From Eledone cirrhosa (taxonomy: Eukaryota): a DNA stretch of 64,000 nt. Where the stretch lies: the NCBI GenBank assembly GCA_964016885.1, contig OZ024740.1:138756001-138820000 (forward strand), in the 5' to 3' direction. Below are positions 1 through 64,000 of the stretch, one piece after another. Numbering within the stretch: position 1 is the stretch's first letter; each line of letters opens with the position of its first letter. The position numbers were made by a program, and so were the translations under genes. Below the pieces are notes generated by a model, which worked only from the letters and a program-made list of their open reading frames with translations, searched no databases and was not told the origin of the DNA.

Positions 1-8
1 ATATATAT

Positions 9-9
<1 letters not shown>

Positions 10-66
<57 letters not shown>
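10..66. repeat. (AG)n microsatellite
   Basis: Perfect AG dinucleotide run; one of dozens of (TA)n, (CA)n, (AG)n, (TACA)n and (AAT)n tracts in the window. Confidence 0.95.
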
Positions 67-68
<2 letters not shown>

Positions 69-674
69 AGGTAGAGATATATAGATATATGTTGGAATTT
101 CATTGGCAATTGTGTACCCTCTTTATCTGACCACAAATCACTGCTTACAAACCCACTGTTTAAAGATTAATTTGCATATATAATACACTCATAGCGTCTA
201 GTTCGTTTAATATATGACTATCATTCGCATAGAGGTGTGTTTAGTAGAAGAGGAAGCGTTATTGCTTCTAGGTTTTGCCATAACATAATAAACAAGTGTT
301 TGGAGGATAAATAAATTGACGGCGATGAAGGGAAACTTTGCAACACAGTATTTTGTATTCATGTTGAGGAATATATGATGAAAGGAAGAATTTTGGCAAG
401 GTTAGTCAACGGTATTTATTTAACATTTTCCCGTCTTTCGTTACATTTATATACACCAAGAATACACTTGGACATGGATAAGCAAAAATATAGATAAGGG
501 TGAGTTAGAAGCTTCTCACGAAGTATTCTTTGAATGATTGTAGGTATTTTATTTTTGATAAACCTCTGATCAGTCATAATAAAGTAACCCGATGAAAGGT
601 GGTTCAGCCATGACCATACCATCTTTTATATAAATATATTGTATTTAGTATTACATTTTCCAATGTGACGTTCG

Positions 675-768
<94 letters not shown>
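675..768. repeat. (CT)n microsatellite
   Basis: Near-perfect CT run. Confidence 0.95.
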
Positions 769-770
<2 letters not shown>

Positions 771-1187
771 GTGGGGTCATAAGTCGTTAGGACGTCAAAC
801 AGAATGTGTTTCGATACTTGTTCTTTTTCTCTACCCTTTATGATCAAATCCAGCTAAGGTCGACTTTGCCTTTTAACTCTTTCACAGTCAATAAAGAGTG
901 TACCGATACAGTGTTGATGCAGCCTTCCCTCACTGCCACATCCTGGATAGTTTGCAGAGTCAAAAGTGAGAAGCTCGTGAGTGTTCGTGACTGGTGTTTG
1001 AGACTACATGGGCGCCTTGACCAAAGCTAGATATATGGTACCACATCAATCACAATTGTGAGTGGTGTTGTTTTTTTTGTGTGTCTGTGTGTCTGTGTGT
1101 CTGCGTGTGATTTCAGAAAGACATAGTTGCTTTTCGGGAGGTGGATCTTTCTCATTGGTTTCATCCATGGCTAGTAATTATATACTG

Positions 1188-1193
<6 letters not shown>

Positions 1194-1245
<52 letters not shown>
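1194..1245. repeat. (AAT)n tract; 3' flank/tail of Tx1 copy A
   Basis: Perfect AAT run abutting the LINE 3' end. Confidence 0.95.
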
Positions 1246-1247
<2 letters not shown>

Positions 1248-1501
1248 TTTCTTTATTAACCACAAGGGTTTACATAAAGTAGACATTAAGGACAGTGCAG
1301 GACAATACAGGACGGTACAAATGGGCATTTCTGCGTGTAAAAAAAACAAAAAAAAACAGAGGGTGTAACAAAAAATAACAATGAAAAATTCCCCAATAGG
1401 AGGGAGACTTCGGAGGGACATTTGTGGAGAAAGCCCAGTAAAAGGCCACAGTGACCCTGACCACCAAGGCAAGTGCCCTCTCCCAGTTTTCCACCTTTAA
1501 T

Positions 1502-4170
1502 TTACAGATACGTACTCAGAGTAGGCCCATTCACTCGGGCCATTCTTGCTTCTCTCACCCATCTTTCAACAAAATGCTGGGAAGAGAGCACTTCCCTCTC
1601 TACCCTGATTTTCCTTTTCAAATGAAATTTGAAAAAGTTAATCAGGGCATCACCGAAGAGGTAAGTGCTCGTCTTCAGCCCTTTCAAACGTGTCCACCAT
1701 ACTATCTCTTTCGCCATGGCCACCAGATAAAAACTGTCTGCCGTTCCCGGCTAAAGGAAGAGGGCGGAGCAATCCTCACGGTGGACTCAGATGATAGCCG
1801 GATCCGTCCTACACGCGACAGCAGGTGTTCGACATAAACCCACAAGTCAGCAATTTTCGGACACTGGACGAGTTCGTGCAGGACGGTTTCGTCGACCTAG
1901 GCGCATCTCGGACATGCCCGGCTGACGGCACCTCCATGCCTGTAGAGTTTATCCCGAACTGGCAAGGCTCCTCGGTAGCACTGCCAGGCCAGAGATTTCT
2001 GGAAGTTGTCCATAGGTCCCGGCCCGAAAGTTCTTCCGAAGAGATTGGCTAGTTGATTTTCGTCGACGCCTAGAGTTTCCCCAAAAACGTCGTCGCTCTT
2101 CCCCTCCACTAATCCTCTATAGAACGCCGAGGTGGAGTTTCCACCGATCACATTGCCCGATTGGTCAAGGGCTGTGAGCGCCTGAAGACATTCCAGTCTC
2201 CAAGCGCTCCCTCTCGGTCTTCGCTTGACCCAGGACTGCAGCTCCGTCAAGGAGACGAGCTGGGGAAAGACGTGTCTAGCAAACGGCGACCACACCTGAT
2301 CACCGTCGAGGAAGAGGTGGAGATGTCGTAGCCTGAGCGCATGTCTGCGCATCATCAGCCACGGCATGCCCAGCCCTCCACGTAGCGGGTGTTGACAGAA
2401 GATGGACCGCCTGACCATCGGAGCGCGTCCCTTCCACGAAAAGCGAAAGAGCAAACGCTCCAGCGCAGTCAGGACAAGGTACGACGGTCAGGCGGTAGTA
2501 GATGATGGACGCGATGTACGCGTTAGCCACCTCCGCTCGACCTATCAGGGATAGCTTCCTCTCCGCCCATTTCTGGGTGAGAGAAGCCACCCTGCTCGTC
2601 ACCTCGTCCCAGTTTTTGTCCGTCTGGAGGTCCGGACCGAACCAGACCCCTAGCAATTTAACCGGTCCGTCCGTCCAGCGCCCGACGACGCTGTTGGACG
2701 GCATGGCCCTCCCTCTCCAGGTGCCGAGCTGCAGGCCCACTGACTTTTCCTGGTTGATCATTGCTCCTGTCACCGCTTCGTATTCTCTTAGTGTAGTGCC
2801 GATCGCCTCGATGTGTTTGGCGTTCGACACCACTACGGTGACATCGTCCGCATATGCTGACACGGATCTTCCGCATCCTAGTTCGCGCAGGACCCCCCCT
2901 CAATGTCTCCAGTTTGTGCAGTAATGGCTGGAGAGTCAATACGTACAAGAGGGACGAGAGGGGACATCCTTGGCGGACCGAGCGCATGATGTTGAACGGT
3001 TCCGAAAGGTCACCGTTCACTCTCACCACAGAGCAGAATTCGCTGTGCATGGCAGCGATCCAGCCTCTGAAGACGGGCCCAAAGCCAGCCACCCTCAGGA
3101 CTGCCGCTAGGTAACGATGGTCGACCCTATCGAAAGCTTTCGATTGATCTAAATTGATCAAGAACCCACCCGTGCCAGGTTCCCTAGCTACCCTCTCTAC
3201 AATGTATCGCATGAGGTGGAGGTTGTCGTGGATGGATCCGTCGGGAATGGCGCATGTATGCGCCTCGCCCAGCGGACCACCAACGACAAGCGCCAACCTC
3301 TTTGCTAGCACCTTGGCCAAAATCTTGAACTCTGTGTTTAGCAGAGTTATGGGCCTGAAATTATCTATGTTATCCCCCTTGTTAGGATCCTTTCTCAGCA
3401 GCGCCATAGCTCCTCAGCGAATTCTCCTGTTCTGTTGCCAGTTGCAGTAGACGTTCGCCAAGAGGCCTCCGAACAAGTCTAGCATCTGTACGTAAAGTTC
3501 ATAGGGGAGACCATCCGAACCAGGCGATTTACCCCTTGTGCAGCCAGTCATTGCCTTCCGTACTTCAGCGGCTGTTATCGGCTTTTCGCAACACTCCGCC
3601 TCAGTGGCCGAGAGCTGCTAAAGTCGATCCCTCGATCTAGCCCGCCGCTGCCCCCGAACAGCTGTGCGAAGTGTCGCTGAAAAGCTTCACACATTTTCCC
3701 GGGATCGAGTAGCATGCGCCCGTCGTGGTCCACCAAAGACCGGATCGTGGCTTTGTTGCCACGACGCGCCTCCGCCACTCGGGCCCATTGAACGGCTTTC
3801 GTCCCCTCGTGTCTGAGAGCAGGCACCCTAGCTCTGACAACGCAGCCTTCGTGCTTTGCATTGAAGAATTGGTCAAGGACCAATTTCGCCGCAAGTACGT
3901 CGGTCGCGATGCCTTTGCTAAACGCCTCGTCTAATTTTCTAACTAGTTCTCCCTCTGCTCTATTTTTCTCTATTGCGTTTAGCCGGGTCCTCGTCTATGA
4001 AGCCGATCTAACTCAAGCACACAGATCACGAATTTGTGGTCCGTGTTGCTGAATATCTTGAATTGTGGACAGCCTATGCTAGACCTATCTATTTCCCTAC
4101 AAAATACTCTATCTAGATATGATCTGGATGACCCTATGCGATTTATGCTGCATATTCTGAGTGAGGTCAT
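1502..4170 (-). pseudogene. ORF2 (APE endonuclease remnant + reverse transcriptase + C-terminal zinc finger), disrupted
   Basis: Fragments carry NFRPITLLNTEFKILAK, LDQSKAFDRVDH, RQGCPLS, AYADD, CPRC motifs in several frames; most of the EN domain is deleted. Confidence 0.9.
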
Positions 4171-4205
4171 GTTGAAAAGGAGTGGAAAAAGATGGGAAAG
4201 ACCAC

Positions 4206-5813
4206 TTACCTCACTTCTCGTCGAGGAGGGATGGTTTCTCCACCCTTCTCACTGCTTGTGACCTCCTTTTGTTTTAGTGTCGTGTACGTTTTCTGTGTGA
4301 TACGAGTGATTTGTATGTGTGGAGGTGGTGTTAATTTTGGGGGTATTGTGTAGTCTTTTTCTGTGATGCTGGTGTTGTGTTAGATGTAGTGTAATAATTG
4401 GTTGTTGTTCAAATTTAATGTTGTGTAATGTGTATCGTTTTGGTTGTTTTGTTTTGTTTGCGTTTGTTGTGGGTTTGTTTCTGTTTCACTTTTTGGTGAT
4501 TTTTGTGGTGTTAGTGATGGTGGTTGTGGGGTTAATGATGGTGATGGTGTTGGTGTTTGTGGTGATGGGGTTGGTGATGCTGGTGTGGGTGGTAGCACAG
4601 CTGTGTTAACTTTTTTGTTTGTTTGCTTATTTGTTTCCCCCTGCATTTTGTTTTTGGAGGGCGAAGGAAGAGGATTTTTTTCTTTTTGGGGTTCTTTTTT
4701 TCTCTTTCTTTTTTCCTGATACCATTTCCCACTCCTCCTCGTCACAATCTGTCTCCAGTTGGGATAGTTCGGGAGTGGAAAATCCTCCACAGGCGTTTGT
4801 TTTGGTTGTGGCGTGGTGGATGGTGCAGGCGCTGGTGCTAATTCTGGCGCGATGGGTGGTGGTGTTGGTTTTGCTACTGCTGCTGGGGTTGTTGCTGCTA
4901 CAGTTGCTTCTGTTGTTGCTGCTACAGTTGTTGCTGACATTTCTGCTACTGGTGGTGTTGATGGTTGAATCTCTGGGGTGGGTAAGAGAAGTGGCCTCAA
5001 CTTTTTAGCTTGAGAGCAGAAAGCCTTTAGGTGGGTTCCATCGCCACAAACGACACACCTATGCCTTCTACCCTCAACGATTACGGTGAGGTGGCTGCCG
5101 TCATTGAGGTTTATCACCTCTGGAATTTCCTCAATGTTTTTTTGGTCCGCTTGGATCAGGAGCTCCATCCCAGATCCGACCAGTTCTCCTGCTTTTCTTT
5201 TGTTACCTCAATTATTTTCGTGTTGGCTTCGATGCCGGCGAGGACGGCAGCCATTAGCCAGGGAATTTCGATGGCTGGCGGAGCGTGGGTCACCCTGATC
5301 TTCATGAGTCTCTGACCACAATAGCTTGGGACGAGTGTGAACTCGTCACTTCTTAATGGGGCCATGGAGTGCTCTCTGGCTTCCTGTGGGGTTCCAAAGA
5401 ACGCGTCCACGATTCCATATTTCTGCCCACGTTGATGTGGGTTTTTTTCGCCCACACATGTCCCAAAGATCTTTGTATCTGGGACTCGGATGCCCGTTCC
5501 ACTCGGCGTGATTTTGTGCTTATCGTCCCATATGACACGGTGCATAGGCGCCGATGCTCCATTTTATTAGATGGAGGGGGGGGCTGACCCTGTGCCCATC
5601 TTTTTTTACCATTCTCTTGGCTTCATTTAATTCATCCTGGCTTACCTCGATTATTTCGCTTTTCTTGGCTGCTTTGGCAAATGACACATTTCGTTTTGCG
5701 TTGGTGTTGACGTTGTTGTTATTGTTAGTTTTGTTATTGTTATTTTTAGTTTCAGTTGTGGTGGTGGTGTCAATGGTGTTCGGCGTGGAAAAGTTGATTC
5801 TGGGTGAATCCAT
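4206..5813 (-). pseudogene. ORF1 (nucleic-acid-binding protein with one CX2CX4HX4C knuckle), frameshifted
   Basis: VEGRRHRCVVCGDGTHLKAFC; TISTKSRRVERASESQIQ homologous to ORF1 at 55890; ends GTG AGG TAA at 4206. Confidence 0.85.
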
Positions 5814-6282
5814 TTCGATGTCACGAGATAATAATTTTTTTTTTTTTGCTGTTGTTGGTATGGTGGTGGTGGGGCTGGCGTCTTTACTACCTGCAGTTAT
5901 TGGTAATGGCGGAAATGAATGTCTGCATGTGACAAATTTAAATTATTGCCACTGCTTATATTTTTAGTGTTGGCAACCGCAGTAATATTTACAATGGGGG
6001 TATTGGTGTGAGGTGTTAGTTTGTGAGGAAGGCTGTCAGCTTTGTGTGGCTGAGTGCCGTCTATGTTTTTTTTTTTTCAAAGAAAGTTTTTGTTTGATAA
6101 TTATAAAAGTTTAAATTTTGGGCTCAAAGCCCCAAATTTTTTAGTGTCCTTTTCAGAAAGCAATATATGTGAACTTATAAACACTTAACAACAAACATTT
6201 TCCATAACTGGCAATTTGAAACAACTGAAAACAACAAACCTTTGCGGAGCTCACGATAATACGATTTCCTACGTAGGTCGCC

Positions 6283-6317
<35 letters not shown>

Positions 6318-6319
<2 letters not shown>

Positions 6320-7178
6320 CAAGGAGAAAGAGCAGCCTTCATGAAAAATCCCTTCATAGTACCTTCTTTGAGAAAACTGAATTCAGAGATCCACAGACAT
6401 GGAACTGGTTGAAAAGAGAAGACCTCAAAAAGGCTACAGAAGGAATGCTAATGGCTGCGCAAAAGCAGGCCCTCAAAACGAAGTGGTTGAAACACCATAT
6501 TTACAAGGGGGAGGCTAGCCCACTGTGCAGGATCTGTGGAGAGAGAGAGAGGAGACTGTGGCTCACATTGTATCCGAGTGTAAACACCTAGCCCAGACTC
6601 ACTATAAAGGCTGGAGACATGATGTGATGGGCAGGGTTATCCACTGGCACCTATGCAAAGTAAACAATTTACCACATTCTGAGAAGTGGTATGAGCATAA
6701 GCCAGAGTCGGTGATAGAAAACGATCAGGTGAAGGTGCTGTGGGATTTTAGGATACAGACGGACAAGAAACTGGAACACAATAGACCTGATCTGGTGGTT
6801 GTGGACAAAGAAAAAAGATCGTGTCTGATTGTGGGTGTGGCCTGCCCATTCGACACGAGAGTGCAAGAGAAGGAGAGGGAGAAAATTAACCGATACCAGG
6901 ACCTAAAGGTGGGAGGTGAAAAGGATTTGGAACTGCCATGAAGTCAAAGTGATCCCGATTGTCATAGGCGCACTGGGGACTATCTCAAAAAGTTTCCAGG
7001 GATGGTTAAAGAAAATCGGCCCCTTCACGCTTTTTGGAACGCTTCAAAAGGCATGCTTGCTGGGAACAGCAAGAACCCTCCGATACGTCCTGAATATCTG
7101 AGGCTGCAGGTAGTGGCTTGATATTCTTTTCAACAAACTTTCCAGTTAACTAACATCAATGACTGAAACTCAAAGAAC
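6318..7178 (+). mobile_element. R4/Dong-like non-LTR retrotransposon, 5'-truncated 3' fragment (family 1)
   Basis: [15 protein letters not shown] zinc finger, [12 protein letters not shown] restriction-like endonuclease; near-identical to 11305-12150; flanked by (AAT)n. Confidence 0.9.
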
Positions 7179-7218
7179 AATAATAATAATGATGATGATG
7201 ATGATCATCATCATCATC

Positions 7219-7260
<42 letters not shown>

Positions 7261-7265
<5 letters not shown>

Positions 7266-8625
7266 GGAAAGGATAAGGAAGGAATGTTACCGCAGAGTAA
7301 GAGCAATCTTAAGAACGGAATTGAATGCATTGAATAGGATCGATGCCATAAACACGCTTGCCATACCAGTAGTAACCTACAGTTACAATGTCATCAACTG
7401 GTCAAGCACAGAGATCCGTAGGCTCGATACAAAAATTAGAAAATTCTTAACCATGCACAGAATGCATCACCCTAAGGCAGATATAGATAGAATATATCTC
7501 CCTAGGAAAGAAGGAGGACGTGGGTTAATCCAGTTAGACATTGCGTTGAAAACTGCGACAATTGGATTATCTACATATCTAAGGGAATCACATGATTGGA
7601 TGATCAAACTCGTTTTGAAACACGAAAGCATCAAAAGATCATATTCCATTACAAAAGATGCACAAAGATACAGTAATGGACTACAAATTTCAGAAGTCCC
7701 ATTTACTGCTGAAATGGAAAACACAGAAAAAGCAAAGCAGGTAAAAGTAACTGCAAAGAAAGAACTGCTACAGAAACTGGCTAAGAAAGGGCAAGAAAAG
7801 CCTCTGTATGGAAAATACCCAGAACGAGCTAACAATCCTGATGTTGACAAAACTTTAACCCATCAGTGGTTGGCATCCTCTGGACTGAAATTGGAGACTA
7901 AAGGACTGATTATATCAGCACAAGATCAGTGTCTGCCAACAAAAAATTACCAAGCCAACATATAATTTCAATGTGCAGCTCCAACCGAATACCTAAACAG
8001 GCATGACAGAGCTGCACAATACATACATTGGATAATGTGTTAGCATTTTGACCTGCCCCATCAAAAGAATTGGTGGGAGCATCAACCACCTCCCATACTT
8101 GAAAAAGATCACATCTCAATCTTGTGGAACTTTAGCATCCAAACAGACCGAAAAATAGATGCAAATAGACCTGATATAATATTGAAGGACTTTAAAAAGA
8201 GGGTTTGCCTGCTAATTGATATGTCCGTTCAAATAGACAAGAATGTATCTATAAAAACATTTTAAAAATTGAGCAAGTATAAGGACCTGGAGATAGAAAT
8301 TGGAAAAATGTGGAAATTGAGAACTAAAACAATACCAGTGGTTGTGGGCGCTCTGGGAATGATACCTAATGGGTCTAATGATTACTTATCGCAAATCCCA
8401 GGAAACCCGCGTATAGGAGAAATACAAAAGATAGTACTAATGGGAACTGCCCATATACTAAGGAAGATTCTGTCAATATAAGTACATCACAAGTCTAAAC
8501 ACTAAAGATGCATGTGTGAGTATGTATGTTCTTTCTTGAACATGGCGGACCTTGGTGTCTCTTGAGGTCACTGGTTGTGACTTGGTGATAACTCGTATGA
8601 ACATAAAGCAAGATAAATGCAACTG
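7261..8625 (+). mobile_element. R4/Dong-like retrotransposon 3' fragment (family 2), decayed
   Basis: IRKECYRRVRAIL..RIYLPRKEGGRGL thumb region, RHD, NRPDIILKD, IPVVVGALG C-terminus; (AAT)n on both sides. Confidence 0.85.
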
Positions 8626-8640
8626 TAATAATAATAATAA

Positions 8641-11600
8641 TCCTCGATAAGAGTGTTTAAATATCGAACCTAAACAGTTCGAATAACGGTGAAATGGAGA
8701 CTAGAACGTCATGTGACAGACTCTCACCCAACAGGTGCTCCCTGGCTCAGCAGCAGGAACCTGACTGTCAACCAAATACTGCTGATGTTGGAGGAAGAAG
8801 AAGAAGGAAAGGGGCCAGAACCAACTGGACGAAAGAATTGAATAGAACTGTTATGCAATGTTACCTGAAAAGTAACTCCAAGGAGAGGGGCTATAGGAGA
8901 CGGATGCATAACATCTGGAACGAGATTGGTCTATTTAAATTAGATGAACAAAAATTGGCCGAGCAGGCTCGGGTAATAAGAACTAATGGGTGGGTAAGCG
9001 AGCTGGAACTGGAGGAACTGAGCAGAGAGAATAGCTTGGAGATGGAGGGTGTAGTATGCCAGACAAACGAGTCAGTGGGAAATGAAGGTGAAGAGGTCGA
9101 GAGAACGGAGGAACCACCCGAAGCAGACAATGATCTGAATACTGAGATAAATAATACCTGGAACAGAGATACGGCCACTGAGGAGATGAATGCTGACGGG
9201 CTAGGACAAGATTCGGTTGACATCCTAAATTTAGTGGTAGATGAATTGAACAATGATAGTGGAAGACCTATGAACCTAAGATTTGTAGACAGGAAAAAGT
9301 TAAAAGAAACAACAGCTAAGGTAAACAAAGTCATCCCATACCTTTAGGCGAGGAGCCTTCACCAGTGCAACAATATCCTCAAAGCAACAGCAAATACGGT
9401 GAGGAAACTACTTGGTATAAAAGCGAGAGGAAACAACAGACAAGAAAGAGCAGAGCCTTGGTGGAAGAAACGACTGAGTGGTCAAATCAAGGAAATGAGA
9501 AATGACATAGGAAAGCTTGAGTCACTACTGAATGGGACACTAAAAAACATAGGCACTAAAAATAGACTGGAAATAAAGTACAAAACTAGGAGGAAAAAGC
9601 TAAATATTATCATAGAGGAACTGAAGCAACGCATTGTAGCAAAGAGTGCAAAAATCAGGTGATACGAGAACAGAGTCAGTCAGTATAAACAGAACCGCAT
9701 GTTCGACAACAACCAGAAGATGCTGTTTGGACAGCTTGAGGGGAAAGAAAGAGGCAACGACTTGATCCCTGGGGCGGAACAAACTAAAACATTCTGGAGA
9801 GGAATATGGGAGCAGGATGTTAGACATAATGACCAGGCAGGGTGGATTGAGACAGTACAGAGGGAGATCGGTGAGCAGGCACACCAACAAACTGATTTGA
9901 GTATCACAGTTGAAACTCTTAAGGGGCAGGCCAAAAAACTAACCAACTGGAAATCACCAGGCCCAGATGGTGTGCAGGGGTATTGGATTAAAAATTTAAC
10001 ATCCCTCCACCCGAAGCTGACGGCCATGTTCAATGACTGCTTGGTGTCGGGTGAGGTGCCAGAGTGGTTGACAAAAGGTACCACAGTTCTGATAAGGAAA
10101 GACCGAATCAAGGGTAATGATGTTACCAACTATAGACCTATCACATGTCTGTCCGTAATGTGGAAACTGTTGACAAGCATTGTGTCTGAGGAAATCTACC
10201 ATCACCTCCACACAAACAACTTGTTACCGGACGAACAGAAAGGATGCTGAAAGAAGTCACGTGGTACAAAGGACCAGTTACTTATTGATAAGATGGTAAT
10301 GGGGAATTGCAGGAGGAGACACACTGATCTTGCCATGGGATGGATAGACTACAGAAAGGCATTTGACATGGTGCCTCATTCTTGGATCACCAAAAGCCTG
10401 GAGATCTTCAAGGTGGCAGATAACATCAGACAGTTGATGGGCATGAGTATGAGGTCCTGGGAGACAGAGTTGACATCAACTGGAGAATCCTTGGGAAGCG
10501 TGAAGATCAAGAGAGGTATCTTCCAGGGAGATAGCCTGTCCCCTTTATTGTTTGTCCTTGCCCTGATGCCCTTGACCATTATGCTGCGAAAAGTGAGAGC
10601 AGGATACAAGTTGGGAAAGGGAGAGCTTACCATCAATCACCTCCTCTTCATGGACGATCTTAAGCTCTTCGGGAAGAGTGAGAAGGAGTTGGATGTGCTT
10701 GTTGGCACTGTCCGTATTTTCAGCAGTGATATATGTATGCAGTTTGGTATTAGTAAATGTGGAGTCATTGTGATGAGGAGGGGTAGGTTGAGCAGAAGTA
10801 ACGGAATCCAGATACCAACAGGTGAGATGATAAAGGAAATTGATTCTGAGGAAGGATACAAGTATTTGGGCGTTCTGGAGGCTGATGGCATAAAGAACAA
10901 AAAAATGAAGGAATTGTTAAGAACTGAATACATTCGGAGAGTAAGGAGCGTATTGAAGTCACATCTGAACAGCAGAAATGCCATAAGCGCAGTAAATTCC
11001 CGAGCTGTGTCTATTATTAGGTACAGTGCGGGAATTCTGAGATGGAATGTTGCTGAACAAAAAGAAATGGATAGGAAGACTAGGAAGCTATTGACTATCT
11101 ACAACATGTTCCACAAGAGGAGTGATGTCGATAGACTCTACCTAAGGAGATCTGAGGGTGGAAGAGGTCTTATCAGCATAGAGGACTGTGTTCAGATGGA
11201 GAAAAACAACCTATACAAATACGTGACTGATAGTAAGGAGCCAATGCTCAGAACTGTACTGAAGGAGGGGAAAGTAGGCCAGGGGATGTCCAAGGAGGAA
11301 ATAACATCAAGGAGAAAGAGCAGCCTTCAGGGAAAATTCCTTCATAGTACCTTCTTTGAGAAAACTGAATTTAGAGATCCACAGACATGGAACTGGTTGA
11401 GAAGAGGAGACCTCAAAAAGGCTACAGAAGGAATGCTAATGGCTGCGCAGGAGCAGGCCCTCAAAATGAAGTGGTTGAAGCACCATATTTACAAGGAGGA
11501 GGCTAGCCCACTGTGCAGGATCTGTGGAGAGAGAGAGGAGACTGTGGCTCACATTGTATCCGAGTGTAAACACCTAGCCCAGACCCACTATAAGGGCTGG

Positions 11601-12150
11601 AGACATGATGTGATGGGCAGGGTGATCCACTGGCACCTGTGCAAAGTAAACAATTTACCACATTCTGAGAAATGGTATGAGCATAGGCCAGAGGCGGTGA
11701 TGGAAAACGATCAGGTGAAGGTGCTATGGGATTTTAGGATACAGACGGACAAGAAACTGGAACACAATAGACCTGATCTGGTGGTTGTGGACAAAGAAAA
11801 AAGATCGTGTCTGATTGTGGATGTGGCCTGCCCATTCGACACGAGAGTGCAAGAGAAGGAGAGGGAGAAAATTAACCGATACCAGGACCTAAAGGTGGGA
11901 GGTGAAAAGGATTTGGAACTGCCATGAAGTCAAAGTGATCCCGATTGTCATAGGCGCACTGGGGACTATCTCCAAAAGTTTCCAGGGATGGTTAAAGAAA
12001 ATCGGCCCCTTCACGCTTTTTGGAACGCTTCAAAAGGCATGCTTGCTGGGAACAGCAAGAACCCTCCGATACGTCCGATAGGTAGTGGCTTGATATTCAT
12101 TCCAACGGACTTTCCAGTTAACCAACATCAATGACTGAGATTCAAGGAAT
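8641..12150 (+). mobile_element. R4/Dong-like RT+RLE retrotransposon (family 1), whole ORF region, 5' UTR truncated
   Basis: Single long ORF broken by stops at 9345, 9660, 10248 and a +1 frameshift near 11897; [45 protein letters not shown] motifs; AAT/AAC tracts on both sides. Confidence 0.92.
8694..12082 (+). pseudogene. R4-clade polyprotein (RT + restriction-like endonuclease), disrupted
   Basis: ORF-track pieces 8694-9347, 9399-9662, 9699-10250, 10293-11927 are collinear with the 54730-51363 copy; start ATG of that copy reads ATA here (8661). Confidence 0.9.
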
Positions 12151-12186
12151 AACAACAACAATAATAATAATAATAATAATAATAAT

Positions 12187-12651
12187 GCTTTCTTAATTGG
12201 CCACAAGGGCTAACATGAAGAAAAACATTACAGACGGCACAGAACGGTACAGGACGATACAAATTGGGTTTTGACCGTGTAAAAAAGGTTATACAAGAAG
12301 ATAGAAATATCAAAAAAATTCAAACAACAAAAATTCCCCAATAGGGGGGAAACTTCCGTGGGTTACTCGTGGCGAAAACCACGGCCACCCTGACCACCAG
12401 GGTAGGTGTCCTCTCTCAATTTTCCACTTCTTAGTCTACAGGCGCATATTCAGAGCGGGCGCGTTCACTCGGACCAGACTCGCAACTTTCACCCACCTTT
12501 CAACAAACTTATTTGAAGACAGCACTTGTCTCTCCACCCTGATTTTCCTTTTCAAGTGAAATTTGAAAAAGTTAATCAGGGATTCGCCGAAGAGGAAAGT
12601 GTCCGTCTTCAATCCTTTCAACCTTGTCCACCATACAATCTCTTTCGCCAT
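12187..12651 (-). mobile_element. Tx1-clade 3' fragment, copy D (another subfamily)
   Basis: MAKEIVWWTRLKGL..FKFHLKRKIRVER C-terminus plus 3' UTR; AAT tracts on both sides. Confidence 0.88.
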
Positions 12652-13318
12652 AATGATAATGATAAGGATTTAGATCGATTTCCAGTGATTTCGATCTTGT
12701 TGTTTACAATTTGCTCAACAAATTCGTTTGAAGCATACGCGAAGGAGTAATTGTAATACTACATCCCAGCCAGAGGCCTAAAGCTATGAAAACAATATTA
12801 TTGTATCGAAGAATTAACATATGAAAACCTTAAAGTGCTCAGAATTTCATCAATGGAAACAGCCAGTATCCTCCGGACTACAAAGTCCGCCAGACTACAA
12901 AAATCCACATCTAAGTTGGTAGAGTACTGTTTCAAATTCCGCTGGTCATCGATTAATAATAAATCCATAACCAACAATATATAATATATTAGTGTCGAAG
13001 AATTTCAAAGAGCCGCTAGAATAATATCACACTGGATTATATACATGTTTTCTGCGATTTTAAACAAATATATTGATTCGGCTACTGGCAGTGAAGAGTG
13101 TTGGTGTCAGGATACGAACTGGCGCCCTCTCAACTGGTTACTCCGATACTCTATCGATCTGGCTTACCACATTCTCGCCCTTTTCTCTCTCTCTCTCGCC
13201 CTCTCTATCTCTCTCTCTCCAAAATTTCTCTAAAAAAATTTGTTTAGAAATATCCGAGAAGAGTGCACATTACCGGTGTCTGATTTTATTATCTCTATCC
13301 TCGCGCGTGTGTGTATAT

Positions 13319-13398
<80 letters not shown>

Positions 13399-13823
13399 AC
13401 ATATATACACACACACAGACTTCTTTAGAAGTAATGATTATAGTAAAGTATGAATATATATATATACAAAGAGATAGGAAGATAGGAGAGGGGCAAACAG
13501 TCAGGAATGAGTGAAGAGGAGAAGAAGAAAATATGTTAGTCAAATTAGCTAGGTAGACGCCTGTAGCCAGTATTCCCCGTATTCATAAGATACAGCGCCA
13601 TGCTATGTTGACCAGACGTGCGTAAACTTCCATATTTATAAATGAAACTAAAAATCGTTAGCGGTCGGTAGTATCATATTGTTAATAATATAATTCGATG
13701 ATAAGCAAGTGGGAAAGTATTTTCGATTCTCAAGTATCTCGTGATTATTTATTGTACCCCCTCTTCACTCATTTCTTTTTGTATGTTCTTATTGCTTATA
13801 ATATACATTCTCCTGAGAAAGAT

Positions 13824-13908
<85 letters not shown>

Positions 13909-13950
13909 ATATATATATTATATATATATGTATATAATATATATATATAT

Positions 13951-13980
<30 letters not shown>

Positions 13981-13984
<4 letters not shown>

Positions 13985-14136
13985 AACGAGTAGGACCCCG
14001 ACGGCTGAGCTCAAGCCGAAACGGCTTGAGCTCAGCCGTCGGGGTCCTACTCGTTCCTATTACCCACTCTACTACCCTAAGTATTGAGTACTTTGGTGCG
14101 TTATGGTCCACCTGGTTCCTTACCACATTTCCTTCG

Positions 14137-14138
<2 letters not shown>
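13981..14138 (+). mobile_element. Fold-back insert (35-bp-arm palindrome + 80-bp tail), probable Penelope-like element end
   Basis: Perfect palindrome 13984-14056 around AAA, followed by tail attacccactctactaccctaagtattgagtac..ccttcgtt seen in four copies; lies in (TA)n. Confidence 0.65.
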
Positions 14139-14226
<88 letters not shown>

Positions 14227-14708
14227 CAAAGAGAAAGAGGGAGAGAGAGAAAGAGAGAGAGAGAGAAGTTCGGGGAGGTATAACTTAATAGACATTCGAA
14301 TTCTAGCGTATAAATGTATAATAGAAGGCGGTCGATTGGGAGAATTGATAGAGTGAGTTGCAGTATTTGCTCCATTTCTTTCCATTCTGAGTTCAAATCC
14401 CACCGCGCTCAACATTGTATGTTTCTTTTACGTGGGTAGATAAATATATTACCTGTCAAATACTGGAGTCATCTCGCTTCTTATCCGTTCACACTCCCAG
14501 TTTCTATATCTCTCTATGTTTATCTCACAGAGAGAGAGAGAGAGAGGCATACAGACAGACGCACATCCACAATCAGCTAATTTGCGCTGTAAGAGGTCAA
14601 TGGGGCAGTATTTTCCTTTTCGTCCAAAAAATGGTGGAGCTTTAAGCTAGAGAAGGTGGCAGACATATCGAACCAATGTGCTAGTTGATATAGAACGGTG
14701 AGAACATA

Positions 14709-14898
14709 TAATTGTTTCTACTTTTGGCACAAGGCCAGCAATTACCCAGTACATTACTGGTACTTTATTTTATCGACCCTGTAAGGATGAAAGGCAAAGT
14801 TAACCTCGGCGGGATTTGAACTCAGTTCGTAAAGGGACGTAACTGTGCTGCAAAGCATGGCGTCTGACCCTCTACCAATACTGCCAATCCACCACCCT
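14709..14898 (-). mobile_element. tRNA-head SINE, family S1
   Basis: A-box-like tggcagtattgg, B-box gagttcaaatcc, core gaggttaactttgcctttcatcc..gtcgataaaataaagtaccag, tail gtagaaacaattat; many copies in window. Confidence 0.85.
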
Positions 14899-15526
14899 GA
14901 GAACATATAATGTAGGCATGCATGTAAGACCGTTGATTGTCCTAATTCGTAAACAAAACACTCAGAAAATACTGTAACCCAACCGCTTACTGGAACTCAT
15001 GATTCCCGCTAAGCTAGACCCCGACCCGCGTCCGTATATTCCGTAAACTAATCACAGACCCACACCAGCTACCGCTATGGAGCAGATAGCCGCTATCAAG
15101 CTGCAGCTGTCAGAATGTATGCCCATCTAATTATATATAAAGCGAACTTACTCACTTACTCATATCATAAATGTTAAAAGTTCAGTCTTTTAGTAAAGGA
15201 ATATTAACGGGTTGTTACAATATCTGCAATTTCTCAGAGAGAGGAAAGACGGGTTTTATATATATATGTGTATGTGTATGATGTGTATGTATGTATAATA
15301 TGTAGGCATGTGTGAGTGCGTGCGTTTATCTGTGTGCGTATACCTCAGATTATGCTGGGAAGGACATATATATACCTATATTTGAAGTATTGAGTACACA
15401 TACAGACAAACACACGCATGCACACACACATCCCTATATGTACATATACGTACGCACACACCATACACAGATACACGGACACACACACACACACGCATAT
15501 ATACACACACACGAATACACACACAG

Positions 15527-15609
<83 letters not shown>

Positions 15610-15677
15610 CTGTTATACTCTGCTATGTATTGAGTACCTTACTTACTGTGGTTACCTCCGATTCAACCCGGAATAAC

Positions 15678-15711
<34 letters not shown>

Positions 15712-16325
15712 TATGATATGGTCCCGTAACTCATGATAGAGATGGAGTCGTAGGGGGGTCGTATTAGCATATGGCGTTTCTCGGTCATTTTAAGCCTGGC
15801 AGAGCTCCTCCCCCTCCAGGCCTGAGTACAACATATTTCTTCCAGGGAAAGATAGAAAGTGAGAGAGAAGAAATGAGAAAGAAATATAGAGGAAGTATCA
15901 ATCCCAGTACTAGGGAAAGTTGACCTCGGCGGGATTTGAACTCATAGAAGATAGTATTTTTTAACCTGGGAGTGAAAGACCCCCTGTTGTTATCACAACA
16001 CCTTTCTAATAGAGGGAAACTGTGAAAAAAAAACCTGCGGCTTCGGAAGCATCCGATGATGTTGACCAGTTCTCCTTTTCGGGTAGTGTTTGCGATGCTC
16101 AGGGAGTGGCATTGGTCGAGTGCAAGGCCTTTCCCCACTTAAAAAACCTTCAAAGCACAGGCCTTGCTTGTTCAGGGTCTGTTATAGGTTTGTGTGACTG
16201 GCCGTAGCCTAAAAGTGCATTAAACTCTATAACCTGACAAGCGATTGCAGTACTCTTAGCAGAGTTTGCAGCCATCATGTATGTATGCATGTATGTATGT
16301 ATGTATGTATGTATGTATGTATGTA

Positions 16326-16385
<60 letters not shown>

Positions 16386-16479
16386 TGTATGTTTGCATAT
16401 ATAATTGGTGTGGGATGCTTAAAGCGTCTGTAAGCGGAAGGCCGTTTGAGCACTCGATGCTCTTACAGAGCAGAGTATG

Positions 16480-16736
16480 ATATCACATAAGAAACTGAGA
16501 ATCAGTGTTGCGGCGAATAAAATTTATTAGACATATTACAATCGTTTCTCTGGCGACCAGCTAGAGGCACGCTCGATGTAATGATCGAAACTGACTCTGA
16601 AATCGCAAGGTCCTCAGATACGTCTCGATTCTTCGAAGCAGAGTTTTGGAAACTATGCTTCGAAGAATCGAGACGTATCTATATAAATAATAAATTCTAT
16701 TCGTCGCAACACTGATTTTCCGTTTCTTATGTGATA
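16480..16736. repeat. Interrupted palindrome (fold-back insert)
   Basis: 16480-16530 is inverted relative to ~16686-16736; central hairpin agatacgtctcgattcttcgaagca..tgcttcgaagaatcgagacgtatct at 16617-16680; ~85 bp extra in the left arm. Confidence 0.75.
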
Positions 16737-16743
16737 TATATAT

Positions 16744-16807
<64 letters not shown>

Positions 16808-16812
<5 letters not shown>

Positions 16813-16911
16813 CTGATATGGATATATATATATATATATCCATATCAGCATATATATATATATATATATATGTGCTGATATGGATATATATATATATATA
16901 TATCCATATCA

Positions 16912-16988
<77 letters not shown>

Positions 16989-17062
16989 CTGATATGGATA
17001 TATATATATATATATATATATCCATATCAGCATATATATATATATATATATGCTGATATGGA
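16808..17062. repeat. Tandem array of small palindromes tgctgatatgg-(AT)n-ccatatcagca
   Basis: Three full units and one half unit separated by (TA)n. Confidence 0.85.
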
Positions 17063-17472
17063 TATTAATGCTGATATTGATATTTGCAGAAAAAAAGCCC
17101 TGCATGGTACGATAATACATAATGGTCGATTTTTTTATGTGAATGTGTGCTAAACTTCTTGTTATGAACTATTTTCGTCGACACACTGACCTATATCTCC
17201 TTATCTTTCTCTTCTCCATCATCAAGTCTTTTTCTGCATCTCTCCTTTCAATCCTATTCCCGCCCTATTACAAACAGAGCATCCTGTGTTTTTTATAGCT
17301 TCATCTGCTTACTTTGTCATTTAACAATTCACAATTTTCTGATTATCTACTCTTTCAATGTTTCACTGTTTCGCTGTTTCTATCTCATTCCGTCTCTCTA
17401 TCGTTTTGCATATATAACATGCATGTATATATATAAGTATATGCGATTCTTTGCTTAAACTTTAATCTGTGG

Positions 17473-17516
<44 letters not shown>

Positions 17517-17528
17517 GATTATATATAC

Positions 17529-17646
<118 letters not shown>

Positions 17647-18029
17647 GTGTGCGTGTGTTTAAATAAATAGCACATTTGCACACTTAGTATTATATTTTGA
17701 GCATTTCACTGTAAGTGGCCTTACCATGTTCCCTTAACTGATAAGGATTTACATGTATATAAGTGAATCTCTGTGTGTGTATTTCTCTGTGGGTAGATAT
17801 ATTTAAGGAATTGAATTTCAAATCACTATCAACGCCAACGTAAGAATCGTCATATTTTTAAATTCAGATTAGACTTGACTACAGAAATCTAAATGAAAAT
17901 ATAGTATACATAATTAAATACTTCAACAATCCCTCCGTTATCATAAAAGAAATACTGACAAAGCACCATAAGTAGATTATCGAGAGAGGCATGTTCAGTT
18001 AAGCAACACCCATTATATTATCGCACTAT

Positions 18030-18366
18030 TAAGGGATTGGCAGCACAGTTACGTCCCTTTACAGACTGAGTTCAAATCCCACCGAGGTTAACTTTGCCTT
18101 TCATCCTTACGTGGCTGATAAAATAAAGTACCAGTAATACACTGGGATAATTGCTGGCCTTGTGCCAAAAGTAGAAACAATTATTAAGGGATTGTAGAAG
18201 GGTCGGATGCCATGCTTTGACGCATAGAGTTCCGGCCCTTGCCATTCTGAGTTCAAATCTCGCCGAAGTTAACTTTGCCTTTCATCCTTACGGGGTCGAT
18301 AAAATAAAGTACCAGTAATGCACTGGGTAATTGCTGGCCTTGTGCCAAAAGTAGAAACAATTATTA
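18030..18366 (+). mobile_element. Two tandem S1 SINEs
   Basis: Two head-to-tail copies, each with B-box, core and gtagaaacaattatt tail. Confidence 0.85.
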
Positions 18367-18734
18367 AAAATGTTGAATGTGTGTGTAACAAGGATGTTGA
18401 ATATGATGAATAAAAACCTGGGATAGGACGAGAGAGATTAATACGGCTAAGAAAAAAACATAGACAGCATGAAAGCAACAAGTGAGCCTTGTCACTAGAT
18501 ATGTTAGAAATAACAACCAAATTTTCAATTAAATCACTTACAAAAAGAATGGGGGATGACTGCATAAGATAACGTAGTCCTAAATACACAATGTCTTAAA
18601 ATAAGATTGGATGGTTGCGGCAAGAACGGCTGTCATGATAGGTTTGTCCTAGCAGGGATGGTCTAGAGATTAACAATAAAGACAATGTGGGCAAACAGGG
18701 AATTTCAAGAGAGCTGACGTTCCGGGTGGGAAGG

Positions 18735-19060
18735 AAACAACAACATTGAACAACACCAAAAGCAATATCACCACTACCACCACCAATAACAACAACAACA
18801 GCAGTGACACTAACAACACCACCATCAACAAAAATACCACCAACAATAATACTAATAACAAAACAACAACACAGCTACCACCAACAACAACAGTAACACA
18901 ACGACGCTATTATTCCCAACAACAACTAGACCACCACCACCACCACCACTATTACCACCACCACAACCACCACCACCACCACCACCAAAATTAGCAACAA
19001 CACTAATAACGACAAAACAAACCCACAAACAAAACCAGCTCCAACAACAACAGTTATCAG
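18735..19060. repeat. Low-complexity (CAA/CAC)n region
   Basis: Degenerate trinucleotide runs. Confidence 0.85.
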
Positions 19061-19368
19061 CCATAATAATTGTAGTCCCTAACATACAAGAGATAAAACA
19101 CCCCTTTACTTAGAGCAGTACACCAAACAGTCCTTCAACATTAAACTTTCTAAAGTAAACGACAACGTCTGGTGAAGGAAGAAGCTCAGCAATCATGTCA
19201 TTGCAGACTTTGGTCGTTATTCTAGGAAGGTTTTCAAAGTCTTCACTTATCTCTGCACTAAATACAGATTATTTCTCTGGGAAAATAACTAACTTCCTTT
19301 CCACTTCTATAAAATTACCAAATCTATACGGTTTTTCCTAAACAGACACTCACACTCATACACATGCG

Positions 19369-19408
<40 letters not shown>

Positions 19409-19515
19409 TATATATGAGTGTATATATAAATACAAAAATATATGCATAATATATATATATGTGTGCATGGGTGCGAAACACACACACACACGTGTTTGTG
19501 TGTGTGGGTGTTTAA

Positions 19516-19598
<83 letters not shown>

Positions 19599-20029
19599 TA
19601 TATATATAAATACAAAAATATATGCATAATATATATGTGCGTGCGTGTGTACATATGCATACGCATGTGTACGTGTACATATGCATACACACATATATAT
19701 GTATATATACGTATGTATATGCATATATATATATTTGTATGTATATAAGTGTTTATATGTGTGCGTGCGTTTGCATAAGTTTTGTCAGGGCTTAAGTGTG
19801 TCAGTCTATTTGAGTAGGTGTTTATATGTTTGCATGCACGTGCATATATAGTTCTACGTGCCTGTGTGTTGCGTGAGGGTTTCCTACTAGCCGATGCCTT
19901 ATCCATAAATGCTGACTAAGAGAAAACTGAAGTTATAACTATCATAGCGTGTTTGGTTTCGAATCCTTACCGACAATTCCTATCCTGAGGATTAACTTAG
20001 AAATCATCAGCGTGCTTCTTTTATAATGG

Positions 20030-20335
20030 TTTCTAATTTAGACACAAGATCAGCAATATTTGTGGGAATGGTGAAAATCGATTATACCTACCCCAGTTCT
20101 TTGCTGGTACTTTATTATAATGTTTTCTAATTATGGCTTGAGACCAGCAATTTTTGTGTGGGGTGGGGTGATTCGTTTAAATATACTCCAATACTTTAGC
20201 GATACTTTATTTTATCGAACCCTGGAAAGATGAAGAGCAAAGTTGACTTCAGCAAGATTTGAACTCAGAATGTAAAGGGTCGTAGCAAAACATTTTGTCA
20301 ATCGCTCTAATGATTCTACCATACCACCACCCCAT
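20030..20335 (-). mobile_element. Degenerate S1 SINE with duplicated tail
   Basis: tactttattttatcga..gatgaagagcaaagttgac..atttgaactcag. Confidence 0.7.
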
Positions 20336-21037
20336 GATTCTATTATAATGATAGAGTCGCCGTTCCGACATTACCTGGAGTTAGGTGTTTTTAGTGAAGT
20401 ACTCAGTGGTTAGGATATTCAATTCACGATCGTAAAGTCGAATACTCTAACAGAGCGGTGGTTGTGTCCTTGAGCAAGATACTTTATTTCACGTTGCTGC
20501 AGTCTGCTGAGCTGGGGGGGATGGGTGAGTACTAGCAGCAGTTATGGGTTAGCCATGGGACAAACTGCATTCCTTCCAGGGACTAGTCTTTTACTGGAAG
20601 ACGCTTTACCCCCAATGAAACCGAAATGAACACATCGGCATGATGAGACTTCGGGCTTGGAACAGACTTTAACTTTTAAATTTGTTGCAAACATTTGGCC
20701 CAGCTCTAGGGTTTGGGGATAGCCTCCCATTCTCGAACAAGTCTGGGAGGCCTTGGAAAGGGTCATGTGCACATCTCTTCTCTGTTTGAACAAATAGTTA
20801 TTAAAAAATTGATTGTTTTTAGCAGAGTTGGCATGTCATGAAATTGCCAGCATTTCTATGTCTGATAGAGTCTAACATTCTTGTATACATGTGGTGGTTT
20901 GAGTGCAACAGGAAATGTTACTTTTGTTTGGGAGGGGAAGATAGTGGTGGTGATGGTGTAGTGGGAGGAGTATCTATGTTTATGTGCCTCAAAATTGCGC
21001 ACAGACAGTTCACTAACTTTCTCCCTTTCTCCATCCA

Positions 21038-21103
<66 letters not shown>

Positions 21104-21106
21104 TTG

Positions 21107-21152
<46 letters not shown>

Positions 21153-21412
21153 TGTGTGCGTGTGTGTGTAGCTATCTATTTATGTATATAAACATAAATA
21201 TGGTGGAGGAAACACTATATAAATAACTAAATAAGTACTCAGAGAGAGAGTGAGTGAGAGAGCAAGAGAGAATGAGTGAAAGGGGGGAGAGAAAGAGAGA
21301 AAAGAAGAGGAAAGAGGAAGAGTTTCTGAATAAATCATAGAATAGTAAAATAAAAGAACAAAGAGAAAAAGTAGGTCTTTTTTAATTTCTTCCTCGCCAT
21401 AATTAGACATAC

Positions 21413-21455
<43 letters not shown>

Positions 21456-22368
21456 AGCACATATATATATATACATACATACATACACACATATATATAT
21501 ATATATATACATACATACATACACCAATATATACATACATACAAATATACATATATACATACATACATACATACATACACACACACATATATATATATAT
21601 ATATGTGTGTGTGTATGTGTGTGTGAGTGTATGTGTGTGTGTGTGTGAGTGTATGTGTGTGTGTGAGTGTGTGTGTGTGTGTGTATTTTTTCAAGTGAAG
21701 AATTTGATGTTGTAATCAAAACAGAAGCGTGAAGAAAAACAATATAATTAGATATGAGAGTAGTGGGGGTGGTGAAGGGGAGGAGGAATGAGATAGGAAT
21801 ATGTTAATTTAATTAAGAACAGACCAACAACTACTAGTGAATCACTTCTAATTAAGGACTATGCTGATGTGTGTGCGCGTACGTGTGTGTGTGTGTTTGT
21901 GCGCGTATATGTGTGTGTGTACGCTGCTGCGCGTTTGTGTGTGTGTCCGTGTGTATTTATGTGTGTGTGTGTCTGTGTGCGAGAGCGTTGTACGGGCGTT
22001 CTAACGAATACAGTTAGTTAGTCACACTAAGTAGACAATGAGCGGGCCTCTACGTCGATATCGTAGCTCGATCTACTAGAAATATCCACAAAACATCTCT
22101 CACATCATATCCTACCATCTTAAAAAAGTGGAAAACCCACACTGACTAATGTAGTCCTAGATAATGCTTTCTTTCTTTCTTTCTTTTTTCTTAGTGAGTC
22201 TATAGACTGAATGTGAAAGGGTTAATGGGGCCATGGTGTGAACACTTCTTTTTTGGACCATTCAACGAACTGTTTCTGAGAATTTAGGGGTAGAAATCGG
22301 CCCACTCTATTCATATAGAACTTTACCTCGAATAAATAAAAAGCAAGGTTGGCTTTTTATTTATTCAA

Positions 22369-22560
22369 TTGAACTCATACCGACTCCTTGTATTATTTAT
22401 AACGAAAACCTGTGAGCCTTTTCTTGTGAAAGTAGCTTAATGAAAGACATTTGCCAAGTTAATGTAAATCTAGCCAGATACATTATTACATTTAATGAAG
22501 CTGTTGATTTTTCCAATAGTGAAAGAATCTATATCTCTTACGTTGTAGACTACACTTTAT
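22369..22560 (+). pseudogene. Possible hAT (Charlie/SPIN-type) transposase remnant
   Basis: Reads ELIPTPCIIYNENL*AFSCESSLMKDICQVNVNLARYI, resembling the hAT HCIIHQENLCA..MK.V...V.YI segment; by eye only. Confidence 0.35.
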
Positions 22561-23685
22561 GAAAACGGAATGCCAACGACGAAACCTCTATATGGTTGTT
22601 CTACTTGCAAGAAATGTAAGTCAAATCTCACCCAAATCCCACTTCATTCTTATAAAGAGTTATTTGTTTTGATTTCCTTTGGAAAAATATATTTCCTTTG
22701 ACAAATATTTACCCATATGCTGTTGCTGCTATTTAGCCCAGTTCAGCTCTGGAAGAATAGATCTGTCACAAGGGGCAGCCGTAACCTGCCTATGATTTTA
22801 GGGGCATAGCCGGTTTTACCGGCTACCTATGAGGTTGTATTATACATGAGATTTGTTGGGTGTTTTCTAGTCCTATCATGTCGCCATTTCTTTCTGTTGA
22901 CAAGGAGCAGGATTTATTCTCAGAACGCACAATAGGGGAAGAGATATGCATGGCATCCTATCCAACATTCTAACAATTCTGTCAATCCACTGTCCTTGAT
23001 TGATACTTTATTTATTGACCTTCAAATAACGTAAGACAAAGTTAACCTCGCTGTGGTTATGTGGAATACAAATTAATGTTGATCACATTTAATTGTAAAC
23101 TGACAAAGTACTAGCGGTTCTTCGATAGGTTTCCCGTTGAGCCCATAATGGTGGAAACATCGAGCGGCCTGGGTGCTTGAGCCAGCTCCCTACTTACTTC
23201 GATCAGGTTGAAAAAGGCCGTCGGAAAGAATGTACCCCGCAAGTTCTACTGGTTCTTTCTATGCATCTCCCTCATCATCCTCCGGGGTAATATAATATAT
23301 TCGGGATTCTTTCCACAAAGACCATGAATCCAAAACAATAAAGTAGAAAGATGATATATTTTCAAACTTCACATAACGGCGCATCCCATTTCTACATCTA
23401 TTAAATTGTCTGCAAAGCTAGCCATAGTCCGTACAATCACAGAATACTGGATTCGAAACCCGAGTACTGGATTCAGCATACCTCGAGTTTTATCTCTTAA
23501 TCAACTATGCTCGACCCTTTTTCTTCACTACTAAAATATAAATATGAGGGAAGCGGAGGGAAATGTGCTCTGTTTTGGCATAACAGAAAATTAATTTACA
23601 CATCAATCAACAAGCTACTTTAGACAAGCAAACTGCAAGGATGTAAGAATTCTCAAAAAGCTGTTTAGTGGTCGGCTATAACATC

Positions 23686-23950
23686 GTGGTGGTGGTGGTG
23701 GTGACGGGGCGATGGTGCCGGCGGCGGCGGCGGCACTGGTGGTGGTGGTGGTGGTGGTGGTGGTGGTAGTGTTGACGGCGATGGTGCCGGCACTGGTGGT
23801 GGTGGTGATGGCGATGGTGCCGGCGGCGGCGGCACTGGTGGTGGTGGTGGTGTTGACGGCGATGGTACTGGCGGCGGCGGCACTGGTGGTGGTGGTGGGG
23901 TTGACGGCGGTGGTGCCGGCGGCGGCGGCAGCGGCGGTTGTAGTGGTGAT
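23686..23950. repeat. GC-rich compound minisatellite (ggt)n-gacggcgatggtgcc-(ggc)n-act
   Basis: About five variable units. Confidence 0.85.
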
Positions 23951-24229
23951 AACGTCGTTGTTGTTGACGATATTATCGTTGTTGTTTAGCCCTAAGTAAA
24001 TCCTGATGGAGCAGGCATTTGATGAAAAAATGTATGAATTCTCAGAAAGTTGTTTACTGGTCGGTGATGATGGTAGTGTCAGTGGTGGCGGTGGGGATGG
24101 TGTCGATGATGATGGAGCTAATTATATTGTTGTTTATCCCTAGGTAAGCCCTACTAGTGCAGGCTTGTGATTAAAGAATGTAAACATTCTCAGAAAGCTG
24201 TTTACAGGTTATTTGGGGTGATAGTATAA

Positions 24230-24410
24230 TTGTTTAACCCCACGTAAACCATGGTTGAGCAGACCTGTGATGAAAGCCATTCCAACTGTGACCATCGCAT
24301 CAGTTGTCCTCCGAGCCGGTAGCGCAGGACCACATTATACGGCGTCTTCGTTTCAAAGGTGTAATTTGAGGGAGATTTGGCTGCTATTTTAGCAGGTCGA
24401 GCGATCACGT
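24230..24410 (-). mobile_element. Dispersed repeat family S3 (SINE/LINE tail-like)
   Basis: gagggagatttggctgctattt..gcaggtcgagcga and ttgtttaacccc motifs recur in decayed form near 22040-22260, 22590, 26000-26220, 44000-44400. Confidence 0.6.
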
Positions 24411-24457
24411 GGAGAATACTTGATTGGATCGTTGTCGATGTTATTATTGTTAATGTT

Positions 24458-24685
24458 AGGGTGGTGGATTGGCAGTATCGGTAGAGTGTCAGACACCATG
24501 CTTTGCAGCATCGAGTTGCGGCCCTTTATGATCTGAGTTCAAATCCCGCCAAGGTTAACTTTGCTTTTCATTTCATCCTTACGAGGTCGATAAAATAAAG
24601 TACCAGTAATGCACTGGATTGATTTAATCGACTTTCCCCTCCCCACAAAAAACTAGCCCTGTGCCTATATAAGAAACCATTATTG
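24458..24685 (+). mobile_element. S1 SINE, full length
   Basis: gggtggtggattggcagtatcgg head, gagttcaaatccc B-box, core and tail. Confidence 0.88.
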
Positions 24686-24990
24686 CTAATGTTGTTGTTG
24701 TTGTTATTGTTGTAGGGGTTAGTTTTATGATGTCGGTATCGTGGGTAATGGTAGTAGGTAATGGTGGTTATCTAGGTGATAATGACGTTGTTTACGTATT
24801 ATCAGTGACGTGATAAAAAAAAGAGATATAGAAGTAAACAAGTGATGGTGAAAGAAAGAAAAAAATTAAAGACAAAAATCATATGCGAGCATCAGTATTG
24901 CTCGCTTACTTCCGGTATAGGTCTGATCTAATTAACACCCACACAGACACATAAACACACCTGAGCATACATATACACACACAAACACAC

Positions 24991-25059
<69 letters not shown>

Positions 25060-25135
25060 GCATGTATGAATGCCAGTATGTGCCTGTGTGAGTGTGAGTA
25101 TATGTGTGTGCATAATATATATGTATGTATGTATG

Positions 25136-25197
<62 letters not shown>

Positions 25198-25589
25198 GTA
25201 AGTATGCCAGTGTGTGTGTCAGTATGTGCGTGATTGTGTGAATACGCAAAAGATTATGTGCATACATATACGTACACATTCACATGAACCCATATTCATT
25301 TACTCGTATACACAGAGACACATGTGTATTTGTTTTGGTGTGTACAAATAAATACAGGTTTAGATGTAAATATACATGCAAAAACTTGCTTACACACATA
25401 CACATACGATCACAGTAGAAAATCCACAAGCAAGCAAGAAATAGCTAAATCATATTCATGTCACACTCGGTCGTCATAAGGAACGAAAGGAGATATTAGA
25501 TAGTGTAGACGTAGATATACTACGTCAAAGAATAACACGAGGGTGGTCACTGTTAGAATATTTAACCGACTTATATCAGCTTATGTCAG

Positions 25590-25950
25590 GTCAGACTTCT
25601 GCCTGCTACTGGTACCATGTAACTCAGTACAACCTGCTATATGGTCGAGTGGTCGGCGGCCAAGCCGGCTCTCCTACCAGACCCAGGTCTGGTGAGGAGA
25701 ATAAGTGGAACAACACACAAAAAACAAGAGCTGTTAAAATGGCGGATGAACTCCACAGAGTCAACGGCCATCCACCCCAAGTAAAGGTTAGATAGCCTCA
25801 CCTACCCACAATTCGCGAAGCGTAGTGAGTATGGCTACACCCCTGACATGACCAAAATCAAACAGAAAGTGGTGGAGGTCAACCAGGGAGGGATTCCTCC
25901 AATAGGTGTGAGAAGGCCCTGAACTGGATTGGACATCTGCTGCATCAGGA
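25590..25950 (+). mobile_element. Possible RTE-clade LINE 5' region remnant
   Basis: GC-richer island with atggcggatgaactccacagagtcaacggccatcc and gggattcctcca..ggattggacatctg, reminiscent of RTE 5' regions; no ORF support. Confidence 0.3.
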
Positions 25951-26991
25951 TTAACCTAGATCTAAACAACAACAACAATATTGCATGACTTTAGTCAATG
26001 AGGGGACTTCTACATGGTCGCTCGACCTACCAGGAATAGCAAATAAATGACTTTCACAATGTACTCTATCATATAGAAGTAGTAACTAAACTTCCCTACG
26101 GTGTGGGAATAGGACGGATGAAGTTACATTGTGTCTGAAAATAAGTTGGGTTATTCTCAGTTGGGACCTCCTTTTTTATTTTATTTTTCGGTCAGAGAAG
26201 ACCCGGGGCTAAACAACGTACATACCTAGAGAGTGTAATCTAAGATGACGGTTGCAAAAGCAAGTAGACATAAATAGAATAACAGTTGAAAATGTATGCT
26301 GCAATGGATCGAAAAGAGCTTGGTGGAATGGACATCATTACTTATTTATCAAATGTCTAAGTAATCATTTTTTTTTTTACGAAGGAAACACAAATGCAGA
26401 TAAATATAAATAGGTTTGGACAGACACACGTAGTCACCCAAATACACTCTTATGTATAAGATAAGCTTTTACAGTTTCTTTCTCACAAATTTCACTCATA
26501 AGTCATTGGTCAATGTGGCAAGGCATTAGCCTAAGATGCCGTACAGTAAAAGGTTCGATTTTAAAACTACAGGATTACGAATCTAACGCCGTAACTAAAA
26601 AGCTATGTAAGCGCCAATTTAAATATTTAAATATCAATGATGGGTTGTTAATAAGTTTACATCTACGTTACGTTTCGGATGGTGATCAAACCAATCTATA
26701 ACTACTGAACATCAGGAGTTATGGGTCTATACATTAATTGGATGTTATCTTCCATCAATCGTTTGGACACTGAAAAGCTTAGTTTTAAATGTCACTACTG
26801 GTCCGTAGCTGTAAGCTTCGTGCAGGTGAAGACATTCGTCAGCGGAATAATCTCTTCCGGCATGCATTGCTCTTTACATTAATTGTTTTCAGATTAAAAT
26901 AAATGCACACGGACAACGACAACGACGATAAAACAACAACCACAAAGACGAGGACAACAAAAAGATAGACACGTTTACAACGGGTGAATAT

Positions 26992-29050
26992 TAGGAGTAT
27001 ATTAAAACAGTAGAGGTAGGAGTATAGTAAAATAGTAGAGGTAGGAGTATAGTAAAATAGTAGAGGTAAGAGTATAGTAAAACAGTAGAGGTAGGAGTAT
27101 AGTAAAATAGTAGAGGTAGGAGTATAGTAAAACAGTAGAGGTAGGAGTATAGTAAAACAGTAGAGGTAGAAGTATAGTAAAACAGTACGGGTAGGAGTAT
27201 AGTAAAACACAGTAGGGGTAGGAGTATAGTAAAACACAGTAGGGGTAGGAGTATAGTAAAACAGTAGGGGTAGGAGTATGGTAAAACACAGTAGGGGTAG
27301 GAGTATAGTAAAACAGTAGAGGTAGGAGTATAGTAAAACAGTAGGGGTAGGAGTATAGTAAAACACAGTAGAGGTAGGAGTATAGAAAAACAGTAGGGGT
27401 AGGAGTATAGTAAAACACAATAAGGGTAGGAGTATAGTAAAACACAGTAGAGATAGGAGTATAGTAAAACACAGTAGGGGTAGGAGTATAGTAAAACACA
27501 GTAGGGGTAGGAGTATAGTAAAACACAGTAGGGGTAGGAGTATAGTAAAACAGTAGGGGTAGGAGTATAGTAAAACACAGTAGGGGTAGGAGTATAGTAA
27601 AACAGTATGGGTAGGAGTATAGTAAAACACAATAGGGGTAGGAGTATAGTAAAACACAATAGGGGTAGGAGTATAGTAAAACACAGTAGAGGTAGGAGTA
27701 TAGTAAAACACAGTAGGGGTAGGAGTATAGTAAAACACAGTAGGGGTAGGAGTATAGTAAAACAGTAGGGGTAGGAGTATGTTAAAATACAGTAGGGGTA
27801 GGAGTATAGTAAAACAGTAGAGGTAGGAGTATAGTAAAACAGTAGGGGTAGGAGTATAGTAAAACACAGTAGAGGTAGGAGTATAGAAAAACAGTAGGGG
27901 TAGGAGTATAGTAAAACACAGTAGAGATAGGAGTATAGTAAAACACAGTAGGGGTAGGAGTATAGTAAAACACAGTAGGGGTAGGAGTATAGTAAAACAC
28001 AGTAGGGGTAGGAGTATAGTAAAACAGTAGGGGTAGGAGTATAGTAAAACAGTAGGGGTAGGAGTATAGTAAAACAGTATGGGTAGGAGTATAGTAAAAC
28101 ACAATAGGGGTAGGAGTATAGTAAAACACAATAGGGGTAGGGTTATAGTAAAACACAGTAGAGGTAGGAGTATAGTAAAACACAGTAGGGGTAGGAGTAT
28201 AGTAAAACAGTATGGGTAGGAGTATAGTAAAACACAATAGGGGTAGGAGTATAGTAAAACACAGTAGGGGTAGGAGTATAGTAAAACACAGTAGGGGTAG
28301 GGTTATAGTAAAACACAGTAGAGGTAGGAGTATAGTAAAACACAGTAGGGGTAGGAGTATAGTAAAACACAGTAGGAGTAGGAGTATAGTAAAACACAGT
28401 AGGGGTAGGAGTATAGTAAAACAGTATGGGTAGGAGTATAGTAAAACAGTAGGGGTAGGAGTATAGTAAAACAGTATGGGTAGGAGTATAGTAAAACAGT
28501 ATGGGTAGGAGTATAGTAAAACACAATAGGGGTAGGGTTATAGTAAAACACAATAGGGGTAGGAGTATAGTAAAACACAATAGGGGTAGGAGTATAGTAA
28601 AACACAGTAGGGGTAGTAGTATAGTAAAACACAGTAGGGGTAGGAATATAGTAAAACACAGTAGGGGTAGGAGTATAGTAAAACACAGTAGGGGTATGAG
28701 TATAGTAAAACACAGTAGGGGTAGGAGTATAGTAAAACACAGTAGGGGTAGGAGTATAGTAAAACACAGTAGGGGTAGGAGTATAGTAAAACACAGTAGA
28801 GGTAGGAGTATAGTAAAACACAGTAGGGGTAGGAGTATAGTAAAACACAGTAGCGGTAATAGTATAGTAAAACACAATAGGGGTAGGAGTATAGTAAAAC
28901 ACAGTAGGAGTAGGAGTATAGTAAAACACAGTAGGGGTAGGAGTATAGTAAAACACAGTAGAGGTAGGAGTATAGTAAAACAAAATAGGGGTAGGAGTAT
29001 AGTAAAACACAGTAGGGGTAGGAGTATAGTAAAACACAGTAGGAGTAGGT
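26992..29050. repeat. Minisatellite/satellite array, 28-bp unit gtaggagtatagtaaaacacagtagggg with 26-bp variant
   Basis: Roughly 75 tandem units; explains the repetitive pseudo-ORFs CFTILLPLL / FYYTPTPTV / GRSIVKHSR. Confidence 0.97.
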
Positions 29051-29254
29051 GAGTGGATGGAAGGATGGAGGTTTTATATGTATGATGCAATTTCAGCCAA
29101 GTGTTTTTTATGTTTACTTCCTCAACTTCCTTTTCTTTCCCTTCTTCTCCCCTTCTTCTCCCCCTCTCCTCGCCCCCTCTTAATCCCTCTCTTCCTCCCC
29201 ATCCCTTACTTAAGTGAAGAGAACGCAAATGTATTTGTCAGAGACATCTTGTGT

Positions 29255-29520
29255 TGTAGTTGTTTTGCTTGTTGTTTCGTCTTGTACTCGTTGTCCTTGT
29301 CGATAATGTTGTTGTTGTTGCTGTTGTTGTTATCATTATTCTATTTTTTGTTCTGGTTGTATTTGCTATTGTTGTTGTCGCTGTTTTCGTTGATGTTCTC
29401 GATTTTGTTCTTCTGGTTGTTGTTGCTATTGTTATTACTGTTGTTATCGTTGATGATCTACTCTTTTTTCTTCTCCTCATTGCTGTTGTTGTTTTGGTTG
29501 TGTGGTGTTGGTGTTGGTGG

Positions 29521-29551
<31 letters not shown>

Positions 29552-29640
29552 GGTTGTTGTTGCTGTTGTGGTTGTTGTTGTTGTTGTTGTAGTGGTGGTG
29601 GTTGCTGTTGTTGTTGCTATTGTTGTTGTTGTTGTAGTCA
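29255..29640. repeat. Degenerate (GTT)n region
   Basis: Long imperfect GTT run. Confidence 0.9.
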
Positions 29641-30036
29641 TTGTTTTAAGTTGATGTTTCGTTTCAGTTTCAGTTTTGAAGATAATGAAGAAAAAACTTT
29701 CAAGATAAACAACTTGAAAGAAATTACGAGTAAATGAGGGTGATTCTGAAAAGGATGTTTAGTAGTAAAGGATAGGAAATGATGATGATGATGATGATGA
29801 TGATGATCTTCATGACGTAATTCTTTTTTACACTTTCCTTTGAAATACATGTACCAATGAAGTTGTACAGCTGTGGGAAGTTGTTGAAACACCGAATACG
29901 TATGTGTATATGTATGTAGAAGATACGTGTGTGCTTATAAAATTGTGTTTTTGTGTAAGTATGCAAATACGCATTCATCTATGCTGTGCATATATGAATA
30001 CATGTGTGTGTGTATTTGAGTGTCTATATGTATGGA

Positions 30037-30098
<62 letters not shown>

Positions 30099-30130
30099 AT
30101 AATAATGATTTCTTTATTATCTTTATAAAA

Positions 30131-30732
30131 TAATTGTTTCTACTTTTGGCACAAGGCCAGCAATTACCCAGTACAGTACTGGTACTTTATTTATCGACCT
30201 CGTAAGGATGAAAGGCAAAGTTAACCTCGACGGGATTTGAATTCAGACCGTAAAGGGACGTAACCATGCTGGAAAGCATGGCGTCCGACCCTCTACTGAT
30301 ACTGCCAATAATGATTTTATAGTATAGGTACAAGGCCAGTAATTTTGGGGTAGAGGAAAGTCAATTAAATCGACCCAAGTACGTTACTGGTGCTTTATTT
30401 TATCGACCCCGTGAGGATGAAAAGCAAAGTTAACCTCGGCGGGATTTGAACTCAGAACGTAAAGGGCCTTAACTCTATGCTGCGAAGCATGTTGTCCGAC
30501 GCTCTACCGTTACTGCCAATAATGATAATGATAATGATTGTTTCTACTTTAGACACAAGGCCAGCAATTTGAAGGGATGGGGAATAAATCGACCCCAGTG
30601 CTTACTCGTACTTTATTTTATGACCCCGTAAGGATGAAAGGCAAATCTAAACTCGGCGGAATTTGAACTCAAAATGTTAAAAGGCCGTAACTATATGCCA
30701 TAAAGCATTTTGTCCGACTCTCTACCGATACA
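30131..30732 (-). mobile_element. Three tandem S1 SINEs
   Basis: Copies at about 30131-30309, 30315-30520, 30536-30732, separated by short aat/gat runs. Confidence 0.88.
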
Positions 30733-30929
30733 TTAATAAACTATATATATCCAAGGAAAACATTTCCTAAATGACACTTTTTCCGAAAACAAAACACACT
30801 TGCACACACACACCATACACACATACATACCCACATGCATACACATATACACGCACACACACACACATATATATACATACATACATACATAGATGAAAAA
30901 CTGCGTGCTTATCAGCAAAAATCATGCAT

Positions 30930-31760
30930 GGCTATGTTGCCAGAAAGCTTTAAAATGAGAGTAATATAGACAAACAAAGCATTCTATCTTGGGTCAAAAA
31001 CCAATATATTAATTCTCACTTTGAAGGATATGCTATAGCAATCAAAGAACAGGTAACACCAACGAAATACCTGATGCATAAAAGAGATAGAGATGCAAGC
31101 AAAACACCTAGATGTGACAACAGATGCAAACTCTGCGGAATAAATATCGAAGATATCACCCACATCATAAGCAGCTGTCCAAAGAAATCATCCCAATGCG
31201 GTATGATGTAGTGGCGAAAACACTATACAATGTAATCCGTAGAAAGGATAGCCTCGGAAATATACATATAAAAGTTATAGTGGTGCGGAGGGCATATGCA
31301 TACATAAAAGGAAAGAGTAATGTTAGAATGTTCCAGTCAAAACCCCCAATATAATACAAACGCAACAGATCAGACATAGTGATATGGGACAGAAAACAAG
31401 ACATACACAGTGGTGGAAATCAGCTGCTGAGCAGCTGTCAATATAATGTTCAAGATTAGCGAAAAGTAGAACATTTATGATGAACTAATGATGATCTGCA
31501 GATACTCTGCCCTGACTATACCTTTACATTTGTACCTGTGATATGTTACTAATTATTTCAGTACAAATCTTGAGAAATGGGCCTAGTTAGAAAATTGCAT
31601 GTACAGTCCATTAATAGAACTGTAAAAATATGTAAAACATTTCAGAAATTCAGTATGTAATAACTGCATATACACATGTATAGATACAGAGATATATGCA
31701 CGAGTACTCATATAACTCAAAACATACAGATCCACACATGTAATAACAACCATACCTACA
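30930..31760 (+). mobile_element. Decayed RLE-type non-LTR retrotransposon 3' fragment (family 3)
   Basis: SHFEGYAIAIKEQ..CDNRCKLCG..EDITHIISSCP..RYD..NRSDIVIWD..VVEISC in broken frames; 3' part matches 61430-61700. Confidence 0.75.
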
Positions 31761-31918
31761 TATAGTGCGGGCTGGGCGGGCTGGTATTAATTATCCGTTG
31801 TCCTAACACAGCGTGATAGATGCGTATATTGAAGCATACATAATACATGCATACATACAACTATACATACATACATATACATTATTACATCTAGCTATAC
31901 ATCTGTATATCTATCTAT

Positions 31919-31989
<71 letters not shown>

Positions 31990-31991
<2 letters not shown>

Positions 31992-32141
31992 TTTATCTAT
32001 CTCTATACATTTCTCTCACTCTCTCTGTCTCCCTTTATCTATCTCTATACATTTCTCTCTCTCTCTGTGTCTCCCTTTATCTATCTCTATACATTTCTCT
32101 CTCTTTCTCTCTCTGTCTCCCTTTATCTATCTCTATACATT

Positions 32142-32150
<9 letters not shown>
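31990..32150. repeat. ~40-bp tandem repeat ctttatctatctctatacatttctctc..
   Basis: Four units embedded in (CT)n. Confidence 0.85.
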
Positions 32151-32214
<64 letters not shown>

Positions 32215-32431
32215 TGCACACTTACTTCTTCCCCCCTTTCTAGCAATTATTTTATCTCATACGAAGGAAATTGAGTATTAGGGACGGCTGAGTGTCAACC
32301 AAACTACCAAACCACTAAACAAAACTATATTGCAGTGTTGGATTACCTCCCTTTACACTGTTTGATGAAAAATTTAACATGTACACATCTAAAACGTTTT
32401 ATATATACTTAAGTGATAGTTCTGAACATTT

Positions 32432-32556
32432 TCCCATTCTGAGTTCAAATCCCGCCAAGGTTAACTTTGCCTTTCATCCTTACGGGGTCGATAAAATAAA
32501 GTACCAGTAATGTACTGGTTAATTGCTGGCCTTGTGACCAAAGTAGAAACAATTAT
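32432..32556 (+). mobile_element. S1 SINE, 5'-truncated
   Basis: B-box, core and tail. Confidence 0.85.
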
Positions 32557-32599
32557 TTTTATATTTACATATATTTGTAAAATCATTGAATTTTCGTTG

Positions 32600-33000
32600 A
32601 GATACTAGTGTCGCTAAGGTCGTTTGCTACACGAAAAAAAAAAATTATCATCGTAGAACAGCAATTGTTGACTCTGTGATGACTAAGCTGAACGAGACGT
32701 GGACTATTTTATAAGAATCGAAGAAAATATTTAATCAAACCTTTTCCAATTATGATCTATTGAGCAGAAACGTGGATAATTAATAAAACTACTGATCAGA
32801 AAAGAATTTAAACTTTTGAAATCGGGTGCTGGAGAAAAATGCTCAGAATTTGTTGACCTAAAAAAGTGTTCGAAGAAATCAATTTTGAAAGAAATTAGCA
32901 GAAGGACTATAAGAGTCTTACGAAAAAGATTATTTTGGAATGATGGATGAATGGAGGAATAGGAGAACCGAGACAATAAATATTTCATGAATAAAAATTT
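32600..33000 (+). pseudogene. RTE-clade RT C-terminal remnant
   Basis: FPIMIY*AETWII..KRI*TFEIGCWRKMLRI resembles the RTE YGxETW..FEMWCWRRMLRI segment. Confidence 0.6.
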
Positions 33001-33165
33001 GAACTAAATAGTTTTGGCAAATAATCGAAATGATTTTTAACAAAACGCTTTTGAAAATACCAAAGGTCTACGCAGACACTGTGACTAAGATATCGCGCAC
33101 ACATACACACGCACACACAAACAACACAGATACAGACACGCATTATATATATATATATATCAATG

Positions 33166-33227
<62 letters not shown>

Positions 33228-33231
<4 letters not shown>

Positions 33232-33282
33232 AACCAGTAAGACCCCGACAGCTGAGCTCAAGCCGTTTCGACGGCTAATTCT
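33228..33282 (-). mobile_element. Single arm of the fold-back family seen at 13981/41455/41984
   Basis: taggaaccagtaagaccccgacagctgagctcaagccgtttcgacggctaattct in (TA)n. Confidence 0.7.
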
Positions 33283-33298
33283 CATATATCAATGATAT

Positions 33299-33341
<43 letters not shown>

Positions 33342-33344
33342 ATG

Positions 33345-33401
<57 letters not shown>

Positions 33402-33405
<4 letters not shown>

Positions 33406-34189
33406 ATACTTGGGGAGGGTCATATTTGTGTAATATTGCCAGAATTAATAAGAGAACACACTGGGGGGGGGGGGGGACTAAAAGGACGAAAAAACGGGTC
33501 AGTACTATACGAACATGCCAGGCAACAACACGACGGTAACATAGACAACATAGAAATTAGAATAATATCTAAACATAGAAATGACGCAGCAGATAGGCAA
33601 ATCAGAGAGGCCAGTGAAATAGAACTTAGAAGGCCAAGACTAAACAGAAAGAATGAATGGAATAACAACAACACCCAAACAAACAACACTGACCTAAGAG
33701 AACTATAAATAAATGGATAAATAAATAAATACATACACAAGCACAATAACAACAAACACATATAAACACACACTAGTCACCCAATCACGAACATACATCA
33801 AACAAAACACTATACACACACGCAAACGCATGCGCAAAGAAGACAAAATAAAATAAACAAACAAGCAAATAAATAAATAAATATATAGACAGACTAAATA
33901 AAAATGGCGTAGACATACAATGTAACGGGAGGAAACAATAGCACCACTGACGATGTTGCAGATGTGCAACGAAAGATTTACGATAAACTATATATATGTG
34001 TTTGTGTCTATATTGTATCTGTATTATTTTTGACCGTCGGTCAGTCAATGGCAACATTGAGGACCGAATAAATTCGATTACCGATATAAAAGACACAGAA
34101 GCGAAAAGCGAAAACCAACCAAACAGTGAGTGTGTTCTGTTATTAATTCTGGCAATATTACACAAATATGACCCTCCCCAAGTATAACA
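33402..34189. mobile_element. Non-autonomous TIR DNA element, Ginger-like
   Basis: ~57-bp terminal inverted repeats TGTTATACTTGGGGAGGGTCATATTTG..; TGT..ACA ends; ATAT on both flanks (33398-33401, 34190-34193). Confidence 0.75.
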
Positions 34190-34250
34190 ATATTTGTTTC
34201 GACACACGATTTCATATAAAAAAACCTCGCAAAACTAATTCATCGCCGTT

Positions 34251-34392
34251 ATATTAATAAATGGAAACTATATTAATAAAACCATATTTATTTTATTATA
34301 TATACTTCAAGGATACCAACATTTTGGTACACTTGAAATATATATAATAAAATAAATATGGTTTTATTAATATAGTTTCCATTTATTAATAT
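34251..34392. repeat. Palindrome with ~68-bp arms (fold-back insert)
   Basis: atattaataaatggaaactatattaataaaacc.. inverted around taccaa-catt-ttggta. Confidence 0.85.
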
Positions 34393-34485
34393 CATTGATA
34401 TCATACTCCAGAAATCTTGTAGAGTGCTTCGAATCTGTTATAAATAAATTTGTTGAATAACCAACAAATTAAATATCTCTTTGCT

Positions 34486-34864
<379 letters not shown>

Positions 34865-34929
34865 TGTGTGTATATATATATATATATATTATATGTATAT
34901 ATTTATATATTTATATATGTTGGTCCTCC

Positions 34930-35200
34930 GATGATTCTGAGCACTAGTGTTCCAGTGATCGATAATGGGAACAACCTCCTAGGGAATTTAATGTGCAAAT
35001 GGGTAATCATACCACAGACACCTGTCCCCTTAACATAGTTCTCGCGGAGATTCAGTGTGATACGGCGTGTGACAAGGTTGGCGCTTTGAAGCACACGTAC
35101 AACACATTTTTTGTGGGCAGTGGACAGGATCAACGTGATATGAAGTATCTTGCTCAACGACACAACGGGCCGCCGAGAATCTAACCAAGAAGTCACGCAT
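34930..35200 (-). mobile_element. SINE family S2 (tRNA-like head, gagcaagatacttcat core)
   Basis: gtgatatgaagtatcttgctcaacgacacaac motif recurs at ~20400-20520(+), 38660-38900(-), 42253-42540(+), 44200-44345(-). Confidence 0.7.
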
Positions 35201-35203
35201 CTT

Positions 35204-35530
<327 letters not shown>

Positions 35531-35611
35531 CCATGCCTCATTTCTTAATAACCTTTCCACCGATCAAGCATTTTTTATTCTTCAGACTTTCTTTCATTAT
35601 TTCTTTCCCCT

Positions 35612-35806
35612 CGGGGATGGTGGATTGGCAGTATCGGTAGAGGGTCGGACACCATGCTTCACAGCATAGAGTTACGGCCCTTTCCATTCTGTGTTCAAAT
35701 CCCGCCGAGATTAACTTTGCCTTTCATCTTTACGGGGTCGATAAAATAAAGTACCAGTAATGCACTGGGTAATTTGCTGGCCTTGTGCCCAAAGTAGAAA
35801 CAATTA
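35612..35806 (+). mobile_element. S1 SINE, full length
   Basis: Head, B-box, core and tail all present. Confidence 0.88.
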
Positions 35807-36045
35807 TTTCTTTCTCCTCTCTTTTTCTTACTGTCTTTTTTCCTTCATTCTGTTTTAGTTTCTTTCTCTCTCCTTCATCCCTCCCTTGTTTTCCACCATT
35901 CGTTCTTTTATGATCGTTCTTTCTGTTTCTTTTCATTCATTCTTTCTTTCCCTCCCTGTATTCTTACATTCTTATTCTTTCTTGCATTTCCTTCATTCTT
36001 TCACTTCTTTCTATTGTTCGTAATCTCTTTCATTCATTCATTCGT

Positions 36046-36081
<36 letters not shown>

Positions 36082-36569
36082 TTTCCCTTCTTTGTTTTTC
36101 TTTCTCTTTCCTTCTTTCTTGCTATCTTTTTTCTTTCTTTCTCTTTCTGTTTCCTTCCTTCGTACACGAGCGGATTTCAGAAGCCAGAGGTTTCTAAAGA
36201 TGACATCTCTAAGCATGCAATGTTTACTTGCGTTTGTACATAGATGTATGTGTGTGTACATGAGAGCTTATGCAGATATGTGTGTATGTGTGTACATATG
36301 TACGTGTGTGTATGTGTATAGATACGTGTGGGTTTTTACATATATGTGTGTATAGATCTGTATATATGCACATTTGTTTAAATATTCGTGGAAAGGATAT
36401 GTGCGTGAATGTGCGTTTGTATATAGATGTGTACAGATGTATGTGTACATATGTATGTGAGTGTGTGTGTGTGTTTCTACGTGTGTAAATGTGTGTATAT
36501 CTGTATGCGTTTCTGTATATTTTTGTTTGTGCGTGTGTATGTTTATATGTATATTAGTATATGCGTGTA

Positions 36570-36645
<76 letters not shown>

Positions 36646-36871
36646 AGTGTATATCTATATGTGTATGTCTGTGTAAAGGTATAAAACAACAATCATGAGT
36701 GATGACGTCAGAAATGTAAGGCTACCTAAACTTCACCATCTAACACATCAAAGACGTTGTCTTGTATAATGTATGAAGCCATGCAGATATACACGCCTAT
36801 GTAGTATGTGTATGCTCCCTTTTTTTATACAATCATATATGCAGGTATATATACGCGTATGTTTGTATATA

Positions 36872-36912
<41 letters not shown>

Positions 36913-37050
36913 GCACACGCACACACACACACACACACACGTATGTATGCCTCATGTACGCGTTTATATATATATATATATTTGTGTGTGTATGTCTGTG
37001 TAATGTATACATACATATGTATATACTTATATACATATATATGTATACAC

Positions 37051-37144
<94 letters not shown>

Positions 37145-37409
37145 CTGTGTATGGTTGTTTGTGTATGTGTATGTGCTTGCTTCTTGTTTTGTTTCTTTCT
37201 GAGTACAGTGATGCGTGTATAATCTTTCCTGTATGTACGTATGTGTATATGCAGTATAACGTGTGTATACAAGTATATGCACTCGTAAACCTTCTCCATG
37301 TGTAGTGCAATGTGCATGTAATCATGCGGATGATTATGGGTGAATGTATATATTTGTGTGTGTAAGTGTGTTTGTCATTATATATATATATATTGTTATC
37401 ATTAGTACT

Positions 37410-37515
37410 TGGATTGGCAGTATCGGTAGAGGGTCGGACACCATGCTTTGACGCATAGAGTTACGGCCCTTGCCATTCTGAGTTCAAATCCCGCCAAGGT
37501 TAACTTTGCATTTCA
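37410..37515 (+). mobile_element. S1 SINE 5' half
   Basis: Head and B-box, ends within the core. Confidence 0.8.
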
Positions 37516-38659
37516 TTGTATGTATTGTATGTATATACAGTAACTTATATTTACATACACACATATATGCCTGATAAAAAGCGGACATTTGTCTGTGTGT
37601 GGTCGCATTATCAACACTCATTGACCATTAGTCTCCGTCATATTAAGATACCAAATCTTTTGTTTGCGCTAACAAAGTCACCAAAAATGATTTACTGTTT
37701 TTATTTAAAAGGATACTATCAGGGGCCATAGTTTCTGTATTCTGGCTACACAACCCTTATAGATACAAAAACACAGGAAACACGGAGCGTTTTTCTTCAC
37801 TCTACTACAGAGTACAGTCGGCTTCTTTGCTCTGCAACACACCGATAACACAGTTCATGGTGTAGTCACACAGAGATATACAAACACACAGTCACTAGCC
37901 AGCTCAGTGACTGGAGGGCTGGTTACCAACAATTCACCACTTTAAGATTCTACATTCACACACACAATCGATACATTACAATTATTCATGTATTTTTTCC
38001 CGTTGTTCATTAGTACTGTACATGATTTCGAGGTAAATCATGTCACTAATGAAAACATAAAAATTAGCAGTGTCTTGTTCATTTGTAAATTCATACCAAT
38101 GTGACAGGGAAATTGTTACTCCCCACAGAAATATCGCATCAATACAACAAGCGACTATAACCACAGATTTTCTTGTCCATGGCGAGACTTCACAGCAACA
38201 ATTCCCTCGATTCACTGAGACACACATCACTCACCAGCAATGGACTCTGCCAACAAACCACATATTCAAGTATTTCACCAACTTCGTCGTCTCAACTCCT
38301 ACTACACCTTTACAAATGAACTAAACAGACAAACAAACAATCTTCTTCATTCCCGCTAAATGTGTTTGTGTGCATATGAGTAGAACTGTAATTCTTGATG
38401 GAATTAGAGTTTACAATTCTACTCAGTGGTGCCGTACTGACATACAGTGTGTTCTTGGTAATTTAAACCTTGCGAATCCATCAGCTCTCCAGGCGTGAAC
38501 TGTATGAAGAAGAGAGTGATAGAGAGGTAGAGAGAAGAAAATATAGAGGAAGAAACGAACTCAGGACTGGACTGGTACTTTTTTATCGACTGCGAGCTGA
38601 TGCGTTGTGCCCTTGCAAAGTTGGCCTCGGCAAAGAAGCGTTCCGCAAAGCTTTCCATC

Positions 38660-38905
38660 AAGAATGGCCACGGGATTTGCTCCTAGAAAATTCTCCACCG
38701 AGACACAAGACCGAGTATGGTAGTCTTCCCTCTCCACGCCACCGATGTTGTCCAAGGGATAGGCAAAGGATGATACACTTGGCATCAGTGACGTCGCAGT
38801 TCTACAGCTATGTGAACTGGCGTAACGTGAAATAAAGTGTCTTGCTCAGGGGTACAATGCATCACTCAATCCGGAAATCGAACTCACAACCTCACGATTG
38901 TAGAG
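38660..38905 (-). mobile_element. S2-type SINE
   Basis: gtgaaataaagtgtcttgctcagg core and gagttcgattt B-box on the minus strand. Confidence 0.7.
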
Positions 38906-39037
38906 AAACAACAACAAAAAGAGACAGAAAAACGCGGGGAGACAGATTGAGAAAGAGGGGAAGATGTCGTAGATAAACAGTTTATCGAAGAAAGAGCGCC
39001 TAGGGTCACAGCAGTAATTAACAGTAAAGTTGCACAT

Positions 39038-39109
<72 letters not shown>

Positions 39110-39190
39110 ATTATATATATTATATATCAGAGCGAATGGGAATATATACGCATCAAATACGTTTTCTTGTGGTTGATTGGATGATATACA

Positions 39191-39237
39191 CGTCTTTTGA
39201 TGAGGGTCCAATTAGATCCAAAAATCGATTAAGGATG
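39191..39237 (+). ncRNA. Degenerate minimal type I hammerhead ribozyme motif
   Basis: cgtctt-TTGATGA-gggtc(caatta)gatcc-AAAA-atcgat-ta-aggatg: stems I and II pair, palindromic stem III, two core substitutions (C3, G12). Confidence 0.45.
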
Positions 39238-39485
39238 ATCATAATTTTTTCACTTTACAAGAAAATTCATATTTTCTGGCATATTTACATGCCTACATAT
39301 TAGATATGTGTATATATTTGTATACGTTGGTAGAGTCACGGTTACACACTTTGTATTTATACGGATGTAACTTTATATGTGCATTTCAATCTACCTACAA
39401 GAATTTTATTATATTAATCTACCTACAAGTTTATTATATTAATATATGAATGTTTTAAGTAATTTGTTATTTAAAACAACTATTC

Positions 39486-39582
<97 letters not shown>

Positions 39583-39703
39583 ACACCACACATGTATACA
39601 CACACAACACATGCATACATAATATATTTTACCATCAAATGTGACAGCTTGAGAATTTATACGCGGCGAATGTTTTTGAATTTGTATGTTAAATATGTGT
39701 GTA

Positions 39704-39753
<50 letters not shown>

Positions 39754-40414
39754 TAAATGAATTTGCTATATATGTTTCTATGAATTTGCTGTATAGATTT
39801 GTTTTAAGATATTAAACTGTCGCAACGCGTCAAAACTTATATGTGACTTATCGTCTTTCACCCTTATCATAACTATAACCAACATCACTACCCCATCATC
39901 ACCTGCACCACCACCTTAATCATCATCAGCAGTAGACTCATCATACCACCACCATCACCACCATCGGCGGCATCTAGATCTTTATTTAAGACCGCTGTTC
40001 TCTCACATATACACTAGTACTGATGATATCGCAATTGAAATCTTTTAATAAAGTGGATTTTCTTTGAGAATTGCTTAATGTGAAGGAAGGTGGAGGAAAG
40101 AAGCGGGACAAGGAGTTAAACATTCTCTTGTAAAACATAGTCTCTTCTCGTAAGTAACACATCACAGTAATAATGAGTAGTGAAAGAAATAGAGATGGGT
40201 GAAAAGTGGTAGTGAGTACGTTACGTGTAATGACAGTTTTGTTTCAACAGCCATTTCTATTAACATACATACATCATACATACATATATACATCATACAT
40301 ACATACATACATACATACATACTTACATGCATATATACATACATACTTACACACACAAACACACATGCACACACACACACATACACACATACACACATAC
40401 ACACAGACACACGC

Positions 40415-40504
<90 letters not shown>

Positions 40505-40813
40505 TTATATATGTATATATATGTATATATATAGTAAAAGAATGAAGAATAATATGGTCGGCTGTACAAAAAGGGTTCATTTATAGCATTAACAATTGTT
40601 TCATTAATCAGGTGAGTCTAAAAGCCGCTGATCGCTAGAAATTACGTCACTCGACCTTAATTACAGTGTTTGCCTGATCAAGAACCACCTGCATGGGAAC
40701 TCTCTTAAATTGCCACCTGACTAAGGAAATTTCTTGTTGAGTCAAACAACGCCGTACGTTAAAACTATTCTCAACACAGAGTACTCACCACCTCTAGCTG
40801 GATTACCTTAAAC

Positions 40814-40931
40814 CAGTGTTTCCCAACGTGGGAGCTAGTGCCCCCTTGTTAGCGCTGTTGTGTTGAAAGGGGGCGCTGGGAGTTTTATTTCATTTGAGGG
40901 AAACTGACTGAAAAAAGGTTGGGAAACCCAG
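40814..40931. mobile_element. hAT-type MITE (118 bp)
   Basis: cagtgtttcccaac / gttgggaaacccag termini with exact 8-bp TSD ccttaaac (40806-40813, 40932-40939). Confidence 0.88.
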
Positions 40932-41383
40932 CCTTAAACGAACATACCGTATTTCTTTAGAAATACGAAATTTCTATACATATTTGTATACAGCTATGTT
41001 TGAAGCTAAATCCTATTTCTATATAAAGAGAGAGATACATGCATTCATACAAGCATAGAACTTGTAAAAACTACTGGGATTAGAGTAAAAAGGTATTTAC
41101 AGTTAATTTAATAATTAATTAATTACAACATTCTATATTAAAACGCTTCAATCTTCAATTTTCTTTGACCTCCTTCTGTCACTCCGGTCCTCGGCATATT
41201 TCATTGTACATGAATTTAAGTCGATTACAATAATTTTCTTCCATATTTTCTTTAATCTTTATCAAATAATTATCCGCTAAATGACGTCTGCTATTGAGGT
41301 GTGTTTTTGTTGTTGTCATTGTTGTATTTGTCCGAAGATAGATGCATTGGTAAGTAAGCATAAATAGATAGCTATGGATAGAC

Positions 41384-41454
<71 letters not shown>

Positions 41455-41458
<4 letters not shown>

Positions 41459-41680
41459 AAAAAGTATGACCCGACGGCAGAGCTCAAGTCGTTTCGACGG
41501 CTATTTCTAAACTAAATTAGAAATTTTGAAAAATTCTAATTTAGTCTAGAAATAGCGGTCGAAACAGCTTGAGCTCTGCCGTCGGGGTCATATTTTTTCC
41601 TATTACCCACTCTACTACCCTAAGTATTGAGTACTCTGGTGCGTTATGGTCCATCTGGTTCCTTACCACAATTCCTTCGT
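41455..41680 (+). mobile_element. Fold-back insert (~70-bp arms + 80-bp tail)
   Basis: Imperfect palindrome 41455-41601, same tail as 14059-14138. Confidence 0.7.
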
Positions 41681-41983
41681 TAAAGAGGGATAGGTAGGTA
41701 ATTGGTAGATAGGTAGGGATAGACAGATAGATAGATTGACATAGAGGCAGCAGACAGGTAGGTAGATAAGAAAGTAGGGAGATAAACAGATAGACGGCTG
41801 GATAGCTGGATAGAGAGATAAATAGTTGCTGTTTTACTCGAGGGTGAATATGTCTTGTTAACACTGAATATATGGGAGGAAAATGTAAGGATGAACGTAT
41901 AATTACCACTCCCCTGACAAATTTAGCACGAAGTGTTTGTCACGCGATCAAATGTTTCATTATTATATGTATATATATATATA

Positions 41984-42143
41984 TAGGAACGAGTAGGACC
42001 CCGACGGCTGAGCTCAAGCCGTTTCGACGGCTAATTCTGGACTAAAATCTGATTTTAGTCCAGAATTACCCACTCTACTACCTTAAGTATTGAGTACTTT
42101 GGTGCGTTATGGTCCACCTGGTTCCTTACCACATTTCCTTCGT
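41984..42143 (+). mobile_element. Fold-back insert with partly deleted right arm
   Basis: Left arm as at 13981, centre aaaatc-t-gatttt at 42050, right arm joins the tail through ATTA microhomology. Confidence 0.7.
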
Positions 42144-42215
42144 TATATATATATATACATACATACATATACAGAGAAAGACAAACACACACCTACACGC
42201 CCTCACTCCCGACCC

Positions 42216-42252
<37 letters not shown>

Positions 42253-42629
42253 TAGGCGCAACATGACTGAATAGTTATGGAGCTAGCTTCGGAATCATTA
42301 AGAACGAGGATGTATGCCATTGCGTAGCATCTTATGCAAGTGTGCTTTGCTGTAACATCGACCCGTACCTTGTGAGTGAATTTGTAAGCTGGTTTAGTGG
42401 ACTGTACTTGTGATTCAAACGATCTGTCTTGTTACACTGTATCACGTTGAATCCTTCTGGGAATTATGTTAACGGTACACGTGTCTCTGGGATGTTCGGC
42501 TATTTCCACGTTAACAGTCGTTGTCGAAACTGAGGAAGATCATTCCAATTCCATATCTTTATAGCTTACGATTGTGAGCCGAATACCCTAACCACAAAGC
42601 CACGCGACTTCACACACGCACACACACAG

Positions 42630-42711
<82 letters not shown>

Positions 42712-42756
42712 TTATATATATATATGTGTGTGTGTGTATGCATGTGTATATATATG

Positions 42757-42789
<33 letters not shown>

Positions 42790-43170
42790 ATTGGTAAAAG
42801 GAAAAGAAAATGCTGACCAATTGTTCCCAATGAAAAATAGTTTAATTAGGAATAAGTAAAAATTAGTAATAAGTATTGGTTAGTATTCAGTTTTGGTTTT
42901 AAGTTTTTACCGGTTGCGCATTTCTAATGCTTTTCAAAAATAATTTTGAGATAGAGCGTCCGTGATGTTTGCTCTAATCTGATTAGAGCAAACATCACGG
43001 ACGCTCTATCTCAAAATTATTTTTGAAAAGCATTAGAAATGCGCAACCGGTAAAAACTTAAAACCAAAACTGAATACTAACCAATACTTATTACTAATTT
43101 TTACTTATTCCTAATTAAACTATTTTTCATTGGGAACAATTGGTCAGCATTTTCTTTTCCTTTTACCAAT
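42790..43170. repeat. Apparently perfect 190-bp-arm palindrome with 1-nt loop
   Basis: 42790-42979 is the reverse complement of 42981-43170; unpaired tail to ~43207; (TA)n flanks. Confidence 0.93.
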
Positions 43171-43267
43171 ATATCATAACTCGTGTGTTACACCTCTATT
43201 CTTTTAAATATATATATAAATTCAGCGAGAATCGCATCTTGGCAGGTAGAAAAAGCGAAATGAAACG

Positions 43268-43310
<43 letters not shown>

Positions 43311-43418
43311 TGTGTGTCTGTGAGTATGTATGTATATATATGTGTGTGTATGTGTATGTTTGTGAGTACACTATCACTACAACTTTGAAGTCACTGCTAC
43401 TGTTTCTTCGCAGAATAT

Positions 43419-43562
<144 letters not shown>

Positions 43563-44940
43563 CACACACACACAATTCAGTTAGCGTTCTCAGCAACTTT
43601 CTAAAAATAGACCGCTTTACGGTATCCTTATAATATGGCATAAATTGAGATGTCAGCTTTATATGCTATATTTAACAGTGATACGAGCATAAATGATGTT
43701 AACAAATATCGCCTTACTATCGAAAAAGTAATGAGAAATCGGAGAGAAAATGTTATATCTGAGAAGAAGGACGAGGCTGCACTTCTTCCTTGTCCATTTG
43801 TTTCTTCAAAGAATGCATCTAATACAATGTGTATATTCTTTAGTCTTAAGTCTCACGAAGCAATTCATGATAACAGTTAATTATGTGTTCAATTGGCAAT
43901 AGATGTATTTATAATGATATTACAGAACCATACAAATATGAGAACCTGGAAACCAAATTGATATCTGTTAAGAACCAGCATGGGAATCACGATTTATCGA
44001 AGAAGTCTCTGCGTAGTCACTCTTCCAGAAATAGCAGTCAAACGTTCATGTTTTAGATAAGCACGCGTCATGAAACACGGCGCAAATCTCCATCAAATCT
44101 CATATTACTATCTTTAAAAGAAGAAAAGACGTATTAGATACTGCAGTGCTAAAAAAAAGGAGCCGATCGTCAAATCGAACCAAGGAAACAATGTTTTCAT
44201 CGGTTTTTCCATTGCTAATACTATCTGCCGGTTGCATCTCATGAAAGAAAAGAGCAATATCAAATAAAGTATTTTGCTCAGGAACACAATGACCCACCCG
44301 GTCCATGAATCAACATACGACTTGATAATCGTGTGTCTAAGACCCTAAATCCTTTGTCTGATTAAAAGATAAGTTGTTCGCAGCTGACGTGGGTTAAACG
44401 ACAACAATACATAACGATATTATGTGGATTCGGGGATGGCAGAATAGGAAGACCGTCGGGAAAATGCTTGATGTTATATAACTAGATGTTTAGAGTTCAA
44501 ACGATGTCGAAATTTCCATAGCCAATCACCCACCCAGGGCCATTATAATAAGTGCCAATAATGTATTATTGATCTATTGAATATGACTTCACTATCACCA
44601 CAAACAGTTAAAAATGTTTCGAATTGTATCAATTTTAAAAAAGAATATTAGTAGTAGTAACTGTATAACGTCACTGAAAACTAGGTCTTTGAACTTGCAT
44701 ATGCTATGCTCATATATACATACATACATACATACACACACACATATATATATATATATATGAGTGCGTACACGCACACACATAAACACACAAACACACA
44801 CATATATATATATTTATTTGTTCAATGAAAAAGAGTTAGTTGATTTAGAATCAGCTGACTTATATATAACAGATGTCAAGCACTGAACGGTATATGTTTA
44901 ACCGGAGTTTTATAATAATAATAATAATAATAATAATATA

Positions 44941-46359
44941 ACAAAAGCGAAGGAGCTACTGGCGGATGCGAAAAAATATATAGTGTACGGGGAAAATGGT
45001 TCATTCACAATCCATTCCCCCCCCCCCCCGGAACTAAAAAGCCAGAGACTCCTAAACACGGTCATGTTTAGGACAATCTCGAACAAAAGTAAAAAACCAG
45101 CTCAACCATCACAGAGCGAGATAGAGCTGGTTTTAAAAGACGTCATGAAGGACATCACCTTCATTCAGAAGGATAGACTCTACGGGAGTCTATCCATTCT
45201 CATGAAGGACAGGGACACAGCAGTGAAACTGTCCATCAAACCAATCACATCTACCGCATACACCTTCTACCCTACGTACATGGGTAGAAGAACACAAAAA
45301 ATAAAAATCCACACCATCCTGCCGATTATGGACATATGGTGGGTTTTGACAGGTTTTCCGGACCTGGAGGATGACATGCTGGTGTCCATGGGAAAGGCAT
45401 CGGGTGACGCGTTCAGTGGAACGAGCCTCGAACTTGTAGTTCAAATGAGGCCCGAAAGGATCGCCCAGATCCCTGAACGCGTCATACTGGATGATCTAAC
45501 CTTCATCAACATTACCGTTGAGGGTAGACGGCCCTCGTGTTACCTCTGCGGAACCAGAGGTCACCTGAGGGCTGTCTGTCCCCAACTTAATAAGAAAACC
45601 CCAATCCTGTCTACACCACCAACAACTGCACAACCAACACAATCACCACAACTACTACTACAAAAACAACCACCACAGCTCAAACCAAAACAAAACAATG
45701 TCCAACCCATCCCCTCCACTCAAAAAACAAAAACAATTTCCAAAACACCCGTACCGCAAACACAACCCGAAAATATACCCCTCCCCTCCAACGCGGAAGA
45801 TGACCCTAGTTCGTCGTCAGACGAGGAGGAGCACTTCCACACAATCAAAAGAAAAAAAAGAAAACACACCTCAGACACACAAATGAAAAAAACCCCTCCC
45901 CAAAACATAACACTGACACCAACACAAAAGAGCTCACAACAACAGCAAACAAAAAACACCACACAAAAACAAAAACATGCATACACATACATAAATACAA
46001 GAAACAAAAAACTGTTAAACATTGTGTACAACAACAATCTAATAAAAACACAAGGGCCTAACTTCACCCAGGCAGGGGATTTCCCCCACCTCAAAATGAT
46101 TAAGGCCCCACAGGACACCTATAAAACTTTAAAAAACAATTTTAAAGAGGACGTGGGTCCCCCCTGCGTCGGGCCCATTAACCGCGTCCTCCTAAAAAAC
46201 TATCCCACCCCCTCCCCAAACACCCACACAACTCCAAGCTCCCCAACCACACAACACACTGATGCCCCCACACTTCCACAAACCACCACCCCAACCAACA
46301 ACCCATCCCCCACCCTAATGGAAATTGTGCAGCCCGATACCCGGGACGCAGAGAGGTAA
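44941..46359 (+). CDS. ORF1 protein, 5'-partial (CX2CX4HX4C knuckle, P/T/Q-rich C-terminal half)
   Basis: Frame is open from the 5' junction (TKAKELLADAKKYIV aligns with EELQEAKKMV of copy C); CYLCGTRGHLRAVC; ends GAG AGG TAA. Confidence 0.88.
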   Translation, partial: TKAKELLADAKKYIVYGENGSFTIHSPPPPELKSQRLLNTVMFRTISNKSKKPAQPSQSEIELVLKDVMKDITFIQKDRLYGSLSILMKDRDTAVKLSIKPITSTAYTFYPTYMGRRTQKIKIHTILPIMDIWWVLTGFPDLEDDMLVSMGKASGDAFSGTSLELVVQMRPERIAQIPERVILDDLTFINITVEGRRPSCYLCGTRGHLRAVCPQLNKKTPILSTPPTTAQPTQSPQLLLQKQPPQLKPKQNNVQPIPSTQKTKTISKTPVPQTQPENIPLPSNAEDDPSSSSDEEEHFHTIKRKKRKHTSDTQMKKTPPQNITLTPTQKSSQQQQTKNTTQKQKHAYTYINTRNKKLLNIVYNNNLIKTQGPNFTQAGDFPHLKMIKAPQDTYKTLKNNFKEDVGPPCVGPINRVLLKNYPTPSPNTHTTPSSPTTQHTDAPTLPQTTTPTNNPSPTLMEIVQPDTRDAER

Positions 46360-46383
46360 GTGCCTTTTCTCTTCACCACCAAC

Positions 46384-49300
46384 ATGGCTATGCTAAGAGT
46401 AGGCTGTTTAAATGCGCGTGGCCTGGGCTCAACTTGGAAGCAAGCAATGCTTCTAAATGACCTCAGGTCACAACGTATAGATGTGATGGTTATTTGCGAG
46501 GCCCGGATCAGCAACGTGCGACAGCTGGCCCCCACCTTTGATGACTTTGAGATGCACGCATCTCTCTGTCAACCAGGAGGTGGGGGTGGAGTTGTCGTTC
46601 TGCTGCAAAAACATCTGGGTCTCGCAACACAGATGGTACATTTGGACCCGGAAGGTCGACTAGTGGTTCTGGACCTTGGCAGTGGTAAAGGCGGAGCGTT
46701 TAGGTTGGTAGCCGCCTACGGCCCTTTCGGGTCAATGCGGCCGGACTTCTTCCATCGTCTGGAGACTTTTCTAGGGACGTTCCGCTCCTTGCTATTAGTG
46801 GGGGACTGGAATGGTATCCTAGATGCACGCTGGGACTACGTAGGGGCCTGCCCCGATAGAGAGAGGTGTAATAGCCTCAAAGGGTTAATCGGTCGATTTG
46901 ACCTGGCCGATAGATATCGACTAGATTTTCCGACTGCGCCAACCTGGACTTGGGCAAATCGTAGCGGATCATCTAGGTCGTACCTAGATAGGTTCTTAGT
47001 TAGAATTAAGGATAAGAACTTTTTAAGTTGTCCAAAAATGCGCATGGTTGGCTATTCAGACCACAAATTAGTGACCTGCATGGTCAACCTTGACAGAACT
47101 CATAGACAGGGCCCCGGTTACTGGAAGCTCAACTTGTCCTTGCCGGCAAGTAGAGCCTACAGGAATCGGATTAGTACGTTAGTTAAGGAACGGTTGACTG
47201 GAGCGATCGTCAACAGCAGGTGGTGGGTATCTCTAAAGAGAGAGATTAGAGTAGTCTCGATAGAATTTAGTAAGGTTCTAGCAGCGGATAGGAATAGGAA
47301 GGAAAGGGAGCTAATAGATAGAGTAGAAGAGGCAATTAGAAGCGGCGACGTGGCCAGAGTGCTAGCGTCGAGAACGGCTTTGAGCCAGTTTTTCGACGCG
47401 AAGCACGAAGGCTGCGTTGTCCGAAGTAAAATACGTGCTCTAGGGAACGAGGGGACCAAAGCTGTTAGCTGGGCCCGCGTGACAGAGGCCAACAGTGGAA
47501 CTAAATCCACCATCCGGTCTTTGCGAGACCTGGATGGACGGGCGATTCTTGAGCCTAAGCAGATGTGTGAGGCCTTTCAAAGGCACTTTGCCCGACTGTT
47601 CGGGAGGGGCGGGGAGCCGGTTGGGAACGTGGACTTCGGTCCATACCTCGACGGCCTGCCGCGCCTCTCGGACAGGGAGGCGAAGTCCTGCGAGGAGCCG
47701 ATTTCGGCCGCTGAGATAGAGGACGTGCTGAGCCAATGCGGCAAACGCAAATCCCCGGGTCTCGATGGTCTTCCTTACGAATTATATCTAGCTATGCCGG
47801 ACTTGTTCCCCGATCTCCTCGAGGCGGTCTACTGCAACTGGCAACAGAGCGGGAGAATTCCCTGTACTGTGACCAAGGGCGTAGTCACGCTAGTGAGGAA
47901 GGACGAGAACAAGGGGGACGAAATAAGTAACTTCAGGCCCATAACTCTGCTAAATACAGAGTTACAGATTTTGGCCAAGGTGCTAGCAAAGAGGTTGGCG
48001 CTTGTCGTGGGCAACCTGGTGGGAGATGCGCAGACATGCGCTATCCCGTCCAGGTCCATCCATGACAACCTCCACCTCATGCGATACATCATAGAGAGGG
48101 TTGGGAACGAACCCGGCTTTGGTGGGGCTCTGATCAACTTGGATCAATCTAAGGCGTTCGATAGGGTCGACCATGGTTACCTGGATGCGGTGCTAGCGGC
48201 GGCAGGCTTCGGACCCGTTTTCAGGGGCTGGATCACTGCTATGCACAGCAGCCGCATCTGCTCTAGGGTCAAGGTGAACGGCTACCTCTCGGAGCCGTTC
48301 AAAATCGCGCGGTCCATCCGACAAGGGTGCCCTCTCTCCTCCCTTCTGTATGTGTTGACTCTCGAGCCACTACTGCGGAAGTTGGAGTTGTTGCAGGGCA
48401 TCCCTTTGGAACCGGGATTGCGGAAAGCGGTGTCGGCCTACGCCGATGACGTGACAGTAATGGTGTCGACGGCCTCCGAAATCGAGGCGGTCGGCACCTT
48501 ACTGGAGGAGTACGAAAAGTTCACAGGGGCTAAGCTGAACCGGGACAAGTCGATCGGTTTGCAACTCGGCACGTGGAGGGGCAGACCGATGCCCTCCGAT
48601 GGCGTCGTCGGACGCTGGACGGAGGGCCCGGTGAAGTTGCTCGGGGTCTGGTTCGGACCGGACCTCCAGGTGGAGAAAAACTGGGCGGAGGTTACGAACA
48701 GTGTGTTTGCACTGACCCAGAAGTGGGCCAGTTGCAAACTATCCCTGAAAGGTCGGGCGGAGGTGGCGAACACCTACATAGCGACCGTCATCTACTACCG
48801 CCTGACCGTAGTGCCCTGCCCAAGGGAAACCCTCACCAAGATGGAGCGCGCGCTCTTCCAATTCCTTTGGAAGAGGCGGGCTGCTATGGTGAGGAGATCC
48901 ATCTGCTGTCAACACCCTTCGAAAGGAGGGCTGGGGATGCCGTGGCTAATGATGCGTAAACACGCATTAAGGCTACGGCACTTCTACGTATTCCTCACCG
49001 GACAACCGGTGTGGGCCTCGTTTGTGAGACGAACCTTTCCCAGACTCGTCTCACTCACCGAGCTGCAATCCTGGGTCAAGCAAAGACCGAGAAAACTGGG
49101 CGCCTGGCACACTGAGTGTGCCCAGGCGCTCACCGCCCTCTGGCAGGCGGATCCGGTTATCAGTGGAGACTCCACCGCAACATTCTATAGAGGGCTGGTA
49201 CGCAGCAGGTGCGACGACGCCCTCGGAGAAGCCCTAGACATGGAGGAGGACGAACTGGCCAGCCTGTTCGGTAGGACATTCAGCCCGAGACCTATGGACA

Positions 49301-49821
49301 ACTTCCAGAAGACCCTGGCCTGGCAGTGCTACCGAGGGGCTTTACCCGTTCGAGAAAGGCTCTACAGACACGGGCGCCCGGGTAGGGACCCCGCCAAAAA
49401 GATCTGTCCCAGATGCGTGTGCGACGAGGAAACCGTTGCACACGCATTGGTACACTGCTCGGGCGTAGCCGATCTGTGGGGCTATGTCGAACAACTGCTG
49501 TCAAGGGTGGGACCGATCCGGTTGACCACCGAGTCTATTGTAATGATCAAGCCGCCTCCCCCCTTCAAAGATGAAGCAGAGGCGGTGTTTCTGTGCGTAA
49601 TAGCCATGGCGAAAGAGGTTGTATGGTGGACGCGTCTGAAAGGACTGAGGTCAGGCACCTTTCTCTCTGGCCAACAACTGGTCCGTTTCTTCCGATATCA
49701 TTTCGGAAGAAGGATCAGGATGGAGAGAGAGGTGCTGCACCCCAGCCGTTTCTATGAAAGATGGGTGAAAGTGGCGAGAATGGCCCGTGTGAATGGGCCT
49801 TCACTCTACATCAGACTATAG
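46384..49821 (+). CDS. ORF2: APE endonuclease + reverse transcriptase + C-terminal zinc finger, 1145 aa
   Basis: Uninterrupted; VGCLNARGL, GDWN, SYLDRF, SDH (APE); KSPGLDGLP, NFRPITLLN, DQSKAFD, RQGCPLS, AYADD (RT); CPRC..ETVAHALVHC. Confidence 0.96.
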   Translation: MAMLRVGCLNARGLGSTWKQAMLLNDLRSQRIDVMVICEARISNVRQLAPTFDDFEMHASLCQPGGGGGVVVLLQKHLGLATQMVHLDPEGRLVVLDLGSGKGGAFRLVAAYGPFGSMRPDFFHRLETFLGTFRSLLLVGDWNGILDARWDYVGACPDRERCNSLKGLIGRFDLADRYRLDFPTAPTWTWANRSGSSRSYLDRFLVRIKDKNFLSCPKMRMVGYSDHKLVTCMVNLDRTHRQGPGYWKLNLSLPASRAYRNRISTLVKERLTGAIVNSRWWVSLKREIRVVSIEFSKVLAADRNRKERELIDRVEEAIRSGDVARVLASRTALSQFFDAKHEGCVVRSKIRALGNEGTKAVSWARVTEANSGTKSTIRSLRDLDGRAILEPKQMCEAFQRHFARLFGRGGEPVGNVDFGPYLDGLPRLSDREAKSCEEPISAAEIEDVLSQCGKRKSPGLDGLPYELYLAMPDLFPDLLEAVYCNWQQSGRIPCTVTKGVVTLVRKDENKGDEISNFRPITLLNTELQILAKVLAKRLALVVGNLVGDAQTCAIPSRSIHDNLHLMRYIIERVGNEPGFGGALINLDQSKAFDRVDHGYLDAVLAAAGFGPVFRGWITAMHSSRICSRVKVNGYLSEPFKIARSIRQGCPLSSLLYVLTLEPLLRKLELLQGIPLEPGLRKAVSAYADDVTVMVSTASEIEAVGTLLEEYEKFTGAKLNRDKSIGLQLGTWRGRPMPSDGVVGRWTEGPVKLLGVWFGPDLQVEKNWAEVTNSVFALTQKWASCKLSLKGRAEVANTYIATVIYYRLTVVPCPRETLTKMERALFQFLWKRRAAMVRRSICCQHPSKGGLGMPWLMMRKHALRLRHFYVFLTGQPVWASFVRRTFPRLVSLTELQSWVKQRPRKLGAWHTECAQALTALWQADPVISGDSTATFYRGLVRSRCDDALGEALDMEEDELASLFGRTFSPRPMDNFQKTLAWQCYRGALPVRERLYRHGRPGRDPAKKICPRCVCDEETVAHALVHCSGVADLWGYVEQLLSRVGPIRLTTESIVMIKPPPPFKDEAEAVFLCVIAMAKEVVWWTRLKGLRSGTFLSGQQLVRFFRYHFGRRIRMEREVLHPSRFYERWVKVARMARVNGPSLYIRL

Positions 49822-50124
49822 GTGAGGAAGATGAAAGACCAAGGGAGCACCCCTTCTCTGTGCTCCTGAGGAGAAGGGTTGCACACTTTTTTCGGGGGTG
49901 TGTGCGACCCCCCAAGGCGCCTCCTCTCTATTGAGGATTTTGTTATAAATTTTATTTTTTGTTATATCTTATTTTATTTTTATATTTTGTTATTGCCTCC
50001 TCCTTATTGAGGACGCCTTTTTGTGTAAACTCCCCCCTTTGTACTTGTCCCACTTTTGATGCCCTAGTGGCAAATAAAAGAAACAAAAAAAAAACAAAAA
50101 AATAATAATAATAATAATAATAAT

Positions 50125-51234
50125 AAACGAAAGACAGTTACTTTAATCCATCCCTATTTATTTTATTATACGTATTTCGAAGATGCAAGGCTTATGTATA
50201 ACATGAGCTAAAACATGTTCTCCTCAGACAAAATCCACTGGAGATGTAGAAAACATTTGATATGCAGGCAGTCAGACGAGCTGTTCAGATCCGTAGCCAA
50301 CAAGCATATGAGATATAAAAACCTTAACACAGAAGGTATTATTTGAGTGGGAGAAATATTAAAGTTGGTATTGATGTTTTCAAACTGGTGATAGTATGAT
50401 GACATTGGATTGGTAAAACAAATCAAAACACAAACAAATATTGACCATTAGGCTATTTATTTATAACTTAAGTCAGATTAAATTAGATACTATACTAAAA
50501 AATATATATTCGAAGATGCTAAATTAATAATTGTTTCTACTTTAGGCACAAGGCCAGCAATTACCCAGTGCATTACTCGTACTTTATGTAACTGTATAAT
50601 AAAGAAAAATGTATAAATTACTAATTTCGTAGACAATTTATCTTAGTTTATGTATACAATTTAATTTAGTAGATATTATGAGAGTGGAAAAAATATTTAA
50701 CAATTGGCATTGCTATATTAATAACTGGCTAAGTTATCATGTTATGAGATTAATCAATTGGTTCAAAGGAAAAGATGTATTTCTTCTAACCTAATTAGTT
50801 AAAAGGAAAAATGCATGTATTATAGCCTAATATGTCAATTTATATTCAAATTAAATTCGTTTATATAACAATTAAAGTTAAAATGGATGTAAAGTTGAAA
50901 CGATTTATAAATAAAATAGCTGAAAAACTATATATAAAGAAAATTTTATATTATTTATTTAATAGTCTATTAAATTTTATTTAAAATTTAACTAAATACC
51001 CTATGAAAAGTTTTGCTAAACTTATGAAGACAAGAACTGAAGATTTCAGAGTGTTCATTTATAATTAAATGCCTATTTTGAATGATATTAAGAATCTGTG
51101 ATACAGGGTCACATTTCTTAGATATAGATGCATTTTTGTAAGGCAAAGCACGAGAAAGTTTCTGCCATGTTATACATAAACCTTACATCTTCGAAATACG
51201 TATAAAATAAATTGGGATGGTCTAAAGTCTTTCG

Positions 51235-51237
<3 letters not shown>
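50125..51237. mobile_element. 1.1-kb segment bounded by ~75-bp inverted repeats
   Basis: 50125-50205 is inverted relative to 51166-51237 (aaacgaaagac..ccatccc..tatacgtatttcgaagatg..tatgtataacatg); AT-rich interior with an S1 tail at ~50527-50590. Confidence 0.7.
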
Positions 51238-51285
<48 letters not shown>

Positions 51286-51362
51286 GTTCTTTGAGTCTCA
51301 ATCATTGATGTTAGTTAACTGAAAAGTTTGTTGAAATGAATATCAAGCCACTACCTGCAGCC

Positions 51363-54300
51363 TCAGATATCCAGGACGTATCGGAGAGTTCTTGCTGTTC
51401 CCAGTAAGCATGCCTTTTGAAGTGTTCCAAAAAGCGGGGCGGGGCCAATTTTCTTTAACCATCCCTGGAAAGTTTTTGAGATAGTACCTAGTGCGCCTAT
51501 GACAATCGGGACCACTTTGACTTCATGGCAGTTCCAAATCCTTTTTACCTCTCACTTTAAGTCCTGGTATCGGTTAATTTTCTCCCTCTCATTCTCTTGC
51601 ACTCTCGTGTCGGATGGGCAAGCCACATCCACAATCCAGTTTCTTGTCCGTCTGTATCCTAAAATCCCATAGCACCTTCACCTGATCGTTTTATATCACC
51701 GACTCTGGGTTATGCTCAAACCACTTCTCAGAATGTGGTAAATTGTTTACTTTGCATAGGTGCCAGTGGATCACCCTGCCCATCACATCATGTCTCCAGC
51801 CTTTATAGTGAGTCTGGGCTAGGTGTTTACATTCGGATACAATGTGAGCCACAGTCTCCTCTCTCTCTCTCCTCAGACCCTGCACAGTGGGCTAGCCTCC
51901 TCCTTGTAAATATGGTGTTTCAGCCACTTCGTTTTGAGGGCCTGCTTTTGCGCTGCCATTAGCATTCCTTCTGTAGCTTTTTTAAGGTCTCCTCTTCTAA
52001 ACCAGTTCAATGTCTGTGGATCTCTGAATTCCGTTTTCTCAAAGAAGGTACTATGAAGGGATTTTTCATGAAGGCTGCTCTTTCTTCTTGTTGTTATTTC
52101 CTCCTTAGACACTCCCTGGTCTATTGTCCTCTCCTTCAGTACAATTCTGAGCATTGGCTCCTTACTATCGGTCACGTATTTGTGTAGGTTGTTTTTCTCC
52201 ATCTGAACACAGTCCTCTATGCTGATAAGACCTCTTCCACCTTCAGATCTCCTTAAGTAGAGTCTATCGACATCATTCCTCTTGTGGAACGTGTTGTAGA
52301 TAGTCAATAGCTTCCTAGTCTTCCTATCCATTTCTTTTTGTTCAGCAACATTCCATCTCAGAATTCCCGCACTGTACCTAGTAATAGACACAGCTCGGGA
52401 ATTTACTGCACTTATGGCATTCCTACTGTTCAGATGTGACTTTAATACGCTCCTTACTCTCCGAATATATTCCGATCTTATCAATTCCTTTATTTTTTTT
52501 TGTTCTTGATGTCATCAGCCTCCAGAATAGCCAAATACTTGTATTCTTCTTCAGTGTCAATTTCCTTTATCATCTCACCTGTTGGTACCTGGATTCCGTT
52601 GCTTCTGCTCAATTTACCTCTCTTCATCACAAGGACTCCACACTTACTAATACCAAATTGCATACATATATCATTGCTGAAAATACGGACAGTGTCAACA
52701 AGCACATCCAACTCCTTCTCACTCTTCCCGAAGAACTTAAGATCGTCCATGAAGAGGAGGTGATTGATGGTAAGCTCTCCCTTTCCCAACTTGTATCATG
52801 CTCTCACTTTTCGCAGGATAATGATCAGGGGCATCAGAGCAAGGACAAACAACAGAGGGGACAGACTATCTCCCTGGAAGATACCTCTCTTGATCTTCAC
52901 GCCTCCCAAGGATTCTCCAGCTGATGTTAACTCTGTTTTCCAGGACTTCATACTTTTGCTCAACAACTGTCTGACGTTATCTGCCACCCTGAAGATCTCT
53001 AGGCTTTTGGTGATCCAAGAATGAGGCACCATGTCAAATGCCTTTTTGTAGTCTATCCATCCCATGGCAAGACCAGTGTGTCTCCTCTTGCAATTCCTCA
53101 TTACCATCTTATCAAAACGTAACTGGTCCTTTGTACCACGGGACTTCTTTCGGCATCCTTTCTGTTCGTCCGGTAACAAGTTGTTTGTGTGGAGGTGATG
53201 GTAGATTTCCTCAGACACAATGCTTGTCAACAGTTTCCACATTACGGACAGACATGTGATAGGTCTATAGTTGGTAACATCATTACCCTTGATTCGGTCT
53301 TTCATTACCAGAACTGTGGTACCTTTTGTCAACCACTCTGGTACCTCACCTGACATCAAACAGTCATTGAACATGGTTGTCAGTTTCGGGTGGAGGGATG
53401 TTACAATTTTAATCCAATACCCCTGCACACCATCTGGGCCTGGTGATTTCCAGTTGGTTAGTTTTTTGGCCTGCCCCTTAAGAGTTTCAACTGTGATACT
53501 CAAATCAGTTTGTTGGTGTGCCTGTTCACTAATCTCCTTTTGTACTGTCTCAATCCACCCTGCCTGGTCATTATGTTTAACATCCTGCTCCCATATTCCT
53601 CTCCAGAATGTCTTAGTTTGTTCCGCCTCAGGGATCAAGTCGTTGCCTCTTTCTTTCCCTTCAAGCTGTCCAAACAACATCTTCTGGTTGTTGTCAAACA
53701 TGCGGTTCTGTCTATACTGACTGACTCTGCGCTCGTATCGCCTAATTTTTGCACTCTTTGCTACAATGCGTTGCTTCAGTTCCTCTATGATAATATTTAG
53801 CTTTTTCCTCCTAGTTTTGTACTTTATTTCCAGTCTATTTTTAGTGTCTATGTTTTTTATTGTCCCATTCAGTAGGGACTCAAGCTTTCCAATGTCATTT
53901 CTCATTTCCCTGATTTGACCATTCAATCGTTTCTTCCACCAAGGTTCTGATCTTTCTTGTTTGTTGTTTCCTCTCGCTTTTATGCCAAGTAATTTCCTCA
54001 CCGCATTTGCTGTTGCTTTGAGGATATTGTTGCACTGGTGAAGGCTCCTCGCCTCAAGGTATGGGATGACTTTGTTTACCTTAGCTGTTGTTTCTTTTAA
54101 CTTTTTCCTGTCTACAAATCTTAGGTTCATAGGTTTCCCACTATCATTGTTCATTTCATCTACCACTAAGGTTAGGATATCAACCAAATCTTCTCCTAGC
54201 CCGTCAGCATTCATTTCCTCAATGGCCGTATCTTTGTTCCAGATGTTATTTATTCCAGCATTTAGATCATTGTCTGATTCGGATGCTTCCTCAGGTCTCT

Positions 54301-54730
54301 CAACCTCTTCACCCTCATTTCCCACTGGCTCGTTTGCCTGACATACTCCACTCTCCATTTCCAACTTAATCTCTCTGCTCAGTTCCTCCAGTTCCAATTC
54401 GCTTATCCATCCATTAGTTCTTATTACCCGAGCCTGCCCGGCCAATGTTTGTTCATCTAATTTAAATAGACAAATCTCTATGTTTTGCATCCGTTTCCTA
54501 TAGCCTTTTTCCATGGGGTTACTCTTCAGGTAATATTCCATGACAGTTCTATTCAATTCTTTCGTCCAGTTGGTTCTTGTCCCTTTCCTTCTTCTTCCTC
54601 CAACACCAGCAGTATTTGGATGACAGCCAGGTCCTTGCTGCTGGGCCAGGGAGCACCTGCTGGGTGAGAGTCTGTCACATGACATTCCAGTCTCCACTCC
54701 ACCGTTATTCGAACTGTTTAGGTTCGACAT
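51363..54730 (-). pseudogene. R4-clade RT+RLE polyprotein, disrupted
   Basis: 644-aa open N-terminal part, then stops at 52796 and 52490, GA slippage at ~51865, deletion of the NRPD motif near 51637, stop near 51552. Confidence 0.9.
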
Positions 54731-55104
54731 TGAAACACTCTTATCGAGGATTGGTGAATGTATGGTTACATAACCACCGGTTATTTCATCAGCTCCGGTG
54801 ATTTGATCACCCTCGGTGATTTTAGCGTGGCACTATCACGCTGTAGACGAACATAAATAAACAAACAAACAAATAGGTAAAAACCTCCAAAAATAAGCAT
54901 AAGTTTCATTGTAATGTAATGTTTGAATGTCTGACTTAGTTTTTTTTGCTTGTCTGTCTGTTTGTTTTTCTTTTCTTTTTTCTTTTCTTTACGTTTTTCG
55001 TTGCTGCTGTGCTGATTTCATTTTGATTTTTGATTTTTTGATTTTTTGACCGGGTCATCAAATCAGTCTATTTATATCTTTTGATGCCTTCCTCATTTAG
55101 TGTC

Positions 55105-55250
55105 TTAGCAGGAGGTAGTGGGAGAGAATAGCGGCGGTAGCGATAATGAGGCAGTGGTGGTGGTGGTGATGTGCTAGTAGTACTTAGCAGGAGGTAGTGG
55201 GAGAGAATAGCGGCGGTAGCGATAATGAGGCAATGGTGGTGGTGATGTGA
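55105..55250. repeat. ~80-bp direct duplication in the putative R4 5' UTR
   Basis: ttagcaggaggtagtgggagagaatagcggcggtagcgataatgaggca occurs twice. Confidence 0.9.
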
Positions 55251-55605
55251 TCGTAGTACTGTAGTGATGGTGTTGAAGTTGAAGTAGAAATAAAAGTTGA
55301 GGTAACTTGACTAGAGTTTTTGGCGTGGTAGTGGTAATGGTGGCGGTGGTGTTGTTGGTGGTGAAATTATTTGCCTGTTTGTCCACTTAGCCATTTTTCT
55401 CTCTTTCGACTATAACATTTCTGATCCAAAATTAAATATTAAATATTGGGGCCCTATGCCGTAATGTGAGGCGTTGCCGCTTGCTGAGGGTCAAAACTGT
55501 AATCTTATATTTCATTTGTAATAAGAATTATTCTATCACAGTTGTTTTAAATAAGTAAAAATCAAAAACTTACGGGAGCGGTTCCATAACGATATATATC
55601 CACCA

Positions 55606-55675
<70 letters not shown>

Positions 55676-55889
55676 GAATGCCATGGTTGACGGAGGCTCG
55701 GCTCTGTAAGGTATAGTAAATTTTAAACCCTATAACAATTGTAGATTGTTTAAAACTTTAACCAAATTGTAGACAAAAACACCCTTCTCCTCGTGAGAGG
55801 GGTCTTTCTGCCCGTTATTTGGCCCTTCGGGGTTAAATAACTGCTTATTGGGGTTTTGTGCCCAATATTTATTTTAAACCAAAAAAAAC

Positions 55890-58088
55890 ATGGCTACAAA
55901 AAAGAATTTTCACAAGTCACTCCCACTCATTCCGTCTTCTTCTTCCTCAATCGTCACTACACCAGAGAGAAGATTGTCTCTCTCCCTCCCTTCTCTAAAT
56001 GTGTCTCTCTCCCTCCCTTCTCTTTCGCAAGCGACGCCAGTAAAGAAAAATAGTTTCAAAAATCATGTGCAAAACATGGAACATTTCTCCACGACGACGA
56101 CAACGACGAAAAAGGTGTGCGGTAAATACGAAAACCCATTTCATTCGTCTGACGTCATGAATAATAGCAGTAGCAGCCGTAATAACAGCAGCAGCAGCAG
56201 CAACAGTGACAATGAAAACAACAGTAGCAGCCGCAACAGCAGCAGCAGCAGCAGCATAAACAACAACAGTATTAGCAGCAACAGCAACAACAACAGCAGC
56301 AGCAGCAATAACAACAACAACCACAGCAACAGCGGCGGCGGCAGTAGTCGTAGTACTTGCAGCAACAACAAAAGTAACAGCAGCTCTGACGACAACAACA
56401 ACAACAACAACACCAGCAAAGAAAAACCAATGTCGTTTGCAGGTATCACAAAGAACCTGGAAACCATCCTCATAACAAATGAGGAATTACAGGAAGCAAA
56501 GAAGATGGTGATGAAAACCGGACACCGAGCAATCTGCAAGGCAGCCGAAAAATTTTTCGAAACCCAACAGCACTGTACGGTCACGTACCCTACAGTAAGC
56601 ACAAAATCCCGTAGGGTTGAAAGAGCCACAGAGGCTCAAATACAAAAAGCCTTAGGGTCTGTGTGGCAGCGGAAAACGTATATCACCCGAGGCAAGAAAT
56701 ATGCCACCGTAGACGTGCTTTTTATCACACCCCAGGAGGCAAAGGCTCAATCCTTAGTGACCCTAATGGTGTTGGTGCCCTCCTACTGCGGGCAAAAGAT
56801 TGTGAGGGTCAAACTGACCCACGTCTCCCGTGGGATGGCCCCTTCTTGGCTGGCCGCGTCTGTCCTCGTCGGAATCGAGGACAAAACAACTGTACTGCAA
56901 GTACACAAAAAAGTAAGAGAAGATTGGGACGGCACCTCCATTGAGATGTTAATCCAAACCAACCAGGAGTGCATCGAAGCTATCCCGGATGTGATAGACT
57001 TCGATAACAGCACTCAACTGCCCATAAGTGTTGAGGGCAAACGCCCGAAATGCTTTCGCTGTGGATCGAAGACTCACCTCAGGGCCTTCTGCAACGAGAA
57101 GACCCTGAGAAAGGAGAAAACCCCCTTCCTTCCGAAACCGGCTCCACTGCTACCAGCAACAAGACAAGCGGCAACCAGGAACGATCGGTCCGTGGCACCC
57201 ATACCCACGCCACGGAAATCAAGAACAGCAGCAGCAGTGGAAGTATTAACAACAACAACAGTAATACCAACTGCAGCTGCAACAGAGACTCCACTGCAAA
57301 CATCACCAACAAGTGAAAGAGTGGAGCTGGTACCCCTCTCCGACCTCACAGAATCAGACATGGAGTGTGAGATGGGAGAGGGATGGCAAAAGGTCGCAAG
57401 AAGGCACAAACGCAGAAGCAGCGCATCGTCGCCTTCGAAAAGGGAGGAAAGAAATGAAAAAAGGGTAAAGGCTACTGCAAAGAGACTCTCAGCAGCAACA
57501 CCACCAACACCATCACCACCCACACTAGCACCACCATCACCACCGGCGACAACCCCACCGCCAACAACAACACCTTCAACACCACCACCACAAACACCAA
57601 CATCGCAAACACCAACATCGCAAACACAACAACAAAACACACACACCCAGCAACAACGACAAGAAAATAGCAGAACCACACCCCACCCCCAGAAAAACAA
57701 ATGCACGGCAATAAATACACACAACAAGAAACTAATGACTTACATAATTGAACACACACACATTTCACAGCACGACTACATAATACCAGCACCAATCAAA
57801 ACACCAACGAACATAAGACTGGTAAGAATAGCACAGAAACAATACACAAACATTAAAACGAAATTCCCCAACGCAGTTGGTGATTTCAGAGACCTAGGAG
57901 GGACTCTCAACCGGAGAGTATATTCGGACATACTCATAGAAGAGCCGACGACCAGCCGAAGGGACGATTCAACGGTCCCTTCACCAGACGATCAAGTGAA
58001 AAGGGACTTTCGGGCCGGGGCCTATGGACAACTTCCAGAAATCTCTGGCCTGGCAGTGCTACCGAGGAGCCTTACCAGTTCGGGATAA
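55890..58088 (+). CDS. ORF1 protein (732 aa; S/N-rich N-terminus, CFRCGSKTHLRAFC knuckle) with a 27-aa out-of-frame ORF2-derived tail
   Basis: Uninterrupted ATG-to-stop frame; homologous to ORF1 of copies A and B. Confidence 0.88.
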   Translation: MATKKNFHKSLPLIPSSSSSIVTTPERRLSLSLPSLNVSLSLPSLSQATPVKKNSFKNHVQNMEHFSTTTTTTKKVCGKYENPFHSSDVMNNSSSSRNNSSSSSNSDNENNSSSRNSSSSSSINNNSISSNSNNNSSSSNNNNNHSNSGGGSSRSTCSNNKSNSSSDDNNNNNNTSKEKPMSFAGITKNLETILITNEELQEAKKMVMKTGHRAICKAAEKFFETQQHCTVTYPTVSTKSRRVERATEAQIQKALGSVWQRKTYITRGKKYATVDVLFITPQEAKAQSLVTLMVLVPSYCGQKIVRVKLTHVSRGMAPSWLAASVLVGIEDKTTVLQVHKKVREDWDGTSIEMLIQTNQECIEAIPDVIDFDNSTQLPISVEGKRPKCFRCGSKTHLRAFCNEKTLRKEKTPFLPKPAPLLPATRQAATRNDRSVAPIPTPRKSRTAAAVEVLTTTTVIPTAAATETPLQTSPTSERVELVPLSDLTESDMECEMGEGWQKVARRHKRRSSASSPSKREERNEKRVKATAKRLSAATPPTPSPPTLAPPSPPATTPPPTTTPSTPPPQTPTSQTPTSQTQQQNTHTQQQRQENSRTTPHPQKNKCTAINTHNKKLMTYIIEHTHISQHDYIIPAPIKTPTNIRLVRIAQKQYTNIKTKFPNAVGDFRDLGGTLNRRVYSDILIEEPTTSRRDDSTVPSPDDQVKRDFRAGAYGQLPEISGLAVLPRSLTSSG

Positions 58089-58539
58089 ACTCTACAGGCA
58101 TGGAGGTGCCGTCAGCCGGGCATGTCCGAGATGCGCGCAGGGCGACGAAACCGTCTTGCACGCACTCGTCCAGTGTCCGAAAATTGCTGACATGTGGGTT
58201 TATGTCGAACACCTGCTGTCGCGAGTGGGACGGATCCAGCTATCAGCTGAGTCCATCGTGAGGATTGCCCCGCCCTCTTCCTTTAGCCGGGAAGGGCAGG
58301 CAGTTTTTATCTGTCTGGTGGCCATGGCGAAAGAGATAGTATGGTGGACACGTTTGAAAGAGCTGAAGACGAGCACTTACCTCTTCGGTGATGCCCTGAT
58401 TAACTTTTTCAAATTTCATTTGAAAAGGAAAATCAGGGTAGAGATGGAAGTGCTCTCTTCCCAGCATTTTGTTGAAAGATGGGTGAGAGAAGCAAGAATG
58501 GCCCGAGTGAATGGGCCTACTCTGAGTACGTATCTGTAA
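58006..58539 (+). pseudogene. ORF2 C-terminal remnant (zinc-finger domain), open frame with internal ATG at 58024
   Basis: MDNFQKSLAWQCYRGALPVRDKL..CPRC..ETVLHALVQC. Confidence 0.85.
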
Positions 58540-58787
58540 ATTAAAGGTGGAAAACTGGGAGAAGGCACTTGCCTTGGTGGTCAGGGTCACTGTGGCCTTT
58601 TAGTGGGCTTTCTCTACAAATGTCCCTCCGAAGTCTCCCCCCTATTGGGGAATTTTTCATTGTTATTTTTTTGTTACATCCTCTGTTTTTGTTCTTTACA
58701 CGCAGAAATGCCCATTTGTACCGTCCTGTATTGTCCTGCACTGTCCTTAATGTCTACTTTATGTAAACCCTTGTGGTTAATAAAGAA

Positions 58788-58854
<67 letters not shown>

Positions 58855-58961
58855 GTAATAATAATAAATTTGAAGACTAAAATCCAAAGAGGGCTCGATA
58901 AGGATAATATATATATCAGATATATAAGAACCGTGCGTAGAGAAAATATTTATTTAAATAC

Positions 58962-59087
58962 AGATTAAAGTTTAAGAAAAGAATCGCTGCTTTCACCCTT
59001 AACGGGATCTTCTGAAACTCAGAAACTAGAGTTTCAGAACATCCCGTTAAGGGTGAAAGCAGCGATTCTTTGCTTAAACTTTAATCT
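58962..59087. repeat. Palindrome with ~59-bp arms containing a hammerhead-like core
   Basis: Arms agattaaagtttaag..tctgaaactc / gagtttcaga..cttaaactttaatct; cagaaga-tccc-gttaa-gggt-gaaa within the arm; arm fragment also at 17443-17469. Confidence 0.8.
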
Positions 59088-59101
59088 TTTATTTTAATAA
59101 A

Positions 59102-59184
<83 letters not shown>

Positions 59185-60090
59185 TCATATGTTGATCTAC
59201 ATGTATGTATGTTTATAGATGCATGTGTATATATTTTATGATCCTAATTTTAGATAGCTGTTTTTCATAGTCAGTGCTCTTTGAATGCTTTTTATTTGCA
59301 ATGAATAAGTGACAAGGACAAAGTTTCATAGTTGCTGGAATCAATTTAAAACCACATTGCTTTTCTTGAGATCAATTATACATTGCTTTTTCCAAAGTTG
59401 GGAACAGCAAAAATTTGTTCTTTTCGGCTCCTGTCAGAGCATCTAAAAATATTCTACAACTCCAAGCGCTAAAATTAACATTGGAAATTTAACTGATTAG
59501 AAAAATAATTGAATTAGTGCAAGGATTCTGGACGTGGAGCGAACGCCTTACATGAGGGTAATTTGAATATTTGAAGAGAAAATTTTCTAAATATTACATT
59601 ATATCTTTTTAACACCATAGTAATTTTATATTGAGAACGGTATCAACTTGTTTAGAGTGTCGTGGTGAAAAAAGTTTTAAAATTTTGCTTTGAATATCAT
59701 GCAAATTGCTAAATTATTTTGAAGGGAAAAAAAAAGCATATTTTCTGCGAAAATTATACAATATAAGAATGAAATATAATTTAGGTTTTATATTTATTAT
59801 TTTTACTTTTTACGAAATTTTGGAATTTCTATTTAAAACAGCTTCAGAATTTATTTGTTTCAACAATTCCAAGTGAATCAATATCCATAGACAAAGTAAA
59901 GATTGTCAGTATTATTTTAAAAGTATTTTGACCAAAATATATTCCAGTTCGAATAGCTATATCTATTTTAGGTAATTGGGGGATATGTCGGGTACGACTG
60001 TTCGTGTGTACATATATGCATGTATACTCTGTTCCATATTGCACCTAGGTTATATATGTGTGTATGTGCGTATGTGTGTGTGTGGGCGTG

Positions 60091-60210
60091 TGAAAAGAGT
60101 CATGACCTCAGGGGTCCTGACTCTTTTCATATTACCCACTCTACTACCCTAAGTATCGAGTACTCTGGTCCGTTATGGTCCACCTGGTATCTTACCACAA
60201 CTTCTTTGTT
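60091..60210 (+). mobile_element. Fold-back insert (19-bp arms + 80-bp tail)
   Basis: tgaaaagagtcatgacctc-a-ggggtcctgactcttttca followed by the attacccactc tail. Confidence 0.7.
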
Positions 60211-60317
60211 ATATATATATATGGGTGTCTCTTCTCTCTCACCCCCCCCCCCCCCCTCACTCTCTTTCTTTCTTTCTCTCTCTCTTTCCACGACACACAT
60301 ATCGTTCCATTCATATG

Positions 60318-60800
60318 TATAGAAATATGTGTACAACAAGGCGTTGCACTGTTTGAAAAGGTTCAGGGAGCTCAATGTAAAGGGCAGATTGTATAATGCC
60401 TGTGTGGAAACTACAATGCCTTGCAAAGGCGAAAATTGGGCTTTGAACGCTCGGAAGTGAGACTTGGGAAATAAGACCCGCATGTTCCACTGGGTGTGTA
60501 ATAGTAGTGGACATAGACGCCAAGTGATTAACATACTGAGGGGAAAAGTGGTCATAAAAGGGATCGGATGCATTGTATAAGAGTGAAGGTTGAATTGGTA
60601 TAGTCATGTGATGGGTATGGAGGATGACAGGTCAATAAAGACGTGCAGGGTACTCAAAGTTGAGGAAACCCGTGGAAGAGGAAGAACTAGAAAAACATGG
60701 GACAATATAGTGAGGGTTGACTTCATGAAGTTGGAACTTACAGAAAAGATGATACAAGATCGAGTCGACTGACTATTTGCTATACTACAAAAGACAAGCA
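60318..60800 (+). pseudogene. RTE-clade LINE 3' remnant
   Basis: VKGRLYNACV..ENWAL..RMFHWVC..WYSHVMGMEDDRSIK..RGRGRTRKTWD. Confidence 0.75.
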
Positions 60801-61329
60801 AGCAAGATAAGATATGTATCAACATATATGTTCCCCCTGCCAATCCGCTTGAGCCCCTCATTTTGGTCTTGCTTCTTTCCACATCCCTACTATCTGAATA
60901 AAACGTTGCACCTCCCCTTGACCCACATGCCCACATACATGCCTCTATTTTACCTCCCTCCATATACTTGCTACGGGTCGGTGTGTTAGTTTGGTTCATT
61001 ATTTTCACCACTTATAATGTAATAATAGTAAGAATACATAAAGGGAGACAGTGAGAACATTACATAGATATAGGTAAACATATACACGCTTCTTCAAGTT
61101 AGTGACATTTTTTATAATTAAACATTGGAACTGACGTTAGTTTGCCTTAAGCTGTTGTACGGATTTATATGCGGTTTTCATCTTTTTGTATATCATTGTG
61201 TTTAGGAAAGTCATTACGGAGAACCGTTTGTATAAATATATATCGTAGAAACGATAAATGTGGTGGGCGCGATTGTAAACATACATACATACATACATAC
61301 ATACATACATACATACATACATACATACA

Positions 61330-61362
<33 letters not shown>

Positions 61363-61429
61363 TACATTACATACATACATACTTATATACATACATATAT
61401 ACATACATACATACATACATACATACATA

Positions 61430-61830
61430 CAGATTTATACCTGTGATTATTGGGGCACTGGGATATGTTAATAACTGTCTCAGTACAAATCTTGAGAAGC
61501 TGGGCTTAACAGGAACAGAAAGAACACAATTAGTTAGGAAATTAAAAGTACAATCCATTAATGGAACAGTAAACATATGTAAAACATTCCAAAGATTTTG
61601 CATCTAATAACTGCATATACACATGTACAGATACTAAGCAAATACACATGCACACATACAACTCAAAACATACACATCCACAATACAATAACATCCATAT
61701 CTACACATGCAGACATGCATACATAATCTACCTAGTTGATGTGTAAATTCCAATGAGAGAGTCGTGTGTCTATGTTAGAAACCGACTCTCTCTATTGGTA
61801 AATATTTGTGAAATTATAAAGCCAGAAGAA
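61430..61830 (+). mobile_element. RLE-type retrotransposon 3' end (family 3) within (TACA)n
   Basis: FIPVIIGALGYV..LEKLG..ICKTFQRF C-terminus plus 3' UTR; (TACA)n on both sides. Confidence 0.75.
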
Positions 61831-62231
61831 CATACATACTTACATACATACATACATGCATACATTCATACATACATACATACATGCATACATTCATACA
61901 TACATACATCATCTTGACACATCTATTATTCTGCTTCTTCTCTCACTCTCTCGCTCTCGTTCTATTAATTTTTAATTAGTAGTTTCTATAGAAGGAGAGA
62001 TTCAGAAATAGCTGCTGTCATACACACCACACTGTACAATTCATAACGAAAGACAAAAGAATTATTCTCTCTCCTAAAACTATATGTTTATCAATTTATC
62101 TGATGATAATAACTCCATAGTAATATATATCATATTTATCATACATTTTAGAGTAGAAATATATTTAGCCATAGAAAAAAAAAATACAGGAATAAGAAGA
62201 GACAATAACGCTTTGCGGTATTGTCCATTGG

Positions 62232-62460
62232 TGAAGGTGGTGTATTGACAGAACTCGTAGAGCGATGAATAAAATTCTTTACGATATTTGTTCTGGCTCT
62301 TTACGCTCTGAGTTCAAATCTCGCTGAGGTCAACTTTACCTTTCATCCTTACTGGATTGATAAAATTGAGTACCAGTAATACACTGGTGTTGATTTAATC
62401 GATCTTTCCCATCACTTCAAATTGCTGGACTTCTGCCAAAAGTAGAAACAATTATTATTT
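62232..62460 (+). mobile_element. S1-related SINE (older)
   Basis: Head, gagttcaaatct B-box, core and tail. Confidence 0.8.
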
Positions 62461-63023
62461 GGATTCGCCGATATCAATTTGGCATTTCCTCCTTTTAAGG
62501 TGTATCAAATAAAGTACTAGTCGAAGTTTATGTAGTTGGTGGAGTTTAGAGTGTTGGACAAGATACGTTACTGTATTTGTTCTCGTGTGTTGCTTTCCGA
62601 TTTCAAATCATTCTGCAGTCAAATTAGATTGAGAACTTTATACTTTCAGCTGGCTCTTGGGTGGTCTTTCGGAAGTCGTGAAAACAAGCATAGGCACCAC
62701 TCTATCCTCCTTCAATAAACAATACAAAATGTAAAAAATTCTTGATTTGCTAGAAAACCTGAGGCTTGCCCTGATTAAAATACAAGATAAATTTTACATT
62801 TAAACTCAACTTAAGAAGGAGAAGGACCAAGTCTTTTAGATAGTAGTTTCATAAAGAAAATGTGGAATTGCTATTACAATAACTGGTAGGTAAACATGGA
62901 AGAAAGGGATTAAAGAGTAGGGAGGTATTTGCTATAGTGCAGAATGTTTCGGTAATTTCAACCACGCCCTTGCAGTTTGGATTATATGAAACAGTTGAAT
63001 ATATGTGACAATGTGTGTACGAT

Positions 63024-63098
<75 letters not shown>

Positions 63099-63402
63099 AT
63101 GGGAGAGTGTGTGTATAATACAAGAAGTTGTTAAGCATTGTTGATAATGCACATATGTTGTATGTGTGCAGGGACGTGACTATAGGATGGCATTATATAT
63201 ATATACCTGTGTGTGTGTGTGGTGTGTGTATGTGTCTAAATGTGTTAGAACTGCTGTGGGTGGGTGTCAGTATATGTGTGACATTATTTATGTAGATGCA
63301 TGAGTGTGGGTGCATCTGTTTGTGAAGTGTGATGTTTCTAAAATTATATTGTACGTTGTATGTATGCTTTTCAGTATGTAGTGCAGATGAATATCATTAT
63401 TA

Positions 63403-63750
63403 AACGGCCCTTGCCATTCTGAGTTCGAATCCCGCCGAGGTTAACTTTGCCTTTCATCCTTACGGGGTCGATAAAATAAAGTACCAGTAATGTACTGGGG
63501 TAATTGCTGGCCTTGTGCAAAAAAGTAGAGACAATTATTAATTGGCAAGGGCGAGGCATAAACAAATTTGGCAGAGTTTCAGATAAAATGCTTTGCAGTA
63601 TTGGTTCTGGCTCTTTACGTTCTGAGTTCAAATTAACCTTCATTCCTCCGGGGTCGATAAAAAAAAGTAACAGTAAATCACTGAATTGATTCAAGTGACC
63701 TTCCCTCACACCAAAATCACTGGCCTTGTGTTTAAATTAGAAACCATAAT
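63403..63750 (+). mobile_element. Two tandem S1-related SINEs
   Basis: 63403-63540 young truncated copy; 63565-63750 older copy. Confidence 0.8.
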
Positions 63751-64000
63751 TATTGTTGTTTTTGTTGTAGCTACCGAAGACGGAGTTTGAGAATCGCTCA
63801 AGTTATATAGGATTGTATAACAAACTGTATTAATTTCTCCCTCTACATCCTCCTCCAACTAAATCTAGCATTCATACAGTAAAACAGGTTTTTGTGGTAT
63901 TAAAATATTAAGGCATTACAGGCGATCTCACACTCGAGCAAAATTATGCATGTGTGCATGAGCGTATTTGTGCGTGCGCGTGTATGCATGCTATGTGAGC

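Follow-up and report, generated by a model that had tools for sequence, protein, structure and literature searches.

Exchanges of the 5' UTR and ORF1 between LINEs are usually attributed to recombination or template switching. A splicing route is described for SVA elements: the subfamilies SVA_F1 (MAST2-SVA) and chimpanzee STK40-SVA were each founded when an upstream exon was spliced onto an acceptor in the downstream element, and were then amplified (PMC6139936). This is the closest case to the hybrid LINEs reported here, which are known from DNA alone and in which a splice-type junction likewise appears to have founded an amplifying subfamily. In SVA_F1 and STK40-SVA the donor came from a host gene and the element is non-autonomous (PMC6139936), whereas in the hybrids both donor and acceptor lie in autonomous LINEs; here the swap exchanges 5' UTR and ORF1 and uses a donor that is a conserved feature of the LINE itself.

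Spliced integrants of human L1, the SpIREs, carry intra-element splices in the 5' UTR and ORF1 and are called dead ends (PMC5860796). The hybrids share with SpIREs splice-type junctions fixed in genomic LINE copies, and differ from them in joining two different elements and in having been amplified to at least 17 copies; copy C, the internally shortened element treated below, is not a SpIRE (PMC5860796). Its described precedents are the deletions of Hebe (bdelloid rotifer) and GilD (Giardia), where one LINE family is preferentially hit by microhomology-bounded internal losses, and copy C belongs with this class (PMC2861651). Both repair and RT template jumping have been proposed for deletions of the Hebe, GilD and SIDE type (PMC2861651, PMC6740152), template jumping being discussed for SIDEs (PMC6740152). 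Microhomologies in the family of copies A and C are mostly 1–4 nt, against 5–14 nt for Hebe, GilD and SIDEs, and its deletions reach 3 kb (PMC2861651, PMC6740152). SIDEs were amplified, whereas copy C is single (PMC6740152); HAL1 half-L1 elements resemble copy C in keeping ORF1 and losing EN and RT but form multi-copy non-autonomous families (PMC5753468).

Neither a conserved donor at a LINE ORF1 stop nor LINE-LINE families made by splicing were found in the literature searched; most subscription papers and Repbase entries lay outside it, and prior notice is possible. The accessible text of PMC13690279, PMC5203782 and PMC13282606 describes neither. Copy C alone is ordinary.

Three LINE copies in the window

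The window, meaning the whole 64-kb stretch of DNA that was analysed (contig C1 of a 3.0-Gb genome), carries three L1/Tx1-type LINE copies, here called A, B and C. The features of this clade were found as Pfam matches to an APE endonuclease, an RT and a C-terminal zinc finger in ORF2 of copy B, and as a CCHC knuckle in the ORF1 translations; the zf-RVT score is just below the cut-off in copy B and above it in copy C. Bearing on the Tx1 subgroup are the microsatellite flanks and a weak match to a named element, P0013 (31% over 16% of the query). The features of copies A and B are as follows.

1193 to 4270, reverse strand: ORF2 and 3' UTR of copy A, of the same family as copy C, with internal deletions of its own of 546 and 160 nt
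4204 to 4212, reverse strand: donor over the ORF1 stop of copy A, hexamer at 4209-4204, stop at +2 to +4
46330 to 46332, forward strand: CAG in the ORF1 tail of copy B, 23 nt upstream of the donor
46353 to 46361, forward strand: donor over the ORF1 stop of copy B, hexamer at 46356-46361, stop at +2 to +4
46384 to 49821, forward strand: open ORF2 of copy B (APE endonuclease, RT, zf-RVT), ending in TAG after a pyrimidine-rich stretch

Copies A and C are 95.6% identical over 844 nt of ORF2 and 3' UTR and do not form separate families there; they differ mainly in ORF1. Comparison of 4270-5900 (reverse strand) with 55890-57995 shows that ORF2 is common to both, as are roughly the final 45 nt of ORF1, and that the ORF1 bodies are different, with the boundary of the swap coming after an AG. 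A splice origin of this swap is unsupported, a donor-bearing parent being found in 0 of 29 matches. By eye, the A/C family also has a short inverted repeat 35-15 nt upstream of the donor (4230-4250, reverse strand), which is kept between A and C with a G-U change and whose 5' arm contains the breakpoint of copy C.

Elsewhere in the window, two copies of an unrelated single-ORF LINE family, 91% alike, lie at 8639-12186 (forward) and 51250-54832 (reverse); this family, matched exactly by its pattern 2,066 times genome-wide, served as the deletion control. At 26992-29049, short units are repeated in a long tandem array, and both strands carry open frames.

The junction in copy C

Copy C is complete at both ends and is organised as follows, all on the forward strand.

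55616 to 55675, forward strand: (ATT)n tract, the target microsatellite, 5' of copy C
55676 to 55889, forward strand: 5' UTR, from about the start of which most siblings align
55890 to 58088, forward strand: 732-aa open frame, an ORF1 whose translation shows a CCHC knuckle
58006 to 58007, forward strand: junction left by the loss of 2,958 nt, a gap that begins 33 nt upstream of the family donor
58007 to 58539, forward strand: remnant of the ORF2 C-terminus (zf-RVT domain), without a start
58540 to 58790, forward strand: 3' UTR, poly(A) signal at 58779-58784
58791 to 58854, forward strand: (ATT)n tail

The first-pass annotation had read this element as a retrotransposed spliced ORF1 mRNA, broken at a position equivalent to the donor. 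Its 5' UTR, 732-aa frame, 3' UTR and (ATT)n flanks are indeed present; the ORF1 is not clean, since its 11 last native residues are swapped for 26 out-of-frame ORF2 residues. The gap was measured against a natural full-length sibling (L038). A 601-nt query across the junction gave 40 scored matches in the genome, and the 39 besides copy C end within a few bases of 58006. All 29 of the siblings read run 33 nt beyond 58006 before reaching their own donor motif; copy C thus broke upstream of the donor, not at it. The missing segment has the ends AT..GA or TG..AA, with 1 nt of microhomology; with the minor 3'-side allele (8/38 copies) the microhomology grows to 3 nt, and the column counts, read by hand, give GA..AG as the best register, never GT. 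The family is abundant, and the junction has a single match genome-wide, with up to 2 mismatches allowed. With a parent segment that is GT..AG in no register, a junction that occurs once and ordinary microhomology, the spliced-mRNA reading did not survive.

On this comparison of siblings, copy C almost certainly arose by one internal deletion, without splicing, in a Tx1/L1-type family prone to such losses. It may reflect an RT jump at integration or later loss by end-joining, a splice in neither case; an assembly artefact at the junction is thought unlikely, since the same kind of junction occurs in siblings. The idea that copy C is itself a spliced integrant can draw on the preservation of both ends and of an open frame (a frame of more than 700 aa survives in ORF1 of only 1 of the 39 siblings), and on one register that ends in AG if the parent carried the minor allele. 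It is nevertheless highly improbable: there is no GT at the 5' end in any register, the true donor is 33 nt away, and copy C is a single copy in a family full of comparable deletions. The retention of ORF1 with loss of EN and RT is a HAL1- or SIDE-like trait, in an element that still has its zf-RVT remnant and an altered ORF1 tail; amplification of copy C into a multi-copy family was not found, the junction being single in the genome.

Internal deletions across families

Deletions of at least 100 nt are present in 18 of the 39 siblings of copy C, each at a different place. Microhomology of at least 2 nt marks 13 of 22 clean junctions, against 16% for random pairs, and short inserts were seen at 9 of 31 junctions, a total that takes in copies A and C. 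Over the A/C family (loci L032-L070, L107-L163 and L320-L349) the rate is about 20-28 large deletions per 100 kb, and a second A/C sample contained 8 deletions over 45 kb and 27 over 79 kb. Family B, by contrast, had 0 deletions of at least 30 nt in 142 kb plus 58 kb, including 23 older copies (33 kb, 1.7-2.6% non-CpG divergence). The unrelated LINE control showed 1-2 deletions in 35 kb (13 copies), and other LINE families a few, in small numbers. Of two A/C samples, one shows a positive trend of deletions with divergence (rho 0.35, p 0.001), and in the other this trend is absent (rho -0.13). The idea of a simple deletion clock across the genome is unsupported, with 0 deletions in about 200 kb of family B, older copies included. 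The balance tips slightly towards an origin of the large deletions at integration, and the A/C family and family B offer a natural contrast for the timing of internal deletions in LINEs.

GT..AG fits some register in 2 of the 22 clean deletions (L054 and L068), with a random expectation of 1.7%; these were not accepted as splices, as their sites look weak and each is single. At L052 a 16-nt insert is copied from right beside the junction, and at L056 (about 3045-3951 in element orientation) a C-type 5' part is joined, away from the donor, to a truncated and internally deleted A-type element, a join that looks like a template switch.

The donor motif over the ORF1 stop

The donor hexamer reported over the ORF1 stop of copies A and B is present at both places, and its proposed conservation across families was borne out and extended. 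The motif was first noticed in four families; their endonuclease domains share 50-78% identity with that of B. The wider tabulation used a pattern anchored on the ORF2 start alone, blind to upstream DNA and built to exclude most B and A/C copies. Of its 3,558 matches, the first 100 listed were counted by eye, and 91 of them have G|GTRRGT over the ORF1 stop; the 9 motif-less copies among these 100 are apparently decayed members of the same families. The 91 span at least six families, and all three stop codons (TAA, TGA and TAG) occur at +2 to +4. The spacer after the motif varies in length and sequence, and in one subfamily the last ORF1 codon is Gly, not Arg. On the sense strand the hexamer at 46356-46361 is unique within the 5.2-kb copy B, and the A/C family has one extra copy inside ORF2. 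The motif is not common to all L1/Tx1 elements, a possibility ruled out by its occurrence at 0 of 22 ORF1 stops in distant relatives (22 stops from the 33 metagenome loci examined out of 80).

What stays constant across families is -1 G, +1 G, +5 G and +6 T, while the identity of the stop varies. These invariant positions match the pattern with which a donor consensus pairs with U1. It is very probable, from this conservation, that the motif is a functional donor or U1 site. A rival account takes it for a translation termination or reinitiation signal that happens to resemble a donor, and has the hybrids described below arise by RT template switching on AG microhomology. The motif does always hold the ORF1 stop and precede a short pyrimidine-rich spacer and the ORF2 start, as such a signal might; a variable stop within fixed U1-pairing positions speaks against that role, and the account as a whole is improbable.

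U1 is known to suppress polyadenylation, as in telescripting and at the HIV-1 major splice donor, and retroelement donors control RNA processing between structural and enzymatic genes in the spliced gag RNA of copia and the Ogre intron. Those cases are LTR elements, retroviruses or host genes; here the elements are LINEs and the U1 role is putative. It is possible, at a little short of an even chance, that the site is kept since bound U1 would prevent a long A-rich transcript from being polyadenylated too early. Both B and C have a poly(A) hexamer 315-330 nt upstream of the donor, a position that coding constraint may explain.

At the other end of ORF2 (for example at 49800-49830), nearly all families have a TAG preceded by a pyrimidine-rich run. 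In B and D this TAG is followed by another donor-like hexamer, an arrangement that resembles a recursive splice site.

Hybrids between families D and B

Spliced integrants were sought as copies in which the end of the ORF1 exon is followed by sequence other than the donor. Family D has 803 anchor matches. Of 32 matches with a base other than G at +1, 17 run into the ORF1 tail of family B, 2 into a second junction, and 13 are point changes or the loss of one base. The 17 enter the B tail directly after the CAG seen at 46330-46332 in copy B, the acceptor-like triplet where hybrids outside the window are joined to family B. Included in the 17 is the second junction of L443. Downstream of the join, the hybrids are 92-95% like B and 78-81% like D. 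The second, nested junction occurs in three copies, where the same D exon end is joined after a CAG 76 nt upstream in the hybrid's own ORF1. Since the two units differ in these three copies, the nested junction joined two elements. Both sets (17 matches and 3 copies) sit at dispersed loci and were amplified after the event. Family D junctions were sought at the donor position alone, and the hybrid set represents two founding events.

Both junctions fall exactly at +1 of the consensus donor and directly after a CAG (YAG) in the downstream parent. Such triplets are rare, at 5 and 8 per 400 nt of ORF1 tail, and a YAG stands on the 3' side of only 1 of the 22 ordinary deletions. A stretch of about 17 nt shared by the parents some 20 nt upstream, where a homology-driven switch would naturally fall, was not used as a crossover. 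It is these junctions that bear on the second half of the rival account, template switching. Microhomology junctions do occur in these elements and the A/C chimera at L056 is joined off the donor; moreover, there is a 2-nt microhomology, AG, at both hybrid junctions, and RT template switching can therefore produce the same appearance. Yet both amplified junctions lie at the exact +1, after CAG, and bypass the nearby homology. The hybrids were probably made by splicing, and they are evidence at the DNA level for apparent use of the donor.

The 5' part of the hybrids is only 71-78% like the single family D copy compared, so the D parent subfamily is tied to them only by the last 23-40 nt, over which D parents match (803 matches). 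The common D variant gave 9 deviant matches and no hybrid. Two other junctions lie exactly at donor +1 and do not follow an AG, one in L134 (A/C) and one in a family F copy. At L102, near 1469 (reverse strand), a D-to-B hybrid has the other ORF1-tail variant and one extra change at the junction; it either branched early from the hybrid lineage or arose separately.

Search for other spliced integrants

Beyond family D, family B has 876 intact-donor copies, and its 9 + 7 + 13 deviant matches, all read, are point changes or small indels. The A/C family has 1,535 intact-donor copies; its deviants were read for 30 of 56 non-G, 7 of 7 double-deviant, 24 of 24 G-non-T and 41 of 41 at +3, and none of those read is a placeable product ending at an AG, one being a microhomology deletion from +1. 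Two of the 41 deviants at +3 (G000:C5:103262777 and G000:C12:27057084) leave the element within a few bases of the donor into unplaced DNA. Families E2 and F gave 3 and 5 deviant matches, none spliced, and donor-junction hybrids were absent from the deviant matches read in B, F, E2 and A/C. Because the patterns need an exact anchor, and later ones lose matches with A at the last position, coverage of deviant copies is incomplete. Contigs of unrecorded kind showed 12 joints against copy B, none at the donor, and 15 of 436 joints inspected against L038, again none at the donor; neither set is counted as evidence.

Among about 2,500 copies, then, the number of ORF1-only or mini-intron integrants is 0, which bears on two further readings of the motif. 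One is a programmed ORF1-only mRNA, in which the donor would be regularly spliced to a distal site such as the ORF2-ending TAG, making ORF2 an intron. In its favour, a TAG after a pyrimidine-rich stretch ends ORF2 in nearly all 3'-end clusters, and the A/C family, the exception with a TAA end, has an acceptor-like CAG in its 3' UTR; in B and D, moreover, a splice to the TAG would restore Arg plus a stop and leave ORF1 unchanged. The pyrimidine run, however, may stem from a conserved C-terminal peptide, the immediate stop after the splice is missing in several families, and no such integrant was found among the deviants read beside the 876 B and 1,535 A/C intact-donor copies. A conserved acceptor in the 3' UTR is clear only in the A/C family. 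The missing integrants are weak counter-evidence, since, given cis-preference (PMC5860796), RNA without ORF2 in cis would seldom be mobilised. Taken together, a programmed ORF1-only mRNA appears unlikely.

The other reading is a mini-intron of 40-55 nt spanning the ORF1 stop and the ORF2 start, whose removal would yield an in-frame ORF1-ORF2 fusion protein. The splice would keep the frame because phase 2 is shared by the donor and, in the four families that were read without constraint, by the AG of the Arg codon close to the ORF2 start. As the RT is encoded in cis, such RNA should leave intron-less copies, and none were found in B, A/C, D, E2 or F. The intron would also be very short. Most families have a weak AAG as its acceptor, and the earlier TAG of family E is out of frame. 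The chance that such an intron exists is slight.

Proposed mechanism

Of the readings considered, the one preferred here combines the two results and is given a probability of roughly 0.6: copy C is a one-off, non-splice deletion, and the motif is likely a true 5' splice site, mostly bound by U1 and occasionally spliced to the ORF1-tail CAG of another element. Because the elements form head-to-tail arrays, a transcript could read through from one element into the next. The donor at the end of ORF1 would then be spliced to a cryptic CAG in the ORF1 tail of the next element, which would drop the ORF2 of the first and yield one 5' UTR and ORF1 followed by the ORF2 and 3' end of the other. With both proteins encoded, the hybrid RNA would be able to retrotranspose in cis and to found a hybrid subfamily. 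For most of the time the donor would bind U1 without splicing. Trans-splicing would give the same appearance as read-through and splicing.

Of 39 C siblings, 11 have a Tx1 3' end upstream on the same strand and 1 has one on the opposite strand; for 39 B copies the numbers are 6 and 0. One D-type copy shares its strand with a B copy and lies 5.7 kb upstream of it. Mixed-family head-to-tail arrays are common, with a spacing of about 5.9 kb. The tails are mostly (ATCT)n-type repeats in family B (L244-L251) but (ATT)n in the A/C family, which suggests different microsatellite targets.

Rare hybrids cannot explain why the donor site is conserved. The broader view would be of a Tx1 lineage with a selected, built-in 5' splice site that sets the output of ORF1 versus ORF2 and allows exchange of promoter and ORF1 in mixed tandem arrays; this is offered tentatively, with the odds somewhat against it. 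A conserved donor at the ORF1 stop, together with hybrids joined there, would give a precise RNA-level mechanism for module swaps between LINEs. If true, LINE evolution could be modular without DNA recombination or template switching, and a strong splice site in a LINE would here be maintained by selection, not just tolerated.
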